NCBI GenBank assembly: GCA_040830765.1
Contig: JBFOMH010000024.1
Location: 13,476-77,475 of the forward strand
Direction of reading: 5' to 3'
DNA length: 64,000 nt
Source of the DNA: Puniceicoccaceae bacterium
GTDB taxonomy: Bacteria > Verrucomicrobiota > Verrucomicrobiia > Opitutales > Oceanipulchritudinaceae
Positions 1-64,000 of the stretch are shown one piece after another. Under the pieces are notes generated by a model. It did no database searches. It saw nothing but the letters and a program-made list of their open reading frames with translations, and was not told the origin of the DNA. Positions within the stretch are counted from its first letter, which is position 1. Every line of letters starts with the position of its first letter. Made by a program: the position numbers and the translations under genes.

Positions 1-3000
1 TCCTCCTGCATGGGCTTGATAGTTCCGAATGGAAGCAGGCCCAGTTTCACCAGTGCCTGAAAGCCGTTGCAAATGCCGAGGATGAGACCGTCGCGATCCT
101 TGTAGAGACGGCGCGTGGCCTCCGCCACCCGCTCATTGCGGAAGATGGAGGCAATGAACTTGCCGGATCCTCCCGGTTCGTCACCGGCACTGAATCCACC
201 CGCCAGCATGAGGATTTGGCTCTCATCGAGCTTTTCCTCAAGGGCCTTCAGGCTGGCTTCGATCTCCGCATGGGTACGGTTCCGGATGACAAGGATTTCC
301 GCTTCCGCCCCTGCCTTCTCAAATGCCCGGGCGGAGTCGTATTCGCAGTTGGTTCCTGGAAAGACCGGGATCACTACCCGTGGCCGGGCTGTCTTGGTCG
401 ATGAGGTCCGGAAGCTATGCGGCTCAAACATCTGGCTCTGCGGGGGCGCTTCACCAGTCTCCACCCGCGTCGGAAAAACACTCTCCAAGGGCGCTTCCCA
501 GAGCGCGCGCAGCTCGGCCAAATCAAGGCTCTCTTCCAATACCTTGATGGCAGGCTCAGCCGAAACATTCCCGATGACCACCCCTGGCAATGATTCGGGA
601 TCGGCCGAAGGAGCGAGTTCCAGCAGCAGGCTGCCGTATTCTTCAGCAAAGAGCTCCTCCACCGTAAGTGAGTCATTCAGGCTGACGCCCAACATGTTGC
701 CGAGGGCCATGCGGGTAAGGGCGGCAGCGGTTCCCCCTTCGCGGACGACCGAGGCGGAGAGGATTTCCCCACGGCCGATGGCATCCGCTACAGAGGCATA
801 GATTGCCTTCAGTTCCTCCCAGACGGGGATATCCGCTCCGTCCCGGGGAATGGAAACCTTCACGACCGCGTTTCCGGCTGTTTTGAATTCAGGGGAAATG
901 ACCCGTGTGACATCCACCGGGCAAACAGCAAAGGAAACCAGCGTCGGCGGCACATCCATGTCGCGGAAGGTGCCAGACATTGAATCCTTGCCACCGATGG
1001 CCGCTACGCCGAGTTCCTTCTGGGCCGTCCAGGCGCCGAGCAGGGCAGCAAAGGGCTTCCCCCAGCGCTCCGGTTCCCCACGCAGCTTTTCAAAATATTC
1101 CTGCAGGGTCAGCCAGGTCTCTTCCAGTCGTCCGCCCGTCGCGATAAGCCGGGAAACGGATTCCACGACGGCATACACTGCCCCGTGATAAGGACTCCAA
1201 GAGGATACTTCCGGCTGGAATCCAAAGCTCATCAAGGTCCCGTTGTTGGTTTCCCCCTTGAGAACCGGCAGCTTGGCCGCCATGGCCTCGGTCGGTGTCA
1301 GCCGTTCCTTGCCGCCAAACGGGTGCAGGACACTGGCCGCGCCGATGGTGCTGTCAAAGCGCTCAATCAGTCCCTTCTGGGAACAGACATTCAGTTTCCC
1401 GAGGATGGACTTCCACTGGTCGGCAAAGGTGCCATTAACAGACTTCGGCCGAAGCCGGTTCTCCGGTCCGGGATGTGCCACCTTGACGGTGGCCTGCTGG
1501 CGCACGCCGTTGGTGTCGAGAAAGGCCCGGGAAATATCAACAATCTTCTGCCCCCGCCAGGTCATGACAAGGCGCGGGTCCTCGGTGACTTCGGCTACCT
1601 TTACCGCTTCGAGATTTTCAACCGCTGCATGGTCGATGAATGCCTGCAAATCGCCGGCATCGAGGACAACAGCCATCCGTTCCTGGGACTCGGAGAGAGC
1701 AATTTCTGTCCCGTCGAGGCCGTTGTACTTCAGCGGTACCACATCAAGGTTGATCGATAGGCCGTCCGCCAGCTCGCCAATGGCTACCGAGACTCCACCG
1801 GCCCCAAAATCGTTGCAGCGCTTGATCATGCCACTGACTTCCGGGACCCGGAAGAGCCGTTGCAACTTGCGCTCCATTGGTGGATCCCCCTTCTGGACTT
1901 CGGCGGCATTCTCCAGTGCCGTGTCGGTATGAGCCTTGGACGAGCCCGTGGCCCCGCCAATGCCATCCCGACCGGTCCGGCCACCAACCAGGACAATCAC
2001 GTCGCCCGGTTCGGGTGTTCCGCGGACCACCTGTGACCGCGGTGCCGCAGCGATGACAGCCCCGATCTCCATCCGCTTGGCAATGTAACCGGGATGGTAG
2101 ACTTCGTTGACCATGCCTGTGGCCAGTCCAATCTGATTGCCGTAGCTGCTGTAGCCGTGGGCTGCTTCGAGGGTAATTTTCCGCTGGGGCAGTTTGCCTG
2201 GAAGGGTTTCCTCGATCGGCTGGCGGGGATCGCCACATCCAGTCACCCGCATCGCCTGGTAGACGTAGCTTCGTCCGGAGAGCGGATCCCGGATAGCGCC
2301 CCCGAGGCAAGTGGCGGCTCCACCAAAGGGCTCAATTTCCGTCGGGTGGTTGTGGGTCTCGTTCTTGAACATGACCAGCCACTCCTCTTCCTGTCCGTCT
2401 ATCTCCACGGGTACCACGATACTCGCCGCGTTGACTTCCTCGGAAATCTCCAGCCCGTCCAGCTGACCGGCCTTCCGCAATGCCTTCATACCCATCAAGG
2501 CGATGTCCATGAGACACACCGGGCGGCCTTCAGGTTTCTCTCCGTATACAGCTTCCCGGGCTTCCTGATAAGAGGCCCAGGCTTGCTCGAGCGGTTCGCT
2601 GAGGGGACCTTTCTCAAATTCAACCGAAGTGATCTCGGTCAAGAAAGTCGTATGGCGGCAATGATCGGACCAGTAGGTATCGAGTAGCTTCAACTCGGTC
2701 AGCGTCGGCTCCCGCTCCGCTTCTCCCTGAAACCACTTCTGGCAAAAAGCGAGGTCCTCCGTCGACATGGCGAGTCCGAGGCTCTGGTGAAGGCTGTCCA
2801 GGAAGGCCGCATCGCCGGTGTTGAATCCCTTGATCGATTGCACCGGTTGGGGTTCGGGGACCGGATGAACCAGCGTCTCTGGTCGTTCCAAGCTGGCTTC
2901 GCGAGAATCGACCGGGTTAATCCGGTATGCCTTGAGGCGCTCCATTTCATCATCGGAAAGGCTGCCTTCCAGAATCAGGACCTCTGCACAGCGGACAACC

Positions 3001-3326
3001 GGTTGGCAGTCCGCCAGCAGCTTGAGACATTGCACTGCGGAATCCGCGCGCTGGTCGAATTGTCCCGGCAGGTATTCAACCGCAAATACCGCTTGCCCGT
3101 CTTCCCAAGGCCGGGTCTCCCAGGCAATCTCAATGGCCGGCTCCGCAAAGAGGGATTGCTTGCTGCCCTCCCAGACAGAATCGGGCACCCCTTCGACATC
3201 GTAGCGAAGCAAATGTCGCAGGCCGGTCAGTCCTTTCAATCTCAGGTCGCGGCCCACATCCTCCAGTAATGCTTCCGCCTCCTGACGGAATCCCGGCCGC
3301 TTTTCCACATACAAACGCCTGATCAT
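1..3326 (-). CDS. purL: Phosphoribosylformylglycinamidine synthase, single-chain clostridial/Firmicutes type (3' end runs off the window)
   Basis: Not in the ORF track because it has no stop in the window. Manual translation from ATG at 3326 gives MIRRLYVEKRPGFRQEA..., DTYWSDHCRHTTF, MFKNETHNHPTEIEPFGGAATCLGGAIRDPLSGR, and glutaminase motifs GTNCEYDS, GGFSAGDEPGGSGKF and GICNGFQ. Confidence 0.95.
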   Translation of the reverse strand, partial: MIRRLYVEKRPGFRQEAEALLEDVGRDLRLKGLTGLRHLLRYDVEGVPDSVWEGSKQSLFAEPAIEIAWETRPWEDGQAVFAVEYLPGQFDQRADSAVQCLKLLADCQPVVRCAEVLILEGSLSDDEMERLKAYRINPVDSREASLERPETLVHPVPEPQPVQSIKGFNTGDAAFLDSLHQSLGLAMSTEDLAFCQKWFQGEAEREPTLTELKLLDTYWSDHCRHTTFLTEITSVEFEKGPLSEPLEQAWASYQEAREAVYGEKPEGRPVCLMDIALMGMKALRKAGQLDGLEISEEVNAASIVVPVEIDGQEEEWLVMFKNETHNHPTEIEPFGGAATCLGGAIRDPLSGRSYVYQAMRVTGCGDPRQPIEETLPGKLPQRKITLEAAHGYSSYGNQIGLATGMVNEVYHPGYIAKRMEIGAVIAAAPRSQVVRGTPEPGDVIVLVGGRTGRDGIGGATGSSKAHTDTALENAAEVQKGDPPMERKLQRLFRVPEVSGMIKRCNDFGAGGVSVAIGELADGLSINLDVVPLKYNGLDGTEIALSESQERMAVVLDAGDLQAFIDHAAVENLEAVKVAEVTEDPRLVMTWRGQKIVDISRAFLDTNGVRQQATVKVAHPGPENRLRPKSVNGTFADQWKSILGKLNVCSQKGLIERFDSTIGAASVLHPFGGKERLTPTEAMAAKLPVLKGETNNGTLMSFGFQPEVSSWSPYHGAVYAVVESVSRLIATGGRLEETWLTLQEYFEKLRGEPERWGKPFAALLGAWTAQKELGVAAIGGKDSMSGTFRDMDVPPTLVSFAVCPVDVTRVISPEFKTAGNAVVKVSIPRDGADIPVWEELKAIYASVADAIGRGEILSASVVREGGTAAALTRMALGNMLGVSLNDSLTVEELFAEEYGSLLLELAPSADPESLPGVVIGNVSAEPAIKVLEESLDLAELRALWEAPLESVFPTRVETGEAPPQSQMFEPHSFRTSSTKTARPRVVIPVFPGTNCEYDSARAFEKAGAEAEILVIRNRTHAEIEASLKALEEKLDESQILMLAGGFSAGDEPGGSGKFIASIFRNERVAEATRRLYKDRDGLILGICNGFQALVKLGLLPFGTIKPMQE

Positions 3327-3447
3327 GCATCTGAGATGAGGCAGCAGGAGAAAGACTGCAACTCTCAAAGATCAAGTAATTCCGACAAAAGATTTGCACC
3401 CCGCAAATGAGTCCTCCACGGTGCTCTCAAGTTATCCGGCAGCGTCG

Positions 3448-5370
3448 ATGAGTGAACTGATCAAGCACGAATGTGGTATCGCCCTAATCCGGTTGAAACA
3501 ACCGTTGGCCTACTTTGCGGAAAAATACGGATCGCCCCTTTATGGCTTCAGCAAACTGTTCCTCCTGATGGAGAAACAGCACAACCGCGGCCAGGATGGA
3601 GCTGGGATCGGCTGCGTTAAGCTGAACGTTCCCCATGGCCATTCCTTCATGCACCGGGAACGGGTCCTGCGCGAAAATTCCCTTGGTCCCCTTTTCCGCC
3701 GGCAACTCAAGCGCTACGACAAGGCCATCAGCAAGGGAATCATTATTCCGGAGTTCGTCGACACGGTGAAGTTGCATTTTGATTTCGGTGGCGAAATCCT
3801 CATGGGCCATCTTCGTTACGGGACCTCCGGCGACTTTACTGAGAGCTCCTGCCATCCCTATTTCCGGCGCAGCAACTGGCCGACCCGGAACCTGATGGTC
3901 TGCGGGAACTTCAACATGACCAACACCGGGGAACTCAACCGGCTGCTCATCAACCGCGGCCAGCACCCCATTTTCGATACCGATACCCAGACCATCCTTG
4001 AGGAGATCGGGTTTCATCTCGATGAGGCCCATGATGCCATCTATCACAAGATGCGCGACGAGGCCAAGATGCCCGGCCCGGAGATTCCGGAAGTCATCTC
4101 GAGGGAACTGGACATTGTCCGCATCCTCCGCAAGGCGGCCGGCGTCTGGGACGGGGGCTACTGCATTGCCGGGATGGTCGGCAACGGGGACACCTTTGTC
4201 ATGCGGGATCCCCATGGCATCCGGCCCGCCCACTATTTTGAGGACGACGAGGTAATCGCCTTTGCCTCCGAAAGGGTCCCCTTGATGACCGCCTTCGACA
4301 AGGAAAAGGGAGATATCAAGGAAGTCCCGCCCGGGCATGTCGTTTCCATCAAGAACACCGGGGAAGTCCGGGTGGAAAGCTTCAGCGATGCTGCTCCCCA
4401 GACCAGTTGCACCTTTGAGCGGATCTATTTCTCGCGCGGGAACGACCCGGACATCTACCAGGAGCGCAAGGCCCTCGGGGCCGCCCTCTGCCCGCACCTG
4501 CTAAAGGAGATTGATTACGACCTGACCAACTCCGTCTTCTCCTACATTCCCAACACCGCGGAAACATCCAGTTACGGACTCCTCCATGGGTTGCGCCGCT
4601 ACCGGCGTTCGGCGGTCAAGGACAGGATCCTCAAGGCCCACCAGGATGGAACCCTCGATGAACAACTCGTTGATGAGCTCATTCTCGATAACTGGCCCCG
4701 GGCCGAAAAGATTGCCCACAAGGACATCAAGCTGCGAACCTTCATTTCCAATGAGCAGGGCCGCAGCAAGCTCGTCTCGCACGTCTACGACATCACCTAC
4801 GATGTCGTTCAGCCCAAGGACAACCTGGTCGTCCTCGACGACTCCATCGTGCGGGGAACAACCCTGCGGGAATCGATTATCAAGATTCTTTCCCGGACCA
4901 ATCCGAAGAAGATCATCGTCGCCTCGACGGCTCCCCAGATCCGCTATCCGGACTGCTACGGGATCGACATGAGCGAGCTGGGCAAGTTCATCGCCTTCCA
5001 GGCCGCCATCGCCCTTCTCAAGGAACGTGGCGCACAGGAACGCATCGAGGATGTCTACCGGGCCTGCCTGAGAGAGGTAACCAAGCCGAAGGAAAAGCAG
5101 GTCAACTGCGTCAAGGACATCTACGCCCCATTCTCGGCTGTGGAAATTTCGGCCAAGATCGCGGAGATGCTCTATCCGAAGGACATCCCGTGGCAGGGCG
5201 AACTGTGTATCCTCTACCAGACCATCGAGGACCTCCACGCATCCATTCCGGAACATACGGGGGACTGGTACTTTACCGGCAACTACCCGACCCCGGGGGG
5301 AACACAGGTTGTCAACCGGGCCTTCATTGATTATTTTGAAAACCGCAGCGGACGCAGCTACGATGTCTAA
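3448..5370 (+). CDS. purF: Amidophosphoribosyltransferase, long form
   Basis: MSELIKHE|CG Ntn cysteine, HNRGQDGAG, GHLRYGT, FERIYFSR and PRPP motif VVLDDSIVRGTT. Start trimmed to ATG 3448. Confidence 0.95.
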   Translation: MSELIKHECGIALIRLKQPLAYFAEKYGSPLYGFSKLFLLMEKQHNRGQDGAGIGCVKLNVPHGHSFMHRERVLRENSLGPLFRRQLKRYDKAISKGIIIPEFVDTVKLHFDFGGEILMGHLRYGTSGDFTESSCHPYFRRSNWPTRNLMVCGNFNMTNTGELNRLLINRGQHPIFDTDTQTILEEIGFHLDEAHDAIYHKMRDEAKMPGPEIPEVISRELDIVRILRKAAGVWDGGYCIAGMVGNGDTFVMRDPHGIRPAHYFEDDEVIAFASERVPLMTAFDKEKGDIKEVPPGHVVSIKNTGEVRVESFSDAAPQTSCTFERIYFSRGNDPDIYQERKALGAALCPHLLKEIDYDLTNSVFSYIPNTAETSSYGLLHGLRRYRRSAVKDRILKAHQDGTLDEQLVDELILDNWPRAEKIAHKDIKLRTFISNEQGRSKLVSHVYDITYDVVQPKDNLVVLDDSIVRGTTLRESIIKILSRTNPKKIIVASTAPQIRYPDCYGIDMSELGKFIAFQAAIALLKERGAQERIEDVYRACLREVTKPKEKQVNCVKDIYAPFSAVEISAKIAEMLYPKDIPWQGELCILYQTIEDLHASIPEHTGDWYFTGNYPTPGGTQVVNRAFIDYFENRSGRSYDV

Positions 5371-6445
5371 AAATACCAAAAAGAAAAAGGCCTACGCCGA
5401 GGCAGGGGTCGATATTGCCCTTGCGGACAAGCTGCTTGACCAGGTCAAGCCCTACCTCAAGCAGGCCACCCGGAAGGAATCCCTCGGTTCAATCGGCGGA
5501 TTCGGTGGATTCTTCGACATCTCCCGACTCAAGCAAAAGCATCCGGTACTGGTCAGCAGCACGGACAGCGTCGGCACCAAGGTCACCGCTGCCAAGGTCA
5601 CCGGCATCTACCGGAATCTCGGGGCGGACATCGTCAACCACTGTGCCAATGACATCGCCGTCTGCGGGGCTGAGCCGCTCTACTTTCTGGACTACTACGC
5701 CACCGGCAAACTGAACCAGAACTACGTCACGCTTCTGAAAAGCCTGGCCAAGGCCTGCACCGCGGGCAACATCGCCCTTGTCGGCGGTGAGACCGCCGAG
5801 CTTCCCGGAGTCTACACCGAGGGGGAATGCGACCTTGTCGGCTCCATTGTCGGGGTCGTGGACAAGCCGAAAATCCTCACCGGTGCTGCTATCCGCCCTG
5901 GCGACGTCATGGTCGGTCTTGGATCGAGTGGCCTTCACACAAACGGGTTTTCCCTCGCCCGGAAGATTCTCTTCGGCGATCTTAAGCTGAAGGGGGATGA
6001 CCTTCTGCCCGGCTTCCGTCAGAAGGCCGGCAATGCCCTCATGCAGCCGCATGTCAACTACAGCGGCTTCATCATGGAAGCCCTGCGAAAACTCAACAAA
6101 GGCCCGCTGGCAGCCCGCCGGAAGGAGAATAAGGTTTTCGGCCTCGCCCATATCACCGGTGGCGGATTCACTGGGAACATTCCAAGAATCCTCCCCGCCA
6201 ATTGTGATGGTATTGTCGATACAACGACATGGAAACCCCTCCCGGTTTTCCAGGTTATCACGGGTGACGGACGGGTGGATTTTGACGAAGCCTACGAGGT
6301 CTTCAACATGGGCATCGGTCTCGTTGCCGTCATCGAGAAAGATACCGTCGATGCCTTCCTGAAGCTGGCCAAGAAACATCGCCACAAGGCCAACGTTATC
6401 GGGCAAGTCGTCAAGGGAAGCGGCATTGTCCAATTGAAGAAGTAA
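5363..6445 (+). CDS. purM: Phosphoribosylformylglycinamidine cyclo-ligase (AIR synthetase)
   Basis: YAEAGVDI, GGFGG, TDSVGTK, GGETAELPG, HITGGG and FNMGIG motifs; overlaps the purF stop. Confidence 0.95.
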   Translation: MSKNTKKKKAYAEAGVDIALADKLLDQVKPYLKQATRKESLGSIGGFGGFFDISRLKQKHPVLVSSTDSVGTKVTAAKVTGIYRNLGADIVNHCANDIAVCGAEPLYFLDYYATGKLNQNYVTLLKSLAKACTAGNIALVGGETAELPGVYTEGECDLVGSIVGVVDKPKILTGAAIRPGDVMVGLGSSGLHTNGFSLARKILFGDLKLKGDDLLPGFRQKAGNALMQPHVNYSGFIMEALRKLNKGPLAARRKENKVFGLAHITGGGFTGNIPRILPANCDGIVDTTTWKPLPVFQVITGDGRVDFDEAYEVFNMGIGLVAVIEKDTVDAFLKLAKKHRHKANVIGQVVKGSGIVQLKK

Positions 6446-6449
6446 TCGC

Positions 6450-7184
6450 ATGGCTCAGAAATCGGCATCAGTTGAGTTCATTTACGGATTGAATCCCGTC
6501 TTCGAGTGCCTGAGGGCAGGAAGACGGACGGTGCACGAGGCCTTCGTCAACGAAAAGACGGCCACCAGCTCCCGGTTAAAGACGCTGGCCCGCCTGCTGG
6601 AGAAGAACGGCGTCCGCATGAACCTGACCGACAAGGGTCGCCTGCACCAGTTGTGCGGTTCATCGGAACACCAGAACGTGGTCCTGAAAGTTTCCCGCTA
6701 TCCGTACGTTGCCAGTGACGATTGCCTGACTCACGAACGGGTTTTGCTGCTGGATAACGTGGAGGACCCGCACAACGTGGGAGCAATTCTCCGCTCAGCG
6801 GAGGTCTTCGGATACCATCACGTTCTCCTGCCGACAAAAGGGGTTCCCGAGGTCTACCCATCGGTTTCGAAAGTTTCTGCCGGAGCAGTGGAGTTTCTCA
6901 ACATCGCCCGCGACTGCAGCGCGGTGACCTATTGCCAGAAGGCAGTTGAGGCAGGCTATACGGTTGCTTCGCTGGACATGAAGGGAAAGGTGCCACTTGA
7001 TGATTTCGCAAGGGATGTTCCCTCCCCGCTCCTGGTCGTCATCGGAGGCGAAGACCGGGGCGTCGGACAGTTTATCCTCAACAACTCCTCTGCCGTCCTG
7101 GCCATACCGCAAAGCGGGAAGATCAACTCTCTCAACGCCTCGGTAGCGGCCTCGCTGACCCTTTACGCCTTGCGCAAGGACTGA
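6450..7184 (+). CDS. rlmB: TrmH/SpoU-family RNA 2'-O-methyltransferase (RlmB-like)
   Basis: N-terminal IYGLNPVFE, DPHNVGAILRSA, IGGEDRG and SLNASVAA SPOUT motifs. Confidence 0.8.
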   Translation: MAQKSASVEFIYGLNPVFECLRAGRRTVHEAFVNEKTATSSRLKTLARLLEKNGVRMNLTDKGRLHQLCGSSEHQNVVLKVSRYPYVASDDCLTHERVLLLDNVEDPHNVGAILRSAEVFGYHHVLLPTKGVPEVYPSVSKVSAGAVEFLNIARDCSAVTYCQKAVEAGYTVASLDMKGKVPLDDFARDVPSPLLVVIGGEDRGVGQFILNNSSAVLAIPQSGKINSLNASVAASLTLYALRKD

Positions 7185-10100
7185 CTTTCCAGCCGGGCAA
7201 AGGCGGCATCGATAATCTTCGGGGAGACCTTCTCGCTGGTCCCCAGTTCCTGGGCGAATATCTGCACCTTGTATTCTTCCAGCAGCCAACGCAGCCGGCG
7301 CTTCTCAGCCGGCTCCGACTTGAGACCAGCAAAGCGGCGGATGTAAGCGACCAGCGGACGCGCCTTCTCCGCATCCTTGACAGGATTTTGCCGCGCCCTC
7401 TGGATTCGCCTGGACAAGGCATCAATGTAGCGCGGGTAGTGGTTTAGTCGCGACAAATCAAGGGAGCGAAGGAACCTCGGGTGAACCAGCGCGTCCAGCT
7501 CGGTCTTCCATGGAGAGTCAGGATGGATCAACGTCATGACCTTATCCCGCTCCTTGAGGATTCTTTCCAGCAAATCGACATACTTTGGGACAAGACCCCG
7601 CATATTCTCCCTGGCAGCCATACTCACCTTCTCCAGTGTGGCAGGGTCCAGGGGCAGCGGGTCCTCACAGGCCAGCAGGGAACGCCGAATGAGGGCAAAG
7701 GATTCGGCCGCTAGGGTCTTCGAATCCATCATCGCGGCAAATCCGAGCCCGACCCGTTTCACTTCCTTGGCCAAGTCACGTTGCAACCACCCCAAGTCCT
7801 TGCCGACCGCCTCCTCACACAAGGCCATGAAGCCGGCAAGGGTTGCCCGTCTGGCGGCCGCCTCGGTGGCGAACAGCTTCAGGGAAATACCGTCCTTCCC
7901 TGCTTCCAATCCCGGCCAAGCCTTGACCGGCAGGCCGGCAAGGTTACCCAACACAAGTTCCGTTGGTAGCTTGGGCAGGGTTGAGGGGTGGACGACCTTC
8001 ATCTCGTACTTCCGGCAACCTTCCTGCCAGACCTTCAGCTTGTCGCGACCCTCCCCTTTATCAAAGGAGGCCCGAACCGCTTCCCGATATTGCTGGCTGA
8101 CGTCATCCCAATTGCGGCCCGTGGCAACCGTCCTCTTCTTGCGGTCGATTACTTCGACCCGCGGCTTCAGGTAGTCGGGCACCGCATCCGGGGCCCAGTC
8201 CGTCGGCCAGATACGGATACCGCGGGTTTCCCCGAGCAGGCGCGTCAGTTGGTCGACAAGGCTGCCCTTGTCCGGAGCAACCGCCAGGGCCAACTCCTGC
8301 ACCACATCGGCCATGGGGAACAGTTGCTTGCGGGTATCCTTGGGCAGGCCACGAAGAAGAAACTCGATCCGCTGCTTGATATAACCGGGAACGACCCAGT
8401 CGATCATCGAGGCGTCGACCGACTCAAACTGCTCCACGGGAATCTTCAGGGTCGCGCCATCCTCATCCTCTCCCGGCTTGTAGGCGTAGGACAGGTCCAG
8501 TCGGACCCCACTCATTTCCGTCGCGTCGGGAAAGGCCGCCAGCTCTTCCGCCTCGTCTTCTCCCGGCAACAAGTCTCCCTCGCTGGCGAATAAAAAGTCG
8601 GCCTTTCCGCCATGATGGTCCCGGATAAAGGCCTTCAGGTCGCCGAAGGATCCCACGCGTTCAATCCGCTGCGCGTAAAAACGATAGAGCCGCTCATCAA
8701 GTGCCCAGGTCCCGCTCATGCGCAATCGCGTTTGCCGGTCCCGGACTTCCTCAAGGAGCTTCTGGTTGGCTTCATGGAACGGCAGTCTTGTCCTCAATCG
8801 TCCCTCAACCAGTGCCTCGCGGATGAAGATTTCCGTCGCCTCACGCGGGTTGATTTTCAGGTAGGCTGTCCGCTTGGCAGCAACCTCGAGCCCGTAGAGA
8901 AGGATCCGCTCCCGGGCCATGACGCGCTCACCCTTTTCATCATAAACCGGATCGGTGTATTTATGATTCAGTACATGCTCTCCGACCCGGAGGATCCAAG
9001 CCGGATCGATACGTGCAACTGTCCGGGCATACAAACGCGTAGTCTCCATGAATTCACCCGCGAGGATCCATTTGGCCCCACCCCCTTTGGAGTGCGCTGA
9101 CATGTCAGCGCCTTTTTTCTGCTTTCCACCCTTTCCCCTCGCCAGCTTCTTGAATAGCGTCGATCCCGGAAAGACCATCTCCTTACGGTTGCGGGTGGCC
9201 CGGTAGTGGTTGGTTTCCTCAAGTTGGGCTACGCCCGAGAGAAGTCCGCTCAGAAGGGCACGGTGGATTTGCTCGAACTCGGCCGGTTCCTTGTTCTCCC
9301 GGAACATCCGGATGTCCTTCAAGGTCCGCTCCAGCTGGGCATGGATGTCCCGCCACTCCCGCATCCGGAGATAGCTCAGGAAGTGGGCCTTGCAGAACTT
9401 GCGCAGCTGGTTCTGGCTCAGGCGTTCCATCTCATCGTGGTAACTATTCCAGATGTTCAGGAGGGTCAGGAAATCCGACTCCTCATGCCGGAACTTGCGG
9501 TGCATCTCATCCGCCTCCTTGGCCGCGTCCATTGGCCGCTCGCGAGGGTCCTGGATACTGAGACCCGCGGCAATTACGAGGATTTCATGAACACAGCCCT
9601 CCCGGTTGGCCTCCAGCAGCATGCGGCCCACCGTCGGGTCAACCGGAAGGTGTGACAACTTGCGGCCCAAAGGGGTCAGCCCTTGGATTTTGGCATCCAG
9701 CGCCCCCAGCTGGACCAGGAGTTCATATCCGGAGCGGATAGCCCGCTCCCCCGGGGGCTCGATAAAGGGAAATGTGCGGATGTCCCCAATCTTGAAAGCG
9801 ATCATCCGGAGAATCACGTCGGCGAGATTGCAGCGCAGGATCTCCGGCGTGCTGTATTCGGGACGACCGAGGAAATCCTGTTCACTATAAAGGCGGACAC
9901 AAACTCCTTCACTTAAGCGGCCAGCACGACCTTTGCGTTGGTTGGCCGAGCTCTGGGATACCTTTTCAATCGGCAGCCGCCGGGTATGAGTCGCGGCACT
10001 GTAACGGCTGACCCGGGCCAGACCGCTGTCGATGACAAACCGGATCCCGGGAATGGTAATCGAGGTCTCCGCTATGTTCGTTGAGAGGATGACTTTGCGC

Positions 10101-10942
10101 AGGCGACCAGATTTAAAAATGCGGTCCTGCTCATCCGCGGTCAGGCGTCCGAAAAGAGGCAGGACCTCCAAGCGGGTCAGGCCGCGCTTTTCCAAGAGGT
10201 CACGGGTCTCCCGGATATCCTTTTCCCCCGGAAGAAAGACGAGGATGTCGCCGGGACGATTCCAACTGACGATGTCCTCAACGGTCCGGACAATGGCATC
10301 CACGTAGGTCATGTCGCCGGTGTCTTCCAGCACCTCGTCAATCGGGGCATAGACGGTTTCAACAGGGTAGAGGCGACCACTCACCTCAAGGATAGGGGCA
10401 TTGCCGAAGGCCTTCGAAAACGCCTCGGTGTCAATCGTGGCGGAGGTAATGATGACTTTCAGGTCCTTGCGCCGTTGCAGCAAAAGGTTCAGGTAGCCCA
10501 GCAGAAAATCGATGTTGAGACTGCGTTCGTGCGCCTCGTCGACAATGATGACGCTGTACTGCCGCAGGTCTGCATCGCCCTGGATTTCCGTCAGCAGCAT
10601 GCCGTCCGTCATCACCTTGATCAGGGTGTCGGGGCGGGTCTTGTCCGTGAAACGGATCTTGGCGCCGACCTCCTGCCCCCAGACAACGCCAAGCTCCTCA
10701 GCGATCCGGCGGGAGATAGACAAGGCCGCTACTCGCCGCGGCTGGGTACAGGCAATCTTTCCCTTTTCCGCCAACCCTGCCTCAAGGCACATCTTAGGAA
10801 TCTGTGTCGTCTTGCCGGAACCCGTTTCCCCGGCCAGCACAACAACCGGGTGATTGCGGATGAGATCAACAATCGCCTCCCGGTGGGCCGTGATCGGCAA
10901 CTCCTCGGGATAGCGAATTTTCAACTGACCTTTACCGGGCAT
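7163..10942 (-). CDS. hrpA: ATP-dependent RNA helicase HrpA
   Basis: GETGSGKTTQIPK, TQPRRVAA, DEAH, SAT, QRKGRAGR and C-terminal EEYKVQIFAQELGT. Confidence 0.95.
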   Translation of the reverse strand: MPGKGQLKIRYPEELPITAHREAIVDLIRNHPVVVLAGETGSGKTTQIPKMCLEAGLAEKGKIACTQPRRVAALSISRRIAEELGVVWGQEVGAKIRFTDKTRPDTLIKVMTDGMLLTEIQGDADLRQYSVIIVDEAHERSLNIDFLLGYLNLLLQRRKDLKVIITSATIDTEAFSKAFGNAPILEVSGRLYPVETVYAPIDEVLEDTGDMTYVDAIVRTVEDIVSWNRPGDILVFLPGEKDIRETRDLLEKRGLTRLEVLPLFGRLTADEQDRIFKSGRLRKVILSTNIAETSITIPGIRFVIDSGLARVSRYSAATHTRRLPIEKVSQSSANQRKGRAGRLSEGVCVRLYSEQDFLGRPEYSTPEILRCNLADVILRMIAFKIGDIRTFPFIEPPGERAIRSGYELLVQLGALDAKIQGLTPLGRKLSHLPVDPTVGRMLLEANREGCVHEILVIAAGLSIQDPRERPMDAAKEADEMHRKFRHEESDFLTLLNIWNSYHDEMERLSQNQLRKFCKAHFLSYLRMREWRDIHAQLERTLKDIRMFRENKEPAEFEQIHRALLSGLLSGVAQLEETNHYRATRNRKEMVFPGSTLFKKLARGKGGKQKKGADMSAHSKGGGAKWILAGEFMETTRLYARTVARIDPAWILRVGEHVLNHKYTDPVYDEKGERVMARERILLYGLEVAAKRTAYLKINPREATEIFIREALVEGRLRTRLPFHEANQKLLEEVRDRQTRLRMSGTWALDERLYRFYAQRIERVGSFGDLKAFIRDHHGGKADFLFASEGDLLPGEDEAEELAAFPDATEMSGVRLDLSYAYKPGEDEDGATLKIPVEQFESVDASMIDWVVPGYIKQRIEFLLRGLPKDTRKQLFPMADVVQELALAVAPDKGSLVDQLTRLLGETRGIRIWPTDWAPDAVPDYLKPRVEVIDRKKRTVATGRNWDDVSQQYREAVRASFDKGEGRDKLKVWQEGCRKYEMKVVHPSTLPKLPTELVLGNLAGLPVKAWPGLEAGKDGISLKLFATEAAARRATLAGFMALCEEAVGKDLGWLQRDLAKEVKRVGLGFAAMMDSKTLAAESFALIRRSLLACEDPLPLDPATLEKVSMAARENMRGLVPKYVDLLERILKERDKVMTLIHPDSPWKTELDALVHPRFLRSLDLSRLNHYPRYIDALSRRIQRARQNPVKDAEKARPLVAYIRRFAGLKSEPAEKRRLRWLLEEYKVQIFAQELGTSEKVSPKIIDAAFARLESQSLRKA

Positions 10943-10988
10943 CAATTCCCCAGAGCGAAGCAGCTAATTCCGAAGCAGACAAGTTTAC

Positions 10989-13900
10989 TTAGAGAGTCGG
11001 CGCTTCAGCACTGGTCACGCTTAAACTCAAGCCACTTCCCGTTTCATCCCGCTCGATATAGACCCGGAGGCAGGCCGCCCGGCTTTGCGACAGATCCCAG
11101 CCGTGTTGACGATAGACATCCGGGAAGAGGACGGTCTCAGCCATCCCGGTTTCATCGGCCACGGAAACAAACTTCATCAACTCCCCCTTCACGGTCCGGT
11201 GCAGGCGGTGACAAACCTGGATGCCGGCAATGCGCATCTCCCGGCCGACAAAGTCCCCGAGGCTCCTTACCGGGACCGTGTTACTGCGGTCCACCCTGCG
11301 CATCCAGAGGGCAAATGGATCCAAGGTCACCGGATAACCCAGCAGATCCGCCTCGCCTTCCGCCATTTCAACTTTCCCGGGCTCCGGAAAGACCGGTCGC
11401 GGCGAGCTGTTGGCGGCAAAGAGGTCCTCTGCCTCACCGTACTGGCGCCGTCTCACCTGGCCGGCATGCCAGACCGCGGCATGCCGGTTCTCAAAGAATG
11501 CCCGCAAGGCTCCGGTCCGCGCCAGCAACTCCGCCTCGGCTGGCTCCGGACGGGTACGGCTGACAAAATCAAGCCAACCACGGAAGGCCCCGCGCTGCCG
11601 CGCCTGTCTCCACCCTCCCAGGAAGCGTTCACTCAATCCCTTGATCTGCCACAAGGGAATGTGGACGCGCTTATCCTCCACCCGGTAGGCTTCTCCCGGC
11701 CATTGCACGTCGGGCAGGACAAAGCGACCCCCATGTCGCAGGATTTCCATGACATAAACCAGGGGAGCATAAAAACCGCGCCGGTTGTTGAGAACAGCCG
11801 CGAGGAAGTGCAGCGGCCAATGGTACTTGAGCCAGCAACCATGAAAGGCCTCAATGGCATAGGCGGCCCCATGCGCCTTGTTGAACATGTAACCGGAAAA
11901 GTCCCGCAGTTCCCGCCAGACCGTCTCGATCTCGTCCTCCCCGCGCCCCTTCCGGAGCGCGCTGGCCCGGAAAACCGCCTCCAGTTCATCCATCACATTG
12001 TCGTCCGACTTCTTGATCAGAATCCGTCGCAGTAAATCCGCCGTGCCGAAATCCATCCCGGCAAAGCGGTTGGCCACGAGGAGGATATGTTCCTCGTAAA
12101 TCATCAGCCCGTAACTGTCATACAGCACCTCCTCGAGCACCGGATGGGCGTACTGCGGCGGTTCCATCCCCAGGTAACGGCGGGCAAACTTCGTCTTCTT
12201 GTCCTCATTGGCCGCCCCCGGACGGATCACTGAAACCGTGGCCACAAGGCAGTCGATATCGGCACAGCGGCACAACTTGAGCAGACTGGTCATGGCCGGC
12301 GACTCAATGTGGAAGACCCCCCGCGCCTCGCCATTTTGAACCAGCTCATAAATACGATCATCCGAATAATCGATCCCCTCAAGGGGATTCAGCGGATCCG
12401 GACCTTCGTCCTTTGTCCTTTGTCCTTCGTCCCTCAAGTTCTCGCAACAATCCCGGATCACGCTCAATCCGGCCTGGCCCAGCAAATCCATCTTCAGCAA
12501 ACCGAGGTCCTCGACCGGGTCCATCGACATCTGGGTCATGGAGAATCCCCTGGCACTTCCCCCGACCGGGGTGAAACCGGTCAATGGCCGGTCGGCAATG
12601 ACCATGCCGCAGGGATGCATCATCGGATGGCGGGGCAGGCCGTGGAGATCCACCGCGCGCTCCACCGCCTCCCGGAAACGGTCGTCCGCCCAGGCGCCCT
12701 GCGCCTCGACATAGCCCTCCCGATCGCTGAGGAATTTCTTCAGGGAACCATACGGCAGGCGTTTGCTCCAAGCGTGGGCCTCGTGTGCCGGGACGCCCAT
12801 GGCCTTGGCCACCTCGGTCACGGATGCCCGTCCCTTAAAGGTGGCAAAGCCGCCTATCATGGCCACCCGGTCGAGACCGTAGCGTTCATACAGCCAGGCC
12901 ATGATCTCGTCCCGCCGGTCCCATGGCAGGTCGAGGTCGATGTCCGGCAACTTGCTGTGCTTCATCCGTTCGCGGTTCAGGAAGCGCTCAAAGCGCAACC
13001 CGAAGCGGAAAGGGCAGACGTTGGCCACCCCAAGGGCATAACAGATGAGGCTCCCGGCCGCACTCCCCCGGGCGAGAACGGGAATATCCCGCCGGGCGCA
13101 CTCGTCGACAACCTCCGCAAAGACAAGGAAGTAACCCGCGTATCCAGTTTCCGCTACAACTGCCAATTCCCTCCGGATGCGCTCCAGCAGCTTCTCCCGC
13201 GAGGGCTTGTCCCGCCAGGGATAGGACTGCCCGTACCGGCGCACTATCCCGCGCAGGCAGCGCCATGCCAAAAGGCGGTTCTGCCGGGTCTTTCCAGTCG
13301 CCGTCTCCCCCACACCGGCATTCCGGTGAACGAGCGGGTTTGGCAGGTAGATTTTTCCGTAGCGGTAGTCAAAATCACAGGCAGCAACAAAAGCCCGGGT
13401 TTGCTGCAACACCTGGGGGACCCGGGCAAAGCGCCGCTCGAGCGCTTCCGGTGAAAGCAGGCCATACTCCCCCGGGGGCAACTTGTCGGGATGACGCTGG
13501 CCCAAGCGGGTCAGGGTCCCCATGGCCTGCAGGAGCTCCAGCAAACGGCTCCCCTTCCGGGTTCCATCATGCCGGGCCCCGTTCATGACAACCCAGCGAT
13601 CCCAGCCATGCCGCTGCAGTTCACTGAACGCCCGCCGCTGCAGCAACTGCTCCGTCGCATTGTGCCAGCACAGCTCCAGCCACAGGTTATCCCAGCCATA
13701 CTCCAGCAACCGCTCCCAGGCCCCTCGCCACCGCGGGAAGGCCCCAATCCGGCCACCGTAGGCATGCCCCACCCGGATCGGACAGGAGAGCCAAATACCG
13801 TCCGCCGTCTCTACCTGCAGGCGCTCAATCCCCTCCCACTCCACTTCACCACCGTTGGCCTCGCTGACCAAACGGCAAATGGCGGCATACCCGGCTTGGT

Positions 13901-14147
13901 TGCGGACCGTCAGCTGAAGCCACTCCGGGACAAAGTCCCGCACCCGCATCCGGCAGCCCAGCACCATCCGGAGACCTGCCCGGTCACAGGCCTGGGAGAA
14001 TTCCACCCCGCCGTAAAAGCCCCCTATGTCGGCCAGCCCGGCACCTGTGTAGCCGCAAGCCAGCAGCCGTTCCACCAGCTGCCCCACTGTCCACCCCGCC
14101 CCGTAAAAGCTGTAGGCACTGAAGTTTCCCAGACTGAACACGAACAA
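10989..14147 (-). CDS. dnaE2: DNA polymerase III alpha-family protein, probably non-replicative error-prone DnaE2 type
   Basis: RGSAAGS, FERFLN, catalytic PDIDLD and KMDLLG, GVFHIESPAM, FNKAH and a C-terminal OB fold. The PHP domain lacks the usual N-terminal histidines. Start is TTG 14147 or GTG 14141. Confidence 0.8.
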   Translation of the reverse strand: MFVFSLGNFSAYSFYGAGWTVGQLVERLLACGYTGAGLADIGGFYGGVEFSQACDRAGLRMVLGCRMRVRDFVPEWLQLTVRNQAGYAAICRLVSEANGGEVEWEGIERLQVETADGIWLSCPIRVGHAYGGRIGAFPRWRGAWERLLEYGWDNLWLELCWHNATEQLLQRRAFSELQRHGWDRWVVMNGARHDGTRKGSRLLELLQAMGTLTRLGQRHPDKLPPGEYGLLSPEALERRFARVPQVLQQTRAFVAACDFDYRYGKIYLPNPLVHRNAGVGETATGKTRQNRLLAWRCLRGIVRRYGQSYPWRDKPSREKLLERIRRELAVVAETGYAGYFLVFAEVVDECARRDIPVLARGSAAGSLICYALGVANVCPFRFGLRFERFLNRERMKHSKLPDIDLDLPWDRRDEIMAWLYERYGLDRVAMIGGFATFKGRASVTEVAKAMGVPAHEAHAWSKRLPYGSLKKFLSDREGYVEAQGAWADDRFREAVERAVDLHGLPRHPMMHPCGMVIADRPLTGFTPVGGSARGFSMTQMSMDPVEDLGLLKMDLLGQAGLSVIRDCCENLRDEGQRTKDEGPDPLNPLEGIDYSDDRIYELVQNGEARGVFHIESPAMTSLLKLCRCADIDCLVATVSVIRPGAANEDKKTKFARRYLGMEPPQYAHPVLEEVLYDSYGLMIYEEHILLVANRFAGMDFGTADLLRRILIKKSDDNVMDELEAVFRASALRKGRGEDEIETVWRELRDFSGYMFNKAHGAAYAIEAFHGCWLKYHWPLHFLAAVLNNRRGFYAPLVYVMEILRHGGRFVLPDVQWPGEAYRVEDKRVHIPLWQIKGLSERFLGGWRQARQRGAFRGWLDFVSRTRPEPAEAELLARTGALRAFFENRHAAVWHAGQVRRRQYGEAEDLFAANSSPRPVFPEPGKVEMAEGEADLLGYPVTLDPFALWMRRVDRSNTVPVRSLGDFVGREMRIAGIQVCHRLHRTVKGELMKFVSVADETGMAETVLFPDVYRQHGWDLSQSRAACLRVYIERDETGSGLSLSVTSAEAPTL
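12403..12432. repeat. Four tandem heptamers CCTTYGT inside dnaE2
   Basis: CCTTCGT CCTTTGT CCTTTGT CCTTCGT CC, read directly from the sequence. Confidence 0.85.
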
Positions 14148-14150
14148 GCC

Positions 14151-14178
14151 ATACTAGTATACATATGTATACCTTCAA
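14151..14178 (-). promoter_or_regulatory. Sigma70-like promoter TTGAAG-N16-TAGTAT whose spacer is a perfect 16-bp palindrome (putative operator)
   Basis: Minus strand reads TTGAAG GTATACATATGTATAC TAGTAT immediately upstream of dnaE2; palindrome at 14157-14172. Confidence 0.7.
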
Positions 14179-14227
14179 GACTGAATCGCTTCCCGGGAGA
14201 AAATTCCGTGAACCCTGACAACTAACT

Positions 14228-15835
14228 CTATTGGCGGATGCCCCAGCGGGTCTCGATGGCGACAGGCAGTTTGTCAGGATAGTCGAGGGTGTAGTGGAGG
14301 CCCCGACTCTCCTTGCGCTGGAGCGCACACATGATGACCATCTCCGCCACTTCGACAAGGTTACGCAGCTCCAGAAGGGAAGGTTCCACCTTGAAATTCC
14401 AGTAGTATTCGTGGATTTCCCGCTTGAGGCGCTGGACACGGGTCTGCGCCCGCTGCAATCGCTTGGTGGAACGGACAATGCCGACGTAGTCCCAGAGGCA
14501 GCGTTTCAATTCGTCAAGATTGTGGCTGATAATGACCCGCTCATCACTGCCATGGAGGTCTCCATCCACCCAGTCCGGCAAGTCGGCCGCCTCGAATGAA
14601 GCCGAGCGGAGGAACTCATCCACCTTCAAGGCACCCCTATGGGCCATGACGACCGCCTCCAGCAAGCTGTTGCTGGCGAGGCGATTGGCTCCTTGCAGGC
14701 CTGTGCAGGCAACCTCCCCACAGGCATAAAGCCCACTCAGGCCGGTCTTGGCATTGAGGTTGGTTCGTACACCGCCACAGAGATAGTGCATGGCCGGAAC
14801 CACCGGAATGGGTTCATGGGCGATATCAATACCGGCTTGGCGGCAGCGCTCCATGATGTGGGGAAAACGTTCCTTGAGGAATTCTTCCGACTTATGGCTG
14901 ATGTCGAGCCAGACATGCCGGGAACCGGACTTCTTCATCTCACTGTCGATGGCCCGGGCAACGATATCACGCGGGGCCAGATCCTTGCGCGCATCGTAGC
15001 GCGCCATGAAGGCCTCGCCATTGAGATTACGGAGAATCCCGCCCTCTCCACGGACAGCTTCGCTGATCAGAAATCGATCCTCAGTACTGGCATAGAGGGC
15101 AGTGGGATGAAACTGGATGAACTCCATGTTGCGGATTTCCGCCCCGGCCCGGAAGGCCATCGCGATGCCGTCACCCGTGGCAATGGCCGGATTGGTGGTG
15201 TAGAGATAAACCTGGCCGATACCTCCGGTACACAACATGACCACCGGAGCAGCATAGGTCTGGACCATCCGATCTTTGGTGTTGTATCCATAGAGTCCCA
15301 GAATGCGGTTTTTGGTGGCATCCACCTGATGGCCGGCAAGCGCCAGTTTGCGGGTTGTTATCAGGTCGATGGCGTGCACATGCTCCAGCAAGGTAATGCG
15401 GGGATGGGTTTCCACTGCGTGGACAAGGGCCTCCTCGATAGCCTTTCCGGTCAGGTCCTTGACGTGAAGGATCCGCCGCTTGGAATGCCCACCCTCCTTG
15501 TGCAGGGATACCCGCCCGTCGTCGAGCTGGGAAAAGTCGACCCCGAGCTCGTGCAATTCCTTGATCCGGTCCGGGCCATCCTCAATGATGTGGCGTACGA
15601 CCGCTTCGTCACAGAGACCGTCTCCGGCCGTCAAGGTATCCTGGACATGCAGTTCAAAATCGTCTGTTTGTGAAGTAACAGCGGCAATCCCTCCTTGGGC
15701 ATAGTTGGTATTGCTCTCAGCCCGTTCCTTCTTGGTCAGGATACAAACAGAGTGCCCACAATCGGCCACCTTCCGGGCGAAGCTGAGACCGGCGATTCCA
15801 CTGCCAACAACAAGGACGTCAAATGACTGTTGCAT
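14228..15835 (-). CDS. nadB: L-aspartate oxidase
   Basis: GSGIAG FAD motif, AQGGIAA, EGGHSKRRILH, QFHPT, EAVRGEG and GANRLASNSLLE. Start trimmed to ATG 15835. Confidence 0.95.
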   Translation of the reverse strand: MQQSFDVLVVGSGIAGLSFARKVADCGHSVCILTKKERAESNTNYAQGGIAAVTSQTDDFELHVQDTLTAGDGLCDEAVVRHIIEDGPDRIKELHELGVDFSQLDDGRVSLHKEGGHSKRRILHVKDLTGKAIEEALVHAVETHPRITLLEHVHAIDLITTRKLALAGHQVDATKNRILGLYGYNTKDRMVQTYAAPVVMLCTGGIGQVYLYTTNPAIATGDGIAMAFRAGAEIRNMEFIQFHPTALYASTEDRFLISEAVRGEGGILRNLNGEAFMARYDARKDLAPRDIVARAIDSEMKKSGSRHVWLDISHKSEEFLKERFPHIMERCRQAGIDIAHEPIPVVPAMHYLCGGVRTNLNAKTGLSGLYACGEVACTGLQGANRLASNSLLEAVVMAHRGALKVDEFLRSASFEAADLPDWVDGDLHGSDERVIISHNLDELKRCLWDYVGIVRSTKRLQRAQTRVQRLKREIHEYYWNFKVEPSLLELRNLVEVAEMVIMCALQRKESRGLHYTLDYPDKLPVAIETRWGIRQ

Positions 15836-15875
15836 GATAAAGGATTGATGAAAGTCAATAAACGGACGAGCCCGG

Positions 15876-16721
15876 CTAGAGGAGAATATTATCAATCAGG
15901 CGAACTTCGTCACACCAGATAGCGGCGACAATCAATGCTTCTCCAGTAACGATTTCAGCACGGACCGCTTGCATCGTCCGCGGTTCGACAATGGAGACGT
16001 AAATGACCCGCAAGCGCCGATGTTGGGAAATGTGGTGAATCACTTCGGCAACAACCCGGTCGACATTGGTGATGCCGGTATCAACCAGGCGCTTCCCTTC
16101 CTGCAAGGCGCCATATAGGGCGCTCGCATCCCGCAGTTGAAAATCGTTGAGGTAAGTATTCCGGGCACTGCAGGCCAATCCGCTTTCCTCACGAATGGTG
16201 TCAACCATCTCTATCTCCACCGGGAAGTGCAATTCCTGGAAGAACTTGCCAAGGACAACCGCTTTCTGCGCATCCTTCTGGCCCAGGAACAATTTATCCG
16301 GTCGGATGAGATTCAGGAGCATCGTGTGATAGGTACAGACTCCGTTGAAATAATTGGTCCGGGAGACCCCGCAAAGGGTGCGGCTGACAGAGGTCTCGGT
16401 GACACTCGAGGAAAAGCCTGGTGGAAAAAGGGTCTGCGCATCCGGCCGGAAGAGGATATCGACGCCCGCCTCACGGCAGAAGGCCTCATCCTTCTCCGGT
16501 GTCCGTGGATACCGCTGAAAGTCCTCGTTGGGACCAAATTCCAGCGGATTGACCAAGGTTGACACAACCACGGTGTCGACACTTTCCCGGGCCTTCGCGA
16601 TCAGGGCGCCGTGTCCCGGATGGAGCGCTCCACTGGTTGAGACAAGGCCAATGCCGCTGCCCTTCGTACGGAGGTCCAGGGAAACCGCCTGCATCTGCAT
16701 GGATTCTTCGATTATCTGCAT
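15876..16721 (-). CDS. panC: Pantoate-beta-alanine ligase homologue with a divergent active site
   Basis: GALHPGH, VNPLEFGPNEDFQRYPR, GQKDAQ and RLIDN motifs; several canonical residues are substituted. Confidence 0.8.
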   Translation of the reverse strand: MQIIEESMQMQAVSLDLRTKGSGIGLVSTSGALHPGHGALIAKARESVDTVVVSTLVNPLEFGPNEDFQRYPRTPEKDEAFCREAGVDILFRPDAQTLFPPGFSSSVTETSVSRTLCGVSRTNYFNGVCTYHTMLLNLIRPDKLFLGQKDAQKAVVLGKFFQELHFPVEIEMVDTIREESGLACSARNTYLNDFQLRDASALYGALQEGKRLVDTGITNVDRVVAEVIHHISQHRRLRVIYVSIVEPRTMQAVRAEIVTGEALIVAAIWCDEVRLIDNILL

Positions 16722-16840
16722 GAGACCTCCCTATCCTTGCCCAGCAGCAACGCTCTCTCAAGGCTTTTCCGGCGGAATTCCGTGTCGGAGGCATTTTGCC
16801 TCTTGTCTCCACGGCAATTAAGCGTTCCTTGTATCCCACC

Positions 16841-18067
16841 ATGGCACAAATCAATGACAATTACCTGAAGTTGAAAGCGTCCTACCTTTTCAGTGACATC
16901 GCCAAGCGGGTTGCTGCCTTCACTGAGGCCAACCCGGAAAAGACCATCATCAAGATGGGTATCGGGGATGTCACCGAGCCCCTCCCGATGGTCTGCCAAG
17001 AGGCGTTCCATGAGGCAATTGACGAAATGGGCACCCGGGCCGGCTTTCATGGATATGGCCCCGAACAGGGATATCCCTTTTTGCGTGAAGTCATTGCCCG
17101 GAATGAATTCCAGTCACGGGGTTGCTTTATCGAAGCGGACGAAATTTTTGTCTCAGATGGATCGAAGTGCGATTGCGGCAACATCCAGGAGATATTCTCG
17201 ACCAACTCAAAAGTCGCCATTCCGGATCCTGTCTATCCGGTTTATGTCGATACCAATGTCATGGCTGGCCGCTCCGGCCTGGACAGGGATGGCCGCTATG
17301 AGGGGCTGGTATACCTGGAGTCCACCCCGGAAAACGGGTACGTTCCCTCACCTCCCGAAGAAAAGGTCGACATGGTCTACCTTTGCTTCCCCAACAATCC
17401 TACCGGGGCCTGCGCCAGCCGGGAGCAGCTCCAGGCATGGGTGGATTACGCCCGCGACTGCAATGCCGTCATCCTCTTTGATGCTGCTTACGAATCCTTT
17501 ATCCGGAATCCAGAGATTCCCCACTCAATTTACGAACTGGATGGTGCCAGGGAGTGCGCTATTGAATTCCGGTCCTTTTCCAAGAATGCCGGTTTCACGG
17601 GTACCCGCTGCGCCTACACGATCGTCCCCAAGGACCTTCAGGCCGTTGATGGCAAAGGCAACAAGGTGATGCTCCATGGACTCTGGAATCGCCGCCATAC
17701 CACGAAGTTCAATGGTGTCGCCTATCCCGTCCAGAAAGCGGCGGCGGCCATTTACACGGATTCCGGAAAGGCTGAAGTAAGCAAACTGACTGATTTCTAC
17801 ATGGCCAATGCTTCCATCATCCTGGAAACAATGAAGGGCCTGGGGTTTGCCTGTGTTGGCGGCACCAATGCTCCCTACGTTTGGATAAAAACTGACATGC
17901 CATCATGGGATTTCTTCGACAAGCTGCTCAATGAAACGGCCATTGTCTGTACGCCGGGAGCCGGATTCGGTCTATGTGGAGAAGGTCACTTCCGGCTCAG
18001 CGCATTCAATTCGAGGGAAAACGTGGAGACGGCCATGACACGTATTGAGGCGGCTTTCAAGAGCTGA
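16841..18067 (+). CDS. dapL: LL-diaminopimelate aminotransferase
   Basis: [43 protein letters not shown] and [12 protein letters not shown]. Confidence 0.95.
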
Positions 18068-18090
18068 CTAAACCACTTCGTGGACTGCCA

Positions 18091-20208
18091 TTAATCAGTG
18101 GGTAATCCCTGCGTCCCGGGTACATCCTTGTGCCGGGTCATCAACTTTTTTGGCCGGATAGGCGGCATGCAGCGACGGTCACTTTCATCCGTTGCCTTCT
18201 GTTGGGCCTTCGGGTTGAGACACAGGAGCCCCGCCAACGCACCCAACCAAAGACAGGCATCGAGCACTTGCACGGATTCGCTGGTCACATCCATTGTCAG
18301 GATGTGCATCAATACCTTGAGCAGGAAGGGAAACACCAGCACGGCCGCAAGGTACTTGCGTTCGGAAAGCCCGATCATCCAACCAACCAGGGCGGCGAAA
18401 AGCAGCACCCGGTAGAACCACTTGTAAACCGGAACGATAGTCTGGTTATAGGTCACCAATTGCTTATTGGAGCGCTTTTCCATCACCTGAACCACGGTTC
18501 CAGTCGCCCGCATGATCTTGACCAGTTCGGTGCGGACTTCTTGTGCCTGACGCTCTGTCCGGAATCTCGTCCAGACGCGATAATCGCTGTTCAAGGGTTC
18601 CTGACCGTAAGTGTTCACGTCAGGCAGGAATAGCCCCCAGCCGGTAAGTCGTCCCCACGCAACCAGTTTCGCCCGCAGGGGGAGTTCGTCCATGGATGCT
18701 TCGGCCAGCCCGGAAAACTCCTTCATGGCCGGACCATCGAATGAATAATCGTTAGAGGCCCGTTCATTGATGATCTTTCCATATGCTGGTGAACCTACAA
18801 GGGCCCGGACTTCAAACATACCGCTGGTAAAAGGTGCTACTGCTGATGGACCCGGCAAGCTGCAGACGGCAGGATTATCCGCTTCCAGGCTACTTAAGTA
18901 AAGAGATCCTCCAAACAGGACGACAAAGGGAATAACGGCTTGGCTGGCGGCTCTCCAAAGCACCGACATACCCCAGAATTCACTACCTCGGACCTTCACG
19001 GTCCACCACACCGTGCCCGATACCAGTCCAATCGGGAGCATGTACAACATCAAGCCGGTGGGGGTAATGGCCGCCGTCCAGAAGGCAAACAGGCTGAAGA
19101 GGATAATCCCAAGCCAGCGCAAGAAACCATCCCTTTGCCAATAGAGCAAAAATGCGGCCATGGAGAGCATCCAGCAACTAGCGGCCACACTCTCCACCCC
19201 TATGTGCCGACTGGCAAAGATTACCGGGGGGGAGACCATGGCAAGGAGGACAATCGGCCCGAGAAAATATCCCTGAATCAGGCGCACCAGCGACAAGCCA
19301 AGAATCAGCAGGGCCAGACAGAAGAAGATTGCCTGGACAATGGTGTGATTGGTCAGGTCCCAACTTGTCCATTCACCCACTTGGGCCAAAAACGTGGGAT
19401 AACCCGGCCGATGGCCTTGGGAAGGCAGATCGGAGCCATCGCTCGATGTCCCGATTGCCTGTAACAGGTACCCCTCGCTTTCTCCCGGGGAAAATGCCGG
19501 CATTGCATGCCGGACCAGATGTAGATGGGCAACCGCTCCAATGATGGCACAAACCAAAAACACGAGGACCTCGTGGAAGGGAGCCTTCTTCCGGTAGGCA
19601 TGGACGCCATCCGGGAAACGGACAAACGTAGCCAGGGAAAAGAAGAGAATGAATCCAACAACGACAAATCCAAATGTGGCCTTGAACCAGATGGCGAGCC
19701 ACTCGAAGGGTGATGTTGTCGGTAGGTAAACGGAAACCGGAACCGCACCTCCGGGTTCAGCCTGGACCCGGTAGCCAGTGCTGATCTTGTTCACCCGGAC
19801 GCCAGTTTCGTCGAGTTCATCCAGCAAGGATAGATCCATCGAATAGGTCTCCGCCCCCTCAGTCAGGCAGGTAACATTGAGATCCTTCAGGACGACATCA
19901 CCGACTGTTCCGTCCGGGAAGACCAGTGCCAATTCATAGGAGGGACGAGGCGGCAACTCTGTCCCCCACTTCCATTGATAGCCCTCAGGATCTCCAAGTG
20001 GCACCAAAGGAAGTGGCTCCTCGTCGACGGCATACGCCAACTGGACGTTCTGGGCGGAGCCTGCACCAAGGGAGAGGACAACTGGATGGTTGGATGCGTG
20101 CCACCAGGGAAGAACAAATGCCATCAATAAAAGGTACAGCACCAGCTCAACTACCGCGAAGCTGATATAAAAGCGGCGCAGGACAACCTTTTGGCGAATC
20201 TCATCCAT
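18091..20208 (-). CDS. Polytopic membrane protein, GT-C-like (705 aa)
   Basis: N-terminal TM, a soluble domain, then many TM segments; HRPGYPTFLA resembles the R(P)PGYPxFL loop of ArnT/PMT-like GT-C proteins. Confidence 0.55.
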   Translation of the reverse strand: MDEIRQKVVLRRFYISFAVVELVLYLLLMAFVLPWWHASNHPVVLSLGAGSAQNVQLAYAVDEEPLPLVPLGDPEGYQWKWGTELPPRPSYELALVFPDGTVGDVVLKDLNVTCLTEGAETYSMDLSLLDELDETGVRVNKISTGYRVQAEPGGAVPVSVYLPTTSPFEWLAIWFKATFGFVVVGFILFFSLATFVRFPDGVHAYRKKAPFHEVLVFLVCAIIGAVAHLHLVRHAMPAFSPGESEGYLLQAIGTSSDGSDLPSQGHRPGYPTFLAQVGEWTSWDLTNHTIVQAIFFCLALLILGLSLVRLIQGYFLGPIVLLAMVSPPVIFASRHIGVESVAASCWMLSMAAFLLYWQRDGFLRWLGIILFSLFAFWTAAITPTGLMLYMLPIGLVSGTVWWTVKVRGSEFWGMSVLWRAASQAVIPFVVLFGGSLYLSSLEADNPAVCSLPGPSAVAPFTSGMFEVRALVGSPAYGKIINERASNDYSFDGPAMKEFSGLAEASMDELPLRAKLVAWGRLTGWGLFLPDVNTYGQEPLNSDYRVWTRFRTERQAQEVRTELVKIMRATGTVVQVMEKRSNKQLVTYNQTIVPVYKWFYRVLLFAALVGWMIGLSERKYLAAVLVFPFLLKVLMHILTMDVTSESVQVLDACLWLGALAGLLCLNPKAQQKATDESDRRCMPPIRPKKLMTRHKDVPGTQGLPTD

Positions 20209-20338
20209 TAAAAACCTTATGCAGGATTATCAGCATCACCTGAACTTGCAATCGTAGAATGGTCTCAGGCCAGCAATAATATGGCTACCAAAAAAAGGTA
20301 AAGTATTTGTAAATAGATACAAGTGAAGTGGAGGCATC

Positions 20339-20860
20339 CTATTGATGGAACCACTTGAACCCCAAGAGGGATCCCCACAAATGGAAAAACTGGGAATACC
20401 AGTAAGCGGACCGTCGGCGCAGAAAATAGGATGAACCGGACTTGGCGACAACGCCCCAAGTGCTGAGTCGCTCTAACCGCACCGAGAGCATATGCTGCTT
20501 GCCATAGGCGGCTTGTAATTCCTTTCGGCTTATGCTGCCTGCTTGTTCGACGAGGAGCATGAAGTAAAAGCGCCTCCCGCTTTCCGAGACACACATCACC
20601 GAGATGTAAAGCAGCAGCAGGCAAACAAGAGTGATGACTGAATAAACCAACCAGAGAGCCTTCTCGGAGGCAGAATCCCCAAGGAGGAAACCCGCTACAA
20701 CCAGTAGAAGGAGAAGGGCAAAGAAAGCCGAACGGGCAATCGTACCCTGCCCCGGAAGGGATTTCCTCTCCGGAAACAGCTTCAACTGCAATCGGTTCAG
20801 GCCTACCGTAAGCGGAAAGTACAGCAGGAGAATCAAAAGCAACTGTATGGTATCGCCCAT
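20339..20860 (-). CDS. Hypothetical membrane protein, 3 TM + C-terminal winged-helix-like region
   Basis: Three hydrophobic helices followed by SISRKELQAAY...RLERLSTWGVV...YFL. Confidence 0.75.
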   Translation of the reverse strand: MGDTIQLLLILLLYFPLTVGLNRLQLKLFPERKSLPGQGTIARSAFFALLLLLVVAGFLLGDSASEKALWLVYSVITLVCLLLLYISVMCVSESGRRFYFMLLVEQAGSISRKELQAAYGKQHMLSVRLERLSTWGVVAKSGSSYFLRRRSAYWYSQFFHLWGSLLGFKWFHQ

Positions 20861-20863
20861 GGC

Positions 20864-21367
20864 TTAACCTTTTGGATCGTCGAAGCCAGCCGACTTCCTC
20901 AAGAAATGAATGAACTTGAGCGTTCGTTTGCCCCGGGACGCGAGTTGGAGATTTCCCTCAGAATCCTCGCTGGCAAACTGTTCACCGACCAGGCTATCCA
21001 GTGAATTCCCGGAAAGGACTTTTTCAGTCAGGACTGATTTTAAGGCTTCCTCCGGGCATCCCTTTCCACCCGCCTGAGCGACGAGCACTGTTATCAGCAT
21101 GGTCGGGGAAGCTGCCTGAGCGGCGGGGTACCAGAAGATATAGGCACTCCCCAGACTAGTGCTGAGGACAAGGGAGAGGAAGCAGGCGTGGAAGGAAAGC
21201 GATCCAAGAAGAAACAGGACCGAGAGAATAACCAGCGGGAAGAGAATCAAGCAGGCCAGGAGGGCCCTGAGGTCATCAATTGGCCTGGAGAGCCGCCACC
21301 AGGCCAAGTGCAATAGCCAGCCAGCAAGGCATGCCGATATTCCTGTAATGAGAATTCCTATACTCAC
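20864..21367 (-). CDS. Hypothetical membrane protein, 3 TM + C-terminal winged-helix-like region (apparent paralogue of the downstream gene)
   Basis: Likely GTG start at 21367, just after the ThDP gene stop; three TM helices, then GCPEEALK...LDSLVGEQF...LQLASRGK. Confidence 0.7.
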   Translation of the reverse strand: MSIGILITGISACLAGWLLHLAWWRLSRPIDDLRALLACLILFPLVILSVLFLLGSLSFHACFLSLVLSTSLGSAYIFWYPAAQAASPTMLITVLVAQAGGKGCPEEALKSVLTEKVLSGNSLDSLVGEQFASEDSEGNLQLASRGKRTLKFIHFLRKSAGFDDPKG

Positions 21368-21371
21368 GGAA

Positions 21372-23081
21372 TCAGGTCCCTTCCATCTCCAGAGGCTTGA
21401 ACTCGGGCTCCATTTCGGTAAGCGGATGTCCAAATGCAATTTTCGGGTAAACGTTGCCCTCAGGATCCAGCATGACTTGCAGCAACACCGGTCCTTCGGG
21501 ATTCTTCCAGAAGAAGTCAAGGGCGGCCGGAACCTGACTTTCCTCCTCAATCGTCATGGCAGGGATGCCATACGCTTCGCTGACCCTGGTAAAGTCGGGC
21601 GCGGTATAACCCCACATCGTCGAATGATACCGGGAATGGAAATAGCTCTGCTGGAATTGGCGGACCATGCCGTGACAACGGTTGTTGATAACCAGCATCT
21701 TGACCGGAAAGTTGTTTCTCCGGACTGTTTCCAGTTCCTGGAGGTTGAGCTGGAATCCCCCGTCTCCTGCAACAAGGACCACCGGCCCGTTTCCATTGTC
21801 GCATACGGCCCCGATTGCCGCCGGAAGTCCATAACCCATGGCACCCATTCCGCCGCTGGTCAGGAAACGTTGCCCCTGTTTGAGCTCGAGACATTGCGCA
21901 CTCCACATCTGGTGCTGCCCGACGTCAGCGACATAGGCCCGGGCGCTGCCCCCCTGACGGGAAAGGTCGGTCAGGAACCGGCAGGGATTGATGCCTTTGC
22001 TGCTGCGGTATTCTGCTTCGGCCGGCCACTCGGACTGCTTTTTTTCAATCTCGGCGAACCAATCGGCGATGTTCAGGGAGACCTTTGGCATAGTGGCCAG
22101 GCTACTGGAGAGAAACGACTGCAAGTCAGCGACGATAGCCTGGCATCCCTCGACCCGGTTATTGACTTCTGATGGATCAACATCGACGTGGAAAATCGAT
22201 TTCCCGGTCTTGAAGGAATCCACATCAGCACCGGTCTGTCGGATATCGAGCCGGCTTCCGAGTACCAGGAGCCAATCCGCCTGCCCGACGGCGTAATTGG
22301 ACCACCGATTGCCATAGGATCCGTAAAAGCCCACCCTTTGGGGATGCCCGTGCTCGAGGACATCATTTCCCAGCAGTGAGAAAACAGCCGGGATTCCGAG
22401 TTTCTCAAGAAAGTCACGCAATGGCCCGCGGATACCGGGTTGGGCACCACCGCTACCGATAATGGCCAGTGGGCGGCTGGCCGACGACAGGCTGCTCCAC
22501 AGATCCTGTGGTATCCCAACCTCTGCCGTCGACGGTCCATCCGGGAGGATTTCCGTTCGTTCAACAGGATCCCGCTGAACATCCATGGGGATATCGATCA
22601 AAACAGGCCCCGGGCGCCCACTCACAGCCAACGAGAAGGCTTTATCCAGCACATCCGGAAGGCTTGCGGCATCCTGTACCAGCCAGCTCCCCTTGGTAAT
22701 AGGCCTGGCCATGGAAACGATGTCCGTCTCCTGGAAACCGAGCTGGCGCACTCCCCTGTTGCCCTTGAGTTCGTGGGTGTTGACCTGGCCCGTGATGAAG
22801 ACCGCCGGCACGGAATCGAAGAAGCAGGAGCCGATTCCCGTGAGAAGATTGGTTGCCCCGGGTCCGCTGGTGGCCATGGCGACTGCGGGCAGGTTGCGCA
22901 TCCGCCCCAACCCGTCAACGGCGAAGGCTGCCGCTTGCTCATGGTGCATGCTGACCACACGAAGCTGGCCCCGGCGATGCACGGAGTCCAGCAGGTGGGT
23001 AATCATGCCACCGACTACCTCGAAGACAACACCCACCCCCTTTGCATGGAGATAGTCAGCTATGTAATCGGATGCCTTCAT
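21372..23081 (-). CDS. ThDP-dependent acetolactate-synthase-like enzyme, YerE-like by context
   Basis: HHEQAAAF, TSGPGATN, TGQV and the ThDP motif GDGGFQLN...NN; embedded in a CDP-sugar operon with no regulatory subunit nearby. Confidence 0.85.
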   Translation of the reverse strand: MKASDYIADYLHAKGVGVVFEVVGGMITHLLDSVHRRGQLRVVSMHHEQAAAFAVDGLGRMRNLPAVAMATSGPGATNLLTGIGSCFFDSVPAVFITGQVNTHELKGNRGVRQLGFQETDIVSMARPITKGSWLVQDAASLPDVLDKAFSLAVSGRPGPVLIDIPMDVQRDPVERTEILPDGPSTAEVGIPQDLWSSLSSASRPLAIIGSGGAQPGIRGPLRDFLEKLGIPAVFSLLGNDVLEHGHPQRVGFYGSYGNRWSNYAVGQADWLLVLGSRLDIRQTGADVDSFKTGKSIFHVDVDPSEVNNRVEGCQAIVADLQSFLSSSLATMPKVSLNIADWFAEIEKKQSEWPAEAEYRSSKGINPCRFLTDLSRQGGSARAYVADVGQHQMWSAQCLELKQGQRFLTSGGMGAMGYGLPAAIGAVCDNGNGPVVLVAGDGGFQLNLQELETVRRNNFPVKMLVINNRCHGMVRQFQQSYFHSRYHSTMWGYTAPDFTRVSEAYGIPAMTIEEESQVPAALDFFWKNPEGPVLLQVMLDPEGNVYPKIAFGHPLTEMEPEFKPLEMEGT

Positions 23082-23985
23082 GTTTTTCGGTATGGAGAAA
23101 GACAAAGTTGGTCTCAATCGTGGATTCAGTTACCGCATCGACAGGCCGGGCTCCTTCCTTGCCCAAACCGTGGCACTGGTAACCGCGGTCCTTGAAGAAA
23201 GCGATGATGTCATTGGGATGATAATCGAACTTCGCGCTCCATTTCCTCAGCATTTCCGAGAATACCACCGGCTGGTCCTGCTCGATAATGGACGCCGCTC
23301 CCCTGAAGGCGAACAGCTCTGCTCCTTCAACATCACACTTGATAAAATCAACCGGTCCACCGAGGTCCTCCCGCATATCGTCAAGGCGGACCAACTGGCA
23401 GACGACTTCCTCGATCTCCTCGTCTTCGAGAATGTTCTGTTGGCTGGCGGCAACCGACATGTGGCGATGGACAAAGAACCTGGCTTCACCCGGAACGTCA
23501 GAAAGTCCATGCCGATGTAATGAGACATCATTACAATTGTTGATGATGGCATTTCTCTCGAACTGGTCCGCGGTCGCGGGTATGGGCTCAAAGGCGTGTA
23601 TCCGCAAGTTAGGATGCAACTTCTTCAGTCCGATCGAGTAAAAGCCGACATTACCACCTATATCCACGAGAACCGGACTCCCTCCCGGAAGGGAGTGAAC
23701 AAGCTTTTCGACGATCGCAAATTCGTATTGCTCGTAGGAACCGAAATTAACCGCCTCCACGGGGGCTGCCCGCATCTCACCTCTTGGGGCAACTAACTCA
23801 ATGGGTGGCCAGGCAAAACGCACCCTCACCTCTCCTTGTCCTATCTGGATCGACTCGACATCCGAACCATCAATCAAGTCAGCATAGTGAAAGAGCTGCT
23901 GGTGCTGCTCAAACATGCGTTCGATGTAGGCCTGCTTGCCAATCTGGCCGGTTTCGAGGGCCTTTTTAAGTTCGGACGGGTTCAT
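23056..23985 (-). CDS. FkbM-family SAM-dependent methyltransferase
   Basis: DIGGNVGFYS, AFEP and FIKCDVEGAE motifs. Confidence 0.9.
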   Translation of the reverse strand: MNPSELKKALETGQIGKQAYIERMFEQHQQLFHYADLIDGSDVESIQIGQGEVRVRFAWPPIELVAPRGEMRAAPVEAVNFGSYEQYEFAIVEKLVHSLPGGSPVLVDIGGNVGFYSIGLKKLHPNLRIHAFEPIPATADQFERNAIINNCNDVSLHRHGLSDVPGEARFFVHRHMSVAASQQNILEDEEIEEVVCQLVRLDDMREDLGGPVDFIKCDVEGAELFAFRGAASIIEQDQPVVFSEMLRKWSAKFDYHPNDIIAFFKDRGYQCHGLGKEGARPVDAVTESTIETNFVFLHTEKHEGIRLHS

Positions 23986-25040
23986 TGCTGATGAAATTCA
24001 ATGGTTCGGGAAAACCCATCCTGTGGATTGACCCGCGGTTGCCAACCAAGATTGCGCAATTTCTGGATCTGTGGGAAGACTTCCGCTGAGAGGCTTTGCG
24101 TCACCGCTTCAGGATGCATCTGCCGCTTCAGTCCGGCCTCTGGGACTAATCCGATGACGAGGTCCGCCAATTCGGCAACGGACAGCACGGCTTCGGGATT
24201 CCCCACATTGTATACCTCACCGGGCACACCCTTGGTTAGCAGTAACAGCAGGGCACCCAGTGTGTCGCTGATATAGCAGAATGCCCGTCGCCCGGTCCCG
24301 TCGCTCTTCAGGACAATGTCCTCGCCGCGGACCGCATTGCCGACGAAATCGGCAAACACCCGCCCGTCACCGAGGAGGTCCATTCCGGGGCCGTAGGTGT
24401 GGAAAATCCGCGCCATATTTACGGGAAGTCCCCGTTCGCTGAAGGCCTTCCGGCACAAGTCCTCTCCTTTCCGCTTGGCCAAGGGATAGAGGGAACGACT
24501 GGAATTGGAATCAACCTGCCCCAGATCATCCTCAGCCGGCCATGCATTGCCGCAGGTATTTCCATAAACCTCGCTGCTGCTGAAAAATAGGAATCTCCTC
24601 AATGTACCTGGCATGGATTGCTCCAGCAGGACTCCGGTCGCATTGACATTGCACAACTCAACCCCCGCGGGATCTGCTTTGCAGGCAGCGGATGTAGCCG
24701 GGCTGGCGGCATGAATGATAAAGTCGGCCCGGGGGACATCCCAGCTCTCAGGCGAAGCCCAATCGGGGGTAAGGAGGTGGACATCCTTGGAATCGCCCCG
24801 AAGCCATGGAAATGTGCGAACTGCCTTCTCCGTGGATCGAACCCAGAGGTGCAAGGTCAACCCGAGTGAATCAACCTCGTTCAACCACATCAGAAATTTC
24901 GCCCAATATGCCGGAATCAGACCCGTCGCTCCGGTAATCAACCAGGTTGTCTGACCCAGACTGGCCAAATCCAAGCCTGCCCGAAGAGTCCGGAAATCCT
25001 CGACAAGGACGGGATGCAACTGCTCGGAAACCACTCCCAT
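23982..25040 (-). CDS. NAD-dependent epimerase/dehydratase/reductase (extended SDR)
   Basis: TGATGLI, HAASPA, SSSEVYG, YxxxK (YPLAK) and RIFHTYGPG. Confidence 0.9.
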   Translation of the reverse strand: MGVVSEQLHPVLVEDFRTLRAGLDLASLGQTTWLITGATGLIPAYWAKFLMWLNEVDSLGLTLHLWVRSTEKAVRTFPWLRGDSKDVHLLTPDWASPESWDVPRADFIIHAASPATSAACKADPAGVELCNVNATGVLLEQSMPGTLRRFLFFSSSEVYGNTCGNAWPAEDDLGQVDSNSSRSLYPLAKRKGEDLCRKAFSERGLPVNMARIFHTYGPGMDLLGDGRVFADFVGNAVRGEDIVLKSDGTGRRAFCYISDTLGALLLLLTKGVPGEVYNVGNPEAVLSVAELADLVIGLVPEAGLKRQMHPEAVTQSLSAEVFPQIQKLRNLGWQPRVNPQDGFSRTIEFHQQ

Positions 25041-25052
25041 TTGATGCTCAGG

Positions 25053-26021
25053 TTATTCCCCGCCGCCTTCCTTGAATCCGACTTTTTCAGCAACGATATA
25101 TAGCAGGCGGCCTTTTCCCTGATTATAAACCCGGGCCAGATACTCCCCGATAAGACCCAGGAAGAATGACTGCGTCCCGATGCCGAACAAAATCAAGAGG
25201 ACAACCGTCGAAATGCCCGGCGGAGGCAAGGTGGCGAAGCCGGGCTTGAAAAGGTAGATCAGCAGGTAGGCAACGGCCAGACCCAAAGAAACAAGGGTTG
25301 TCAGCACGCCAAAATACGTCGCCACCTGGAGTGGTTTGGCGGAAAAGCAAATAATCGCATTAAGGGCATACTTGATGCAAAAAACAAGACCGGCACTGGA
25401 GCGACCACCTTCCCTTGGGGCCCGATCATAGGGAACGAGTTCACGACGGAATCCAACCCAGTTGACAAGACCTCTCAAATAGCGGTCAGGCTCACGCAGC
25501 TGGCGCAAGACAAGGACAACCTTTCGGTCGAGCAAGCGAAATTCAGTCGCTCCTGGTGTTATGCGCGATTCACTCAGGTGATAGATAAGTTTGTACGAAA
25601 TTACCGCGCCAAGGCTTTTCAGCCAGCTGTCGTCGTGACGCTCACGGACTACCCCGTTGACCACCTCCGCTCCCGCTTCCCAGAGACGGACAAATTCGGG
25701 TATGACTTCCGGCGGATCCTGGAGGTCGGAAAGAAGCGTAATCACCGCATCTCCTTCGGCATGGTCCAGCCCGGCCGTTATCGATGGATCAAAACCGAAA
25801 TTGCGTGAATAGCGGAGATATTTCCAGCGGTTGTCCTTGGTGCAGATTTCCAGTGCCCGCTCGCGGGTCGCATCTTCACTCCGGTTGTCGAGGATCAGGA
25901 CCTCATAGTCGTAGCCGGCCAATTCCTCATCGAACAACCGGGAAACTCTCTCATAGAGGCGCGGGAGATTCTTCTCCTCGTTGAACGCCGGGCAGATAAT
26001 GGACAGTTTCTTCCTCGACAT
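25053..26021 (-). CDS. GT2 polyprenyl-phosphate glycosyltransferase (GtrB/ArnC/DPM-like)
   Basis: PAFNEE, SRNFG, SDLQDPP, FRLLDR, two C-terminal TMs and GEYLAR. GGAGG ribosome-binding site before ATG 26021. Confidence 0.9.
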   Translation of the reverse strand: MSRKKLSIICPAFNEEKNLPRLYERVSRLFDEELAGYDYEVLILDNRSEDATRERALEICTKDNRWKYLRYSRNFGFDPSITAGLDHAEGDAVITLLSDLQDPPEVIPEFVRLWEAGAEVVNGVVRERHDDSWLKSLGAVISYKLIYHLSESRITPGATEFRLLDRKVVLVLRQLREPDRYLRGLVNWVGFRRELVPYDRAPREGGRSSAGLVFCIKYALNAIICFSAKPLQVATYFGVLTTLVSLGLAVAYLLIYLFKPGFATLPPPGISTVVLLILFGIGTQSFFLGLIGEYLARVYNQGKGRLLYIVAEKVGFKEGGGE

Positions 26022-26029
26022 AAAGCCTC

Positions 26030-26812
26030 CTACCAGACTTTCCAGGGCGCCTTGCCGCCCCTCCACAGGTCATTCAACAATTGTGACTCCCGGTAGGTAT
26101 CCATGGATTGCCACCAGCCCTGGTGCCGGTAGGCGTTCATTTGCCCGTCTGCAGCCAGTTTCGATAACGGTTCCTTCTCGAAGACCGGATTATCGTACCC
26201 TTCAAGGTAGTTAAAAATTGATGACTGGCAGACCATGAATCCCCCGTTGACATAACTCTGGTTCAATTGCGGTTTTTCGGCAAACTCACTGACTCCACCA
26301 TCCGCTTCAATCTCAAGGGTTCCAAAGCGACTCGCTGGATGAACCGCAGCAATCGTGCATATCCGCCCGGAGCTGCGGTGTTCCTCTATACTGGCCCCGA
26401 TATCGATATCGGACAACCCGTCCCCATAAGTCAGCAGAAAATCCTCACCCTCGTCGATATAGGACTGGATCCGCCGGATTCGTTCACCGGTCATGCTTTC
26501 CTGGCCCGTCTCGGCCAGGGTCACGGTCCAGTCCTCCTCGGCGTGCGAAGTGTGGTAGCGGACATTCGGATTCCGGCCCAGGGTCAGAGTCACATCACAG
26601 GTGTTCCACAAGTAGTTCTTGAAAAAGTCCTTGATCATATCACCACGGTAACCGAGACAGAGGACAAAATCCTTGTGGCCGAAGTGCGCGTAATACTTCA
26701 TGATGTGCCAGAGCATCGGGCGGCCCCCGATCATGACCATTGGCTTGGGGCGGTACTCCGTCTCTTCCCTGAGCCGGGTTCCCTTGCCTCCGCATAATAT
26801 GACGACTTTCAT
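26030..26812 (-). CDS. rfbF: Glucose-1-phosphate cytidylyltransferase
   Basis: GGKGTRLREET..PKPMV.IG, TYGDG, NGGF and WQSMDT..APWKVW. Confidence 0.95.
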   Translation of the reverse strand: MKVVILCGGKGTRLREETEYRPKPMVMIGGRPMLWHIMKYYAHFGHKDFVLCLGYRGDMIKDFFKNYLWNTCDVTLTLGRNPNVRYHTSHAEEDWTVTLAETGQESMTGERIRRIQSYIDEGEDFLLTYGDGLSDIDIGASIEEHRSSGRICTIAAVHPASRFGTLEIEADGGVSEFAEKPQLNQSYVNGGFMVCQSSIFNYLEGYDNPVFEKEPLSKLAADGQMNAYRHQGWWQSMDTYRESQLLNDLWRGGKAPWKVW

Positions 26813-26833
26813 ACTCCTGGTGTTTCTGGAATT

Positions 26834-28483
26834 CTAGAGATAGGGCTTACAAAATACATGTATCTGTTCGATTATGTAGTCGAGCATCTTCCTGCTCAGA
26901 CCCGGGTAAACACCGATAAAGATGGCTTTGTTCATAATTTTATCCGATCCGGACAAATTGCCGATTACCCGAAAGGCATCCGAATTCTCCCGCGCCAACT
27001 GGACCAGAGCCGGTTGGCGGACCAGGTTACCCCCGAAGAGGGTCCGGTTGCCGATTTTTACCTCATCGAGGAATTTCGAGAAAGTCGGCCGCGAGAATCC
27101 GGCGGAGTCGCGGACCAGCATCAGGAAGCCGAACCAGCTGGGGACGGCCCGGCGTTGTTCGCTGTCGGCATAAACAAACTCACCCCCTTGCCAGTCCTCG
27201 GCATGTACCGGAAGCGCAAATTCAAAGCAGCTCTGGAGATCGTCCAAACCAGCCCGTAGATAATTCCAATTATCCTGCCGGGCCTTGATAAAGGATGGCA
27301 TGCGTTGCAACTGGACGTTCCCGATAGCCGCCTGGATATCGAGAGGCTTCAAGTTGTATCCCAAGTGGCTATAGATGTACTTGTGGTCATAGCCTACCGG
27401 CAAATCGCCCAGTTGCCACCCAAAACGCTTATTACAGGTGTTGTCCTTCCCACTGGGACACCAGCAGTCACGGCCCCAGTCGCGGAAACTCTCCACAAGC
27501 AACTTCAGCTTCATGTCGCGGACGATGTTAACCGCGCCCCCCTCTCCCATCGTCAAGTGATGGGGCGGATAAAAGGACTGGGTCGAGATATCTCCAAAAC
27601 TGCCGGTTAGGGCGGTCCTCAATCCATTCTCATCCGGGTATGCATAAAGGCTTCCGAGTGAATCACAATTGTCCTCAATCAACCACAAATCGTACTTGCG
27701 GCAAAATGCCATCACCGAAGCGAGGTCAAAGGGATTGCCCATGGCATGGGCGAACATCACCGCCTTGGTCTTTCCTTCACGATAGGCTGCCTCCAGATCC
27801 TCCATGCGAGGATTCAGGGTAACAGGATCGTTATCGAGGAAGACCGGTACGAGATTGTTCTGGATAAGCGGGGCAACTGTTGTCGGAAAACCCGAAGCAC
27901 AGGTTATCACCTCATCGCCGGGACAAAGGCGCTTTTCCCGGGGAAGTTTGTGACTGGTCAATGCACTGACGGCGAGCAGGTTCGCCGATGAGCCCGAATT
28001 GACCAGGATGCTCTTGCGGACTCCAAGAAACTTGGCCAGCCCTTTCTCCAAAGCATCGCCCTCCTTGCCAAGCGTGAGCCAGAAGTCGAGAGTGACATCG
28101 ACCGCCCGAACGATTTCTTCCTCATTGTAAACCCTCCCCGCATAAGGGACAGGATTCTCTTTCGGAACGAAGGCATCGTCATTACCAATCCAATGGGTTT
28201 CGCTACCATGGGCAATGCTCGCGTAGCGACGGCTCCACGACAGGACCAGATCCTTGATGATACCGGCAAAGGCTGCCTCTGGCAAGGAGCCTTCCACTAC
28301 CTCGATATCTTCAGCGGACAGGGACAGCAATTCCCGACTGGAAGGTAACGATGCATGCGGTTGCAAAGGTATGGCCAGCCAGGCCTTGTCCTCCTTCTCC
28401 ACCAGCAAGTGGCGGGGAGAAGCCTCGCCGCCGGCCCTTGTCCGAACAATTTGACCAGAATGCAATGTAGATCCATCAACCAT
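26834..28483 (-). CDS. rfbH: CDP-4-keto-6-deoxyglucose 3-dehydratase E1 (RfbH/DdhC) with an N-terminal extension
   Basis: NSGSSANL, EDNCD, SFYPPHHLTMGEGG (His where aminotransferases have Lys), RDWGRDCWC..GKDNTC Fe-S motif and YDHKY.YSH.GYNLK. Confidence 0.92.
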   Translation of the reverse strand: MVDGSTLHSGQIVRTRAGGEASPRHLLVEKEDKAWLAIPLQPHASLPSSRELLSLSAEDIEVVEGSLPEAAFAGIIKDLVLSWSRRYASIAHGSETHWIGNDDAFVPKENPVPYAGRVYNEEEIVRAVDVTLDFWLTLGKEGDALEKGLAKFLGVRKSILVNSGSSANLLAVSALTSHKLPREKRLCPGDEVITCASGFPTTVAPLIQNNLVPVFLDNDPVTLNPRMEDLEAAYREGKTKAVMFAHAMGNPFDLASVMAFCRKYDLWLIEDNCDSLGSLYAYPDENGLRTALTGSFGDISTQSFYPPHHLTMGEGGAVNIVRDMKLKLLVESFRDWGRDCWCPSGKDNTCNKRFGWQLGDLPVGYDHKYIYSHLGYNLKPLDIQAAIGNVQLQRMPSFIKARQDNWNYLRAGLDDLQSCFEFALPVHAEDWQGGEFVYADSEQRRAVPSWFGFLMLVRDSAGFSRPTFSKFLDEVKIGNRTLFGGNLVRQPALVQLARENSDAFRVIGNLSGSDKIMNKAIFIGVYPGLSRKMLDYIIEQIHVFCKPYL

Positions 28484-29579
28484 CTGAACTACAGAATCTC
28501 CTGATATTGTCCCTCGTCAAGGCCACGACCGCATCCGATTTATCAATCGGTATGGCTGAAGCGTTCCTGTACCAGCCAATCGTCTCTTCAATTGTCTTGC
28601 CAAAGTCCCAGCGCGGCCGCCAGTCCAGGTGTTCGCGGGCCTTGTTAACTGACAAAGAAAGCAACTTTGCCTCCGCCGGCCCTCCTTCGGCAAGGTTCTC
28701 CCACGTACCCGGCCAGGATTTGAGGACAGCCTCCACCAGTTCCTCGACCGACCGGTGGCCCTCCTCATCCGGACCAAAGTTAAAGGCGTAAAGATCGTCC
28801 GGATCCGTCCAGCCATCCGCCAGACGGGAACCCAACCATAAGTAGCCGGAAAGTGGCTCCAGCACATGCTGGAACGGGCGGGTGTGGCCAGGATTCCGCA
28901 CTTGTATTGGCGTCCCGGCCTCCAGGCCCCTGATGCAGTCGGGGACAATCCGGTCAGCGGCATAGTCCCCTCCGCCGATGACATTGCCTGCCCTCGCTGA
29001 AGCAATACTCACCGGTGAACCGTCAAAGAAGGACTTCCTGTAGGAGTGGACAACAATTTCCATCGCTCCCTTGCTGGCGCTGTAGGGATCCTCTCCGCCA
29101 AGCGGATCCATCTCAGTGAAGGCCATGCCGGAATTGTCATTCCGGTAGCACTTGTCTGATGTAACCATTAATCCAATACAGGAATGGTCTATTCTTCTTA
29201 GGGCCTCCAGCAAATTGACAGTGCCCATGATGTTGGTCTCGAAGGTCAGTCGTGGATCCCGGTAAGACTCGACCACCAGCGGCTGGGCGGCCAGGTGGAA
29301 GACAAAGTCCGGCTTGAAATCAGACACCGCCAGGGAAAGAGTGTTTGTATCGCGAACATCCGCGATGGCGTGGCGCATCCGGCCTGCCAGTCCCAGTCGT
29401 TCGAAAAGACTGGGTTCCGTAACCGGTTCCAGCGCATATCCGGCAACCTCTGCCCCGCACTCCAGGAGCCATTCACTGAGCCAGGACCCCTTGAATCCGG
29501 TATGGCCGGTGATCAGGACTCGTTTGCCGGAGTAGGTTTTCCGGAATACCTCAAGAAGATCTGTTGCTTCATAGCTCAT
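28476..29579 (-). CDS. rfbG: CDP-glucose 4,6-dehydratase
   Basis: TGHTGFKGSWL, HLAAQPLV, TSDKCY, DPYSASK, RAGNVIGGGD and RPFQHVLEPLSGY. Confidence 0.95.
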   Translation of the reverse strand: MSYEATDLLEVFRKTYSGKRVLITGHTGFKGSWLSEWLLECGAEVAGYALEPVTEPSLFERLGLAGRMRHAIADVRDTNTLSLAVSDFKPDFVFHLAAQPLVVESYRDPRLTFETNIMGTVNLLEALRRIDHSCIGLMVTSDKCYRNDNSGMAFTEMDPLGGEDPYSASKGAMEIVVHSYRKSFFDGSPVSIASARAGNVIGGGDYAADRIVPDCIRGLEAGTPIQVRNPGHTRPFQHVLEPLSGYLWLGSRLADGWTDPDDLYAFNFGPDEEGHRSVEELVEAVLKSWPGTWENLAEGGPAEAKLLSLSVNKAREHLDWRPRWDFGKTIEETIGWYRNASAIPIDKSDAVVALTRDNIRRFCSSDG

Positions 29580-31966
29580 GTCAGATCTCCTGTATTCTTC
29601 GTCTTCCGGCTACCCTTGATGCGGTAGATTTCATATAGCAAGACGACAGGCAAGGCTGCTATCAGAACCAGCAGGACGGAGGCTATTGGTGCCGCACAAT
29701 CCATGTAGCGGTTCACACCTGGTACCACCGCGGCTTCAACAAGACCGTAGAAAACGGCCCTGCCGAGAAGGAAGAAGAGAAGAATCAGCAAGGCGGCCCC
29801 GGCCTTCCAGGGATCCACGCTCGCATCACGGGAACGGAAAGCCCGGTAAAGCAATGTTGCCAGACAGATGAGCATGGTACCCCCGACGAGAAACGGATAA
29901 TAACTCCCGGCAATTTGCGCCCTCAGGTGGCGCCTCGGGGTCGGTTTATCCTCAACCAGACGGGGCAGCTGGCGCTGGCCGATCCCGATAGTCATTGGGA
30001 TCCCCGAGGAGGTGGACTCAACCGTTCCCCAGTGCCCTTCAGGAAGGTCATGTAGGGGAAACTCATGAACCAAGAGCTTGTTACTCCAAAACTGGACGGT
30101 GATTGGCGCGAGGTCCAGGACCGGGGTCTCGACATGGAAGCCAAGTGGTTCAAGCGGTTCGCTACCCGTGACATCGAGGTACATGGGTGCGATGTCATCG
30201 CGCTGCAGGCGGAAGGCCTCCAACTTGAGGAACTGGTCCTTGTCGTTGACCATGGAAACATGGGTCAGTGGACCAGTGGCAGTGAAAGCCCATCCACGCA
30301 ACATGGCCTTCATTGAGTTGCTGTTGTCAGGGAAAGGAGACCGGTAGGAAAGGATGGTCAGGTCCGTTGCTGCCTGATCTTCGCTTGCTTCGGTTTTTAT
30401 CCGATGGGGAAACTGGCGCTCCGATAAATTATAGGTGCTCAGGCGCTGGCCGTCCTTCCACAAGGTGAGCTTGAAGGGACCTCTGGAAAGCGGGATGAAC
30501 TTCAACCGGAAAGCCGTATCGAATATCCCTTCCTGTCCAGTGAGGCGCTCGATATCTCCCTTCTTCCAGTACACCAGGCCACTTGGTGAGGTGGAGGCGA
30601 CAATGGTTCCATCGCTATCCTCGACAGCGATGAAGTCGAGCCGACCCTCTGAGGAAAATGCGTGCCCCCTGACCTCAACGCTGTTGTCGGCAAGGATGGA
30701 TGCTCGCCTATTGGTGGCATGGTCGAAGAGCGGCCTGTACATTGAAGGGACATCCGCCTCCTTGAGGGCAAATTCAGGTTCCACCTTCTGGTAGTGGAGG
30801 CGTTTAAGGGTGTCGAGAAATAGCCTTGGAAATTCCGGGATCCAGATGCCAAAGTTCGGATCCAGGGGAAAGGAAGTACTTAGTCCCCGCTTGGGCAAAC
30901 GCCCGTCCTTAAAGGCAGTCTCCAGCTCGGCAGAAGTAAGCCTCATCCATTCATCCGCTTCCTTGGGAGAGGTATAAATCCCCGAGGAAGCCAATGAATC
31001 ATACAGACGCCACCACATCCACGCACCCAATTCCCCCTCCCGGCCGGTAGTCATCTCCCCATATTCCAGGTGCGGATTGTTCTGGTCGAGCAAGCCGTCA
31101 CGCAACTGGGCAAAGCGGGGACTCGCTTCCATCGCCATCTCAAGTGTGCGCGTGGTTACTGGCGCCCAAATGGACGGATCGGGGGTATCAATCTGATAAA
31201 GGGTATCCAGCAGACCGGAAAAGCCGGGAGCCTGCTGTTCGTTGGTGGCAAAAATCCCCCACTTGGCATAATTCAAGGAACTGACAAGAAGGATAATGGA
31301 GAGGTAGGCACCAACCGGTACAAGAACCAGAGCCATTTGCGGGAGACTCTCCTTCCAGGTCTTTCCTTGTTTGAAGCGCAGGAAAAGCAAGCGGAGAAGG
31401 AAGAGCAGGCCCAGCAAGCCGATGACCCAAGGCTGTTCCCGGCGGGTCAGCATCATCCAGGCAATGAGGAAACCAAGTGCCCACAGCCATCCGCTGGTCC
31501 AGCGCCAAAAGTGGAGGGAAAGCAAGCGAAAGGCGATCCCCAGGAAAATCAGCATGAGACAAAAGTAGAAGGGTTCTGTCAGCAACTGGTTAAAACCCGT
31601 CAGGACCCAGGGATGGAATGCCAGGCCAAGCAAACTGATCACCGGTATTGCCGGCAGACTAACCAGGCGCATCAGCCCGGTGCAGAAGAAATAACTGCAA
31701 CCAAGAAAAAAGAACTCGATACACAACCGGTAGGGTATGCCCGTCTCCATGCAGATGGCTCCAAACACCGGAAAACCCAGCGGGCGGATAAAAAGCCAAT
31801 TCAAGTTGGGATCACAGGCATAATAATGGTCCAGGATCGAAAGGGCGTACCCCATGTCATCAAAGCGCTGGGCGAATATCTCCTGGTCCGCGACAAGAAA
31901 CAATTTCACCAGGGCAACCAGGACAAATATCCCGTTGAAAATCCTCATACCGATGTTCCTTTGCAT
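29576..31966 (-). CDS. GT-C-like polytopic membrane glycosyltransferase with a large periplasmic region (796 aa)
   Basis: First-loop DD (RFDDMGY), RPLGFP, LTEPFY, TRREQ, many TMs and C-terminal NRY; overlaps the rfbG start. Confidence 0.65.
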   Translation of the reverse strand: MQRNIGMRIFNGIFVLVALVKLFLVADQEIFAQRFDDMGYALSILDHYYACDPNLNWLFIRPLGFPVFGAICMETGIPYRLCIEFFFLGCSYFFCTGLMRLVSLPAIPVISLLGLAFHPWVLTGFNQLLTEPFYFCLMLIFLGIAFRLLSLHFWRWTSGWLWALGFLIAWMMLTRREQPWVIGLLGLLFLLRLLFLRFKQGKTWKESLPQMALVLVPVGAYLSIILLVSSLNYAKWGIFATNEQQAPGFSGLLDTLYQIDTPDPSIWAPVTTRTLEMAMEASPRFAQLRDGLLDQNNPHLEYGEMTTGREGELGAWMWWRLYDSLASSGIYTSPKEADEWMRLTSAELETAFKDGRLPKRGLSTSFPLDPNFGIWIPEFPRLFLDTLKRLHYQKVEPEFALKEADVPSMYRPLFDHATNRRASILADNSVEVRGHAFSSEGRLDFIAVEDSDGTIVASTSPSGLVYWKKGDIERLTGQEGIFDTAFRLKFIPLSRGPFKLTLWKDGQRLSTYNLSERQFPHRIKTEASEDQAATDLTILSYRSPFPDNSNSMKAMLRGWAFTATGPLTHVSMVNDKDQFLKLEAFRLQRDDIAPMYLDVTGSEPLEPLGFHVETPVLDLAPITVQFWSNKLLVHEFPLHDLPEGHWGTVESTSSGIPMTIGIGQRQLPRLVEDKPTPRRHLRAQIAGSYYPFLVGGTMLICLATLLYRAFRSRDASVDPWKAGAALLILLFFLLGRAVFYGLVEAAVVPGVNRYMDCAAPIASVLLVLIAALPVVLLYEIYRIKGSRKTKNTGDLT

Positions 31967-31996
31967 GGTCGCTGATACGGATTTGCCTCGCTTCCC

Positions 31997-32194
31997 CTAC
32001 TCTTGCTTTTCGCCGTTTTCCCGTCCGAGACCCCGCATTCCGGCATAAAGCCCCAGGGCTCCCATTATGAGAATGATCCCGCCCATGAAGAGTGAACTCG
32101 CTGAAAACGCCCCCATCATCATGATGACCGGCGCCAGGAGTAGAGCTATAACAGAGACGACAAGCAACCAGCGCACCATTTGTCCATAACTCAT
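31997..32194 (-). CDS. Small two-TM membrane protein
   Basis: 65-aa hydrophobic ORF filling the gap, co-oriented with its neighbours. Confidence 0.6.
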   Translation of the reverse strand: MSYGQMVRWLLVVSVIALLLAPVIMMMGAFSASSLFMGGIILIMGALGLYAGMRGLGRENGEKQE

Positions 32195-32221
32195 AATAAT
32201 CCTTTCTTCACGGTATCCCGC

Positions 32222-32602
32222 CTAATCCTTAAACTCCGTGTACTTGCGGGAGTTTCCCCGAGCCTTCTCGACAGGATATTTTTCCGCATTTTTAGCCATC
32301 TTGGCACGAATCGCGGCGGCAATGTCAATTCCTGTAATATTGGCAAACTCAATAGCGTAGACGAGAATGTCGGCTAGTTCGTCAGCGACCGCTTCCCGCT
32401 CGGCGCGTTCATGACTGGCTTCCGGCGTATCCCAGAGAAAGTGTTCCATCAACTCGGCCGCCTCCGCAGCCAATGCCATGGAAAGGTTCTTCGGCGAATG
32501 AAAGCGTTCCCAATCGCGTTCCCGGACAAACGCCAGGACCGCCTCTTTTAGTTCCTGCAAGGTGGTCTCAGCATCGCCCTTTGGTTCGCCTCCCGACATC
32601 AT
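32222..32602 (-). CDS. MazG-like nucleotide pyrophosphohydrolase (dCTPase family)
   Basis: RDWERFHSPKNL, EAAEL, DELADI and KYP motifs; TGATG coupling to the upstream gene. Confidence 0.9.
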   Translation of the reverse strand: MMSGGEPKGDAETTLQELKEAVLAFVRERDWERFHSPKNLSMALAAEAAELMEHFLWDTPEASHERAEREAVADELADILVYAIEFANITGIDIAAAIRAKMAKNAEKYPVEKARGNSRKYTEFKD

Positions 32603-34458
32603 CAAGACTTTGGCGGAGTAGTATCCGATTTGGGCACTCCCTCCTTCTCGCTGGTGGTAGTCTCGGCCTCTTCAGGTGATTCGCTGTCGCTTCCAGCAGG
32701 CTTTGATTCGCCTTTCTCAGTGTCCACTGCATCCGCAGCCTCCACAGGCTCCGGCCCCGGCTCTTCGACCGGCTCGGCTGCAGCTGATGGTTCAGCCGGT
32801 TCGGCAGAATCAGCATCCTCACCGGGAACATCCTCTGGTTCATCGGCGGGCTGCGCAGCTTCAGGCTCTTGTTCCGGGGAACTATCTGTCCCAACGGCTG
32901 GGTCCTCGGAAACCGCTTCTGCTTTTTCCTTTTCGGCGACTGCAGCAGCCTTCTGTTTCTCCATGTGGCGGATTTCGTCCTCCCGGATTGGAGGGACAAA
33001 GAGACGCCCGTCACTGTACTCGATGACGTAGCCCTGCGAAACGAGGTAATGCAGATCCGTCTTCAGCTGTTTCAAGGCAGCTGGATCCAAGGATTCTTCC
33101 GGAGGGGCAGGTTCCGCAGGCGAAGTTGTCTCTTTCTCCTCACTTTGTTCAGCATCCTCCGGCTTGGATTCCTCCTTGGCAGCCTCATCAGCAGCCGGCT
33201 TTTGCTTGGCCGTCTCGCCACCAAGATATGCCATGGGCAGGTTCTTGGCCGGGAAGTTCGGATGGGCCTCGAGGAAATCGATCAATTTCTGCAAATTGTC
33301 GGCCAATACCTCGTCGGGCTTGCGGAAATGGCGCTTCACCGCGCAGACGAAGGACACGCCCTTCGAGCCACGTTTGTAAACAGCGAAATGCATGCGCCGG
33401 AGGCGGCCCCTCAGGTGGTTGGCTGTTTCCAAGGGAAACCGCTTCTGCCCTTCAAGAAGATACTCCACCGAGCGCCGGATTTTATCTCCAGGATTCAGGA
33501 GAGCCAGGGACTTTCCCGAAAACCGCGCCGAATACGCGGGACGAACCAGTTTCTCCTTGGCTTCGGTGAAGAGATACAAGCGGGCATCCTCGCGGTTGGT
33601 GAAAACCTGTTCCGGATTATCTTTAACGGAATATCGGGTCTGGGTACGCATCTGGGTCAGCCACGCTTCGATGTCCTCCTCCTCGCGGGAGCTCTCGATT
33701 TTCTGTTCAAAGCGGTCATAGGGTACATGACTCAACCTGGCTGCATGATGCTCGCGGCAAATCGATTGGTACCGATGGTAGTTGGGCGGCCCGAGCAACT
33801 CACCGGTCATGCCGCACTTGTGAACCATCTGGAAGGAACCGGCGGGCGGATCCACTTCAACGGTTTCGACATTGAAAAACTCATCCATGTAATGCCGGAA
33901 GACATGGGCCAGGGCCTCCTCCTCGCTGGCAAAGGGCAGCCCGTCGGGCACACTGGCATGAAGCCGTGCCGCTTCACCCTCCTTTTGCTCCGGATCCCGG
34001 ACAACACAGACAAAGCGATCCGGCTTGTCCAGAATGAGCCGGGCAATTTCAAAAAGCTCGAAAGTCCGGCAGGAATTACGAATGGCTTGGGAAAGAACCT
34101 TGAACGGCTCTTCCTCCGGATAAAAGTCAACTGCCACAGTTGGGGCAAAGGGCTCATGATGGACCGGGCGCTCCCGGCGTTCACGCCGTTCACCACGGGC
34201 GGGTCGGTGTCCACGTGGTCCGCGAGTTGGTCGGTCACCGCGCGAACCACGATCACTTCTACGGTCCATGCCACCCCGGCGATCCCGGGGAGGTCCCTTG
34301 GAACCTCTGCGATTTTCATCGTGATCCCCTTTGGGAATCCGGGTAGCACTCTTCTTGCCACTTAGCCAATCGGGACCAAGGGACAGGGAAGAAAGGCTGC
34401 TGAGGTCCAAATCGTCCTTATCAGCAGGTGGAGTTTGGTCGGTTGCGTCGTCGGCCAT
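32602..34458 (-). CDS. Hypothetical protein (618 aa) with Arg-rich N-terminus and acidic C-terminal tail
   Basis: Long ORF with a globular-looking core and low-complexity ends; translationally coupled to the MazG-like gene. Confidence 0.8.
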   Translation of the reverse strand: MADDATDQTPPADKDDLDLSSLSSLSLGPDWLSGKKSATRIPKGDHDENRRGSKGPPRDRRGGMDRRSDRGSRGDRPTRGPRGHRPARGERRERRERPVHHEPFAPTVAVDFYPEEEPFKVLSQAIRNSCRTFELFEIARLILDKPDRFVCVVRDPEQKEGEAARLHASVPDGLPFASEEEALAHVFRHYMDEFFNVETVEVDPPAGSFQMVHKCGMTGELLGPPNYHRYQSICREHHAARLSHVPYDRFEQKIESSREEEDIEAWLTQMRTQTRYSVKDNPEQVFTNREDARLYLFTEAKEKLVRPAYSARFSGKSLALLNPGDKIRRSVEYLLEGQKRFPLETANHLRGRLRRMHFAVYKRGSKGVSFVCAVKRHFRKPDEVLADNLQKLIDFLEAHPNFPAKNLPMAYLGGETAKQKPAADEAAKEESKPEDAEQSEEKETTSPAEPAPPEESLDPAALKQLKTDLHYLVSQGYVIEYSDGRLFVPPIREDEIRHMEKQKAAAVAEKEKAEAVSEDPAVGTDSSPEQEPEAAQPADEPEDVPGEDADSAEPAEPSAAAEPVEEPGPEPVEAADAVDTEKGESKPAGSDSESPEEAETTTSEKEGVPKSDTTPPKS

Positions 34459-34613
34459 AATTCAAGGTGCGAGAAAGGGTATTCACAGCGAATAAGCAGG
34501 TTAGGTCAAGCACCTTGGAAAAGGGATTCCACCACAAGGACATGGGAAAATCCAAAAAAATCTTGCACTCCGGCACTGGGCTCCCATGTTGCTCTATTCC
34601 TTTCGTTTGGAAT

Positions 34614-34698
34614 GCTCAGGTGGTGGAATTGGTAGACACGCACGCTTGAGGGGCGTGTGCCGAAAGGTGTATGGGTTCAAGTCCCATCCTGAGCACCA
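34614..34698 (+). tRNA. tRNA-Leu (anticodon GAG)
   Basis: GCTCAGG/CCTGAGC acceptor stem plus ACCA, D-arm GGAATTGGTAGAC, anticodon arm CACGC-TTGAGGG-GCGTG, long variable arm and T-loop GGTTCAAGTCC. Confidence 0.95.
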
Positions 34699-34749
34699 TT
34701 TCCCTCTCCGCCAAATGGCGGTACCGGAACGCCTTCTCTTCCCCGATTC

Positions 34750-34765
34750 GCAAGGATATCCTTGC
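34750..34765. promoter_or_regulatory. Perfect 16-bp palindrome upstream of purA (candidate operator)
   Basis: GCAAGGATATCCTTGC, overlapping a TTGCCA hexamer about 40 bp before the purA ATG. Confidence 0.4.
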
Positions 34766-34805
34766 CACAACGTGCAGCAGTGATTTTGTGGGGTGTTTTT
34801 TAGCG

Positions 34806-36362
34806 ATGGCACTTACACCTTTTGCGAGCCACATCCTTTTGGATACCGGTATCAGCATGGGAGACGAGGGTAAAGGACGTCTCATTCCCGAGCTGATACG
34901 CGAACTGCAAGATCAGACCCAGACACCGGACCCGGTGGCCATAGTTGCCAAGGTCAACGGTGGAGCAAATTCCGGACATACCAGTGGAGGATTGAAACTC
35001 AATTTGTTCCCGGCCGGCGTCGTCGAGGAAAGCGTATCCTGCCTGGCCATCGGGAGTGGTGTGGTTGCCGATCCGCACAAGTTTCTCTGGGAAAGCGCCT
35101 ATATTGAGGACAGTGGTTTCACGGTGCTCTCCCGCTTGCTGATTGACGAGCGGACGATGATCAGCGACATCTCCCACCGCCTTCTCGACCTTGGCTGGGA
35201 ATGGTACCGGGTGAATATCCTCGGTCAGGAGAAGCGTGGTTCCACGGGCCGTGGGATTTCCCCCGCATACACCGAGGAAACATCGCAATTCGCCCTTTAT
35301 TACTACGAGTTCAAACTGGACCGGGAAACCTTTGCCCAGCGCATGGAAGCCCGCCTTGACCGAGCCGTTCGGACCTTGCGCACTGTCTGCCAGGTCCCGG
35401 AAGAGGAATGGCGGAACTTCTTTGCAATCCTCACCACGGCTGAGAAGCGGGCCAATGCCGGATTGATCGAGGCGGGGCTATTTCCGGAGGAAGCCTTCGA
35501 TTTCAACGGCTTCCTCGGCGAGGAACCCTACAGTCTCAATACGGAAGCGGTCATCGAGAGCTACTGGTCGGCGGGTACCCAACTGAAAGGCTGCATCGGT
35601 GATGTCCGCGAAAAGGTCCGCGAAGCATTGGAGTCCGGGAAATATGTTATTGGTGAGTTTGGCCAGGCCTTCTGGCTTGATAAACGTTTCGGGTTTCAAC
35701 CGAACGTGACGGCTTCCCACACCCTGCCGGCGGAGTTTTTCCTCAGCACTGGTGTTGGCCTGCAGGCGGCCCATACCCTGGGGGTGTGCAAGGCCTACGA
35801 CACCAAGGTCGGGACGCATGTCTTTGTTTGCGAGTTTCCTGAGGAGCATCCGCTAGGCAAGCTGCTGGCGAAACTGGAGTACGGGACAACAACCGGCCGC
35901 CAACGCATGGTCGGCTGGTATGATGCAGTGGAAAAAGGCGATGCCATCCGCTACGGGGGTTGCCAGGATCTTGTCATCAACAAGATTGATGCCCTGACCT
36001 ATTCAGGCGACTGGCAACCGGGTGGCGAGCTCCTGGTCTGCACCGGCTACCGCCTCCCCGATGGGAGTGTCATCCGCCATGTCCCCAGGGACATCGCCAC
36101 CCAGAAGACTTTGAGTCCGGTTTATGTCCAGGTGTCGGGCTGGGAAGAAGACATTTCCAAAGTCAGGACTTTCGAAGCTCTCCCGCAAAACGCCAAGCGT
36201 TATGTGGCAACCATGATCAAGTCGACGCTCGAGGTTGCCTTTGGAGAGGAAGCCGACTGGCCGGAAACGATCCCGAACCTTCGCTACATCGGAGTAGGCC
36301 CGGATCCGGACCAGATTATCCGCGATGTCCCGGAAACGAGGGAACTCGTCCGACTGGCCTAA
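34806..36362 (+). CDS. purA: Adenylosuccinate synthetase (long, divergent form)
   Basis: GDEGKG, GGANSGHT, GSTGRGISPAY, KAYDTKVG, EYGTTTGRQR and GVGP. Confidence 0.92.
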   Translation: MALTPFASHILLDTGISMGDEGKGRLIPELIRELQDQTQTPDPVAIVAKVNGGANSGHTSGGLKLNLFPAGVVEESVSCLAIGSGVVADPHKFLWESAYIEDSGFTVLSRLLIDERTMISDISHRLLDLGWEWYRVNILGQEKRGSTGRGISPAYTEETSQFALYYYEFKLDRETFAQRMEARLDRAVRTLRTVCQVPEEEWRNFFAILTTAEKRANAGLIEAGLFPEEAFDFNGFLGEEPYSLNTEAVIESYWSAGTQLKGCIGDVREKVREALESGKYVIGEFGQAFWLDKRFGFQPNVTASHTLPAEFFLSTGVGLQAAHTLGVCKAYDTKVGTHVFVCEFPEEHPLGKLLAKLEYGTTTGRQRMVGWYDAVEKGDAIRYGGCQDLVINKIDALTYSGDWQPGGELLVCTGYRLPDGSVIRHVPRDIATQKTLSPVYVQVSGWEEDISKVRTFEALPQNAKRYVATMIKSTLEVAFGEEADWPETIPNLRYIGVGPDPDQIIRDVPETRELVRLA

Positions 36363-36673
36363 ATCTTGACGTTCAAGGGAGTCAGGGTCACCGATTCCTG
36401 ATCTGTCCGTTCGTAGCGGAAAAGTTGCGACTTCTGGACATCGACCAGCGAACAAAGGGCCGGCAGGCTGTCCTCCTCCACTCCAAACAAGACAAGATAC
36501 GGTGTATCCCCGATAATCGGGGTCTGGGCAGAGAGAGCCTTGATGCCCAACTGGCCCTCCAAATAGAGCGCCAACTGTTCGGCCAGTGACTCTGGTAGCG
36601 GCTGGCTCAGATCGACCTTTTGTTTATCGATCAGCGCAAACAGGGGAAGCGCATATTCAGCTGCCTCACTCAT
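36359..36673 (-). CDS. Hypothetical protein (104 aa)
   Basis: GTG start overlapping the stop of the upstream phosphomutase; fills the gap to purA. Confidence 0.6.
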   Translation of the reverse strand: MSEAAEYALPLFALIDKQKVDLSQPLPESLAEQLALYLEGQLGIKALSAQTPIIGDTPYLVLFGVEEDSLPALCSLVDVQKSQLFRYERTDQESVTLTPLNVKI

Positions 36674-38625
36674 TCTCCGGAACGGGCCCTGGCATCCGCC
36701 TCAACGGCCTCCTTGATCTGGTTGATGGTCCTCGCGGTGGCCTCCTTGGCCGGGGCGAGGTCACCCGGTTGGGTCACATCCTCGCATCCGAACATGTAGA
36801 ACTTGATCTTCGGTTCAGTCCCGCTTCCCCGGACAGCGAAGGTATAGCCGTTATCCAACTCGATGAAGTAAAAGTCCTGCTTGGGGATTTCCTTGCCATC
36901 TGCGTCCTGCAAGGTCTGGACCCCGAAGTCTTTCCATCCGACAACCTGGAACCCGCCGATTTCAACCGGAGGCTCGGCACGATAGGAATCGAGGATGCTC
37001 TTTATCCGGGCGGCGCCGGAAGCGCCCTCGTAGTAGATATTGATGACATCCTCGAGGTAATAACCATACCGCAGGTAAACCTCGTCCAGGTAATCGAGGA
37101 TAGTTTTACCGGCAAGGCTCAGGCTGGCAGCCATCTCGGCAAACATCAGGACAGCAGCATTGGCATCCTTGTCCCGCAGGCGGTCTGAAGCAAGGTAGCC
37201 ATAACTTTCCTCCCCACCGAATACGTAGAAGGTACTGTGCTCAAGGAGCCATTCGCGGCGCTGTGACAGCGGAATCGCATCATATTCACCTGGGTCAATA
37301 CCGGCATCCTTTAAAGCATCCATCAACTGCTGCTCGTAGTTCTTCAGCTTTTCCCCGATCCACTTGAATCCGGTCAACGTATCAATGACCTTGAGGCCGT
37401 TCTTTTCAGCAATGGCAGCCTGCAGTGGGGTCGTGACGAAAGTCTTGATGAGAGCGGCATTTCGGGTTCCCTCCTTCGGCAGGTACCCCAACTCCTTCAT
37501 CTTCTCGATGCGGTACGCGGCGAGCAGGGATCCAATCATATTGCCGCTCAGGAGAACCATCTCCCCGGAGTCGTCCCGGACGGCAACTCCCATGCGGTCT
37601 GCATCCGGATCTGTGGCCATGACGATGTCGGCTCCGGATGATTTGGCCTGCTCGATGGCCATGCTGAGTGCCTCCGCATTTTCCGGATTCGGGGAAACAA
37701 CTGTAGGGAACCGGCTGTCCTGAAACATTTGCTCAGGCACCGTATCTACCTGCAGTCCGAACTCAGCCAGGGCCGCAGGCGCTGAGATGCCCCCCGTTCC
37801 ATGAATCGGACTAAAGACGATTTTCGGCGCCGCTTTCTCGAAAACGGTGGCGTCGAGGAGGTTTTCCTTAAGCGCCTCCATGTAGGCTGCATCCTCTGGC
37901 TCGCCGAGCACCTTGACCCCGTCGAGGTTGATGTCGAGGTAGGCGGGGGTGGAGTCCATCTTTACCTGGTAAACCTCATGGATGATCCCTTCGGCATGCG
38001 GATACACCACTTGGGCACCATCCTCGAAATAGACCTTGTACCCATTGTCATGGGCTGGATTGTGACTGGCTGTAATGACAATTCCTGCGGTGGCCTTGGT
38101 GTGTCGGACCGTAAAGCTGAGCTGTGGCGTGGACCGGGGACCGTCAAAAATCATCGCTTCTCCACCGAGGCTGGACCAGGTCGAAGCCGTCAATTCGCAG
38201 AAGTAGCGGGAAAAGTGCCGTACATCATGGGCTATGACCAGTTTCGGAACACCCTTTCCATCAAGGTAACGCTCGCAATATCGATAGAGGCCAATTGTTG
38301 CCCGGATGATGTTGAAGTCATTGAGCACCGCTGTACCGACCGCCGCATGCTCAGGTGTTGCCTGGGGTCCAGGGGTGCCCTTCTCCGCAGCTGTGACATA
38401 CCGACCAATGGTACGGTTCCGCATACCGCCTGTGCCAAAGGCGAGAAACTGGTAAAACCGGTCATTCAACTCCTCCCACTGGTTTTCCTGCACCAGTTCC
38501 CGGATGCTCTCCATGGCCCATTCCGGTAAAAATCCACCGCTGACCCAGTCACCCAGGTTGTTGACACTGGATTCGAGCAGCTTGCCCGCTTCCCCAGCCT
38601 TTTTGATCGCTTCCAACATCTCCAT
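36670..38625 (-). CDS. pgm: Phosphoglucomutase/phosphomannomutase
   Basis: FGTGGMR, TASHNP, DPDADR, GGEESYG and RGSGTEPKIK. Confidence 0.9.
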   Translation of the reverse strand: MEMLEAIKKAGEAGKLLESSVNNLGDWVSGGFLPEWAMESIRELVQENQWEELNDRFYQFLAFGTGGMRNRTIGRYVTAAEKGTPGPQATPEHAAVGTAVLNDFNIIRATIGLYRYCERYLDGKGVPKLVIAHDVRHFSRYFCELTASTWSSLGGEAMIFDGPRSTPQLSFTVRHTKATAGIVITASHNPAHDNGYKVYFEDGAQVVYPHAEGIIHEVYQVKMDSTPAYLDINLDGVKVLGEPEDAAYMEALKENLLDATVFEKAAPKIVFSPIHGTGGISAPAALAEFGLQVDTVPEQMFQDSRFPTVVSPNPENAEALSMAIEQAKSSGADIVMATDPDADRMGVAVRDDSGEMVLLSGNMIGSLLAAYRIEKMKELGYLPKEGTRNAALIKTFVTTPLQAAIAEKNGLKVIDTLTGFKWIGEKLKNYEQQLMDALKDAGIDPGEYDAIPLSQRREWLLEHSTFYVFGGEESYGYLASDRLRDKDANAAVLMFAEMAASLSLAGKTILDYLDEVYLRYGYYLEDVINIYYEGASGAARIKSILDSYRAEPPVEIGGFQVVGWKDFGVQTLQDADGKEIPKQDFYFIELDNGYTFAVRGSGTEPKIKFYMFGCEDVTQPGDLAPAKEATARTINQIKEAVEADARARSGE

Positions 38626-38644
38626 ATCAATCTCCCTGAAATTC

Positions 38645-40075
38645 CTATTTCAAAATGACTCCATCGGTGATGGCCGGCTTCTCCTCCAGGGCAAGCCAGC
38701 TTTTCACAAATGCGTCCTGACTATCTCCAAATCGTGGACTGACCTCGAATAAGAAAGCTGGCAGCCCGGTTTCATCCGTGGCCAGCTCGACGCCCGCCGC
38801 CCCCAGCCACCGGGTCCATTGGCGGATTTGGTCAGCCCTGCTGGACTCGGCGGAGTCAATGCCGGTGGCATTCTTGACCGGGCTGAAGTCATCCTCCCGC
38901 AAGGTCTCGATGACTACCGGATTCCCGGCAAACGGCAGCGCATCGAAGACAAACATCTCAAATTTGACTCCATTTGGCTCCTCGGGGAGAATCGGATTCC
39001 CGTCGCTGTCGATGGTCTTGACCTTTTTCACCGCCTTGTGGAAAGGCAGGCGCGCCTCGGCATCACCTCCGCCAATACGGGCAACAAAGTCCACATCGAG
39101 AATGTGAATCGCGATACTGCCGGCGAGATAACGCAATGCATTGTCCGCATCCCGCTCCTCCTGCATCTCCATAGGCATGTCGGAGTACTCCAGGACAACC
39201 ATCTTGTCATCCTGCTGGCAGAACATCCCCACCTTCTCTCCCGGATAAGCCTTCGGGATCATCTTGCTCGACATCTCCGACTTTTTCCCAAGGTGGAAAC
39301 CGATGAAGGCCGGGTCAATGACCTGGACCAGCGGATTATCGACCTGGAAGTAGCTGATGGCCTCAATGCCGGATTGTTTCATCCGCTCGACAGCCCCACT
39401 TCGGACCAGCGCCCGCAAAGATCCGCCATGACCGTCCGGTGACATGGATATGGAGCCCGGACTATCCATCATGATGCGCCCGGAAAAGTCCACGGCCGGC
39501 ATTCGACCCTGGGAGAAGAACATCACCTGGTCAGCAGCCAGGCCAAAGTAACCAGCTTCCTCAAAAGCGGCCACAGTGGCCTCGTGGTTAACCGAGCTGG
39601 TCATGATAAACCAGGGAATCCGTATTCCGTACCGGTCCCCCGCGGCCAGCAGTTTGTCTGCGAAGACCCCGAAAAGCGGCTTTCCCTGGACCGGTGTGAC
39701 AGGAAATGTGCCCTTTGGTCCATCAAAGCCCAGCCTGGTACCCTGCCCCCCGGCTACCGTGAAGGCAGCCACTTTTCCAGCCCTCAATACGGTCTCACCC
39801 AGGCGTTTCGCCTCTGCCCACTGTTCCGCGTCCCCACCACTATGGGGATGCTTGATATAGGGCGCTGGCTCCAGACCATCGAGAGAAAGCGCTTCAATGT
39901 CCGTTCCCTTGACAAGGGTCTCCACCAGATGCTGGATTTCCGAGAGGTCGATGGAAGCGGCCTCCTCCAACAGCTGGGATTGCGCCGCCTCATCAAGCTG
40001 CTCCCAGAATGCAAAAACATGTCCCTGCCCGGCGGCTTCAAACCGTTCCTTTTCCGAAGTGAAAGTATGCGTCAT
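38645..40075 (-). CDS. UDPGP type 1 family pyrophosphorylase (UAP1-like UDP-GlcNAc/UDP-sugar pyrophosphorylase)
   Basis: AGGQGTRLG..GPKG, PDGHGG, QVDNPL, EYSD, KFEMFVFD and FSPVKN. Confidence 0.88.
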   Translation of the reverse strand: MTHTFTSEKERFEAAGQGHVFAFWEQLDEAAQSQLLEEAASIDLSEIQHLVETLVKGTDIEALSLDGLEPAPYIKHPHSGGDAEQWAEAKRLGETVLRAGKVAAFTVAGGQGTRLGFDGPKGTFPVTPVQGKPLFGVFADKLLAAGDRYGIRIPWFIMTSSVNHEATVAAFEEAGYFGLAADQVMFFSQGRMPAVDFSGRIMMDSPGSISMSPDGHGGSLRALVRSGAVERMKQSGIEAISYFQVDNPLVQVIDPAFIGFHLGKKSEMSSKMIPKAYPGEKVGMFCQQDDKMVVLEYSDMPMEMQEERDADNALRYLAGSIAIHILDVDFVARIGGGDAEARLPFHKAVKKVKTIDSDGNPILPEEPNGVKFEMFVFDALPFAGNPVVIETLREDDFSPVKNATGIDSAESSRADQIRQWTRWLGAAGVELATDETGLPAFLFEVSPRFGDSQDAFVKSWLALEEKPAITDGVILK

Positions 40076-40129
40076 CGAGGCGGTATCTTGCCAACCCGAC
40101 AGCGGATGAAAAGCAATTTTCCAGAAAGA

Positions 40130-40420
40130 TCAGGGATTCTCGAACCGGAAAACGATTTCCCCGGGTTCGACATAGCCCAGCCGGTCACGGATGACCCGCT
40201 CCACGAATTCCGGCTCATTCAAGAAGGCCCTCAGGTATGCTTCCTTGGCCTCACGCTCCTTTTTGATACTCGCCAGCTCTGCCTTGGCCTGGATGTGGCT
40301 TTCCTCGTAGGTCACCAATTCCCGCTTGGTCTGGGTAAAGACTAGAACCAGCCCGGTGGATACTCCGGACAGGATTACAATCAAAAGAACGAGAAGAATT
40401 CTTGAGGCCCAACGCAGCAT
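40130..40420 (-). CDS. Septum formation initiator (FtsB/DivIC family)
   Basis: One TM, a coiled coil, then ERVIRDRLGYVEPGEIVF. Confidence 0.8.
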   Translation of the reverse strand: MLRWASRILLVLLIVILSGVSTGLVLVFTQTKRELVTYEESHIQAKAELASIKKEREAKEAYLRAFLNEPEFVERVIRDRLGYVEPGEIVFRFENP

Positions 40421-40517
40421 TGTGCAGAATAAAAGTTAAATCCAAGTAAATGTCAGCAATAAATACGAATGAAGAATTGCCTGATGACCGGGTTCACGAT
40501 GCTATTGGACATTATCC

Positions 40518-41327
40518 ATGTATAAGGAGTTCTATGGCCTGAAGGAAATGCCCTTCAATATCACCCCGGATCCGCACTTCCTGTTCTTTTCCCCGGTGCA
40601 TCAGGAAGCGATTCAGCATCTGCGTTACGGGATTTCCGAGAAGAAGGGTTTTATCGTCCTGACCGGCGAGGTCGGCTGTGGCAAAACCACCCTTTGCCGC
40701 TACCTGCTCAACGAAATCGACGACAAACCCATTGAAACAGCGCTGATTCTCAATCCCCGGGTCTCGGAAACCCAGCTTTTGCAGGCCATCCTCCGGGAAC
40801 TGGGTGTGGAGAAAGTGAAGCGCTCCCGGCAGGAACTGCTGGAACAACTCAATGTCCTTCTCTTGAAGCTCAATGAGGAAGGAAAGGACATCGTCCTTAT
40901 TATCGACGAGTCGCAAAACATGACCTTTGAGGCTCTCGAGCACATTCGTCTCCTCTCCAATCTCGAGACCAATACACAAAAGCTTTTACAAATCATTCTC
41001 ATTGGCCAACCGGAACTGAAGGAAAAGCTTCAGCACGAAAGCCTGCGCCAGCTCCGGCAGCGAATCCTCGTCCACTATGACCTGCGTCCGCTGAGCATGG
41101 AAGAGATGCAGCAATACATCCGGTACCGGCTCATCATCGCCGGGGCCAACGGCCGGCCGGAGTTTACCAAGTCCGCCATGAAGAAGATTTACAAGACCAG
41201 CCGGGGGATTCCGAGGCTGGTCAACAACTTGTGCGACAAGTCACTCTTGTCGGCATTCATCAAGTCCCGGGATGTCATCAACTGGTGGGATGTCCGCCGG
41301 GCTGCCAAGGAGATGAAGAAGTTATGA
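40518..41327 (+). CDS. ExeA/GspA-family AAA+ ATPase
   Basis: MYKEFYGLKEMPFNITPDP, GEVGCGKTT, IIDESQ, IGQPEL, QLRQRI and GIPRLVN. Confidence 0.9.
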   Translation: MYKEFYGLKEMPFNITPDPHFLFFSPVHQEAIQHLRYGISEKKGFIVLTGEVGCGKTTLCRYLLNEIDDKPIETALILNPRVSETQLLQAILRELGVEKVKRSRQELLEQLNVLLLKLNEEGKDIVLIIDESQNMTFEALEHIRLLSNLETNTQKLLQIILIGQPELKEKLQHESLRQLRQRILVHYDLRPLSMEEMQQYIRYRLIIAGANGRPEFTKSAMKKIYKTSRGIPRLVNNLCDKSLLSAFIKSRDVINWWDVRRAAKEMKKL

Positions 41328-42004
41328 GTTTGATCAATGAAGCCCTGAAGAAGGCACAGCCCGAACGATCCGGCACCCCTCCTCCGGTACCTCCAAAGCA
41401 TCTGGAGATGCCCCAAGTGCCGCCGAGTGAACCCCCGAAGCGGAAACGCAACTACTTGTGGGGATTCCTCATGGCCGTGGTCATTGTTGCCCTTTTCAGC
41501 GCTCTTGTGACGACTTTCCTGGTCTACCAGATTCTCGGCGATGAAGACGGTACAACCGCACCGGCCGAAACGGCCGCAGTGGAGCCGACAGAAACCGCTC
41601 CGGCACAGGTGTGGGAGAAATTGCCGGATGAAGAAGCGACCTCAACTGCCGTGGCGGAAGTAGAAACAACCGCGGTAAGCCTTCCCACTGGTGACAGTCG
41701 CATCGCCGATGAAGTTGAGGAACTTCCTGCCTCAGAGGCCGTGGCAACGGTTGAGGAGTCACCGCCCGCGCCACCGGCCAAGCCCAATCCGGCAGTTTGG
41801 GCACGCCTGCAGGAACTGGAAATTCGCGGTATCATGTCCGGAGGCGAAAAGGTTCTGATTTTCGACACCAGCACGGGAAAGACCAAGAGCTACACCCCCG
41901 GAGACGTCCTTGACGGATCCCTTGCCCTCAGTATTTCTTCAATTGAAAGCGACGCAATCCTGTTCGAAGATTATGGCGGAATCATCCACACCAAATCCTT
42001 TTGA
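41324..42004 (+). CDS. GspB/ExeB-like single-TM protein
   Basis: MSLINEALKKAQ N-terminus, one TM, low-complexity linker and a C-terminal beta domain; ATGA coupling to exeA. Confidence 0.7.
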   Translation: MSLINEALKKAQPERSGTPPPVPPKHLEMPQVPPSEPPKRKRNYLWGFLMAVVIVALFSALVTTFLVYQILGDEDGTTAPAETAAVEPTETAPAQVWEKLPDEEATSTAVAEVETTAVSLPTGDSRIADEVEELPASEAVATVEESPPAPPAKPNPAVWARLQELEIRGIMSGGEKVLIFDTSTGKTKSYTPGDVLDGSLALSISSIESDAILFEDYGGIIHTKSF

Positions 42005-42917
42005 GCCAGAGCTGCCTAAGGACTCCACTGAACCGAAGCCCGATCCGGAGAAAGAATTACCGGAGGAGGCTCCGGAACCTCCGGCCAATCGCGAACTGAA
42101 ATTGAAGCCTATTGTTCCCACGGAACCGGAGGAAAAGGAACAGAAACTGAAGCTGAAGCAGATTCTGACACCACTTTCCCCCCACCTGACAGCACCACGG
42201 CCTGATGCCCCGGAGTCGGTTCCCAAGAAGAAATCGTTCACTCCAAGCCCCAAGGCAGTCCCCATTGAGCCGGAACCGGAACTGACCGAGGACGAATTGG
42301 CCGCCCGGGCCAGTGCCGGGGGACCCAAGGTGGAAGCGCCTTCCCCGGAAATTGAATCCTCCCCTCCCACTCCGGAGGAACTTGGACTCCAGCCAGGAGA
42401 TGAGCAAGAGGGGCAACCTCCTGCCGGGGAAGAAAAGCCGGCTGCCGACCAAAAGACCAAGGTTGCGAAAAAAGCCGCCCCGGCCAAACCCAAGGCCCGC
42501 AAGCTCGTCGTGGCCTTGCTGGTCCCGGTTGTCCTGCTGGCCGCCATTGCCTACATTATCAATTCCCTCTTTGATCCCTTTGGGTTGAAAATCGCGCCGA
42601 TAGAACAATTGCCGGACTTGGCCCTGAAACAGCAGACCCCTGACACAAAGTCCCTTTCCACAGACGAATCCGACTCGAATCAACTTCTGGACGCGATTGA
42701 AATGGAATCCATTGATGGGTACTTGGCACTGCTGGAGGAACAAACTGTTTTGGCCGCATCCAGCCACAATGGCTTGTTTATTAACGCCGTTTTTTACCGC
42801 AGTGGCGCAGTCCTCAATCCACGGTACGGACTGAAAGTGGTCTCTGTGGACGGAGACAGCCAATCCGTGCTCCTTGAGGATGCTGAAGGCCAGTCCTATC
42901 GCATTGCCATGCGCTGA
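41973..42917 (+). CDS. Second GspB-like single-TM protein with a Pro/Glu-rich N-terminus
   Basis: Pro/Glu-rich region, one TM and a C-terminal INAVFYRSGAVL...LKVVSV...LLED similar to the preceding gene. Confidence 0.6.
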   Translation: MAESSTPNPFEPELPKDSTEPKPDPEKELPEEAPEPPANRELKLKPIVPTEPEEKEQKLKLKQILTPLSPHLTAPRPDAPESVPKKKSFTPSPKAVPIEPEPELTEDELAARASAGGPKVEAPSPEIESSPPTPEELGLQPGDEQEGQPPAGEEKPAADQKTKVAKKAAPAKPKARKLVVALLVPVVLLAAIAYIINSLFDPFGLKIAPIEQLPDLALKQQTPDTKSLSTDESDSNQLLDAIEMESIDGYLALLEEQTVLAASSHNGLFINAVFYRSGAVLNPRYGLKVVSVDGDSQSVLLEDAEGQSYRIAMR

Positions 42918-42973
42918 ACCAGCGCGGGAGACAAGGCTGGACCCCGTACTCTCCATCCCCTAAGGTGGACCCC

Positions 42974-44251
42974 ATGGATGATGCCACCATTCCGTTTCTT
43001 CACACCCTTGTCGTCAGCATAAGTGTCGGTGCCCTTATTGGTCTCATTCGCCAGTGGTCGGATGAGCATGATGGCCTCCAGACGGAAACAAGTGCCGGAG
43101 TCAGGACCTATTCCCTGTGGAGTCTGGTCGGATTCCTCTCCGCTTACATCCATGAAGTACATGCCTCCTTCTTCCTACCCGTTTCATTCGCCACCTTCGG
43201 CATTTTTCTCATTGCCGCCAACAGTCTCGACAAATCTGACCACAAGGGGATTGGACTGACAAGTTACTCGGCCGCCATCCTCACCTTCCTGGTCGGCTCC
43301 CTCATTTTCTGGCAGCAATTACAGGCGGCCATCGCTATTGCAGTCGCTATCGGAATCCTGCTTGCCTCGAAACCCTTTGTCCACCGCTGGACCCGCAACC
43401 TGACCAATGAGGACATCCTCAGCCTGCTGCAGTTCCTTGCGGTGACCGGTCTCATCCTGCCACTCGTCCCAAATCAGGGGTTCGGTCCACTGGAAGCCTT
43501 TAACCCCTACAATATCTGGTTGATGGTGGTTCTCATCAGCGGATTGGGATTTATCGGGTACGTGGCCATGCGGCTTCTGGGAACCCGCGCCGGGATCACT
43601 GTCACCGGCCTTGCCGGAGGGCTGGCTTCTTCCACAGCGACCACGCTGGCCCTGGCCCGGAACAGTCGGGATACCCCCGAAATTGCGCCTTCCCTCGCCA
43701 CTGGAATCGTTATCGCGAATACCGTCATGTTTGGGCGCATCGGCGTCATTATCCTGGCCATCAACCAGAACCTGTTCTTTGAAATCCTTGTCCCTCTGGT
43801 CATCATGGCCACGCCCACCAGCCTCTTCCTCATTGGGCAATATTTCATGGCCAGGCGCGATTCTGGGGAAATTGAACTACCAAGCCTGCGGAATCCTCTT
43901 TCTCTCAAGCTGGCCATCAAGTTTGCCCTGCTGTACGCCATCATTGTCTTTCTCGTCAAGGCAGTCTCTGAATACGGCGACGGGTCGGGATTCTATTCCA
44001 TTTCCTTCCTGTCCGGTCTCACGGACATGGACGCCATTGCCCTCTCGCTGGCCAATGCCGAAAATGCGGCCACCGTGGCCACGGAACTGGCCGGGGCGGG
44101 TATCGTTATCGGGGCCTTCGCCAACACACTCTTCAAGACCAGCATCGGCGTCTGGCTGGGGCATACCAAGCTTCGCCTGCCACTTCTGATGGGTATGGTT
44201 CCGATGCTTCTGGCCAGCGGGGCCGGGCTACTGTGGATCCTTTTTATTTAA
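42974..44251 (+). CDS. MgtC/SapB-family membrane protein (DUF4010 type)
   Basis: GALIGLIRQ..AGVRTY, IWLMVVLISG, GGLASSTATT and SGLTDMDAI. Confidence 0.85.
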   Translation: MDDATIPFLHTLVVSISVGALIGLIRQWSDEHDGLQTETSAGVRTYSLWSLVGFLSAYIHEVHASFFLPVSFATFGIFLIAANSLDKSDHKGIGLTSYSAAILTFLVGSLIFWQQLQAAIAIAVAIGILLASKPFVHRWTRNLTNEDILSLLQFLAVTGLILPLVPNQGFGPLEAFNPYNIWLMVVLISGLGFIGYVAMRLLGTRAGITVTGLAGGLASSTATTLALARNSRDTPEIAPSLATGIVIANTVMFGRIGVIILAINQNLFFEILVPLVIMATPTSLFLIGQYFMARRDSGEIELPSLRNPLSLKLAIKFALLYAIIVFLVKAVSEYGDGSGFYSISFLSGLTDMDAIALSLANAENAATVATELAGAGIVIGAFANTLFKTSIGVWLGHTKLRLPLLMGMVPMLLASGAGLLWILFI

Positions 44252-44255
44252 CAGC

Positions 44256-45488
44256 CTAAGGACCGAGCAGCAATACTTCGCCGGAAGGTTTCTGGCCGGG
44301 CTCAAAGGCATCCTCGGCCGTTATGAGGATTTCTGTCGGCGTGTATTGTGGTTCATCCACAGCATAGAAGAACGAGCCGGTGCCGTTATCCAATTCAGGC
44401 AGATAGCCTACCGGAATATAGGGATCAAGGTCACTGGCCCGTACCCACAGGAAGGCATCTCTCCCCTGGCCGGGTTGGGGAAGATTGTAAATATCAAGGA
44501 ATCCCTTCTGCTCGTCGTCCCGCCAAACGGAAAAGCCCATTGCTGAATCCCGGGTTGTACTGACGGTTTCGTCTCCGCCAAGGGAAGGAACCGTATCCGT
44601 TGAACGCGTAGTCTGGGGGATGGGATTGGAAAGACTGCTGGCACCCAGCGCAGAACCGGGATCGATGGCGGCATCAGTCGGCAATCCGGCTCCCTCGACC
44701 ACTGGACCGACAAATTCCTCACTGCCTACGCCGGCAATGTTGCCTTCGCCGGTCAGGAATCGGCCCGCCAGATCCGCAAATCCTTTGCGCGGCTGCTGGC
44801 TGTCGAACGCCTGGACATCGACCATTTCGATGACAGTGAAGCGGCTCAATCCGTCCTTCGATTCAAAGAACGGCAGGACCCGGGCGGCCAGGTGCATGTA
44901 CTCCCTTTGCCATCCGGCATTGAACTGGCGCACTTCCTTGTTTTCCGCCTCCAGCTTGGAGCGGGCCTCCATCAGCCTCTGTAATTCGGATTCCCGTTCC
45001 GTGAGTTGAGTCCGGAGTCGGGAAATACGCGCTTCAAGGGTCCTTGCATCGATATTACTGGTCGCTATGGCCTTGGCGGATTCCACAAGCCCCGGGCCTT
45101 CACTCCCACTCACCCGTGACAGAAGATCCTTTGTCCGGACACTCGATTGCCCGCCGACGATAAAGACCAGGATGAGGTTCATCATCAATAGCAGGCTGGC
45201 CGCCGCCGCCCAGATATAGCTCCAGGGAATAGCCGTTACCGGCTCCTTGGGCGAGGGGACACTTGCCTCCTCCGCACTGAGTTTTTCATGAATCCCAGCC
45301 AACAGATCCATCCGCCGCGGTCCCTCCGCTTTCCTCAATCCCGAATGGAGGCCTTCAGACAACTCATGAACGAGGTCACACAGTTCGGGCGAATTCTCCA
45401 ACTGTGCCTCGAAGTCCTTCCGCTCGCCTGATTCCAGCAGGTCGAGAACGTAAAGGGCTGCCAACTCCTCTGAGCGTGTATTAACCAT
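44256..45488 (-). CDS. RskA-like transmembrane anti-sigma factor
   Basis: ELAALYVLDLL...FE N-terminus, one TM, a coiled coil and C-terminal LW...G.L...ITAE...P; overlaps the sigma gene. Confidence 0.75.
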   Translation of the reverse strand: MVNTRSEELAALYVLDLLESGERKDFEAQLENSPELCDLVHELSEGLHSGLRKAEGPRRMDLLAGIHEKLSAEEASVPSPKEPVTAIPWSYIWAAAASLLLMMNLILVFIVGGQSSVRTKDLLSRVSGSEGPGLVESAKAIATSNIDARTLEARISRLRTQLTERESELQRLMEARSKLEAENKEVRQFNAGWQREYMHLAARVLPFFESKDGLSRFTVIEMVDVQAFDSQQPRKGFADLAGRFLTGEGNIAGVGSEEFVGPVVEGAGLPTDAAIDPGSALGASSLSNPIPQTTRSTDTVPSLGGDETVSTTRDSAMGFSVWRDDEQKGFLDIYNLPQPGQGRDAFLWVRASDLDPYIPVGYLPELDNGTGSFFYAVDEPQYTPTEILITAEDAFEPGQKPSGEVLLLGP

Positions 45489-46068
45489 CTCCCTCTAGAT
45501 ACAGTTTTCTCAAGCGCATGAGTCCGCGGCGCAAGTCCGATTTGACCGTGCCGAGCGGTTTGTCCAGTTTGTTTGAAATTTCATGATGGGTATAGCCTTC
45601 CAATAATGCCAATCCAATTATTTCCCGCTGTGAATCATTGAGCCCGGCGAGGCTTTCCTGAACCCAGCGGTACTCCAGATTCCGGTGAATCTCCGCCTTG
45701 GCATTACCTGGGGTTTTGTCCCCCACAAGCGGCATTTGTTCCGTCTTTTCCTCCGTCAAGACAGGACGGGAGCGCTTTTTCCGCAGCAGGTCGAAGGCAA
45801 GGCGTTTCCCGATTGTCACCAACCAGGCGAAGGGTGCCCCGAGTTTCGGATTGTAGCGGGTAGCATTCCGGTAGGCTTTGATGAATGTATCCTGCAGGAC
45901 TTCCTCCGCTTCAAAATCGTCATTGACGATTCGCCTGAATAGACTCAGCAGCGGAAGGTGATAGAGACTATACAAGGCGTCGAGAGCTTCCATTTCCCCG
46001 TCCGCCATTTTTACAATCCACGAGGCAGCCAGCTTGTCTTCGGCACTGAATCTGGGGGGGAGTTTCAT
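45481..46068 (-). CDS. ECF sigma factor (SigK-like)
   Basis: AEEVLQDTF, AWL..I region 2 and GYTHHEIS...PLGTVKS region 4; ATG 46068 overlaps the MauE stop. Confidence 0.9.
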   Translation of the reverse strand: MKLPPRFSAEDKLAASWIVKMADGEMEALDALYSLYHLPLLSLFRRIVNDDFEAEEVLQDTFIKAYRNATRYNPKLGAPFAWLVTIGKRLAFDLLRKKRSRPVLTEEKTEQMPLVGDKTPGNAKAEIHRNLEYRWVQESLAGLNDSQREIIGLALLEGYTHHEISNKLDKPLGTVKSDLRRGLMRLRKLYLEGDG

Positions 46069-46475
46069 TTCGAGCGCTTTTCCAGCCAGGCAATCACTGC
46101 CAATGCGGCCATTAGGCCAAGGTTCCTTAACAAGGCCATGGACACGCCCGACTCCCCAATTGTTCCAAGACACCCACATTTAATGTCCAGACCCCTCACC
46201 AGGGCGCTGAACAAGGCCACCTGGAAAAAACAGAGCAGCCCGAAAAGCAGCCATGTGGCGGCCAGCCGCAGTCTCGGCATAACCAGTCCCAAGGCCCAGA
46301 TGACCTCACTCCATGGAAGCCACAAAGCGGCGAGAGCGGCCCAATGGACACCAACGATCCGATAACGGAGGATGGATTGTGCGAAAGCATCGGGTTCGGC
46401 CAACTTGCCGAGACCAGCAAGAAGGAAGAATCCCCCTGCCAGGATTATCAGGAGCCATCGAATCCAGGTTTTCAT
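46065..46475 (-). CDS. MauE/DoxX-family redox membrane protein
   Basis: AGLGKL.EP..F, LPWSE, RGLDIKCGCLG and RNL motifs. Confidence 0.85.
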   Translation of the reverse strand: MKTWIRWLLIILAGGFFLLAGLGKLAEPDAFAQSILRYRIVGVHWAALAALWLPWSEVIWALGLVMPRLRLAATWLLFGLLCFFQVALFSALVRGLDIKCGCLGTIGESGVSMALLRNLGLMAALAVIAWLEKRSK

Positions 46476-46888
46476 CAGTTGGAAGCCCCTTTCAATTTCT
46501 CCCAACCTCCAATGAGCCAATAGACCCGCTCCTCAGCGAGCACCTCCCTGAGCTCCGCGGCCAGGGCCTGGCTGCTTTCACACGCTTCACCATCGCAATA
46601 GACAATGATGCTCATCTCCGGGTCCCAATTCTCCAGGAGGCGCGCCAAGCCATTGTCAAAGTCGTCATGACTCATGTGAAGCGCTCCTTCCAGATGCTCC
46701 TCCTCGTACATCCTCTCTGCCCGGGCATCAACCCACAGAACGGGACTGATGGCCTGGGCCGCCTCGAGGGTCAATCCCCAGCCGTCGCTCTTCGGAGTTG
46801 GGTCCGGCAGTCCGAGGAACAGTCCCTGGCCGACGGCAAATCCAGTAGCCAGCAACAGCAAAATCAACATGCGGCGAATGAGATTCAC
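46475..46888 (-). CDS. Exported/anchored rhodanese-like protein
   Basis: N-terminal hydrophobic segment, WVDAR...Y..EHLEGA, YCDGEAC and LIGGW. Confidence 0.85.
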   Translation of the reverse strand: MNLIRRMLILLLLATGFAVGQGLFLGLPDPTPKSDGWGLTLEAAQAISPVLWVDARAERMYEEEHLEGALHMSHDDFDNGLARLLENWDPEMSIIVYCDGEACESSQALAAELREVLAEERVYWLIGGWEKLKGASN

Positions 46889-46965
46889 AGTGTCAGCTAA
46901 GTCGATGAAACCGTACTTGGCAAGTGGACTGAACCTATTCTCCGGCCTGCCCTAGCCTTTTGCCT

Positions 46966-46991
46966 TGAAACAATCGGCATTACGGGGCGTT
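46966..46991 (+). promoter_or_regulatory. ECF (SigW-like) promoter TGAAAC-N16-CGTT
   Basis: TGAAAC at 46966-46971, 16-nt spacer, CGTT at 46988-46991, ending 36 bp before an ECF sigma gene. Confidence 0.65.
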
Positions 46992-47027
46992 CTAATTGCC
47001 ATATGAGCGGCCCGAACCCTAAGCATT

Positions 47028-47582
47028 GTGGCTGAATCACAGACGGATCCGGACCCCAGTGCAGAACTGATGCTTCAACTGCGCCAAGGTAATGAAGCGG
47101 CTTTCGACCAGTTGGTTGAACGCTGGCAGTCGCCCCTAATCAATTTTTTCTACCGGTCCCTATCTTCCTATGAGCAGGCTGAGGACCTTACCCAGATGGT
47201 CTTTGTCCGTCTTTACCGGGCCGCACCCAATTACGAACCGAGGGCCAAGTTCAGTACCTTCCTCTTCCAGATTGCCCGGCGCTTGCTCATCAACGAGTTC
47301 CGCCGCAGCCAGCGCAAACCACTGGACCCATGGGATCCTGCGGACTTGCATGCGGTCACCAGCGGACGCAACCAACAACGCTACACGGAAATTGAGGAGG
47401 CTTTTGAGCAGGCCCTGAAAAAGCTCCCTGAAAACCAGCGGACTGCTATCCTGCTCCTGAAACAACAGGAATTGAGCTATCAGGAAATCGCCGCCGCCAT
47501 GGAGGCCACCGAAAGTGCCGTCAAGACATGGATTTACAGGGCCCGGCAATTCTTGAAACAAGAACTAAAAGATCTGGTTTAA
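47028..47582 (+). CDS. ECF sigma factor (SigE/SigW-like)
   Basis: AEDLTQMVF, KFSTFLFQIA and LSYQEIA...AVKTWIYRAR. Confidence 0.9.
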   Translation: MAESQTDPDPSAELMLQLRQGNEAAFDQLVERWQSPLINFFYRSLSSYEQAEDLTQMVFVRLYRAAPNYEPRAKFSTFLFQIARRLLINEFRRSQRKPLDPWDPADLHAVTSGRNQQRYTEIEEAFEQALKKLPENQRTAILLLKQQELSYQEIAAAMEATESAVKTWIYRARQFLKQELKDLV

Positions 47583-47597
47583 CTAACTGAAAGGCAT

Positions 47598-48098
47598 ATG
47601 GAGAATAAGCATTCAGAACACGACAAGGCACTGAGCCAGTTCGACCAGTGGCTGCGGCAAAACCGTGTCCAGCCAAGGGCAGACCTGCTCCATCGTGTCC
47701 GGGAACAGCTGCAAGCAGGTTCCGGGGACTTTGATGGCCTTCTGGGTGAGATGCTCCAATGTGACACCCGATTGCGGGATCCCGACATGGTCCGGAAAGT
47801 CCGCCTTCGCCTGAAGGCAGACGACCGGGTAAAAGGGAAGGTGGCCTGGTTTGACTGGTTGGCGCCCCTGGCGGCCGCTGCCACACTGACCATCGCCTTC
47901 GTTAGTTTCCAGACAAACGCCCCGGAGGGCTTGTTCCCGCAAGACGAGCAGCCCAATGGACTAACCATGAACGTGAATTCCGCTCCACAACTCGATTCCA
48001 GCGTCACTCAGATATTTGCCCTGGCGACCAACCTCCAGGGCGGAACGGATATGACGAAGCTTGAATCGGTTGAGGAACTGGCCTTTCTTTTTGATTAA
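47598..48098 (+). CDS. Putative single-TM anti-sigma factor
   Basis: Directly downstream of the ECF sigma; cytoplasmic helical N-terminus plus one TM. Confidence 0.6.
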   Translation: MENKHSEHDKALSQFDQWLRQNRVQPRADLLHRVREQLQAGSGDFDGLLGEMLQCDTRLRDPDMVRKVRLRLKADDRVKGKVAWFDWLAPLAAAATLTIAFVSFQTNAPEGLFPQDEQPNGLTMNVNSAPQLDSSVTQIFALATNLQGGTDMTKLESVEELAFLFD

Positions 48099-48703
48099 TG
48101 CCTTTGGGTGTCCGGAACCATAGCCTCCCCTTGATCCTTTTCCTCCTCCTGGCGGGAATGGGTCCCATCGCTTTTGCCCAATCCCCACAGCGCCCGGCCG
48201 ACCTTCCGGAACCTCCCCCCCTTCCGCCATCGCTTGAGGGACGCCCAATGGAGCCTCCTCCCGACCTTCCGGACTTCTCCGAATTGCAGGAACAACTGCG
48301 TCAATTGCAGGAACTTCTCTCCATGCCTCCGGAAAAACTGCGCAAACTCCGCCAAACCATCGAATTCATCGAGAAAATGTCCCCTTCGGAAAGGGATGCC
48401 ATGCACATTCGGCTGAGCCAGATTACCCAGGCCACACCGGAACTGAAGGACGAAATCAACCACCTCGCCAGACGCCTTCCCGCCAATATGCAAGCCTCCC
48501 TTTCCCAGTTCTGGTATGCTTCCTCCCCCGAGGAACGCACTTCTATCCGGGCAGAATTGAAGAAACTTCCTCCAGAGGAAGGATCCGCTTTCCTCTCCGA
48601 AAAGGTATCGGCCTTCATCCAGCACAGGGACGAGGTTTTTGCCCGCATGCGGCAATCCCTGGAACAGAGACGGGATTCCAAGCGACCGCCTTCTGAACCG
48701 TGA
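48098..48703 (+). CDS. Exported helical protein (DUF3106-like accessory protein)
   Basis: Signal peptide, Pro-rich linker and repeated MPPE/MSPSER/SSPEER/LPPEE helical units; TAATG coupling. Confidence 0.65.
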   Translation: MPLGVRNHSLPLILFLLLAGMGPIAFAQSPQRPADLPEPPPLPPSLEGRPMEPPPDLPDFSELQEQLRQLQELLSMPPEKLRKLRQTIEFIEKMSPSERDAMHIRLSQITQATPELKDEINHLARRLPANMQASLSQFWYASSPEERTSIRAELKKLPPEEGSAFLSEKVSAFIQHRDEVFARMRQSLEQRRDSKRPPSEP

Positions 48704-48849
48704 GCCCCGGCGGCGTAACCCCACCTCCTAATCCTTACACCCCGGGGGTTATATTTTACAAATAAAGCAATTGTGTAAATAAATTATCAAAAGCACATGG
48801 ATTTGGCTTGAGAAAGCCCCTCTTCTAGGCGAAAAAAGGATACTTACTT

Positions 48850-48965
48850 TTGGCAAGCGATAGGCCAATGGACCGAAAGGTCCAGAGTTAAGACAGCGAC
48901 AGAGACAGGGCATGATTTATTTCATTGCCCCAAAGCCACCTGAGAAATCGGGTGGCTTTGACTTT
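48850..48965 (+). ncRNA. Candidate structured small RNA or leader RNA ending in an intrinsic terminator
   Basis: GAAA-capped hairpin at 48869-48884, three GACAG units, hairpin at 48908-48930 and terminator at 48931-48965 in an ORF-free gap. The 5' end is approximate. Confidence 0.45.
48931..48965 (+). terminator. Rho-independent terminator
   Basis: CAAAGCCACC-TGAGAAATCG-GGTGGCTTTG followed by ACTTT. Confidence 0.65.
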
Positions 48966-49015
48966 ATCAGCAGGACTCCAGAACCCCGATAAAGGAAAAA
49001 ATTGCCCCACATTGA

Positions 49016-49041
49016 GGAAACTTTTCAGGGAGGCGCTTGTT
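49016..49041 (+). promoter_or_regulatory. Second ECF-like promoter GGAAAC-N16-TGTT upstream of the FKBP gene
   Basis: Same GAAAC-N17-GTT geometry as the site at 46966-46991. Confidence 0.45.
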
Positions 49042-49093
49042 TAAGGATTCGGGAATTGACCCCTTATAAACCCTCTGTAACAACATTCCGTCT

Positions 49094-49984
49094 ATGAGTA
49101 AACGACCGTATATGCGACCCGCTCCGCTGCTGGCGGCTTCGGTAGCGTCCCTTCTGGCTTGGACCGCGGTTATTGCTGAGGATGAAGCTCCGGAACCGAC
49201 TCCGGCAGTGGATACTTCCGAGGCATTCCGCGCCATGGGTTATGCCATGGCTTCCCAGCTCCGGCTGAACATTGGTTTCTCGGAAGAGGAACTCAGCCAA
49301 GTGTTTGAAGGCATGCGACTGGCAGCCAATGGCGAATCCGAGCCGGAAAACTTCAAGGAAGCTGTGCAAAGCGCCCAGCAGATCTACATGACCCGAATGC
49401 AGGCCTTTCAGGCAGTCGAGCAGGAACGGGCCAAGGAGGTAGCTGATGCCAACAAGGCTGAGGCTGCTGAATTGTTCGCATCCCTCGATGGGAAGGAAGG
49501 CGTCATGAAGACCGAATCCGGTCTTTACTACGAAATGCTTGTCGAAGGCACCGGTAAAACTCCCGGCCCCAATGACCGGGTCAGGGTCAACTACAGTGGT
49601 GTCCTTGTCGATGGAACGCAATTCGACGCCAACAACGGAGCTGACTTCATGGTCGGCCGGGTTGTCCCAGGATTTGGGGAAGGCCTCCAGCTCCTCAAGG
49701 AAGGGGGCAAAATCAAGCTCTACATTCCTTCGGAACTTGGATACGGAGACCGCCCGTCACGCCCCGGATCAGTCATTGAACCTGGCGATGCCTTGATTTT
49801 CGAGGTGGAACTGTTGACGGTCATCGAGGTGCCGCAACCACCTTCCGGCCCGCCGCCAACGCTTCCCCCGAACCTGAAGCCGCCGCCTCCGCCGCCGTCT
49901 GGCCCGCCTCCGGGACCACCGCCGAGCGCGACGCCTCCCACACCTCCGACCGGGGAAATTCCCCCTCCGCCCAGCGGAAGCTAG
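49094..49984 (+). CDS. Exported FKBP-type peptidyl-prolyl isomerase (FkpA-like) with a Pro-rich tail
   Basis: Signal peptide, TESGLYY, VNYSG.LVDGTQFD, VVPGFGEGL, IPSELGYG and LIFEVELL. Confidence 0.92.
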   Translation: MSKRPYMRPAPLLAASVASLLAWTAVIAEDEAPEPTPAVDTSEAFRAMGYAMASQLRLNIGFSEEELSQVFEGMRLAANGESEPENFKEAVQSAQQIYMTRMQAFQAVEQERAKEVADANKAEAAELFASLDGKEGVMKTESGLYYEMLVEGTGKTPGPNDRVRVNYSGVLVDGTQFDANNGADFMVGRVVPGFGEGLQLLKEGGKIKLYIPSELGYGDRPSRPGSVIEPGDALIFEVELLTVIEVPQPPSGPPPTLPPNLKPPPPPPSGPPPGPPPSATPPTPPTGEIPPPPSGS

Positions 49985-50015
49985 GTCGGTTCAGGTGACC
50001 TAATGATCTTTCATC

Positions 50016-50048
50016 AACGGCATCCTATTAAAGGGTGCCGTTTTTTTT
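50016..50048 (+). terminator. Rho-independent terminator after the FKBP gene
   Basis: AACGGCATCCT-ATTAA-AGGGTGCCGTT followed by a T run. Confidence 0.85.
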
Positions 50049-50122
50049 CGGTAGAGCTTGCCACCGATACTAAAATTTCTCTAATACTATACTTAATACT
50101 ATTTAGTTTTTCTTATAGCAAA

Positions 50123-51604
50123 ATGTCATTGCCATTCCCAGAACTGACTGCCCAGGAAGCAGCGGAACTTATTCAAGATGGAAACACCGTTGGATTCAGC
50201 GGGTTCACGCCGGCTGGAGCAGCGAAGGCAATTCCGCGGGCCATTGCAGAGCGGGCCAAGGAGGAGCATGCAGCGGGGCGTCCATTCAAGATTGGGGTCA
50301 TCACCGGCGCCTCGACCGGCGAGTCCCTCGACGGTGCCCTTGCAGGGGCCAAAGCAGTCGCCTGGCGAACCCCTTATCAATCGAACGCAACCTTGCGAAA
50401 ATCGATCAACACCGGGGAGACCCAGTTTTTCGACATGCACCTGTCGCTCCTGCAACAATGGGTTCGTTACGGATTCCTCGGAAAAGTTCATTGTGCCATC
50501 GTGGAGGCGGCTCAGGTCACCGCGGACGGGGAAATCACACTGACAACGAGTGTTGGGGCAACAAACACCTTCCTGCACCAGGCAGACAAGGTCCTTATCG
50601 AGGTCAACGCCCAGCACCCGCGGCGACTGTACGGTTTCCATGACATTTTTGAGCCGGACGATCCGCCTGTGCGCCGGGAGATCCCCATCTATTCAACCCG
50701 GCAACGCTGTGGCGAACCGGTAGTCAGGATTGATCCCTCCAAGATCGCTGGGATCGTCTATACCGACGAACTGGATGAAGTTGGATCCTTCAAGGATCCG
50801 GATGCCGTAACGAGGAAAATTGGCCAGAACGTGGCCGACTTCCTTGCCGGGGAAATCCGCGCGAACCGAATTCCCGCATCCTTCCTGCCTATCCAGAGCG
50901 GTGTCGGCAACATCGCCAACGCCGTGCTTGGGGCCATGGGAGAACACCCGGAGATTCCCTGCTTCGAGATGTTTTCGGAAGTCATCCAGGATAGTGTCAT
51001 TTCCCTGATGGATGCCGGTAATTTATCTTATGCCAGCGGGACCTCCCTGACGGTAAGTCCAGCTGTTCTGAAGAAAATCTACGACAACCTCGATTTCTTC
51101 CGCCGCCGGATGGTATTGCGTCCGCAGGAGATCACCAACAATCCTGAACTGGTCCGCCGCTTGGGGATTATTTCCATCAACACCGCCATTGAAGTGGACG
51201 TCTTCGGCAATGTGAATTCAACCCACATCATGGGGAATGACATGATGAATGGGATTGGAGGCAGTGGTGATTTCACCCGGAATGCCTATATTTCTATCTT
51301 TACCTGCCCCAGTACCGCCAAGGGAGGGAAGATCACCCCCATCGTTCCTCTGTGTAGCCACCTCGACCACAGCGAGCACTCAGTCCAGGTTGTCGTCACG
51401 GAACAGGGAATTGCCGACCTTCGTGGCAAGGATCCCCTCACCAGGGCCAAGGAGATCGTCAAGAACTGTGCCCATCCGGACTATCGGGATGAATTGTCGA
51501 CCTACCTCAAGGATGTTGTTGGGGGCCATACACCGCAGTCTTTGAACCGGGCTTTCACCTTCCACCAGCGTTTCCTCGAGACCGGTTCCATGCTGCAGCC
51601 GTAA
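50123..51604 (+). CDS. Acetyl-CoA hydrolase / succinate:acetate CoA-transferase
   Basis: FSGFTPAG, TGAST, QSGVGNIAN, SEVIQD and MNGIGGSGDF.RNA; start at ATG 50123. Confidence 0.92.
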   Translation: MSLPFPELTAQEAAELIQDGNTVGFSGFTPAGAAKAIPRAIAERAKEEHAAGRPFKIGVITGASTGESLDGALAGAKAVAWRTPYQSNATLRKSINTGETQFFDMHLSLLQQWVRYGFLGKVHCAIVEAAQVTADGEITLTTSVGATNTFLHQADKVLIEVNAQHPRRLYGFHDIFEPDDPPVRREIPIYSTRQRCGEPVVRIDPSKIAGIVYTDELDEVGSFKDPDAVTRKIGQNVADFLAGEIRANRIPASFLPIQSGVGNIANAVLGAMGEHPEIPCFEMFSEVIQDSVISLMDAGNLSYASGTSLTVSPAVLKKIYDNLDFFRRRMVLRPQEITNNPELVRRLGIISINTAIEVDVFGNVNSTHIMGNDMMNGIGGSGDFTRNAYISIFTCPSTAKGGKITPIVPLCSHLDHSEHSVQVVVTEQGIADLRGKDPLTRAKEIVKNCAHPDYRDELSTYLKDVVGGHTPQSLNRAFTFHQRFLETGSMLQP

Positions 51605-51608
51605 GGGA

Positions 51609-52787
51609 TTACCGGTCCTTCAACAGCCGGATCCGCCGGTGCTTTTGCGGAAACTGCAGGGTGACCAGCGTCCCTACCGAAGGGCGGCTGTCGATGCCTA
51701 TCTGCCCTCCATGGTCCCGCATGATACGCTCGACGATCATCATTCCGAGACCATGCCCTTCACGCTTGGTACTGAAATAGGGCTGAAAGACTTTGCGGAG
51801 ATTCTCTTGGGGTATCCCCTCTCCGGTATCTCCAATCTGGATGTAGACAAACTCATCATCCGCGAAAGCCCGGATTTTGATAATGCCCCCGGCGGTCATG
51901 GCTTGGCGAGCATTCTTGATGATATTGAAAAACACTTGTTTGACTTGATCCCTGTCCCCCTGGACCAAGGGAAGACTTGAGTCCAACTCGATGTCCACGC
52001 GAACACCGGCCCCTTCCAGTTCAGGACCAAGAAACTCAATGGACTCTTCCAAGGGGGCAATGACATCCATATCATGAAGATCGGGCTCACGTGGCCGGAC
52101 GGCTTCCAGAAAGTGGGTGATGATGCTATCCAGCCGCTCGACTTCACCAGCACAGACCTCCATCGATTTGCCCAGCTTTTCCAGGCCGTCCGTTTGCTTC
52201 ATCTTCTGCAGCTGCCGCTGCATGACCTGCAGGTGGATATTGAGTGAATTAAGGGGATTACCGAGCTCATGGGCAACGCCCGCCGCCAGCTCAAGAATCG
52301 AGTTTACCCGTTCATCCTCAATCTCCTGCCGGGTCCGGTCCTGCTCCTGGGTGATGTCGGAGAGAATGACCGCATAGCGCGCCAACTGGACTTTTTCCCG
52401 GGGTTCCTCGATGGGGACTAGATACAACCGGACGATGCGTCGTTGCGGATAAGTCAGCTCAATTTCCCTCGAGATGTTGGCTTCCTCGATGAGGATGCCT
52501 TTTTCACTCATGCGCAGGGTCCGGGCAAGGTCGGGAACAGCCCGCCAGAGGCTCAGATTGCCAATGTCGCGCTCGGCAATCCCCAGCATGTCCCGCGACG
52601 AAGGGTTGGCGTATTCCACCATACCCGAAGACTCGACAACGATTATACCCTCCCGGATGGTGTTCATCACCATGTTCAAAAGGTGGCGTTCCCGGGCTAA
52701 TCGCGAAATCAGATTCGCCTTGCTGGCCGCATCAAGCTCATCAACGCGGTCAATCAGGCTGCCGAGGGGATCAATCCGGGTCTTCAT
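51609..52787 (-). CDS. Cytoplasmic PAS-domain sensor histidine kinase
   Basis: PAS-like region, H-box AHELGNPL, N-box NIIKNA, DTGEG, FSTK and GHGLG; no TM segment. Confidence 0.9.
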
Positions 52788-52789
52788 CT

Positions 52790-53470
52790 TCAAGATGGGG
52801 TCGATCTGCAGGTCGACCCGGAGGAGGGCAGATCCCGGGCAAACAGTTCAATCAGCTCCATGGCCAAATGCTCCTTGGCCAAGGGTCCCATTGGGAGGCG
52901 GCGCCCATCCCGGCAAAAAACAATGACGGAATTATCGTCCCGTTCGAAAGCACTGGCCTCGCCTCCGATGGAATTGGCCACAATGTAATCGGCGTTCTTC
53001 ACCTCCAGCTTCTTCAGGGCATACTCCTCAAGGTTGTTGGTTTCGGCCGCGAATCCGACAATCAACTGGTGCTGCTTGTCCTTGGCAACGGTGGCCAGAA
53101 CATCAACCACGGGTTCCATTTCAATGACCATTTCCAATTCGAACTTCTTGATCTTGTGATCTGCCACAGTCTTGGGCCGGTAGTCCATGATCGCCGCGGT
53201 CATGATCAGCACATCGCACTGTTGAAAAAGCCCCTGGACGGCATCAAACATCTCCGCCCCCGTGACCACCCGTTGCACCTGAACGTTCTCAGGATCCGGC
53301 AAGGCGACCGGTCCGGTCACCAGGTCGACATGCCATCCCTGCGCTGCTGCTGCCCGCGCAAGGGCAAATCCCATCTTGCCGCTCGAGGGATTACTGAGGA
53401 AACGTACGGGATCGAAGAATTCCCGGGTCGGACCGGCCGTTACCAGGCATCGAATGGGGCTTGCCTTCAT
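52790..53470 (-). CDS. coaB: Phosphopantothenate-cysteine ligase (stand-alone CoaB domain)
   Basis: [35 protein letters not shown] and IVAN; no CoaC flavoprotein domain. Confidence 0.88.
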
Positions 53471-53500
53471 ATGCAATTGTTAAACCATCCATGACCACAT

Positions 53501-54238
53501 ATGGGAAGCGTAAATACAGAGACCCCAAAACGGGAAAACGGCTTCTACAGCCTGCTATTCAACATTCTCCTTCCGGTCCTTATCCTCACCCAAGGGGATC
53601 GGCTGATTGAGAACGCGGCCTCCGTGCTGGTGATCGCACTGGCCTTCCCGGTGGGCTATTTCATTTGGGACTACCAGCGTCGGCGCAAAGCCAATTTCAT
53701 CTCCATCATCGGGTTTGTCAGTATTCTGCTCACCGGAGGGGTGGGCCTGATGCAGCTGCCACGCTTCTGGTTCATCGTCAAGGAAACCGCCATACCCGCC
53801 ATCATCGGCCTCGCGGTCATCGGTTCCCTTTTCACACGCTATCCACTCATCCGGGCCCTCGTCTACTCAAAGGAGATTTTTGATGTCGACCAAATTCAGG
53901 AAGAACTAAAGCAACGTGGGAACACGGAAAAAATGGATAAGCTGCTGCAACTGGCCACCGTTCTCCTGTCGACCTCCTTTTTTATTAGTGCTGTCCTGAA
54001 TTTCATCCTTGCCAGCCACTTTGTGAAAACCGAGCCCAAGGTCGATCCAGCCCAGTTCAATGCTGAGGTTGGCGCTATGACCGGATGGTCCTATGTGGTC
54101 ATTGCCCTGCCGAGCATGGTCTTCATCATTGGCATCCTCTACATGGTGGCACACGGCATCAAGAAGCATGCCGGACTGGGCATGGAAGAGGCCATGGCTC
54201 CCCATCTGCGGGAAGAGTCCGAAGAAAAAGAGGGCTAA
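53501..54238 (+). CDS. VC0807-family membrane protein
   Basis: NILLPVLIL, ALAFP, NFISIIG..S.LLTGG, KETAIP and SAVLNF.LA. Confidence 0.75.
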   Translation: MGSVNTETPKRENGFYSLLFNILLPVLILTQGDRLIENAASVLVIALAFPVGYFIWDYQRRRKANFISIIGFVSILLTGGVGLMQLPRFWFIVKETAIPAIIGLAVIGSLFTRYPLIRALVYSKEIFDVDQIQEELKQRGNTEKMDKLLQLATVLLSTSFFISAVLNFILASHFVKTEPKVDPAQFNAEVGAMTGWSYVVIALPSMVFIIGILYMVAHGIKKHAGLGMEEAMAPHLREESEEKEG

Positions 54239-54253
54239 AACCGGGCTTGGTTC

Positions 54254-55546
54254 CTAGCGCTTGGAAAGCGGGACATAATCCCGGACTGTCGGGCCAACGT
54301 AGACTTGCCGCGGCCGATGGATCTTGTGGGACCTTTCGGCCATTTCCTTCCAGTTGGCAATCCACCCCGGCATCCGCCCGATGGCGAACATTACCGTGAA
54401 CATCTCCACCGGAATGCCAATTGCCTTGAGAACGATGCCACTGTAGAAATCCACATTGGGATACAACTTGCGCTCGATGAAATACTGATCGCTCAAGGCA
54501 ACTTCCTCGAGATGATGGGCAATATCCAGAAGCGGGTCCTCCTTGCCCAAGGCCTTCAGGAGTCGCTTGGCAGCATCACCGAAAATCTTCGCCCGGGGAT
54601 CATAGTTCTTGTAGACACGGTGACCAAAGCCCATCAAGCGAGCCTTTCCTTCCTTGGCCGAACGGATGAACTTGCTCCCATCGTCCCCACTGTCGTGGAT
54701 TTCCTGCAGCATCTTGACAACAGCCGCATTGGCACCGCCGTGGAGGGGACCCCACAGGGCGCTGACGCCTGCGGAAACGGAGGCAAACAGATTGGCCCCA
54801 CTACTGGCCACCATCCGGACAGTCGACGTTGAACAATTCTGCTCGTGGTCGGCATGCAGGAGCAGGAAGAGATCCAGGGCATGCGTCACTTCCTCGATCG
54901 GCTCATAGTCCTCGTAGGGTTCCGAGAACATCATGTGGAGAAAGTTTTCCACATAGCGAAGGTCCTTGCGGGGGTAGTTGAACGGCAGCCCATTGCTCAT
55001 GCGGTATGTTGCCGCTGCGAGGGTGCGGACCTTCGAGATGAGCAGGGTTGCCGCATCGTCAAACAGTTCCAGATCCTGATCCCGGTTGTTGCTGGACATC
55101 TCCGGGTAATAGCAACCGAGGGCATTCAACATTCCGCTGAGGACGGCCATCGGATGGGCCTTGGGGGGGAATCCCTCAAAGTGATGCTTGAAGTTTTCAT
55201 GCAGGCGGGCGTTCCCGGCGACCCGTGACCGGAACGTGTTCAGCTGATCCTCCGTGGGGAGTTCCCCATAGATAATCAAATAGGCCGAGCAGAGGAACGT
55301 CGACTTTTGGGCAATCTGCTCGATTGGAATGCCCCTGTAGCGAAGAATCCCCTTCTCCCCGTCAATAAAGGTGATGTCACTGAGGCAGGATCCGGTATTG
55401 GCGTAACCATCGTCAAAGGTGATATACCCGGTCTGGCTCCTCAGCTTCCGGGTATCGATGGCCTTCTCGTGTTCACTTCCTTCGATAACGGGGAATTCGA
55501 ATTCTTTTCCTTCAATGATCAGTTTGGCAGTAGCTTCGTCACTCAT
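54254..55546 (-). CDS. gltA: Citrate synthase
   Basis: [38 protein letters not shown] and YPNVDFYSG. Confidence 0.97.
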
Positions 55547-55599
55547 GGTTGTAATTGGTTAGGGGTTTTTCTCTTTTGGCAACAGTCAATCAGGAGAGA

Positions 55600-56262
55600 T
55601 CACAACTCGCAACCTGTTTTTAAACTTGTAAGAAAATTCCGGTACAATTGGAGGCCCTTTTCCTGCGATTTCTCGGGGTGAAACTGGGTTGCCACTAACG
55701 TTCCCCGCCGGACGGCACTACAGAAATCAAGGCCGCCATAGTTGGTGATTCCCCAGGAAACGGCCTCGTCCGCCGGCTCGGCATAGTAACTGTGGACAAA
55801 GTAGAACTGGTCCTGCTGAGGATGTATTCCCTTCAAGAGGACAGGTTCCTCTGCCTGGAAGGCGACTTGATTCCATCCCATGTGTGGAATCTTGATAGAA
55901 GCATCATGGCTGAAATCAAAGCGGCGAACGGTTCCCTGGAGGACCCCCAGGCCTTCCGTATCACCCTCCTCAGAGAACTCGAAGAGCGCCTGTAATCCGA
56001 GGCAGATTCCGAAGTAAGGCCGTTCAGCGTCAATCCAGTCCTTGATAAAGTCCTTCCAGCCCGATTCCTGCAGTAGGCGCATGGTATCGACGATGGCCCC
56101 CTGCCCCGGGAATACGAGAGCGACCTTGTCTTCCATCTGCTGGGGATGCTGGACGATTTCTGCATCGGCTCCGACCTCCAGAAAGGCTCGGTGGACACTG
56201 CGGAGGTTGCCCATCCCGTAATCCAAAATACCGATACAGGGGTCCTGCTGCTCTTCACTCAT
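55600..56262 (-). CDS. hisH: Imidazole glycerol phosphate synthase, glutaminase subunit
   Basis: DYGMGNL, PGQG, GICLG, PHMGWN, YFVHSY and QFHPEKS. Confidence 0.95.
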
Positions 56263-56310
56263 GATGCGAGCTAATGTGCGGCACACTGTCGCGAGCGCAA
56301 GCCTTCTCAG

Positions 56311-56541
56311 TTACTCCCCGATCTCCGGATCCCAATGCGGCTCATTCGGCGTGAGCCTCAAGTGGTGCCAGTATCCGATGGCGAATGCCACCGGTCCGAT
56401 GAGGAAGAAACACAACAGGAGAAGCCAGCCACTAAGGCGGTAAGCGGCATCTTCACTTAGTCCGCTCAGGGACAACCAGAGAATACTGCCGATAAGGAAA
56501 ATACAGATACCGATGAAGGAATAGACAAATCCACGAACCAT
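56311..56541 (-). CDS. Small two-TM membrane protein
   Basis: 76-aa hydrophobic ORF filling the hisB-hisH gap on the same strand. Confidence 0.55.
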   Translation of the reverse strand: MVRGFVYSFIGICIFLIGSILWLSLSGLSEDAAYRLSGWLLLLCFFLIGPVAFAIGYWHHLRLTPNEPHWDPEIGE

Positions 56542-56592
56542 GTCGTGTATTTTGCAAGGAAGAGCCAGCTACAGCAAGCTTTTTGAAAAGGC

Positions 56593-57192
56593 TCAGCCCA
56601 GGCTTCCCTTTGTCGAGGGCACCTGCCCTTCACGACGGGGATCGAGGTCGGTACAGATATCGAGAGTACGCCCAAATGCCTTGAAAATTGACTCGGCAAT
56701 ATGGTGTGGCTCGTCGCCGTACAACAACTCAATATGAACGTTGGCGCCAGCGGTATTGGCAAAGGCCTGGAAAAACTCGCGCACCAGGACGATATTGAAA
56801 TCCCTCACCATGCCCTGGCCGGGGTCGACCCGGTAAACGAGATGGGGCCGATTGCCGAGATCCATGACAAACCGGCTCAGGCACTCATCCATGGGCAGGA
56901 GAAAGAATCCGTACCGCTTGATTCCGGCCTTGTTGCCCAAGGCATCCCGGACAGCCTGCCCGAGGACAATTCCGACGTCCTCCACCGTATGGTGATAATC
57001 GACGGAAAGATCGCCTTCCGCCTTTAACCGCAGGTCAACCATGCCATGGTGAGTGAACAGCTCCAGCATGTGGTCAAAGAAGGGTATGCCGGTGGAAACA
57101 TCAGCCACGCCCGAGCCATCCAGGTTCAGTTCCAACTGGATACGCGTTTCCTTGGTGTTTCGCTCAACGGATGCTATGCGCCCTTTTGCCAT
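56593..57192 (-). CDS. hisB: Imidazoleglycerol-phosphate dehydratase
   Basis: [31 protein letters not shown] and PSTKG. Confidence 0.95.
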
Positions 57193-58262
57193 GTTGTTAT
57201 CTCCTTCATAAATCGGTCCATTTCTGAAGATGAGCCGATGCTGATGCGTAAACGGGAAGCTGTCAATGGATGCTTGGGAAAGGTGCGGACGAGGATCTTC
57301 CTCTGCTCCAGCCATTGATATAGGTCAGCGGCAACCTCCGGGCCCCTTTCGCCTTCGGAAGATACCGGTTCGGCAAAGAGGAAATTAGCCTCGGAAGGAT
57401 ATATGTCCCATTCCTTTGTCACCAGAAAGTCATGCACTTGCTGCCGGGTTGCCTGGATTTTCCAGACATACTCGTCGTATACCGGTTGAGCTGCCAGGGC
57501 GGCGAGAGCCCCTGCCTGACTCAGGCGATTAACATTGTAGCTGTCCCGGATCCGATCCAGTATTTCGATAACCGGACTTGCCGCCATGGCATAACCCACG
57601 CGCAGGCCAGCCAACCCGTAGGCCTTGGAAAATGTCCGGGTCAAGACAACGTTCTCGAAGTCCCGCAAGAGTGGAAGGGCACTGGATGTAGCGAACTCCA
57701 CATAGGCTTCATCAATAACCAGGAGACCATCCAGACCTTCAGCAAGCGCCCTCAAATCCTTCAGGGGGAAGCGAACCCCGGTCGGGGCATTGGGGCAGGT
57801 CAGGAAAAGGAGATCCGAAGGCTTATCCAGCAGGGCCTCCACCGGTAGCGAAAAGTCCTCCCCAAAGGGAATCGACTCAATGGAACCTCCTGCGATTGCC
57901 GTCACTACCGGGTACAGGGAGTAACTGGGAAATGTCTCACTGGTGGTTCGGCCGAAGCCACCAAAAGCTCGCGCAAGGAGATTCAAAATGTCGTCTGAAC
58001 CGTTGCCGATAATGACCTGGCTGGCTTCGATCCCATGGATACCGGCTATCGCCTCGCGGAGGGGAGCGCTTGTCGGGTTGGGATATCGGGCCAATCGCTC
58101 CATCTCGGCGGAAATGGCTTCCCCGACAGAAGGAGGCGGCGGAAAAGGAAGCTCATTTGTATTGAGCTTGATCCATCCATCTCCCTGGGGTTGCAACCCG
58201 GGAACATATGGCTTCATCTGCCGGATGTTCTCGTGGACGAGTTCCTCTATGCGCTTTTTCAT
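57174..58262 (-). CDS. hisC: Histidinol-phosphate aminotransferase
   Basis: KLNTNE, GNGSDD, PNAPTG, DEAY and [15 protein letters not shown]. Confidence 0.95.
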
Positions 58263-58273
58263 TGAGGCAGTTC

Positions 58274-59572
58274 TCAGTCCTTGAATCGAATCTCCAACGA
58301 CTTGCCGTGAGCATCGAGTTGCTCCAGATCAGAGAAGACCCGGACAACTTCACGGGCAGCGGAAAGAGACTTGCGGTCATACTGCACCACGCTTGAACGG
58401 CGCATGAAATCAGTGATTTTCAAGCCACTGAAAAAGCGACCCGTCCGGGCTGTGGGAAGCGTGTGACTGGGTCCGGCAGTAAAGTCTCCCAGTACGGTCG
58501 GTGTGTCGTGGCCGCATAGAATGGCACCAGCAGTGTGGATTTCCCGGACCAGTTTCTTTGCCAAATCCTGCTCGACGTGCAGCTCAAGATGCTCCGGAGC
58601 GATGAAGTTAGCCACTTCAACAGCCGCCTTCACACTGGGAACATGGATGAAGCAGGTTCTGGAGGCAAGAATCCGGGCAACCGCCTTCCGGTGACTCAAG
58701 TCCGGAAGCTGCTCCGCGAGGGCCTTCTCCACGGCTTCCGCCTGCCTGACACTTGTATAGACATAATAAATACGTTCCTTGCCGCTTCCATGTTCGGCCT
58801 GGGCCATCAGGTCTGCGGCGATGTAGGCCGGATTGGCGGACGAGTCCGCAATGGCAAGGGCCTCACTGGGACCCGGCAGGAGATCAACACCTACCTGGCC
58901 GAAAACCTGGCGCTGGGCCTCAGCAACATAGGCATTTCCCGGACCCATGACCTTGTTGACGGCAGGAATGGTCCGGGTCCCGTAGGCCATTGCGGCAATG
59001 GCCTGGGCGCCGCCCACACGGTAAACTTCATCCACTCCACACAAGGCAAGACCAGCCAGCATTTGCCGGCTAACCTGCCCCTTGCTGTTGGCCGGGGTAA
59101 AGACGGCAATCGAGGGGACTTTGGCCAGCTTGGCCAGGGTAATCGTCATAACCGCTGTTGAAACCAGAGGAACGTTTCCGGCGGGGATGTAGATACCAAC
59201 CCGCTCGATCGGATACCACCGCTCACCAACGAGGGCTCCATGGGGATTCCTTGCTGTCCAGTCTGCGGGAAGTCCCTTTTTGTGAAATTCCCTGACGCAA
59301 CGAATGGCCTCGCGAATAGCCTTCCTCTGGTGAGGTTCAAGACTGTCCTTGGCGGTTTGCAACTGCTCTGGCATCACCCTCAAGGCACCGGCAGAGCTGC
59401 GAAAACCATCGAAGCGCTCAGTGTACTCGACAACCGCCTTGTCGCCCCTGCGACGCACATCCTCAAGGATCGCGGAAACAGATTCCTGCAATTCACTGTG
59501 GTCCGAACTGTCGGCGGCAAAGCGCCCCAGTTTCTGATAGAATCGAGGATCTTTGAATGACAGTTTCTTCAT
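58274..59572 (-). CDS. hisD: Histidinol dehydrogenase
   Basis: GGAQAIAAMAYG, GPGNAYV, GPSE, QAEH, APEHLE and GPSHTLPT. Confidence 0.96.
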   Translation of the reverse strand: MKKLSFKDPRFYQKLGRFAADSSDHSELQESVSAILEDVRRRGDKAVVEYTERFDGFRSSAGALRVMPEQLQTAKDSLEPHQRKAIREAIRCVREFHKKGLPADWTARNPHGALVGERWYPIERVGIYIPAGNVPLVSTAVMTITLAKLAKVPSIAVFTPANSKGQVSRQMLAGLALCGVDEVYRVGGAQAIAAMAYGTRTIPAVNKVMGPGNAYVAEAQRQVFGQVGVDLLPGPSEALAIADSSANPAYIAADLMAQAEHGSGKERIYYVYTSVRQAEAVEKALAEQLPDLSHRKAVARILASRTCFIHVPSVKAAVEVANFIAPEHLELHVEQDLAKKLVREIHTAGAILCGHDTPTVLGDFTAGPSHTLPTARTGRFFSGLKITDFMRRSSVVQYDRKSLSAAREVVRVFSDLEQLDAHGKSLEIRFKD

Positions 59573-59609
59573 CGGTGCTCCCTATGCTTTCCAGGAGAAG
59601 GGGTGTCCC

Positions 59610-61148
59610 CTACTCCCATTCAATTGTACTTGGCGGTTTCGAGGAAATATCAAGAACCACCCTGTTGACACCCTCAACCTCATTGATGATGCGGTTGGAA
59701 ATGCGCTGCATCAGGGCGTGCGGCATTTCAGCCCAGTCCGCCGTCATGGCATCGATACTCTCAACGATCCGGAGGGCAATGACATAGTCGTAGGTTCGCT
59801 CATCCCCCATGACCCCAACTGACTGGACAGGAAGAAACACAGCGAAGCTTTGCCAGACCTTGTAATAAAGGTCGGCCGCCTTCATTTCCTCTATCAGAAT
59901 GGCATCAGCCTCCCTGAGGATGCGCAGGCGTTCCGGGGTGATCTCCCCGATGACCCGCACCGCCAACCCGGGGCCGGGAAAGGGTTGTCGCCAGACGACA
60001 CTCTTCGGCAGTCCCAATTCCTCACCGAGGCGGCGAACCTCGTCCTTGAACAACTGGTCCAGGGGCTCCAGAATCTTCAGCTTCATCCGCTCAGGCAAGC
60101 CTCCCACGTTGTGGTGGCTCTTGATGAGGGCGGCCGGGTTTCCCCCGATCGGGACAGACTCGATGATGTCCGGATATATGGTTCCCTGGGCCAGGAACTC
60201 GACTTCCCCGATCTTTTCAACTTCTGACTCGAAGACGTCGATAAAGGTATTCCCGATGACTTTGCGCTTTTTCTCCGGATCCGTCACGCCCTCGAGGCGG
60301 TCCAGAAACAGATCGGCTTCGCGGGCCACGACAAGGTTCATGTGGAAGTTGTCCCCGAAAAGCTTCTCCACTGCCTCGACCTCGTTCTTGCGCAAGAGCC
60401 CGTTGTCGACAAAGACACAGGTCAGTTGTTCACCGATGGCCCTGTGGATGAGGGCGGCCGCCACGGAACTGTCAACGCCGCCACTGAGCCCGAGGATTAC
60501 GTGGCTATCACCAACGGTTTTGCGGATACGCTCAAGCGCGGTCTCGATGTAGCCCCGCATGGTCCAGTCACCCTTGCATTCACAAATCCCGTAGAGGAAG
60601 TTGCGGATGATGTCGGTACCCTTTTCCGAATGAAACACTTCCGGGTGGAATTGAAGCCCGTAGATGCCCCGTTCCTTGTCCTCGATAGCGGCATAGGAGG
60701 AATTTTCGGTGGCTGCTACCGCCTCAAACCCATCTGGCAGGGCGATCAGCTTGTCCCCATGGGAATTCCAAACCTGAATCGATTCCGGGATATCCTTAAA
60801 AAGAGCACTCTCACCGGTTATCTTCAGGGTCCCCCGACCGTATTCCCGCTCCGTACTACGCTGGACTTCACCACCCAGGAAGCGTCCTATCAACTGCAGG
60901 CCATAGCAGATGCCGAGCACCGGAACACCCATGGTAAAGATTTCTTCATCCGGCATCGGTGCAGTGTCGGCGAAGACACTGCTCGGCCCACCTGACAGGA
61001 TAATACCGCACACCCCCTCTTCACGCAGTTCGCTCACCGGTGTATCAAAGCGGTAAACCTTTGAATAGACCTGGCATTCACGAAGACGCCGGGCGATGAC
61101 CTGCGTGTATTGGCTTCCAAAATCAAGAACTGCAATAATCTGTGGCAT
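59610..61148 (-). CDS. guaA: GMP synthase (glutamine-hydrolysing)
   Basis: [38 protein letters not shown] and KPPSTIEWE. Confidence 0.97.
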
Positions 61149-61187
61149 GTTGGTTAAATCCGTTTTGAAACTGTTTCGGTTAAAATC

Positions 61188-61421
61188 CTAAAATCGAAGG
61201 GAAGCATTTCTAAAGCCACATTGAGGGCAGGCTTCTGTTCCCGAGTCTTGGCGGCTGGCATACAACGAACCGCACTTGACGCAGTGGTGGACATGGCGGG
61301 TCCGCTGACGGTCATAGAACAAATGATCCCGGCGGTCATAGTAAATCCAGAGGCCAACGAACAATAGCAATCCGGTGACCAGAAAGCCCGTTACGAAAAC
61401 CCCGAATCCTATGGTTATCAT
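61188..61421 (-). CDS. Small single-TM protein with a C-terminal zinc ribbon
   Basis: TM segment followed by CVKC...CPQCG; likely ATG at 61421. Confidence 0.7.
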   Translation of the reverse strand: MITIGFGVFVTGFLVTGLLLFVGLWIYYDRRDHLFYDRQRTRHVHHCVKCGSLYASRQDSGTEACPQCGFRNASLRF

Positions 61422-61429
61422 CTGCCGGA

Positions 61430-61467
61430 AATAACAAAGACGCCCACCCATGGGTGATGCGCCTTTG
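61430..61467 (-). terminator. Probable terminator after rplQ
   Basis: Minus strand: CAAAGGCGC-ATCACCCATGGGTGG-GCGTCTTTG followed by TTATTT. Confidence 0.5.
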
Positions 61468-61494
61468 ATGAAAGGGGATTATTGACGGTGCTGC

Positions 61495-62103
61495 CTACTC
61501 CTTCTTTTCAGCTTCCTCGTCATCTTCCGCCGCAGCGGTTTCCTCTTCAGCTTCAGCCGGTGCCTCAGCGACCGGTTCGGCGGGAGATTCAACTTCCTCT
61601 TCGGCGGCTTCTTCTGTCTCCTCGGCTTCAGCAACAGGAGCCTCTACCTCTGCGACAGCCTCTGGCTTCTCTTCCTTGGCAGCCTTGGCCGGGCGCTTGC
61701 GGGCCTTCTTCGGGTAGCCTTCATCCTCTTCGGGAATCAATTGGATGACCGCCATCTCGGCAGCATCACCAACCCGGGTTCCGAGCTTGTAGATTCGGGT
61801 GTAGCCACCTGTTCGCTGGGTAAAGGCAGAAGCGCGTTCATTGAAGAGAGTGGCGATGGCGTCCTTGTCCCGGACACGGGAAAGGGCCAGGCGACGATAA
61901 TGCAATGCCCGCTCCGGGGAAGCTCCCTCAGCCTTCTTGGCCATGGTGATGATCTTCTCAATGAAGGGACGCAGGGCCTTGGCCTTGGGCAGGGTTGTCT
62001 GGATGCGGCCGTGACGCAGCAGGGCTGCCCCGAGATTGCTCATGAGGGCGGCGCGGTGCTCCTTCTTGCGGCCTAATTGAAATCGATGCTTTAAGTGACG
62101 CAT
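61495..62103 (-). CDS. rplQ: 50S ribosomal protein L17 with an acidic C-terminal extension
   Basis: MRH..LGR..HR.A, TTLPKAK, GGYTRI and GDAA; follows rpoA. Confidence 0.97.
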   Translation of the reverse strand: MRHLKHRFQLGRKKEHRAALMSNLGAALLRHGRIQTTLPKAKALRPFIEKIITMAKKAEGASPERALHYRRLALSRVRDKDAIATLFNERASAFTQRTGGYTRIYKLGTRVGDAAEMAVIQLIPEEDEGYPKKARKRPAKAAKEEKPEAVAEVEAPVAEAEETEEAAEEEVESPAEPVAEAPAEAEEETAAAEDDEEAEKKE

Positions 62104-62132
62104 TGTAATTCCTGATAGCTTTTAAAGGGGAT

Positions 62133-63134
62133 CTAGTAGTCGGTCCGGGATTCGAGCAGGCGCTCGTCGATCTTCATGCCGAGGCTCAGACCGAGCTGCT
62201 CCAGCTTGGCCTTGATTTCATTGAGCGACTTCTTGCCGAAATTCCGGTACTTCAACATCTCCTGCTCACTCTTCATGGCCAGTTCACCAACGGTGGTGAT
62301 GTTGGCATTGTTGAGGCAGTTCGCCGCCCGGACGGAAAGTTCAATCTCGTTGACCGACATGTTGAGCAGCTTGCGAAGCTTGTTCTGTTCTTCGCTGACT
62401 TCGACCTGCTCACTTTCAAACTCGACTGAGTCGTCGGAAACATTGTCGAAGACATCGAGGTGATGCTTGAGGATCGCTGCGGAATGCTTGAGGCACTCAT
62501 CCGGAGTGATGCGGCCATCGGTCCAGATTTCGAGGATCAACTTGTCGTAGTCCGTCATCTGGCCAACACGGGTGTTCTCAACGGAATACTTGACCAGCTT
62601 GACCGGGCTGAAAAGGGAATCGATGGCAATGACACCAATGGCCTGCTCCGGCTGCTTGTTATCTTCACCAGAAACGTAACCGCGGCCTACCTTGATTTCG
62701 AGTTCAGCAACAAAACGCTTTTCCGCATCAAGGGTACAGATGACCTGTTCCGGATTGACGATCTCGATGTTGGCATCTCCCTGGATGTCGGCAGCTGTGA
62801 TCTCGCCCTTGCGGGTGACGTCGATCATCAGGTTGACCGGCTCCTTCTTGTGGGAAATGACAAGGACCTTCTTCAGGTTGAGGATGATGTCGGTGACATC
62901 CTCAACAACGCCTTCGAGGGTCTGGAATTCGTGCTGCACACCCTCAATCTTCACCGAGGAAATCGCTGCCCCCTCGATCGAACTGAGCAGGATACGACGA
63001 AGGCTGTTGCCAATCGTGTGTCCGTACCCGCCTTCGAATGGCTCAGCAATGAACTTCGTGTAGGTATCGGTTGAGGTTTCCTCCTCTTTGATGAGTCGGT
63101 TGGGGAGCTGAAACTTGCCTAATCGTATGGCCAT
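62133..63134 (-). CDS. rpoA: RNA polymerase subunit alpha
   Basis: EPFEGGYGHTIGNSLRRILLSS, LSVRAANCL and NFGKKSL. Confidence 0.98.
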   Translation of the reverse strand: MAIRLGKFQLPNRLIKEEETSTDTYTKFIAEPFEGGYGHTIGNSLRRILLSSIEGAAISSVKIEGVQHEFQTLEGVVEDVTDIILNLKKVLVISHKKEPVNLMIDVTRKGEITAADIQGDANIEIVNPEQVICTLDAEKRFVAELEIKVGRGYVSGEDNKQPEQAIGVIAIDSLFSPVKLVKYSVENTRVGQMTDYDKLILEIWTDGRITPDECLKHSAAILKHHLDVFDNVSDDSVEFESEQVEVSEEQNKLRKLLNMSVNEIELSVRAANCLNNANITTVGELAMKSEQEMLKYRNFGKKSLNEIKAKLEQLGLSLGMKIDERLLESRTDY

Positions 63135-63205
63135 GGTCTTTACAGATAAAGTTTACGGTTGATGGGAAGATGGATCAGTCGAAAAAACAGGAAAATCCTG
63201 TGCCA

Positions 63206-63814
63206 TTAACGGGAGTAGAATTCAACGATCTGCTGGACGTTGATTCCTGTCTCGATGTCGTCGGCGGTTGGTTCCCGGTTGACGGTGGCTGTGAGCGCAT
63301 CGTCGTTGCGGGTCAGCCAAAGCGGCACCGTGCGGATGCGAGTGTCCTCAAGGGCGCGGGTTGCCAACTGGCGACTGGACGTGGCTTCCTTCACTTCGAT
63401 GGTGTCACCGGAGGAAACACTGAAGCTCGGAATGTCCACCTTTGTCCCGTTGACCTTGACGTGGCCGTGGGTCACGAACTGGCGGGCCTGACGTCGGGTC
63501 TTGGCAAAACCAAGGCTGTAGAGGACGGCATCAAGCCGCTTTTCCAGCATCTGCAGGAAGATTTCACCGGTCACCCCGCGCTTGCGCTTGGCACGTTCGA
63601 AGGTACGGCGAAATTGTTTTTCAGTCAGCCCGTAGAGGTAGCGCAGCTTCTGCTTCTCATTGAGGCCGAGGGAGTAATCGGACAGCTTGCGCCGCAGGCG
63701 AGGTCCGTGTTGTCCGGGAGGATGCGGCTTGCGATCCTGCGCCTTGTTCGGCGGGAAGATGGACATGCCGAAGCGGCGGTTAATCCGGGTTGTGGGTCCA
63801 GTGTATCGGGCCAT
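63206..63814 (-). CDS. rpsD: 30S ribosomal protein S4
   Basis: MARYTGP, PPGQHG, EKQKLR, LEKRLD, ARQFVTHGH and IVEFYSR. Confidence 0.98.
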   Translation of the reverse strand: MARYTGPTTRINRRFGMSIFPPNKAQDRKPHPPGQHGPRLRRKLSDYSLGLNEKQKLRYLYGLTEKQFRRTFERAKRKRGVTGEIFLQMLEKRLDAVLYSLGFAKTRRQARQFVTHGHVKVNGTKVDIPSFSVSSGDTIEVKEATSSRQLATRALEDTRIRTVPLWLTRNDDALTATVNREPTADDIETGINVQQIVEFYSR

Positions 63815-63820
63815 GATTAA

Positions 63821-64000
63821 TTATCCTTGTTTATCAAATGGGTTGAACGGGCGGGGTTTGACGCGGCGACGCTTTTTTGGGCGGCAGCCGTTGTGCGGCA
63901 CTGGGGGGATGTCGGCGATCGCGGGAACCCTCATCCCCAGGGGCTGCACGGCGCGGGTGGGTGAGTCGCGGCCCATGCCCGGGCCCTTGCCGCCCCCCTC
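63821..64000 (-). CDS. rpsK: 30S ribosomal protein S11, C-terminal part (partial; probable base-call errors)
   Basis: Manual translation gives KGPGMGRDS...[15 protein letters not shown]; it lies upstream of rpsD as expected. Confidence 0.88.

Follow-up and report, generated by a model that had tools for sequence, protein, structure and literature searches.

SmA and SmB, a tandem pair of distantly paralogous membrane proteins in a CDP-sugar cassette, as a candidate adaptor of lipid-linked-sugar machinery

In a 64,000-nucleotide stretch of a Puniceicoccaceae genome (contig JBFOMH010000024.1; hereafter the window), two adjacent genes encode SmA and SmB, small membrane proteins which belong to a large undescribed protein family. 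Both consist of three membrane helices followed by a cytoplasmic domain of the winged-helix type, they are distant paralogues kept in tandem by their relatives, most of which carry them in glycan clusters, and their most conserved residues lie where the third membrane helix reaches the cytoplasm. Complex modelling supports a heterodimer with an interface at these residues. Our best reading is that the pair represents an additional component in a known kind of system, namely a heterodimeric adaptor, itself non-catalytic, on the cytoplasmic side of lipid-linked-sugar machinery, a role to which we would give somewhat less than an even chance.

Architecture, paralogy and conserved motifs of SmA and SmB

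SmA (20864-21367, minus strand) comprises 167 aa and has a GTG start located 4 nt past the stop of the gene for a ThDP-dependent enzyme. This start was preferred over a 228-aa open reading frame beginning with TTG because homologues of 165-169 aa cover 100% of SmA. SmB (20339-20860, minus strand) comprises 173 aa, and its ATG start lies 3 bp past the SmA stop. AlphaFold2 models built from family alignments reached a mean pLDDT of 84.7 for SmA and 89.1 for SmB and revealed an identical order of elements in the two proteins: three long helices, a helix-helix-helix unit, a beta hairpin, and a terminal helix. In the SmA model, the membrane helices extend over approximately aa 3-26, 32-53, and 59-85, the winged helix follows at aa 88-143, and the terminal helix, which is basic, at aa 144-159; in that of SmB, they extend over approximately aa 2-28, 37-59, and 64-90, with the remaining elements occupying aa 95-165. 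In both models, a cytoplasmic domain of about 80 aa joins membrane helix 3 with no linker between them. On the DNA, the winged helix and basic terminal helix of SmA (aa 88-160), supported by fold match and charges, correspond to 20888..21106 and the net basic C-terminal domain of SmB (aa 95-166), which aligns to the SmA winged helix, to 20363..20578, both on the minus strand.

The fold of the SmA domain was recognised with VIA-align, which is independent of Foldseek. The best 50 matches of aa 84-163 were all winged-helix proteins, with Z scores of 8.0-9.2 and, for those aligned compactly, rmsd values of 2.1-3.5 Å across 63-81 residues, the top match being the MarR protein 3bj6_B (Z 9.2, rmsd 2.4 Å, 75 residues). 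Foldseek gave zero rows at E<=0.001 for the whole models of SmA and SmB, and whole-model fold searches with SmB were dominated by generic helical-bundle matches, which are uninformative on its C-terminal domain. The winged-helix assignment of SmB is therefore based on the same order of secondary-structure elements, a full-length profile alignment to the SmA family, and weak Foldseek rows.

The relationship between the two proteins is invisible to BLASTP (E 0.87) and was also unseen with shallow profiles (hhalign probability 8%). With deeper alignments, profile-profile comparison displayed a probability of 97.85% and an E-value of 6.6e-13 over 156 columns; judged by these profiles, SmA and SmB are distant paralogues and old duplicates. 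Among 1.84 billion representatives, the SmA profile retrieved 1,232 clusters at E<=0.001, of which 694 passed the stricter limit of E<=1e-10. Neither protein matches a family in Pfam or NCBIfam at the thresholds used. This includes GtrA (PF04138, at E<=0.01), families of the SMR/EamA type (all-Pfam scan), and DUF2304 (PF10066), which at E<=1 was equally absent from 20 distant members of the family. No winged-helix family of Pfam matched SmA or SmB above its curated cut-off; among the 20 members scanned, the best such matches were EutK_C (E 0.0053) and MarR_2 (E 0.012), present in one of the 20 and below the cut-offs, with a best MarR_2 score of 16.2 bits against a cut-off of 27. A profile search of PDB sequences yielded six rows with alignment A4 (E 0.45-0.97, none significant) and zero with alignment A3, and neither sequence nor fold searches revealed similarity to an enzyme family. 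Within 401 Acidobacteriota genomes, of which at most nine candidates each were scored, only the seed genome was found at E<=1e-8, so that zero loci were gained. Likewise, the titles and abstract openings of a limited set of publications described no membrane protein pair with three helices and a winged helix.

Conservation peaks in each family at the junction where membrane helix 3 emerges into the cytoplasm, with motifs that are unlike each other in SmA and SmB. In SmA, the junction motif W-Y-P-A-A-Q-A-A-S-P-T-M (aa 79-90; 21098..21133, minus strand) is supported by alignments and the complex model, and in SmB the motif C-V-S-E-S-G-R-R-F-Y (aa 90-99; 20564..20593, minus strand) by an alignment of 35 sequences and the complex model. 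The stretch WYPAAQAASPTM is without variation in 22 SmA-family sequences (alignment A2), the junction of the wider family reads Y-P-A-A-Q-A-x-S-P-S/T, and the 70-sequence alignment A4 showed conservation values of 0.99 for Y80, 0.99 for P88, and 0.79 for Q84. C-V-S-E-S-G-R-R is invariant or near-invariant in the 35 SmB sequences, with C90, E93, S94, R96, and R97 being invariant in all of them. The junction motifs are strictly kept though overall identity amounts to only 27-77%. As for polar columns, conservation was seen only where helices 1 and 3 reach the cytoplasm, in loop 1, and where helix 2 begins; the outer halves of all helices and the periplasmic loop hold none.

A preliminary description of this locus had spoken of two adjacent, homologous proteins of about 170 aa encoded 3 bp apart, with a shared architecture of three transmembrane helices and a C-terminal winged helix, and had singled out AASPT and SESGRR at their junctions. 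Each of these points is borne out: the genes lie at the coordinates it gave, on the minus strand, the confident models agree in their elements, the winged helix is supported in SmA by fold match and in SmB through the SmA family, and the two strings are the best-conserved stretches of their families.

The cassette and its counterparts in related genomes

The pair is part of an 11-gene cassette (18091-31966), all of it on the minus strand. Its first gene encodes a 796-aa polytopic membrane protein (29576..31966), and the CDP-sugar genes, with the GT2 gene included, span 23056..29579. Profile matches assigned these to a CDP-glucose 4,6-dehydratase (28476-29579), an RfbH-type 3-dehydrase (26834-28483), a glucose-1-phosphate cytidylyltransferase (26030-26812), a GT2 glycosyltransferase of 337 aa (25053..26066), an epimerase/reductase (23982-25040), and an FkbM methyltransferase (23056-23985). 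Directly upstream of SmA follows the gene of the ThDP-dependent enzyme (21372..23117), a protein of 581 aa and of acetolactate-synthase type by profile match; since it scores under all acetolactate-synthase cut-offs, a sugar-branching role like that of YerE is probable for it. A 705-aa polytopic membrane protein (18091..20208) is encoded 130 nt downstream of SmB, with no promoter or terminator site predicted in the gap. In a scan of the cassette for promoters and terminators, the number of sites remained below that of shuffled sequence (5 versus 7.4 and 14 versus 16.1).

The GT2, four genes from the pair, matches PF00535 at E 5e-25, bears hydrophobic segments at its C-terminus, and resembles polyprenyl-phosphate sugar synthases; its top NCBIfam matches both fall short of their cut-offs, with 217 bits of the required 500 for PgfS and 132 of 529 for ArnC. 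The 705-aa and 796-aa proteins displayed no Pfam match even at E<=1. For the 796-aa protein, NCBIfam returned a weak WsfD match (E 0.0018), and 11 of 30 protein-language-model neighbours of the 705-aa protein, which is possibly GT-C-like, carry PMT_2 or PMT. Jackhmmer searches from both proteins among the large open reading frames of the other loci retrieved close orthologues only. The large membrane neighbours of the pair fall in several unrelated families, so no single partner stands out. There is no GtrA match (PF04138) in the window, the single match of the genome to the same profile being on another contig, and the cassette contains no GtrA, Wzx, MATE, SMR, or ABC gene and thus no recognisable flippase. 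The preliminary description was right in listing a GT2 and in missing a recognisable GtrA in this cluster, while its designation of the two large proteins as GT-Cs is unconfirmed, the WsfD match and the PMT_2-bearing neighbours being leads only.

SmB comes immediately after SmA at 13 of 14 genome loci. Of 19 metagenome loci, 16 have contigs long enough to hold SmB as well, and 15 of these show the same order, as anticipated for tandem homologues. As far as their contigs extend, five of the six close relatives keep the CDP-sugar, ThDP, and GT2 genes; the sixth (L007) keeps only the 796-aa protein, whose orthologue is located directly after the pair. The ThDP enzyme also lies directly upstream of SmA in L002-L004, L006, and L052, and two genes are inserted between them in L005. 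At the distant Verrucomicrobiota loci, a GT2 is found within 8 kb in five of eight cases and a polytopic protein of at least 380 aa within 6 kb in seven of eight, with the neighbouring GT2 being short (249-254 aa) at several of them. Scanning of 14 metagenome loci, many of them short, revealed sugar-nucleotide or glycan genes beside the pair in eight, only radical-SAM genes in three, and neither in three, and a GT2 near the pair in two. Radical-SAM genes adjoin the pair in L051, L054, L061, and L062, and SIS and HldE-like heptose genes occur in L056, L057, L059, and L060, so that sugar-nucleotide tailoring enzymes are the commonest immediate neighbours. In L062, SmB shares one open frame with a Wzm-type permease of the ABC-2 class, the gene of the corresponding ATPase comes next, and the module is hence physically attached to a machine handling lipid-linked glycans. 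The expectation that relatives would be found in glycan clusters agrees with most loci, which are clusters for glycans or unusual sugar nucleotides. The expected anticorrelation with GtrA was not observed: a GtrA-family gene immediately adjoins the pair in L024 and another is found at a distance of 7 kb in L026 (two of the eight distant loci), and GtrA is present elsewhere in the genome of the window as well as in four of five genomes holding close relatives.

Modelled heterodimer and possible functions

Modelling of the SmA-SmB complex gave a score of 0.70, compared with 0.00 for the best of three controls. Of 157 solved complexes, 116 attained this mark, as did 2 of 215 mismatched pairs, counts that are approximate here, with custom alignments having been used. 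At least 92% of the contacts agreed between runs, and the partner pLDDT was 80 or higher. The 250 contacts extend from membrane helix 3 and the junction motifs to helix 3 and the wing of each winged helix, and they also include both terminal helices. The two proteins thus probably pair as a heterodimer, in line with the initial supposition. Mean net charges of helix 2, helix 3, and the wing amount to -0.9, -1.0, and -0.2 in 70 SmA-family sequences and to +0.2, +1.5, and +2.3 in 35 SmB sequences, the C-terminal domain of SmB being strongly basic altogether (mean +7.8).

According to these models, SmA and SmB would form an obligate inner-membrane heterodimer of paralogues, each crossing the membrane three times with its N-terminus outside and its C-terminus in the cytoplasm. 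The third membrane helices are predicted to pack together and to run directly into the winged helices at the membrane surface, where the acidic winged helix of SmA would pack on its basic counterpart in SmB and the dimer would be closed by the terminal helices. Because helix 3 and the wings are buried between the two proteins in the model, the winged helices would be a dimerisation module and not DNA readers. The modelled interface gathers H20, W24, R25, Y76, Y80, Q84, S87, and P88 of SmA and R23, Q38, C90, S92, E93, S94, R96, and R97 of SmB, and the invariant residues of both proteins would meet there, level with the head groups of the inner leaflet.

In the adaptor reading, which we prefer, this composite polar site may bind a phosphate-bearing head group, that of polyprenyl phosphate either free or with the sugar attached. 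Placed at the cytoplasmic face, the dimer would serve the lipid-linked glycan machinery as an adaptor or activator with no catalysis of its own. It may link the enzymes making and loading the unusual CDP-derived sugar, namely the ThDP enzyme and the GT2, with those large membrane proteins or exporters which use the lipid-linked product, in a mode possibly like that of GacJ/Rv3632 aiding a GT2, or of DPM2/DPM3 aiding DPM1. Some observations count against it. The GT2 has its own C-terminal hydrophobic segments and would need no membrane anchor, it is not a universal neighbour (five of eight distant genome loci and two of 14 metagenome loci), and the strictness of C-V-S-E-S-G-R-R would also suit a catalytic site.

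That the heterodimer itself is the flippase for the polyprenyl-phosphate sugar made by the GT2, as a six-helix counterpart of ArnE/ArnF or GtrA, appears improbable to us. This explanation is kept alive by a cassette which combines a GT2 of the polyprenyl-phosphate type and two large membrane proteins with no recognisable flippase, and in which the pair is the sole unexplained membrane component and a tandem of small paralogues like ArnE/ArnF. The L062 fusion to an exporter permease speaks for it too, the head group could enter at the invariant polar site in the inner leaflet, and the flippases assigned to three-component systems are in general without proof, the assignments coming from context and not from assays (PMC11127046). 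Against it stand the GtrA genes adjoining the pair or sharing its cluster and genomes, the outer helix halves and periplasmic loop devoid of conserved polar residues, and the conserved mass of each protein, which is mostly its cytoplasmic domain. Moreover, Pgf cassettes of the same build, with a GT2 and two YfhO-type enzymes, are also without a dedicated flippase (10.1101/2024.05.05.592596), and the membrane domain of a GT2-type synthase was proposed to flip its own product (PMC12992685). From the original suggestion of a flippase or scaffold, the scaffold half is thus compatible with our findings, but the flippase half is disfavoured by the co-occurrence of GtrA and by conserved polar residues on the cytoplasmic side only. 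A bolder version, which we regard as unlikely though worth keeping in mind, is that the dimer founds a new class of lipid-linked-sugar machine, with six helices and a winged-helix clamp, that captures the polyprenyl-phosphate-sugar head group at the inner leaflet and then either translocates it or hands it to a GT-C-like protein or an ABC-2 exporter. If true, it would fill a step for which many three-component glycosylation systems have no biochemically demonstrated protein.

The frequency of sugar-nucleotide tailoring enzymes next to the pair (ThDP enzymes in the window and five further loci, radical-SAM or SIS/HldE-like proteins in others) and the inconstancy of the GT2 would also suit a membrane docking platform, or metabolon, for soluble enzymes of this kind, such as the ThDP enzyme or a transketolase, radical-SAM enzymes, and epimerases, with no action on a lipid carrier. 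We doubt this, however, as the neighbouring enzymes vary and the invariant motifs do not, which argues for a common small ligand or membrane partner, and as the fusion partner is a membrane permease and not a soluble enzyme. There is a slim chance that the pair is a small membrane enzyme modifying a lipid-linked sugar or the carrier lipid, in which the invariant Cys, Ser, Glu, and Arg of SmB and His, Arg, and Tyr of SmA would make up a shared active site. Junction motifs kept strictly among such divergent sequences and meeting at the modelled interface would suit an enzyme, but no enzyme family is similar by sequence or fold, a cofactor motif is absent, and the differing motifs of SmA and SmB allow one shared site at most. 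Least credible is that the pair controls transcription of the cassette from the membrane, as transmembrane transcription regulators do, the other role put forward in the preliminary description. This idea draws on the MarR/PadR-like fold of the C-terminal domain, the strongly basic domain of SmB, and the wide distribution of membrane-bound transcription factors (PMC10269533). The surfaces of helix 3 and the wing, however, carry a negative net charge in the SmA family and a positive one in SmB, and the model buries them against each other within the interface; matches to winged-helix families of Pfam are below the cut-offs and limited to some members, the domain joins the membrane helix directly, and conservation peaks at the membrane interface instead of the putative recognition helix.

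Multi-component systems for the extracytoplasmic decoration of cell-surface glycans are widespread and shape antigens, phage receptors, and envelope integrity, and the membrane steps from the GT2 to the final transferase are their least understood part. With at least 1,232 clusters, no name, no solved relative, a strict two-gene architecture, and a confident structural model in which an invariant site is defined, the SmA/SmB family offers a concrete and testable candidate for an extra component of such systems. A winged helix that clamps a dimer together on the membrane through complementary charges would be an unusual use of this fold. In addition, the pair flags clusters for rare branched or C-methylated sugars, which is helpful in genome mining.

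Comparison with known systems

ArnE and ArnF are tandem small paralogous membrane proteins in a system with a GT2 and a GT-C and are regarded as a heterodimeric flippase for undecaprenyl-phosphate-aminoarabinose. Like them, SmA and SmB are paralogous, encoded in tandem, and modelled as a heterodimer. With four membrane helices apiece and no soluble domain, ArnE and ArnF are members of the SMR/EamA-type superfamily, whereas SmA and SmB combine three helices with a winged helix and match no Pfam or NCBIfam family at the thresholds applied. GtrA is also a small membrane protein of three-component glycosylation systems, and it is the component apparently missing from this cassette; with about 120 aa, four membrane helices, and no soluble domain, it differs from SmA and SmB, which have three helices and a large cytoplasmic domain, do not match PF04138, and co-occur with GtrA in L024 and L026.

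As in MarR, the helices before and after the winged helix would join in dimerisation according to the model. Unlike MarR/PadR proteins, SmA and SmB are fused to three membrane helices and show no family-level sequence match, and their putative DNA-reading surfaces are acidic in SmA and predicted to be buried in the heterodimer. DPM2 and DPM3 are small membrane subunits which hold and stabilise DPM1, a GT2-type dolichol-phosphate-mannose synthase, at the cytoplasmic face. They have two membrane helices and no winged helix, and by this description they are also set apart from the present case, in which the GT2 has its own hydrophobic C-terminus.

The DUF2304 proteins GacJ and Rv3632, which activate GT2 synthases of polyprenyl-phosphate sugars, resemble the pair in being small three-helix proteins near a GT2 in multi-component extracytoplasmic glycosylation. 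Kinship with DUF2304 was rejected, as hhalign against 20 DUF2304 sequences gave probabilities of 0.3% (A4) and 0.2% (A3); the likeness is therefore functional only. Two genomes (G107 and G128) carry both the DUF2304 and the SmA/SmB families, at separate places. GacJ, a protein of 113 aa with three membrane helices whose gene adjoins that of the GT2 GacI, was reported to bind GacI and to raise the affinity of this enzyme for its lipid acceptor, the Km with undecaprenyl phosphate dropping from 18.7 to 1.1 uM (10.1101/180810). Whereas GacJ is a single protein of this small size with no winged helix, the window encodes two paralogues of about 170 aa, each with a cytoplasmic domain.

A gene pair within a putative sugar cassette

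The two adjacent small membrane proteins under study are encoded on the minus strand, SmA at 20864-21367 (167 aa) with a GTG start 4 nt past the stop of the preceding gene, and SmB at 20339-20860 (173 aa) with an ATG 3 bp past the SmA stop. We consider the short SmA start real, since it is matched by 22 homologues, all 156-169 aa long except for one of 128 aa, and 15 of them cover 100% of its length. Both genes lie within a tightly packed 11-gene cassette (18091-31966, minus strand), which is flanked by housekeeping genes. It opens with a 796-aa polytopic membrane protein (29576-31966), followed by a CDP-glucose 4,6-dehydratase, an RfbH-type 3-dehydrase, a glucose-1-phosphate cytidylyltransferase, a GT2 with best matches to PgfS and ArnC, an epimerase/reductase, an FkbM methyltransferase, a ThDP enzyme of the acetolactate-synthase type, SmA, SmB and finally a 705-aa polytopic membrane protein (18091-20208). 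For the 705-aa and 796-aa proteins, which are unproven GT-C candidates, Pfam offered nothing at a threshold as lenient as E<=1. Further along the window, a 563-aa ORF (34671-36362, plus strand) resembles adenylosuccinate synthetase over two segments, with the best match at residues 286-519; its N-terminal half may be unmatched, or its start codon over-extended.

With the CDP-sugar trio, ThDP enzyme, reductase/epimerase and FkbM methyltransferase together at 21372-29579 (minus strand), the cassette has, judging from sequence, the genes that one would look for in the synthesis of a branched, yersiniose-like 3,6-dideoxyhexose. Sugar branching by ThDP enzymes is a subject of PMC9306805. The cassette's ThDP enzyme scores under every acetolactate-synthase cut-off, its RfbH carries about 100 additional N-terminal residues (the profile match begins at residue 101 of 549), and no E3-type reductase partner of RfbH was found within the cassette.

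Family, distribution and genomic surroundings

Neither SmA nor SmB showed a Pfam or NCBIfam match, PDB sequence searches with the family came back empty, and the clusters listed by the protein atlas were all unnamed, Pseudomonadota and Verrucomicrobiota being their commonest taxa; the family is thus without a name or solved structure, and no paper describing it was found in the literature searched. For 20 distant members, winged-helix matches were sub-threshold only (EutK_C 0.0053, HVO_A0261_N 0.008, MarR_2 0.012). Searched against 1.84 billion representatives, the SmA profile retrieves 1,232 clusters at E<=0.001. Compared with each other, SmA and SmB gave nothing by BLASTP and a probability of 8% with small profiles, while the SmB profile reached distant SmA-family members with up to 22 bits over the full length. 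With deep alignments (35 SmB against 70 SmA-family sequences), hhalign unveiled the homology that the preliminary description had implied, at a probability of 97.85% (E 6.6e-13); the 156 aligned columns span both proteins from first to last helix. The alignment pairs Y-P-A-A-Q-A-A-S-P-T of SmA with I-S-V-M-C-V-S-E-S-G-R-R of SmB, and R-x-x-L-G-L with W-G-R-L-L-G-F; by this comparison, the two are old paralogues whose junction motifs have diverged.

Tandem pairing, also implied before, held in 13 of 14 genome loci (six collected via an SmB motif, eight from the Verrucomicrobiota sample), the distant locus L026 having a single member. Among 19 metagenome loci collected via an SmA motif, an SmB-type gene directly follows SmA in 15, and the contig ends first in three; every tandem locus displays the order SmA, then SmB. 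In the metagenome locus L055, the one copy present no longer has a terminal helix and lies in an unrelated context. This lone SmA-type gene (6812-7585, plus strand), with no glycan genes around it, diverges from the family past the wing and is probably decayed or a frameshifted read.

The nearest homologues of the pair are from Puniceicoccaceae and other Verrucomicrobiota, and the family is sparse: of 401 Verrucomicrobiota genomes sampled, nine carry it, the window's own included. The cassette is also held by the Bryobacteraceae MAG of L005, which we take to belong to another phylum, the Acidobacteriota; among 401 genomes sampled from that phylum, only this seed genome has the family. Its cassette proteins are 31-56% identical to their window counterparts (ThDP enzyme 55%, SmB 40%), which fits horizontal spread, and the cassette could there reflect horizontal transfer or a binning error. 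The L005 genes (2556-12699) encode RfbF, RfbG, RfbH, the ThDP enzyme, a reductase, GT2, SmA and SmB; last comes a 730-aa protein that matches PMT_2 weakly and is predicted to have 13 membrane segments.

Genes of related loci were picked as greedy ORFs, so that the following counts may omit some neighbours or include spurious ones. The CDP-sugar, ThDP and GT2 genes are kept in five of six close relatives, as far as contigs reach; in the sixth, L007, all that remains is the 796-aa protein and a phosphoglycosyl transferase. Among eight distant genome loci, a GT2, often short (249-254 aa), lies within 8 kb in five; in seven, a polytopic protein of 380 aa or longer is found no more than 6 kb away. 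Wzm/Wzt occur in one of the eight and GtrA in two. The large membrane neighbours of the pair at other loci represent at least two more families without a Pfam name, one of about 665-756 aa (L021-L024) and one of about 506-540 aa (L021, L024, L027). A GtrA-family gene adjoins the pair in L024 (9056-9550, minus strand), and another shares the cluster of the lone member in L026 (17029-17421, minus strand). The only GtrA-family match in the window's own genome (G000, contig C6, 21312-21692, minus strand; L008) lies within a 268-aa open frame, about twice the usual family length (117 profile positions).

That homologues occur in glycan clusters was borne out in most loci: sugar-nucleotide or glycan genes adjoin the pair in 8 of 14 scanned metagenome loci, many on short contigs, with radical-SAM genes only in three and neither kind in the remaining three. 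In L052 the pair stands between a ThDP enzyme and a 750-aa YfhO-like protein, and SIS and HldE-like heptose genes occur at L056, L057, L059 and L060. In L062 (7517-8800, plus strand), an SmB-type protein and an ABC-2 (Wzm-type) permease are fused in one 427-aa open frame, followed 3' by an ABC ATPase and then GT4, GT2 and Wzz/GNVR genes; this is one case, and a stop codon may have been lost through a sequencing error.

Predicted structure and a composite site

AlphaFold2 models on family alignments (mean pLDDT 89.1 for SmB, 84.7 for SmA) display an identical order of elements: three long helices lead into three short ones, after which come a beta hairpin and a terminal helix. In SmB, membrane helix 3 continues unbroken as the opening helix of the C-terminal domain (H64-107). 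Both first loops are positively charged (W-W-R-L-S-R-P in SmA, K-L-F-P-E-R-K in SmB), and an N-out, C-in topology would fit the positive-inside rule. The proposal that both C-termini are winged helices stands for SmA: in a Foldseek-independent fold search with residues 84-163, all of the 50 best rows were winged-helix proteins, led by MarR, HucR, RosR, PadR and MotA (Z 9.1-9.2, rmsd 2.1-2.7 A over 70-81 residues). For SmB, which aligns with the SmA family, helical-bundle matches filled the rows and were uninformative on the C-terminal domain, and Foldseek rows to CggR, YodB, HxlR-type and RovA proteins were weak.

The suggested heterodimer is supported by a complex model scoring 0.70 (runs 0.70, 0.68, 0.70) against 0.00 for the best of three controls; of 157 solved complexes, 116 reach the mark for this score, as do 2 of 215 mismatched pairs, a calibration that is approximate here since our own alignments were supplied. 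The runs share at least 92% of contacts, with partner pLDDT at least 80. The tightest modelled contacts join helix 3 of SmA (64-79) and of SmB (73-87), and the interface also takes in the junction motifs, winged-helix helix 3, wings and terminal helices of both proteins. Such a dimer would explain the family-wide opposite charges, as helix 2, helix 3 and wing are acidic or neutral in the SmA family (net -0.9, -1.0, -0.2) and basic in SmB (+0.2, +1.5, +2.3).

Conserved polar columns (polar residue kept at 70% or more) lie where helices 1 and 3 end on the cytoplasmic side, in loop 1 and where helix 2 begins, with none in the periplasmic loop or the outer helix halves. Conserved columns are H20, W24, R25, P29, Y76, Y80, Q84, S87 and P88 in the SmA family, and R23, P36, Q38, G39, C90, S92, E93, S94, R96 and R97 in SmB. 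Combined with the dimer model, these positions point to one composite polar site at the predicted interface, at the level of inner-leaflet head groups.

Possible roles of the pair

Our first-ranked reading, put forward tentatively and at somewhat less than even odds, is that SmA-SmB would serve lipid-linked glycan machinery, on the cytoplasmic side, as a non-catalytic adaptor or activator, the composite site of the pair binding the phosphate head group of a carrier lipid or its sugar adduct. A flippase, as first proposed, seems unlikely. The cassette has no recognisable one, but neither have similarly built cassettes such as Pgf, and conservation is one-sided. It is also proposed in PMC12992685 that the membrane domain of a GT2-type synthase flips its own product. 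A replacement for GtrA in particular is disfavoured by GtrA beside the pair in L024, in the L026 cluster and elsewhere in the window's genome. We regard a docking platform for soluble sugar-tailoring enzymes as equally improbable, a small enzyme as more doubtful still, and reserve a similarly slight weight for some further reading. Least of all do we expect a transcription regulator: the membrane-tethered regulator of the preliminary description does not agree with DNA-reading surfaces that are acidic in the SmA family and buried in the modelled dimer.

The surrounding system is known in kind, with a GT2 and large membrane transferases adding a rare sugar outside the cytoplasm, and no counterpart has been described for the pair, one of its components; on a bolder reading, the pair may represent a new class of lipid-linked-sugar handling module. 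In function, the adaptor reading resembles GacJ/Rv3632, small activators of polyprenyl-phosphate GT2 synthases, and DPM2/DPM3 offer a second analogue. Profile comparison revealed no relation to DUF2304, the GacJ/Rv3632 family, which rules out membership and makes the adaptor reading one of analogy. According to 10.1101/180810, GacJ/Rv3632 associate with a GT2 and reduce its Km for undecaprenyl phosphate.
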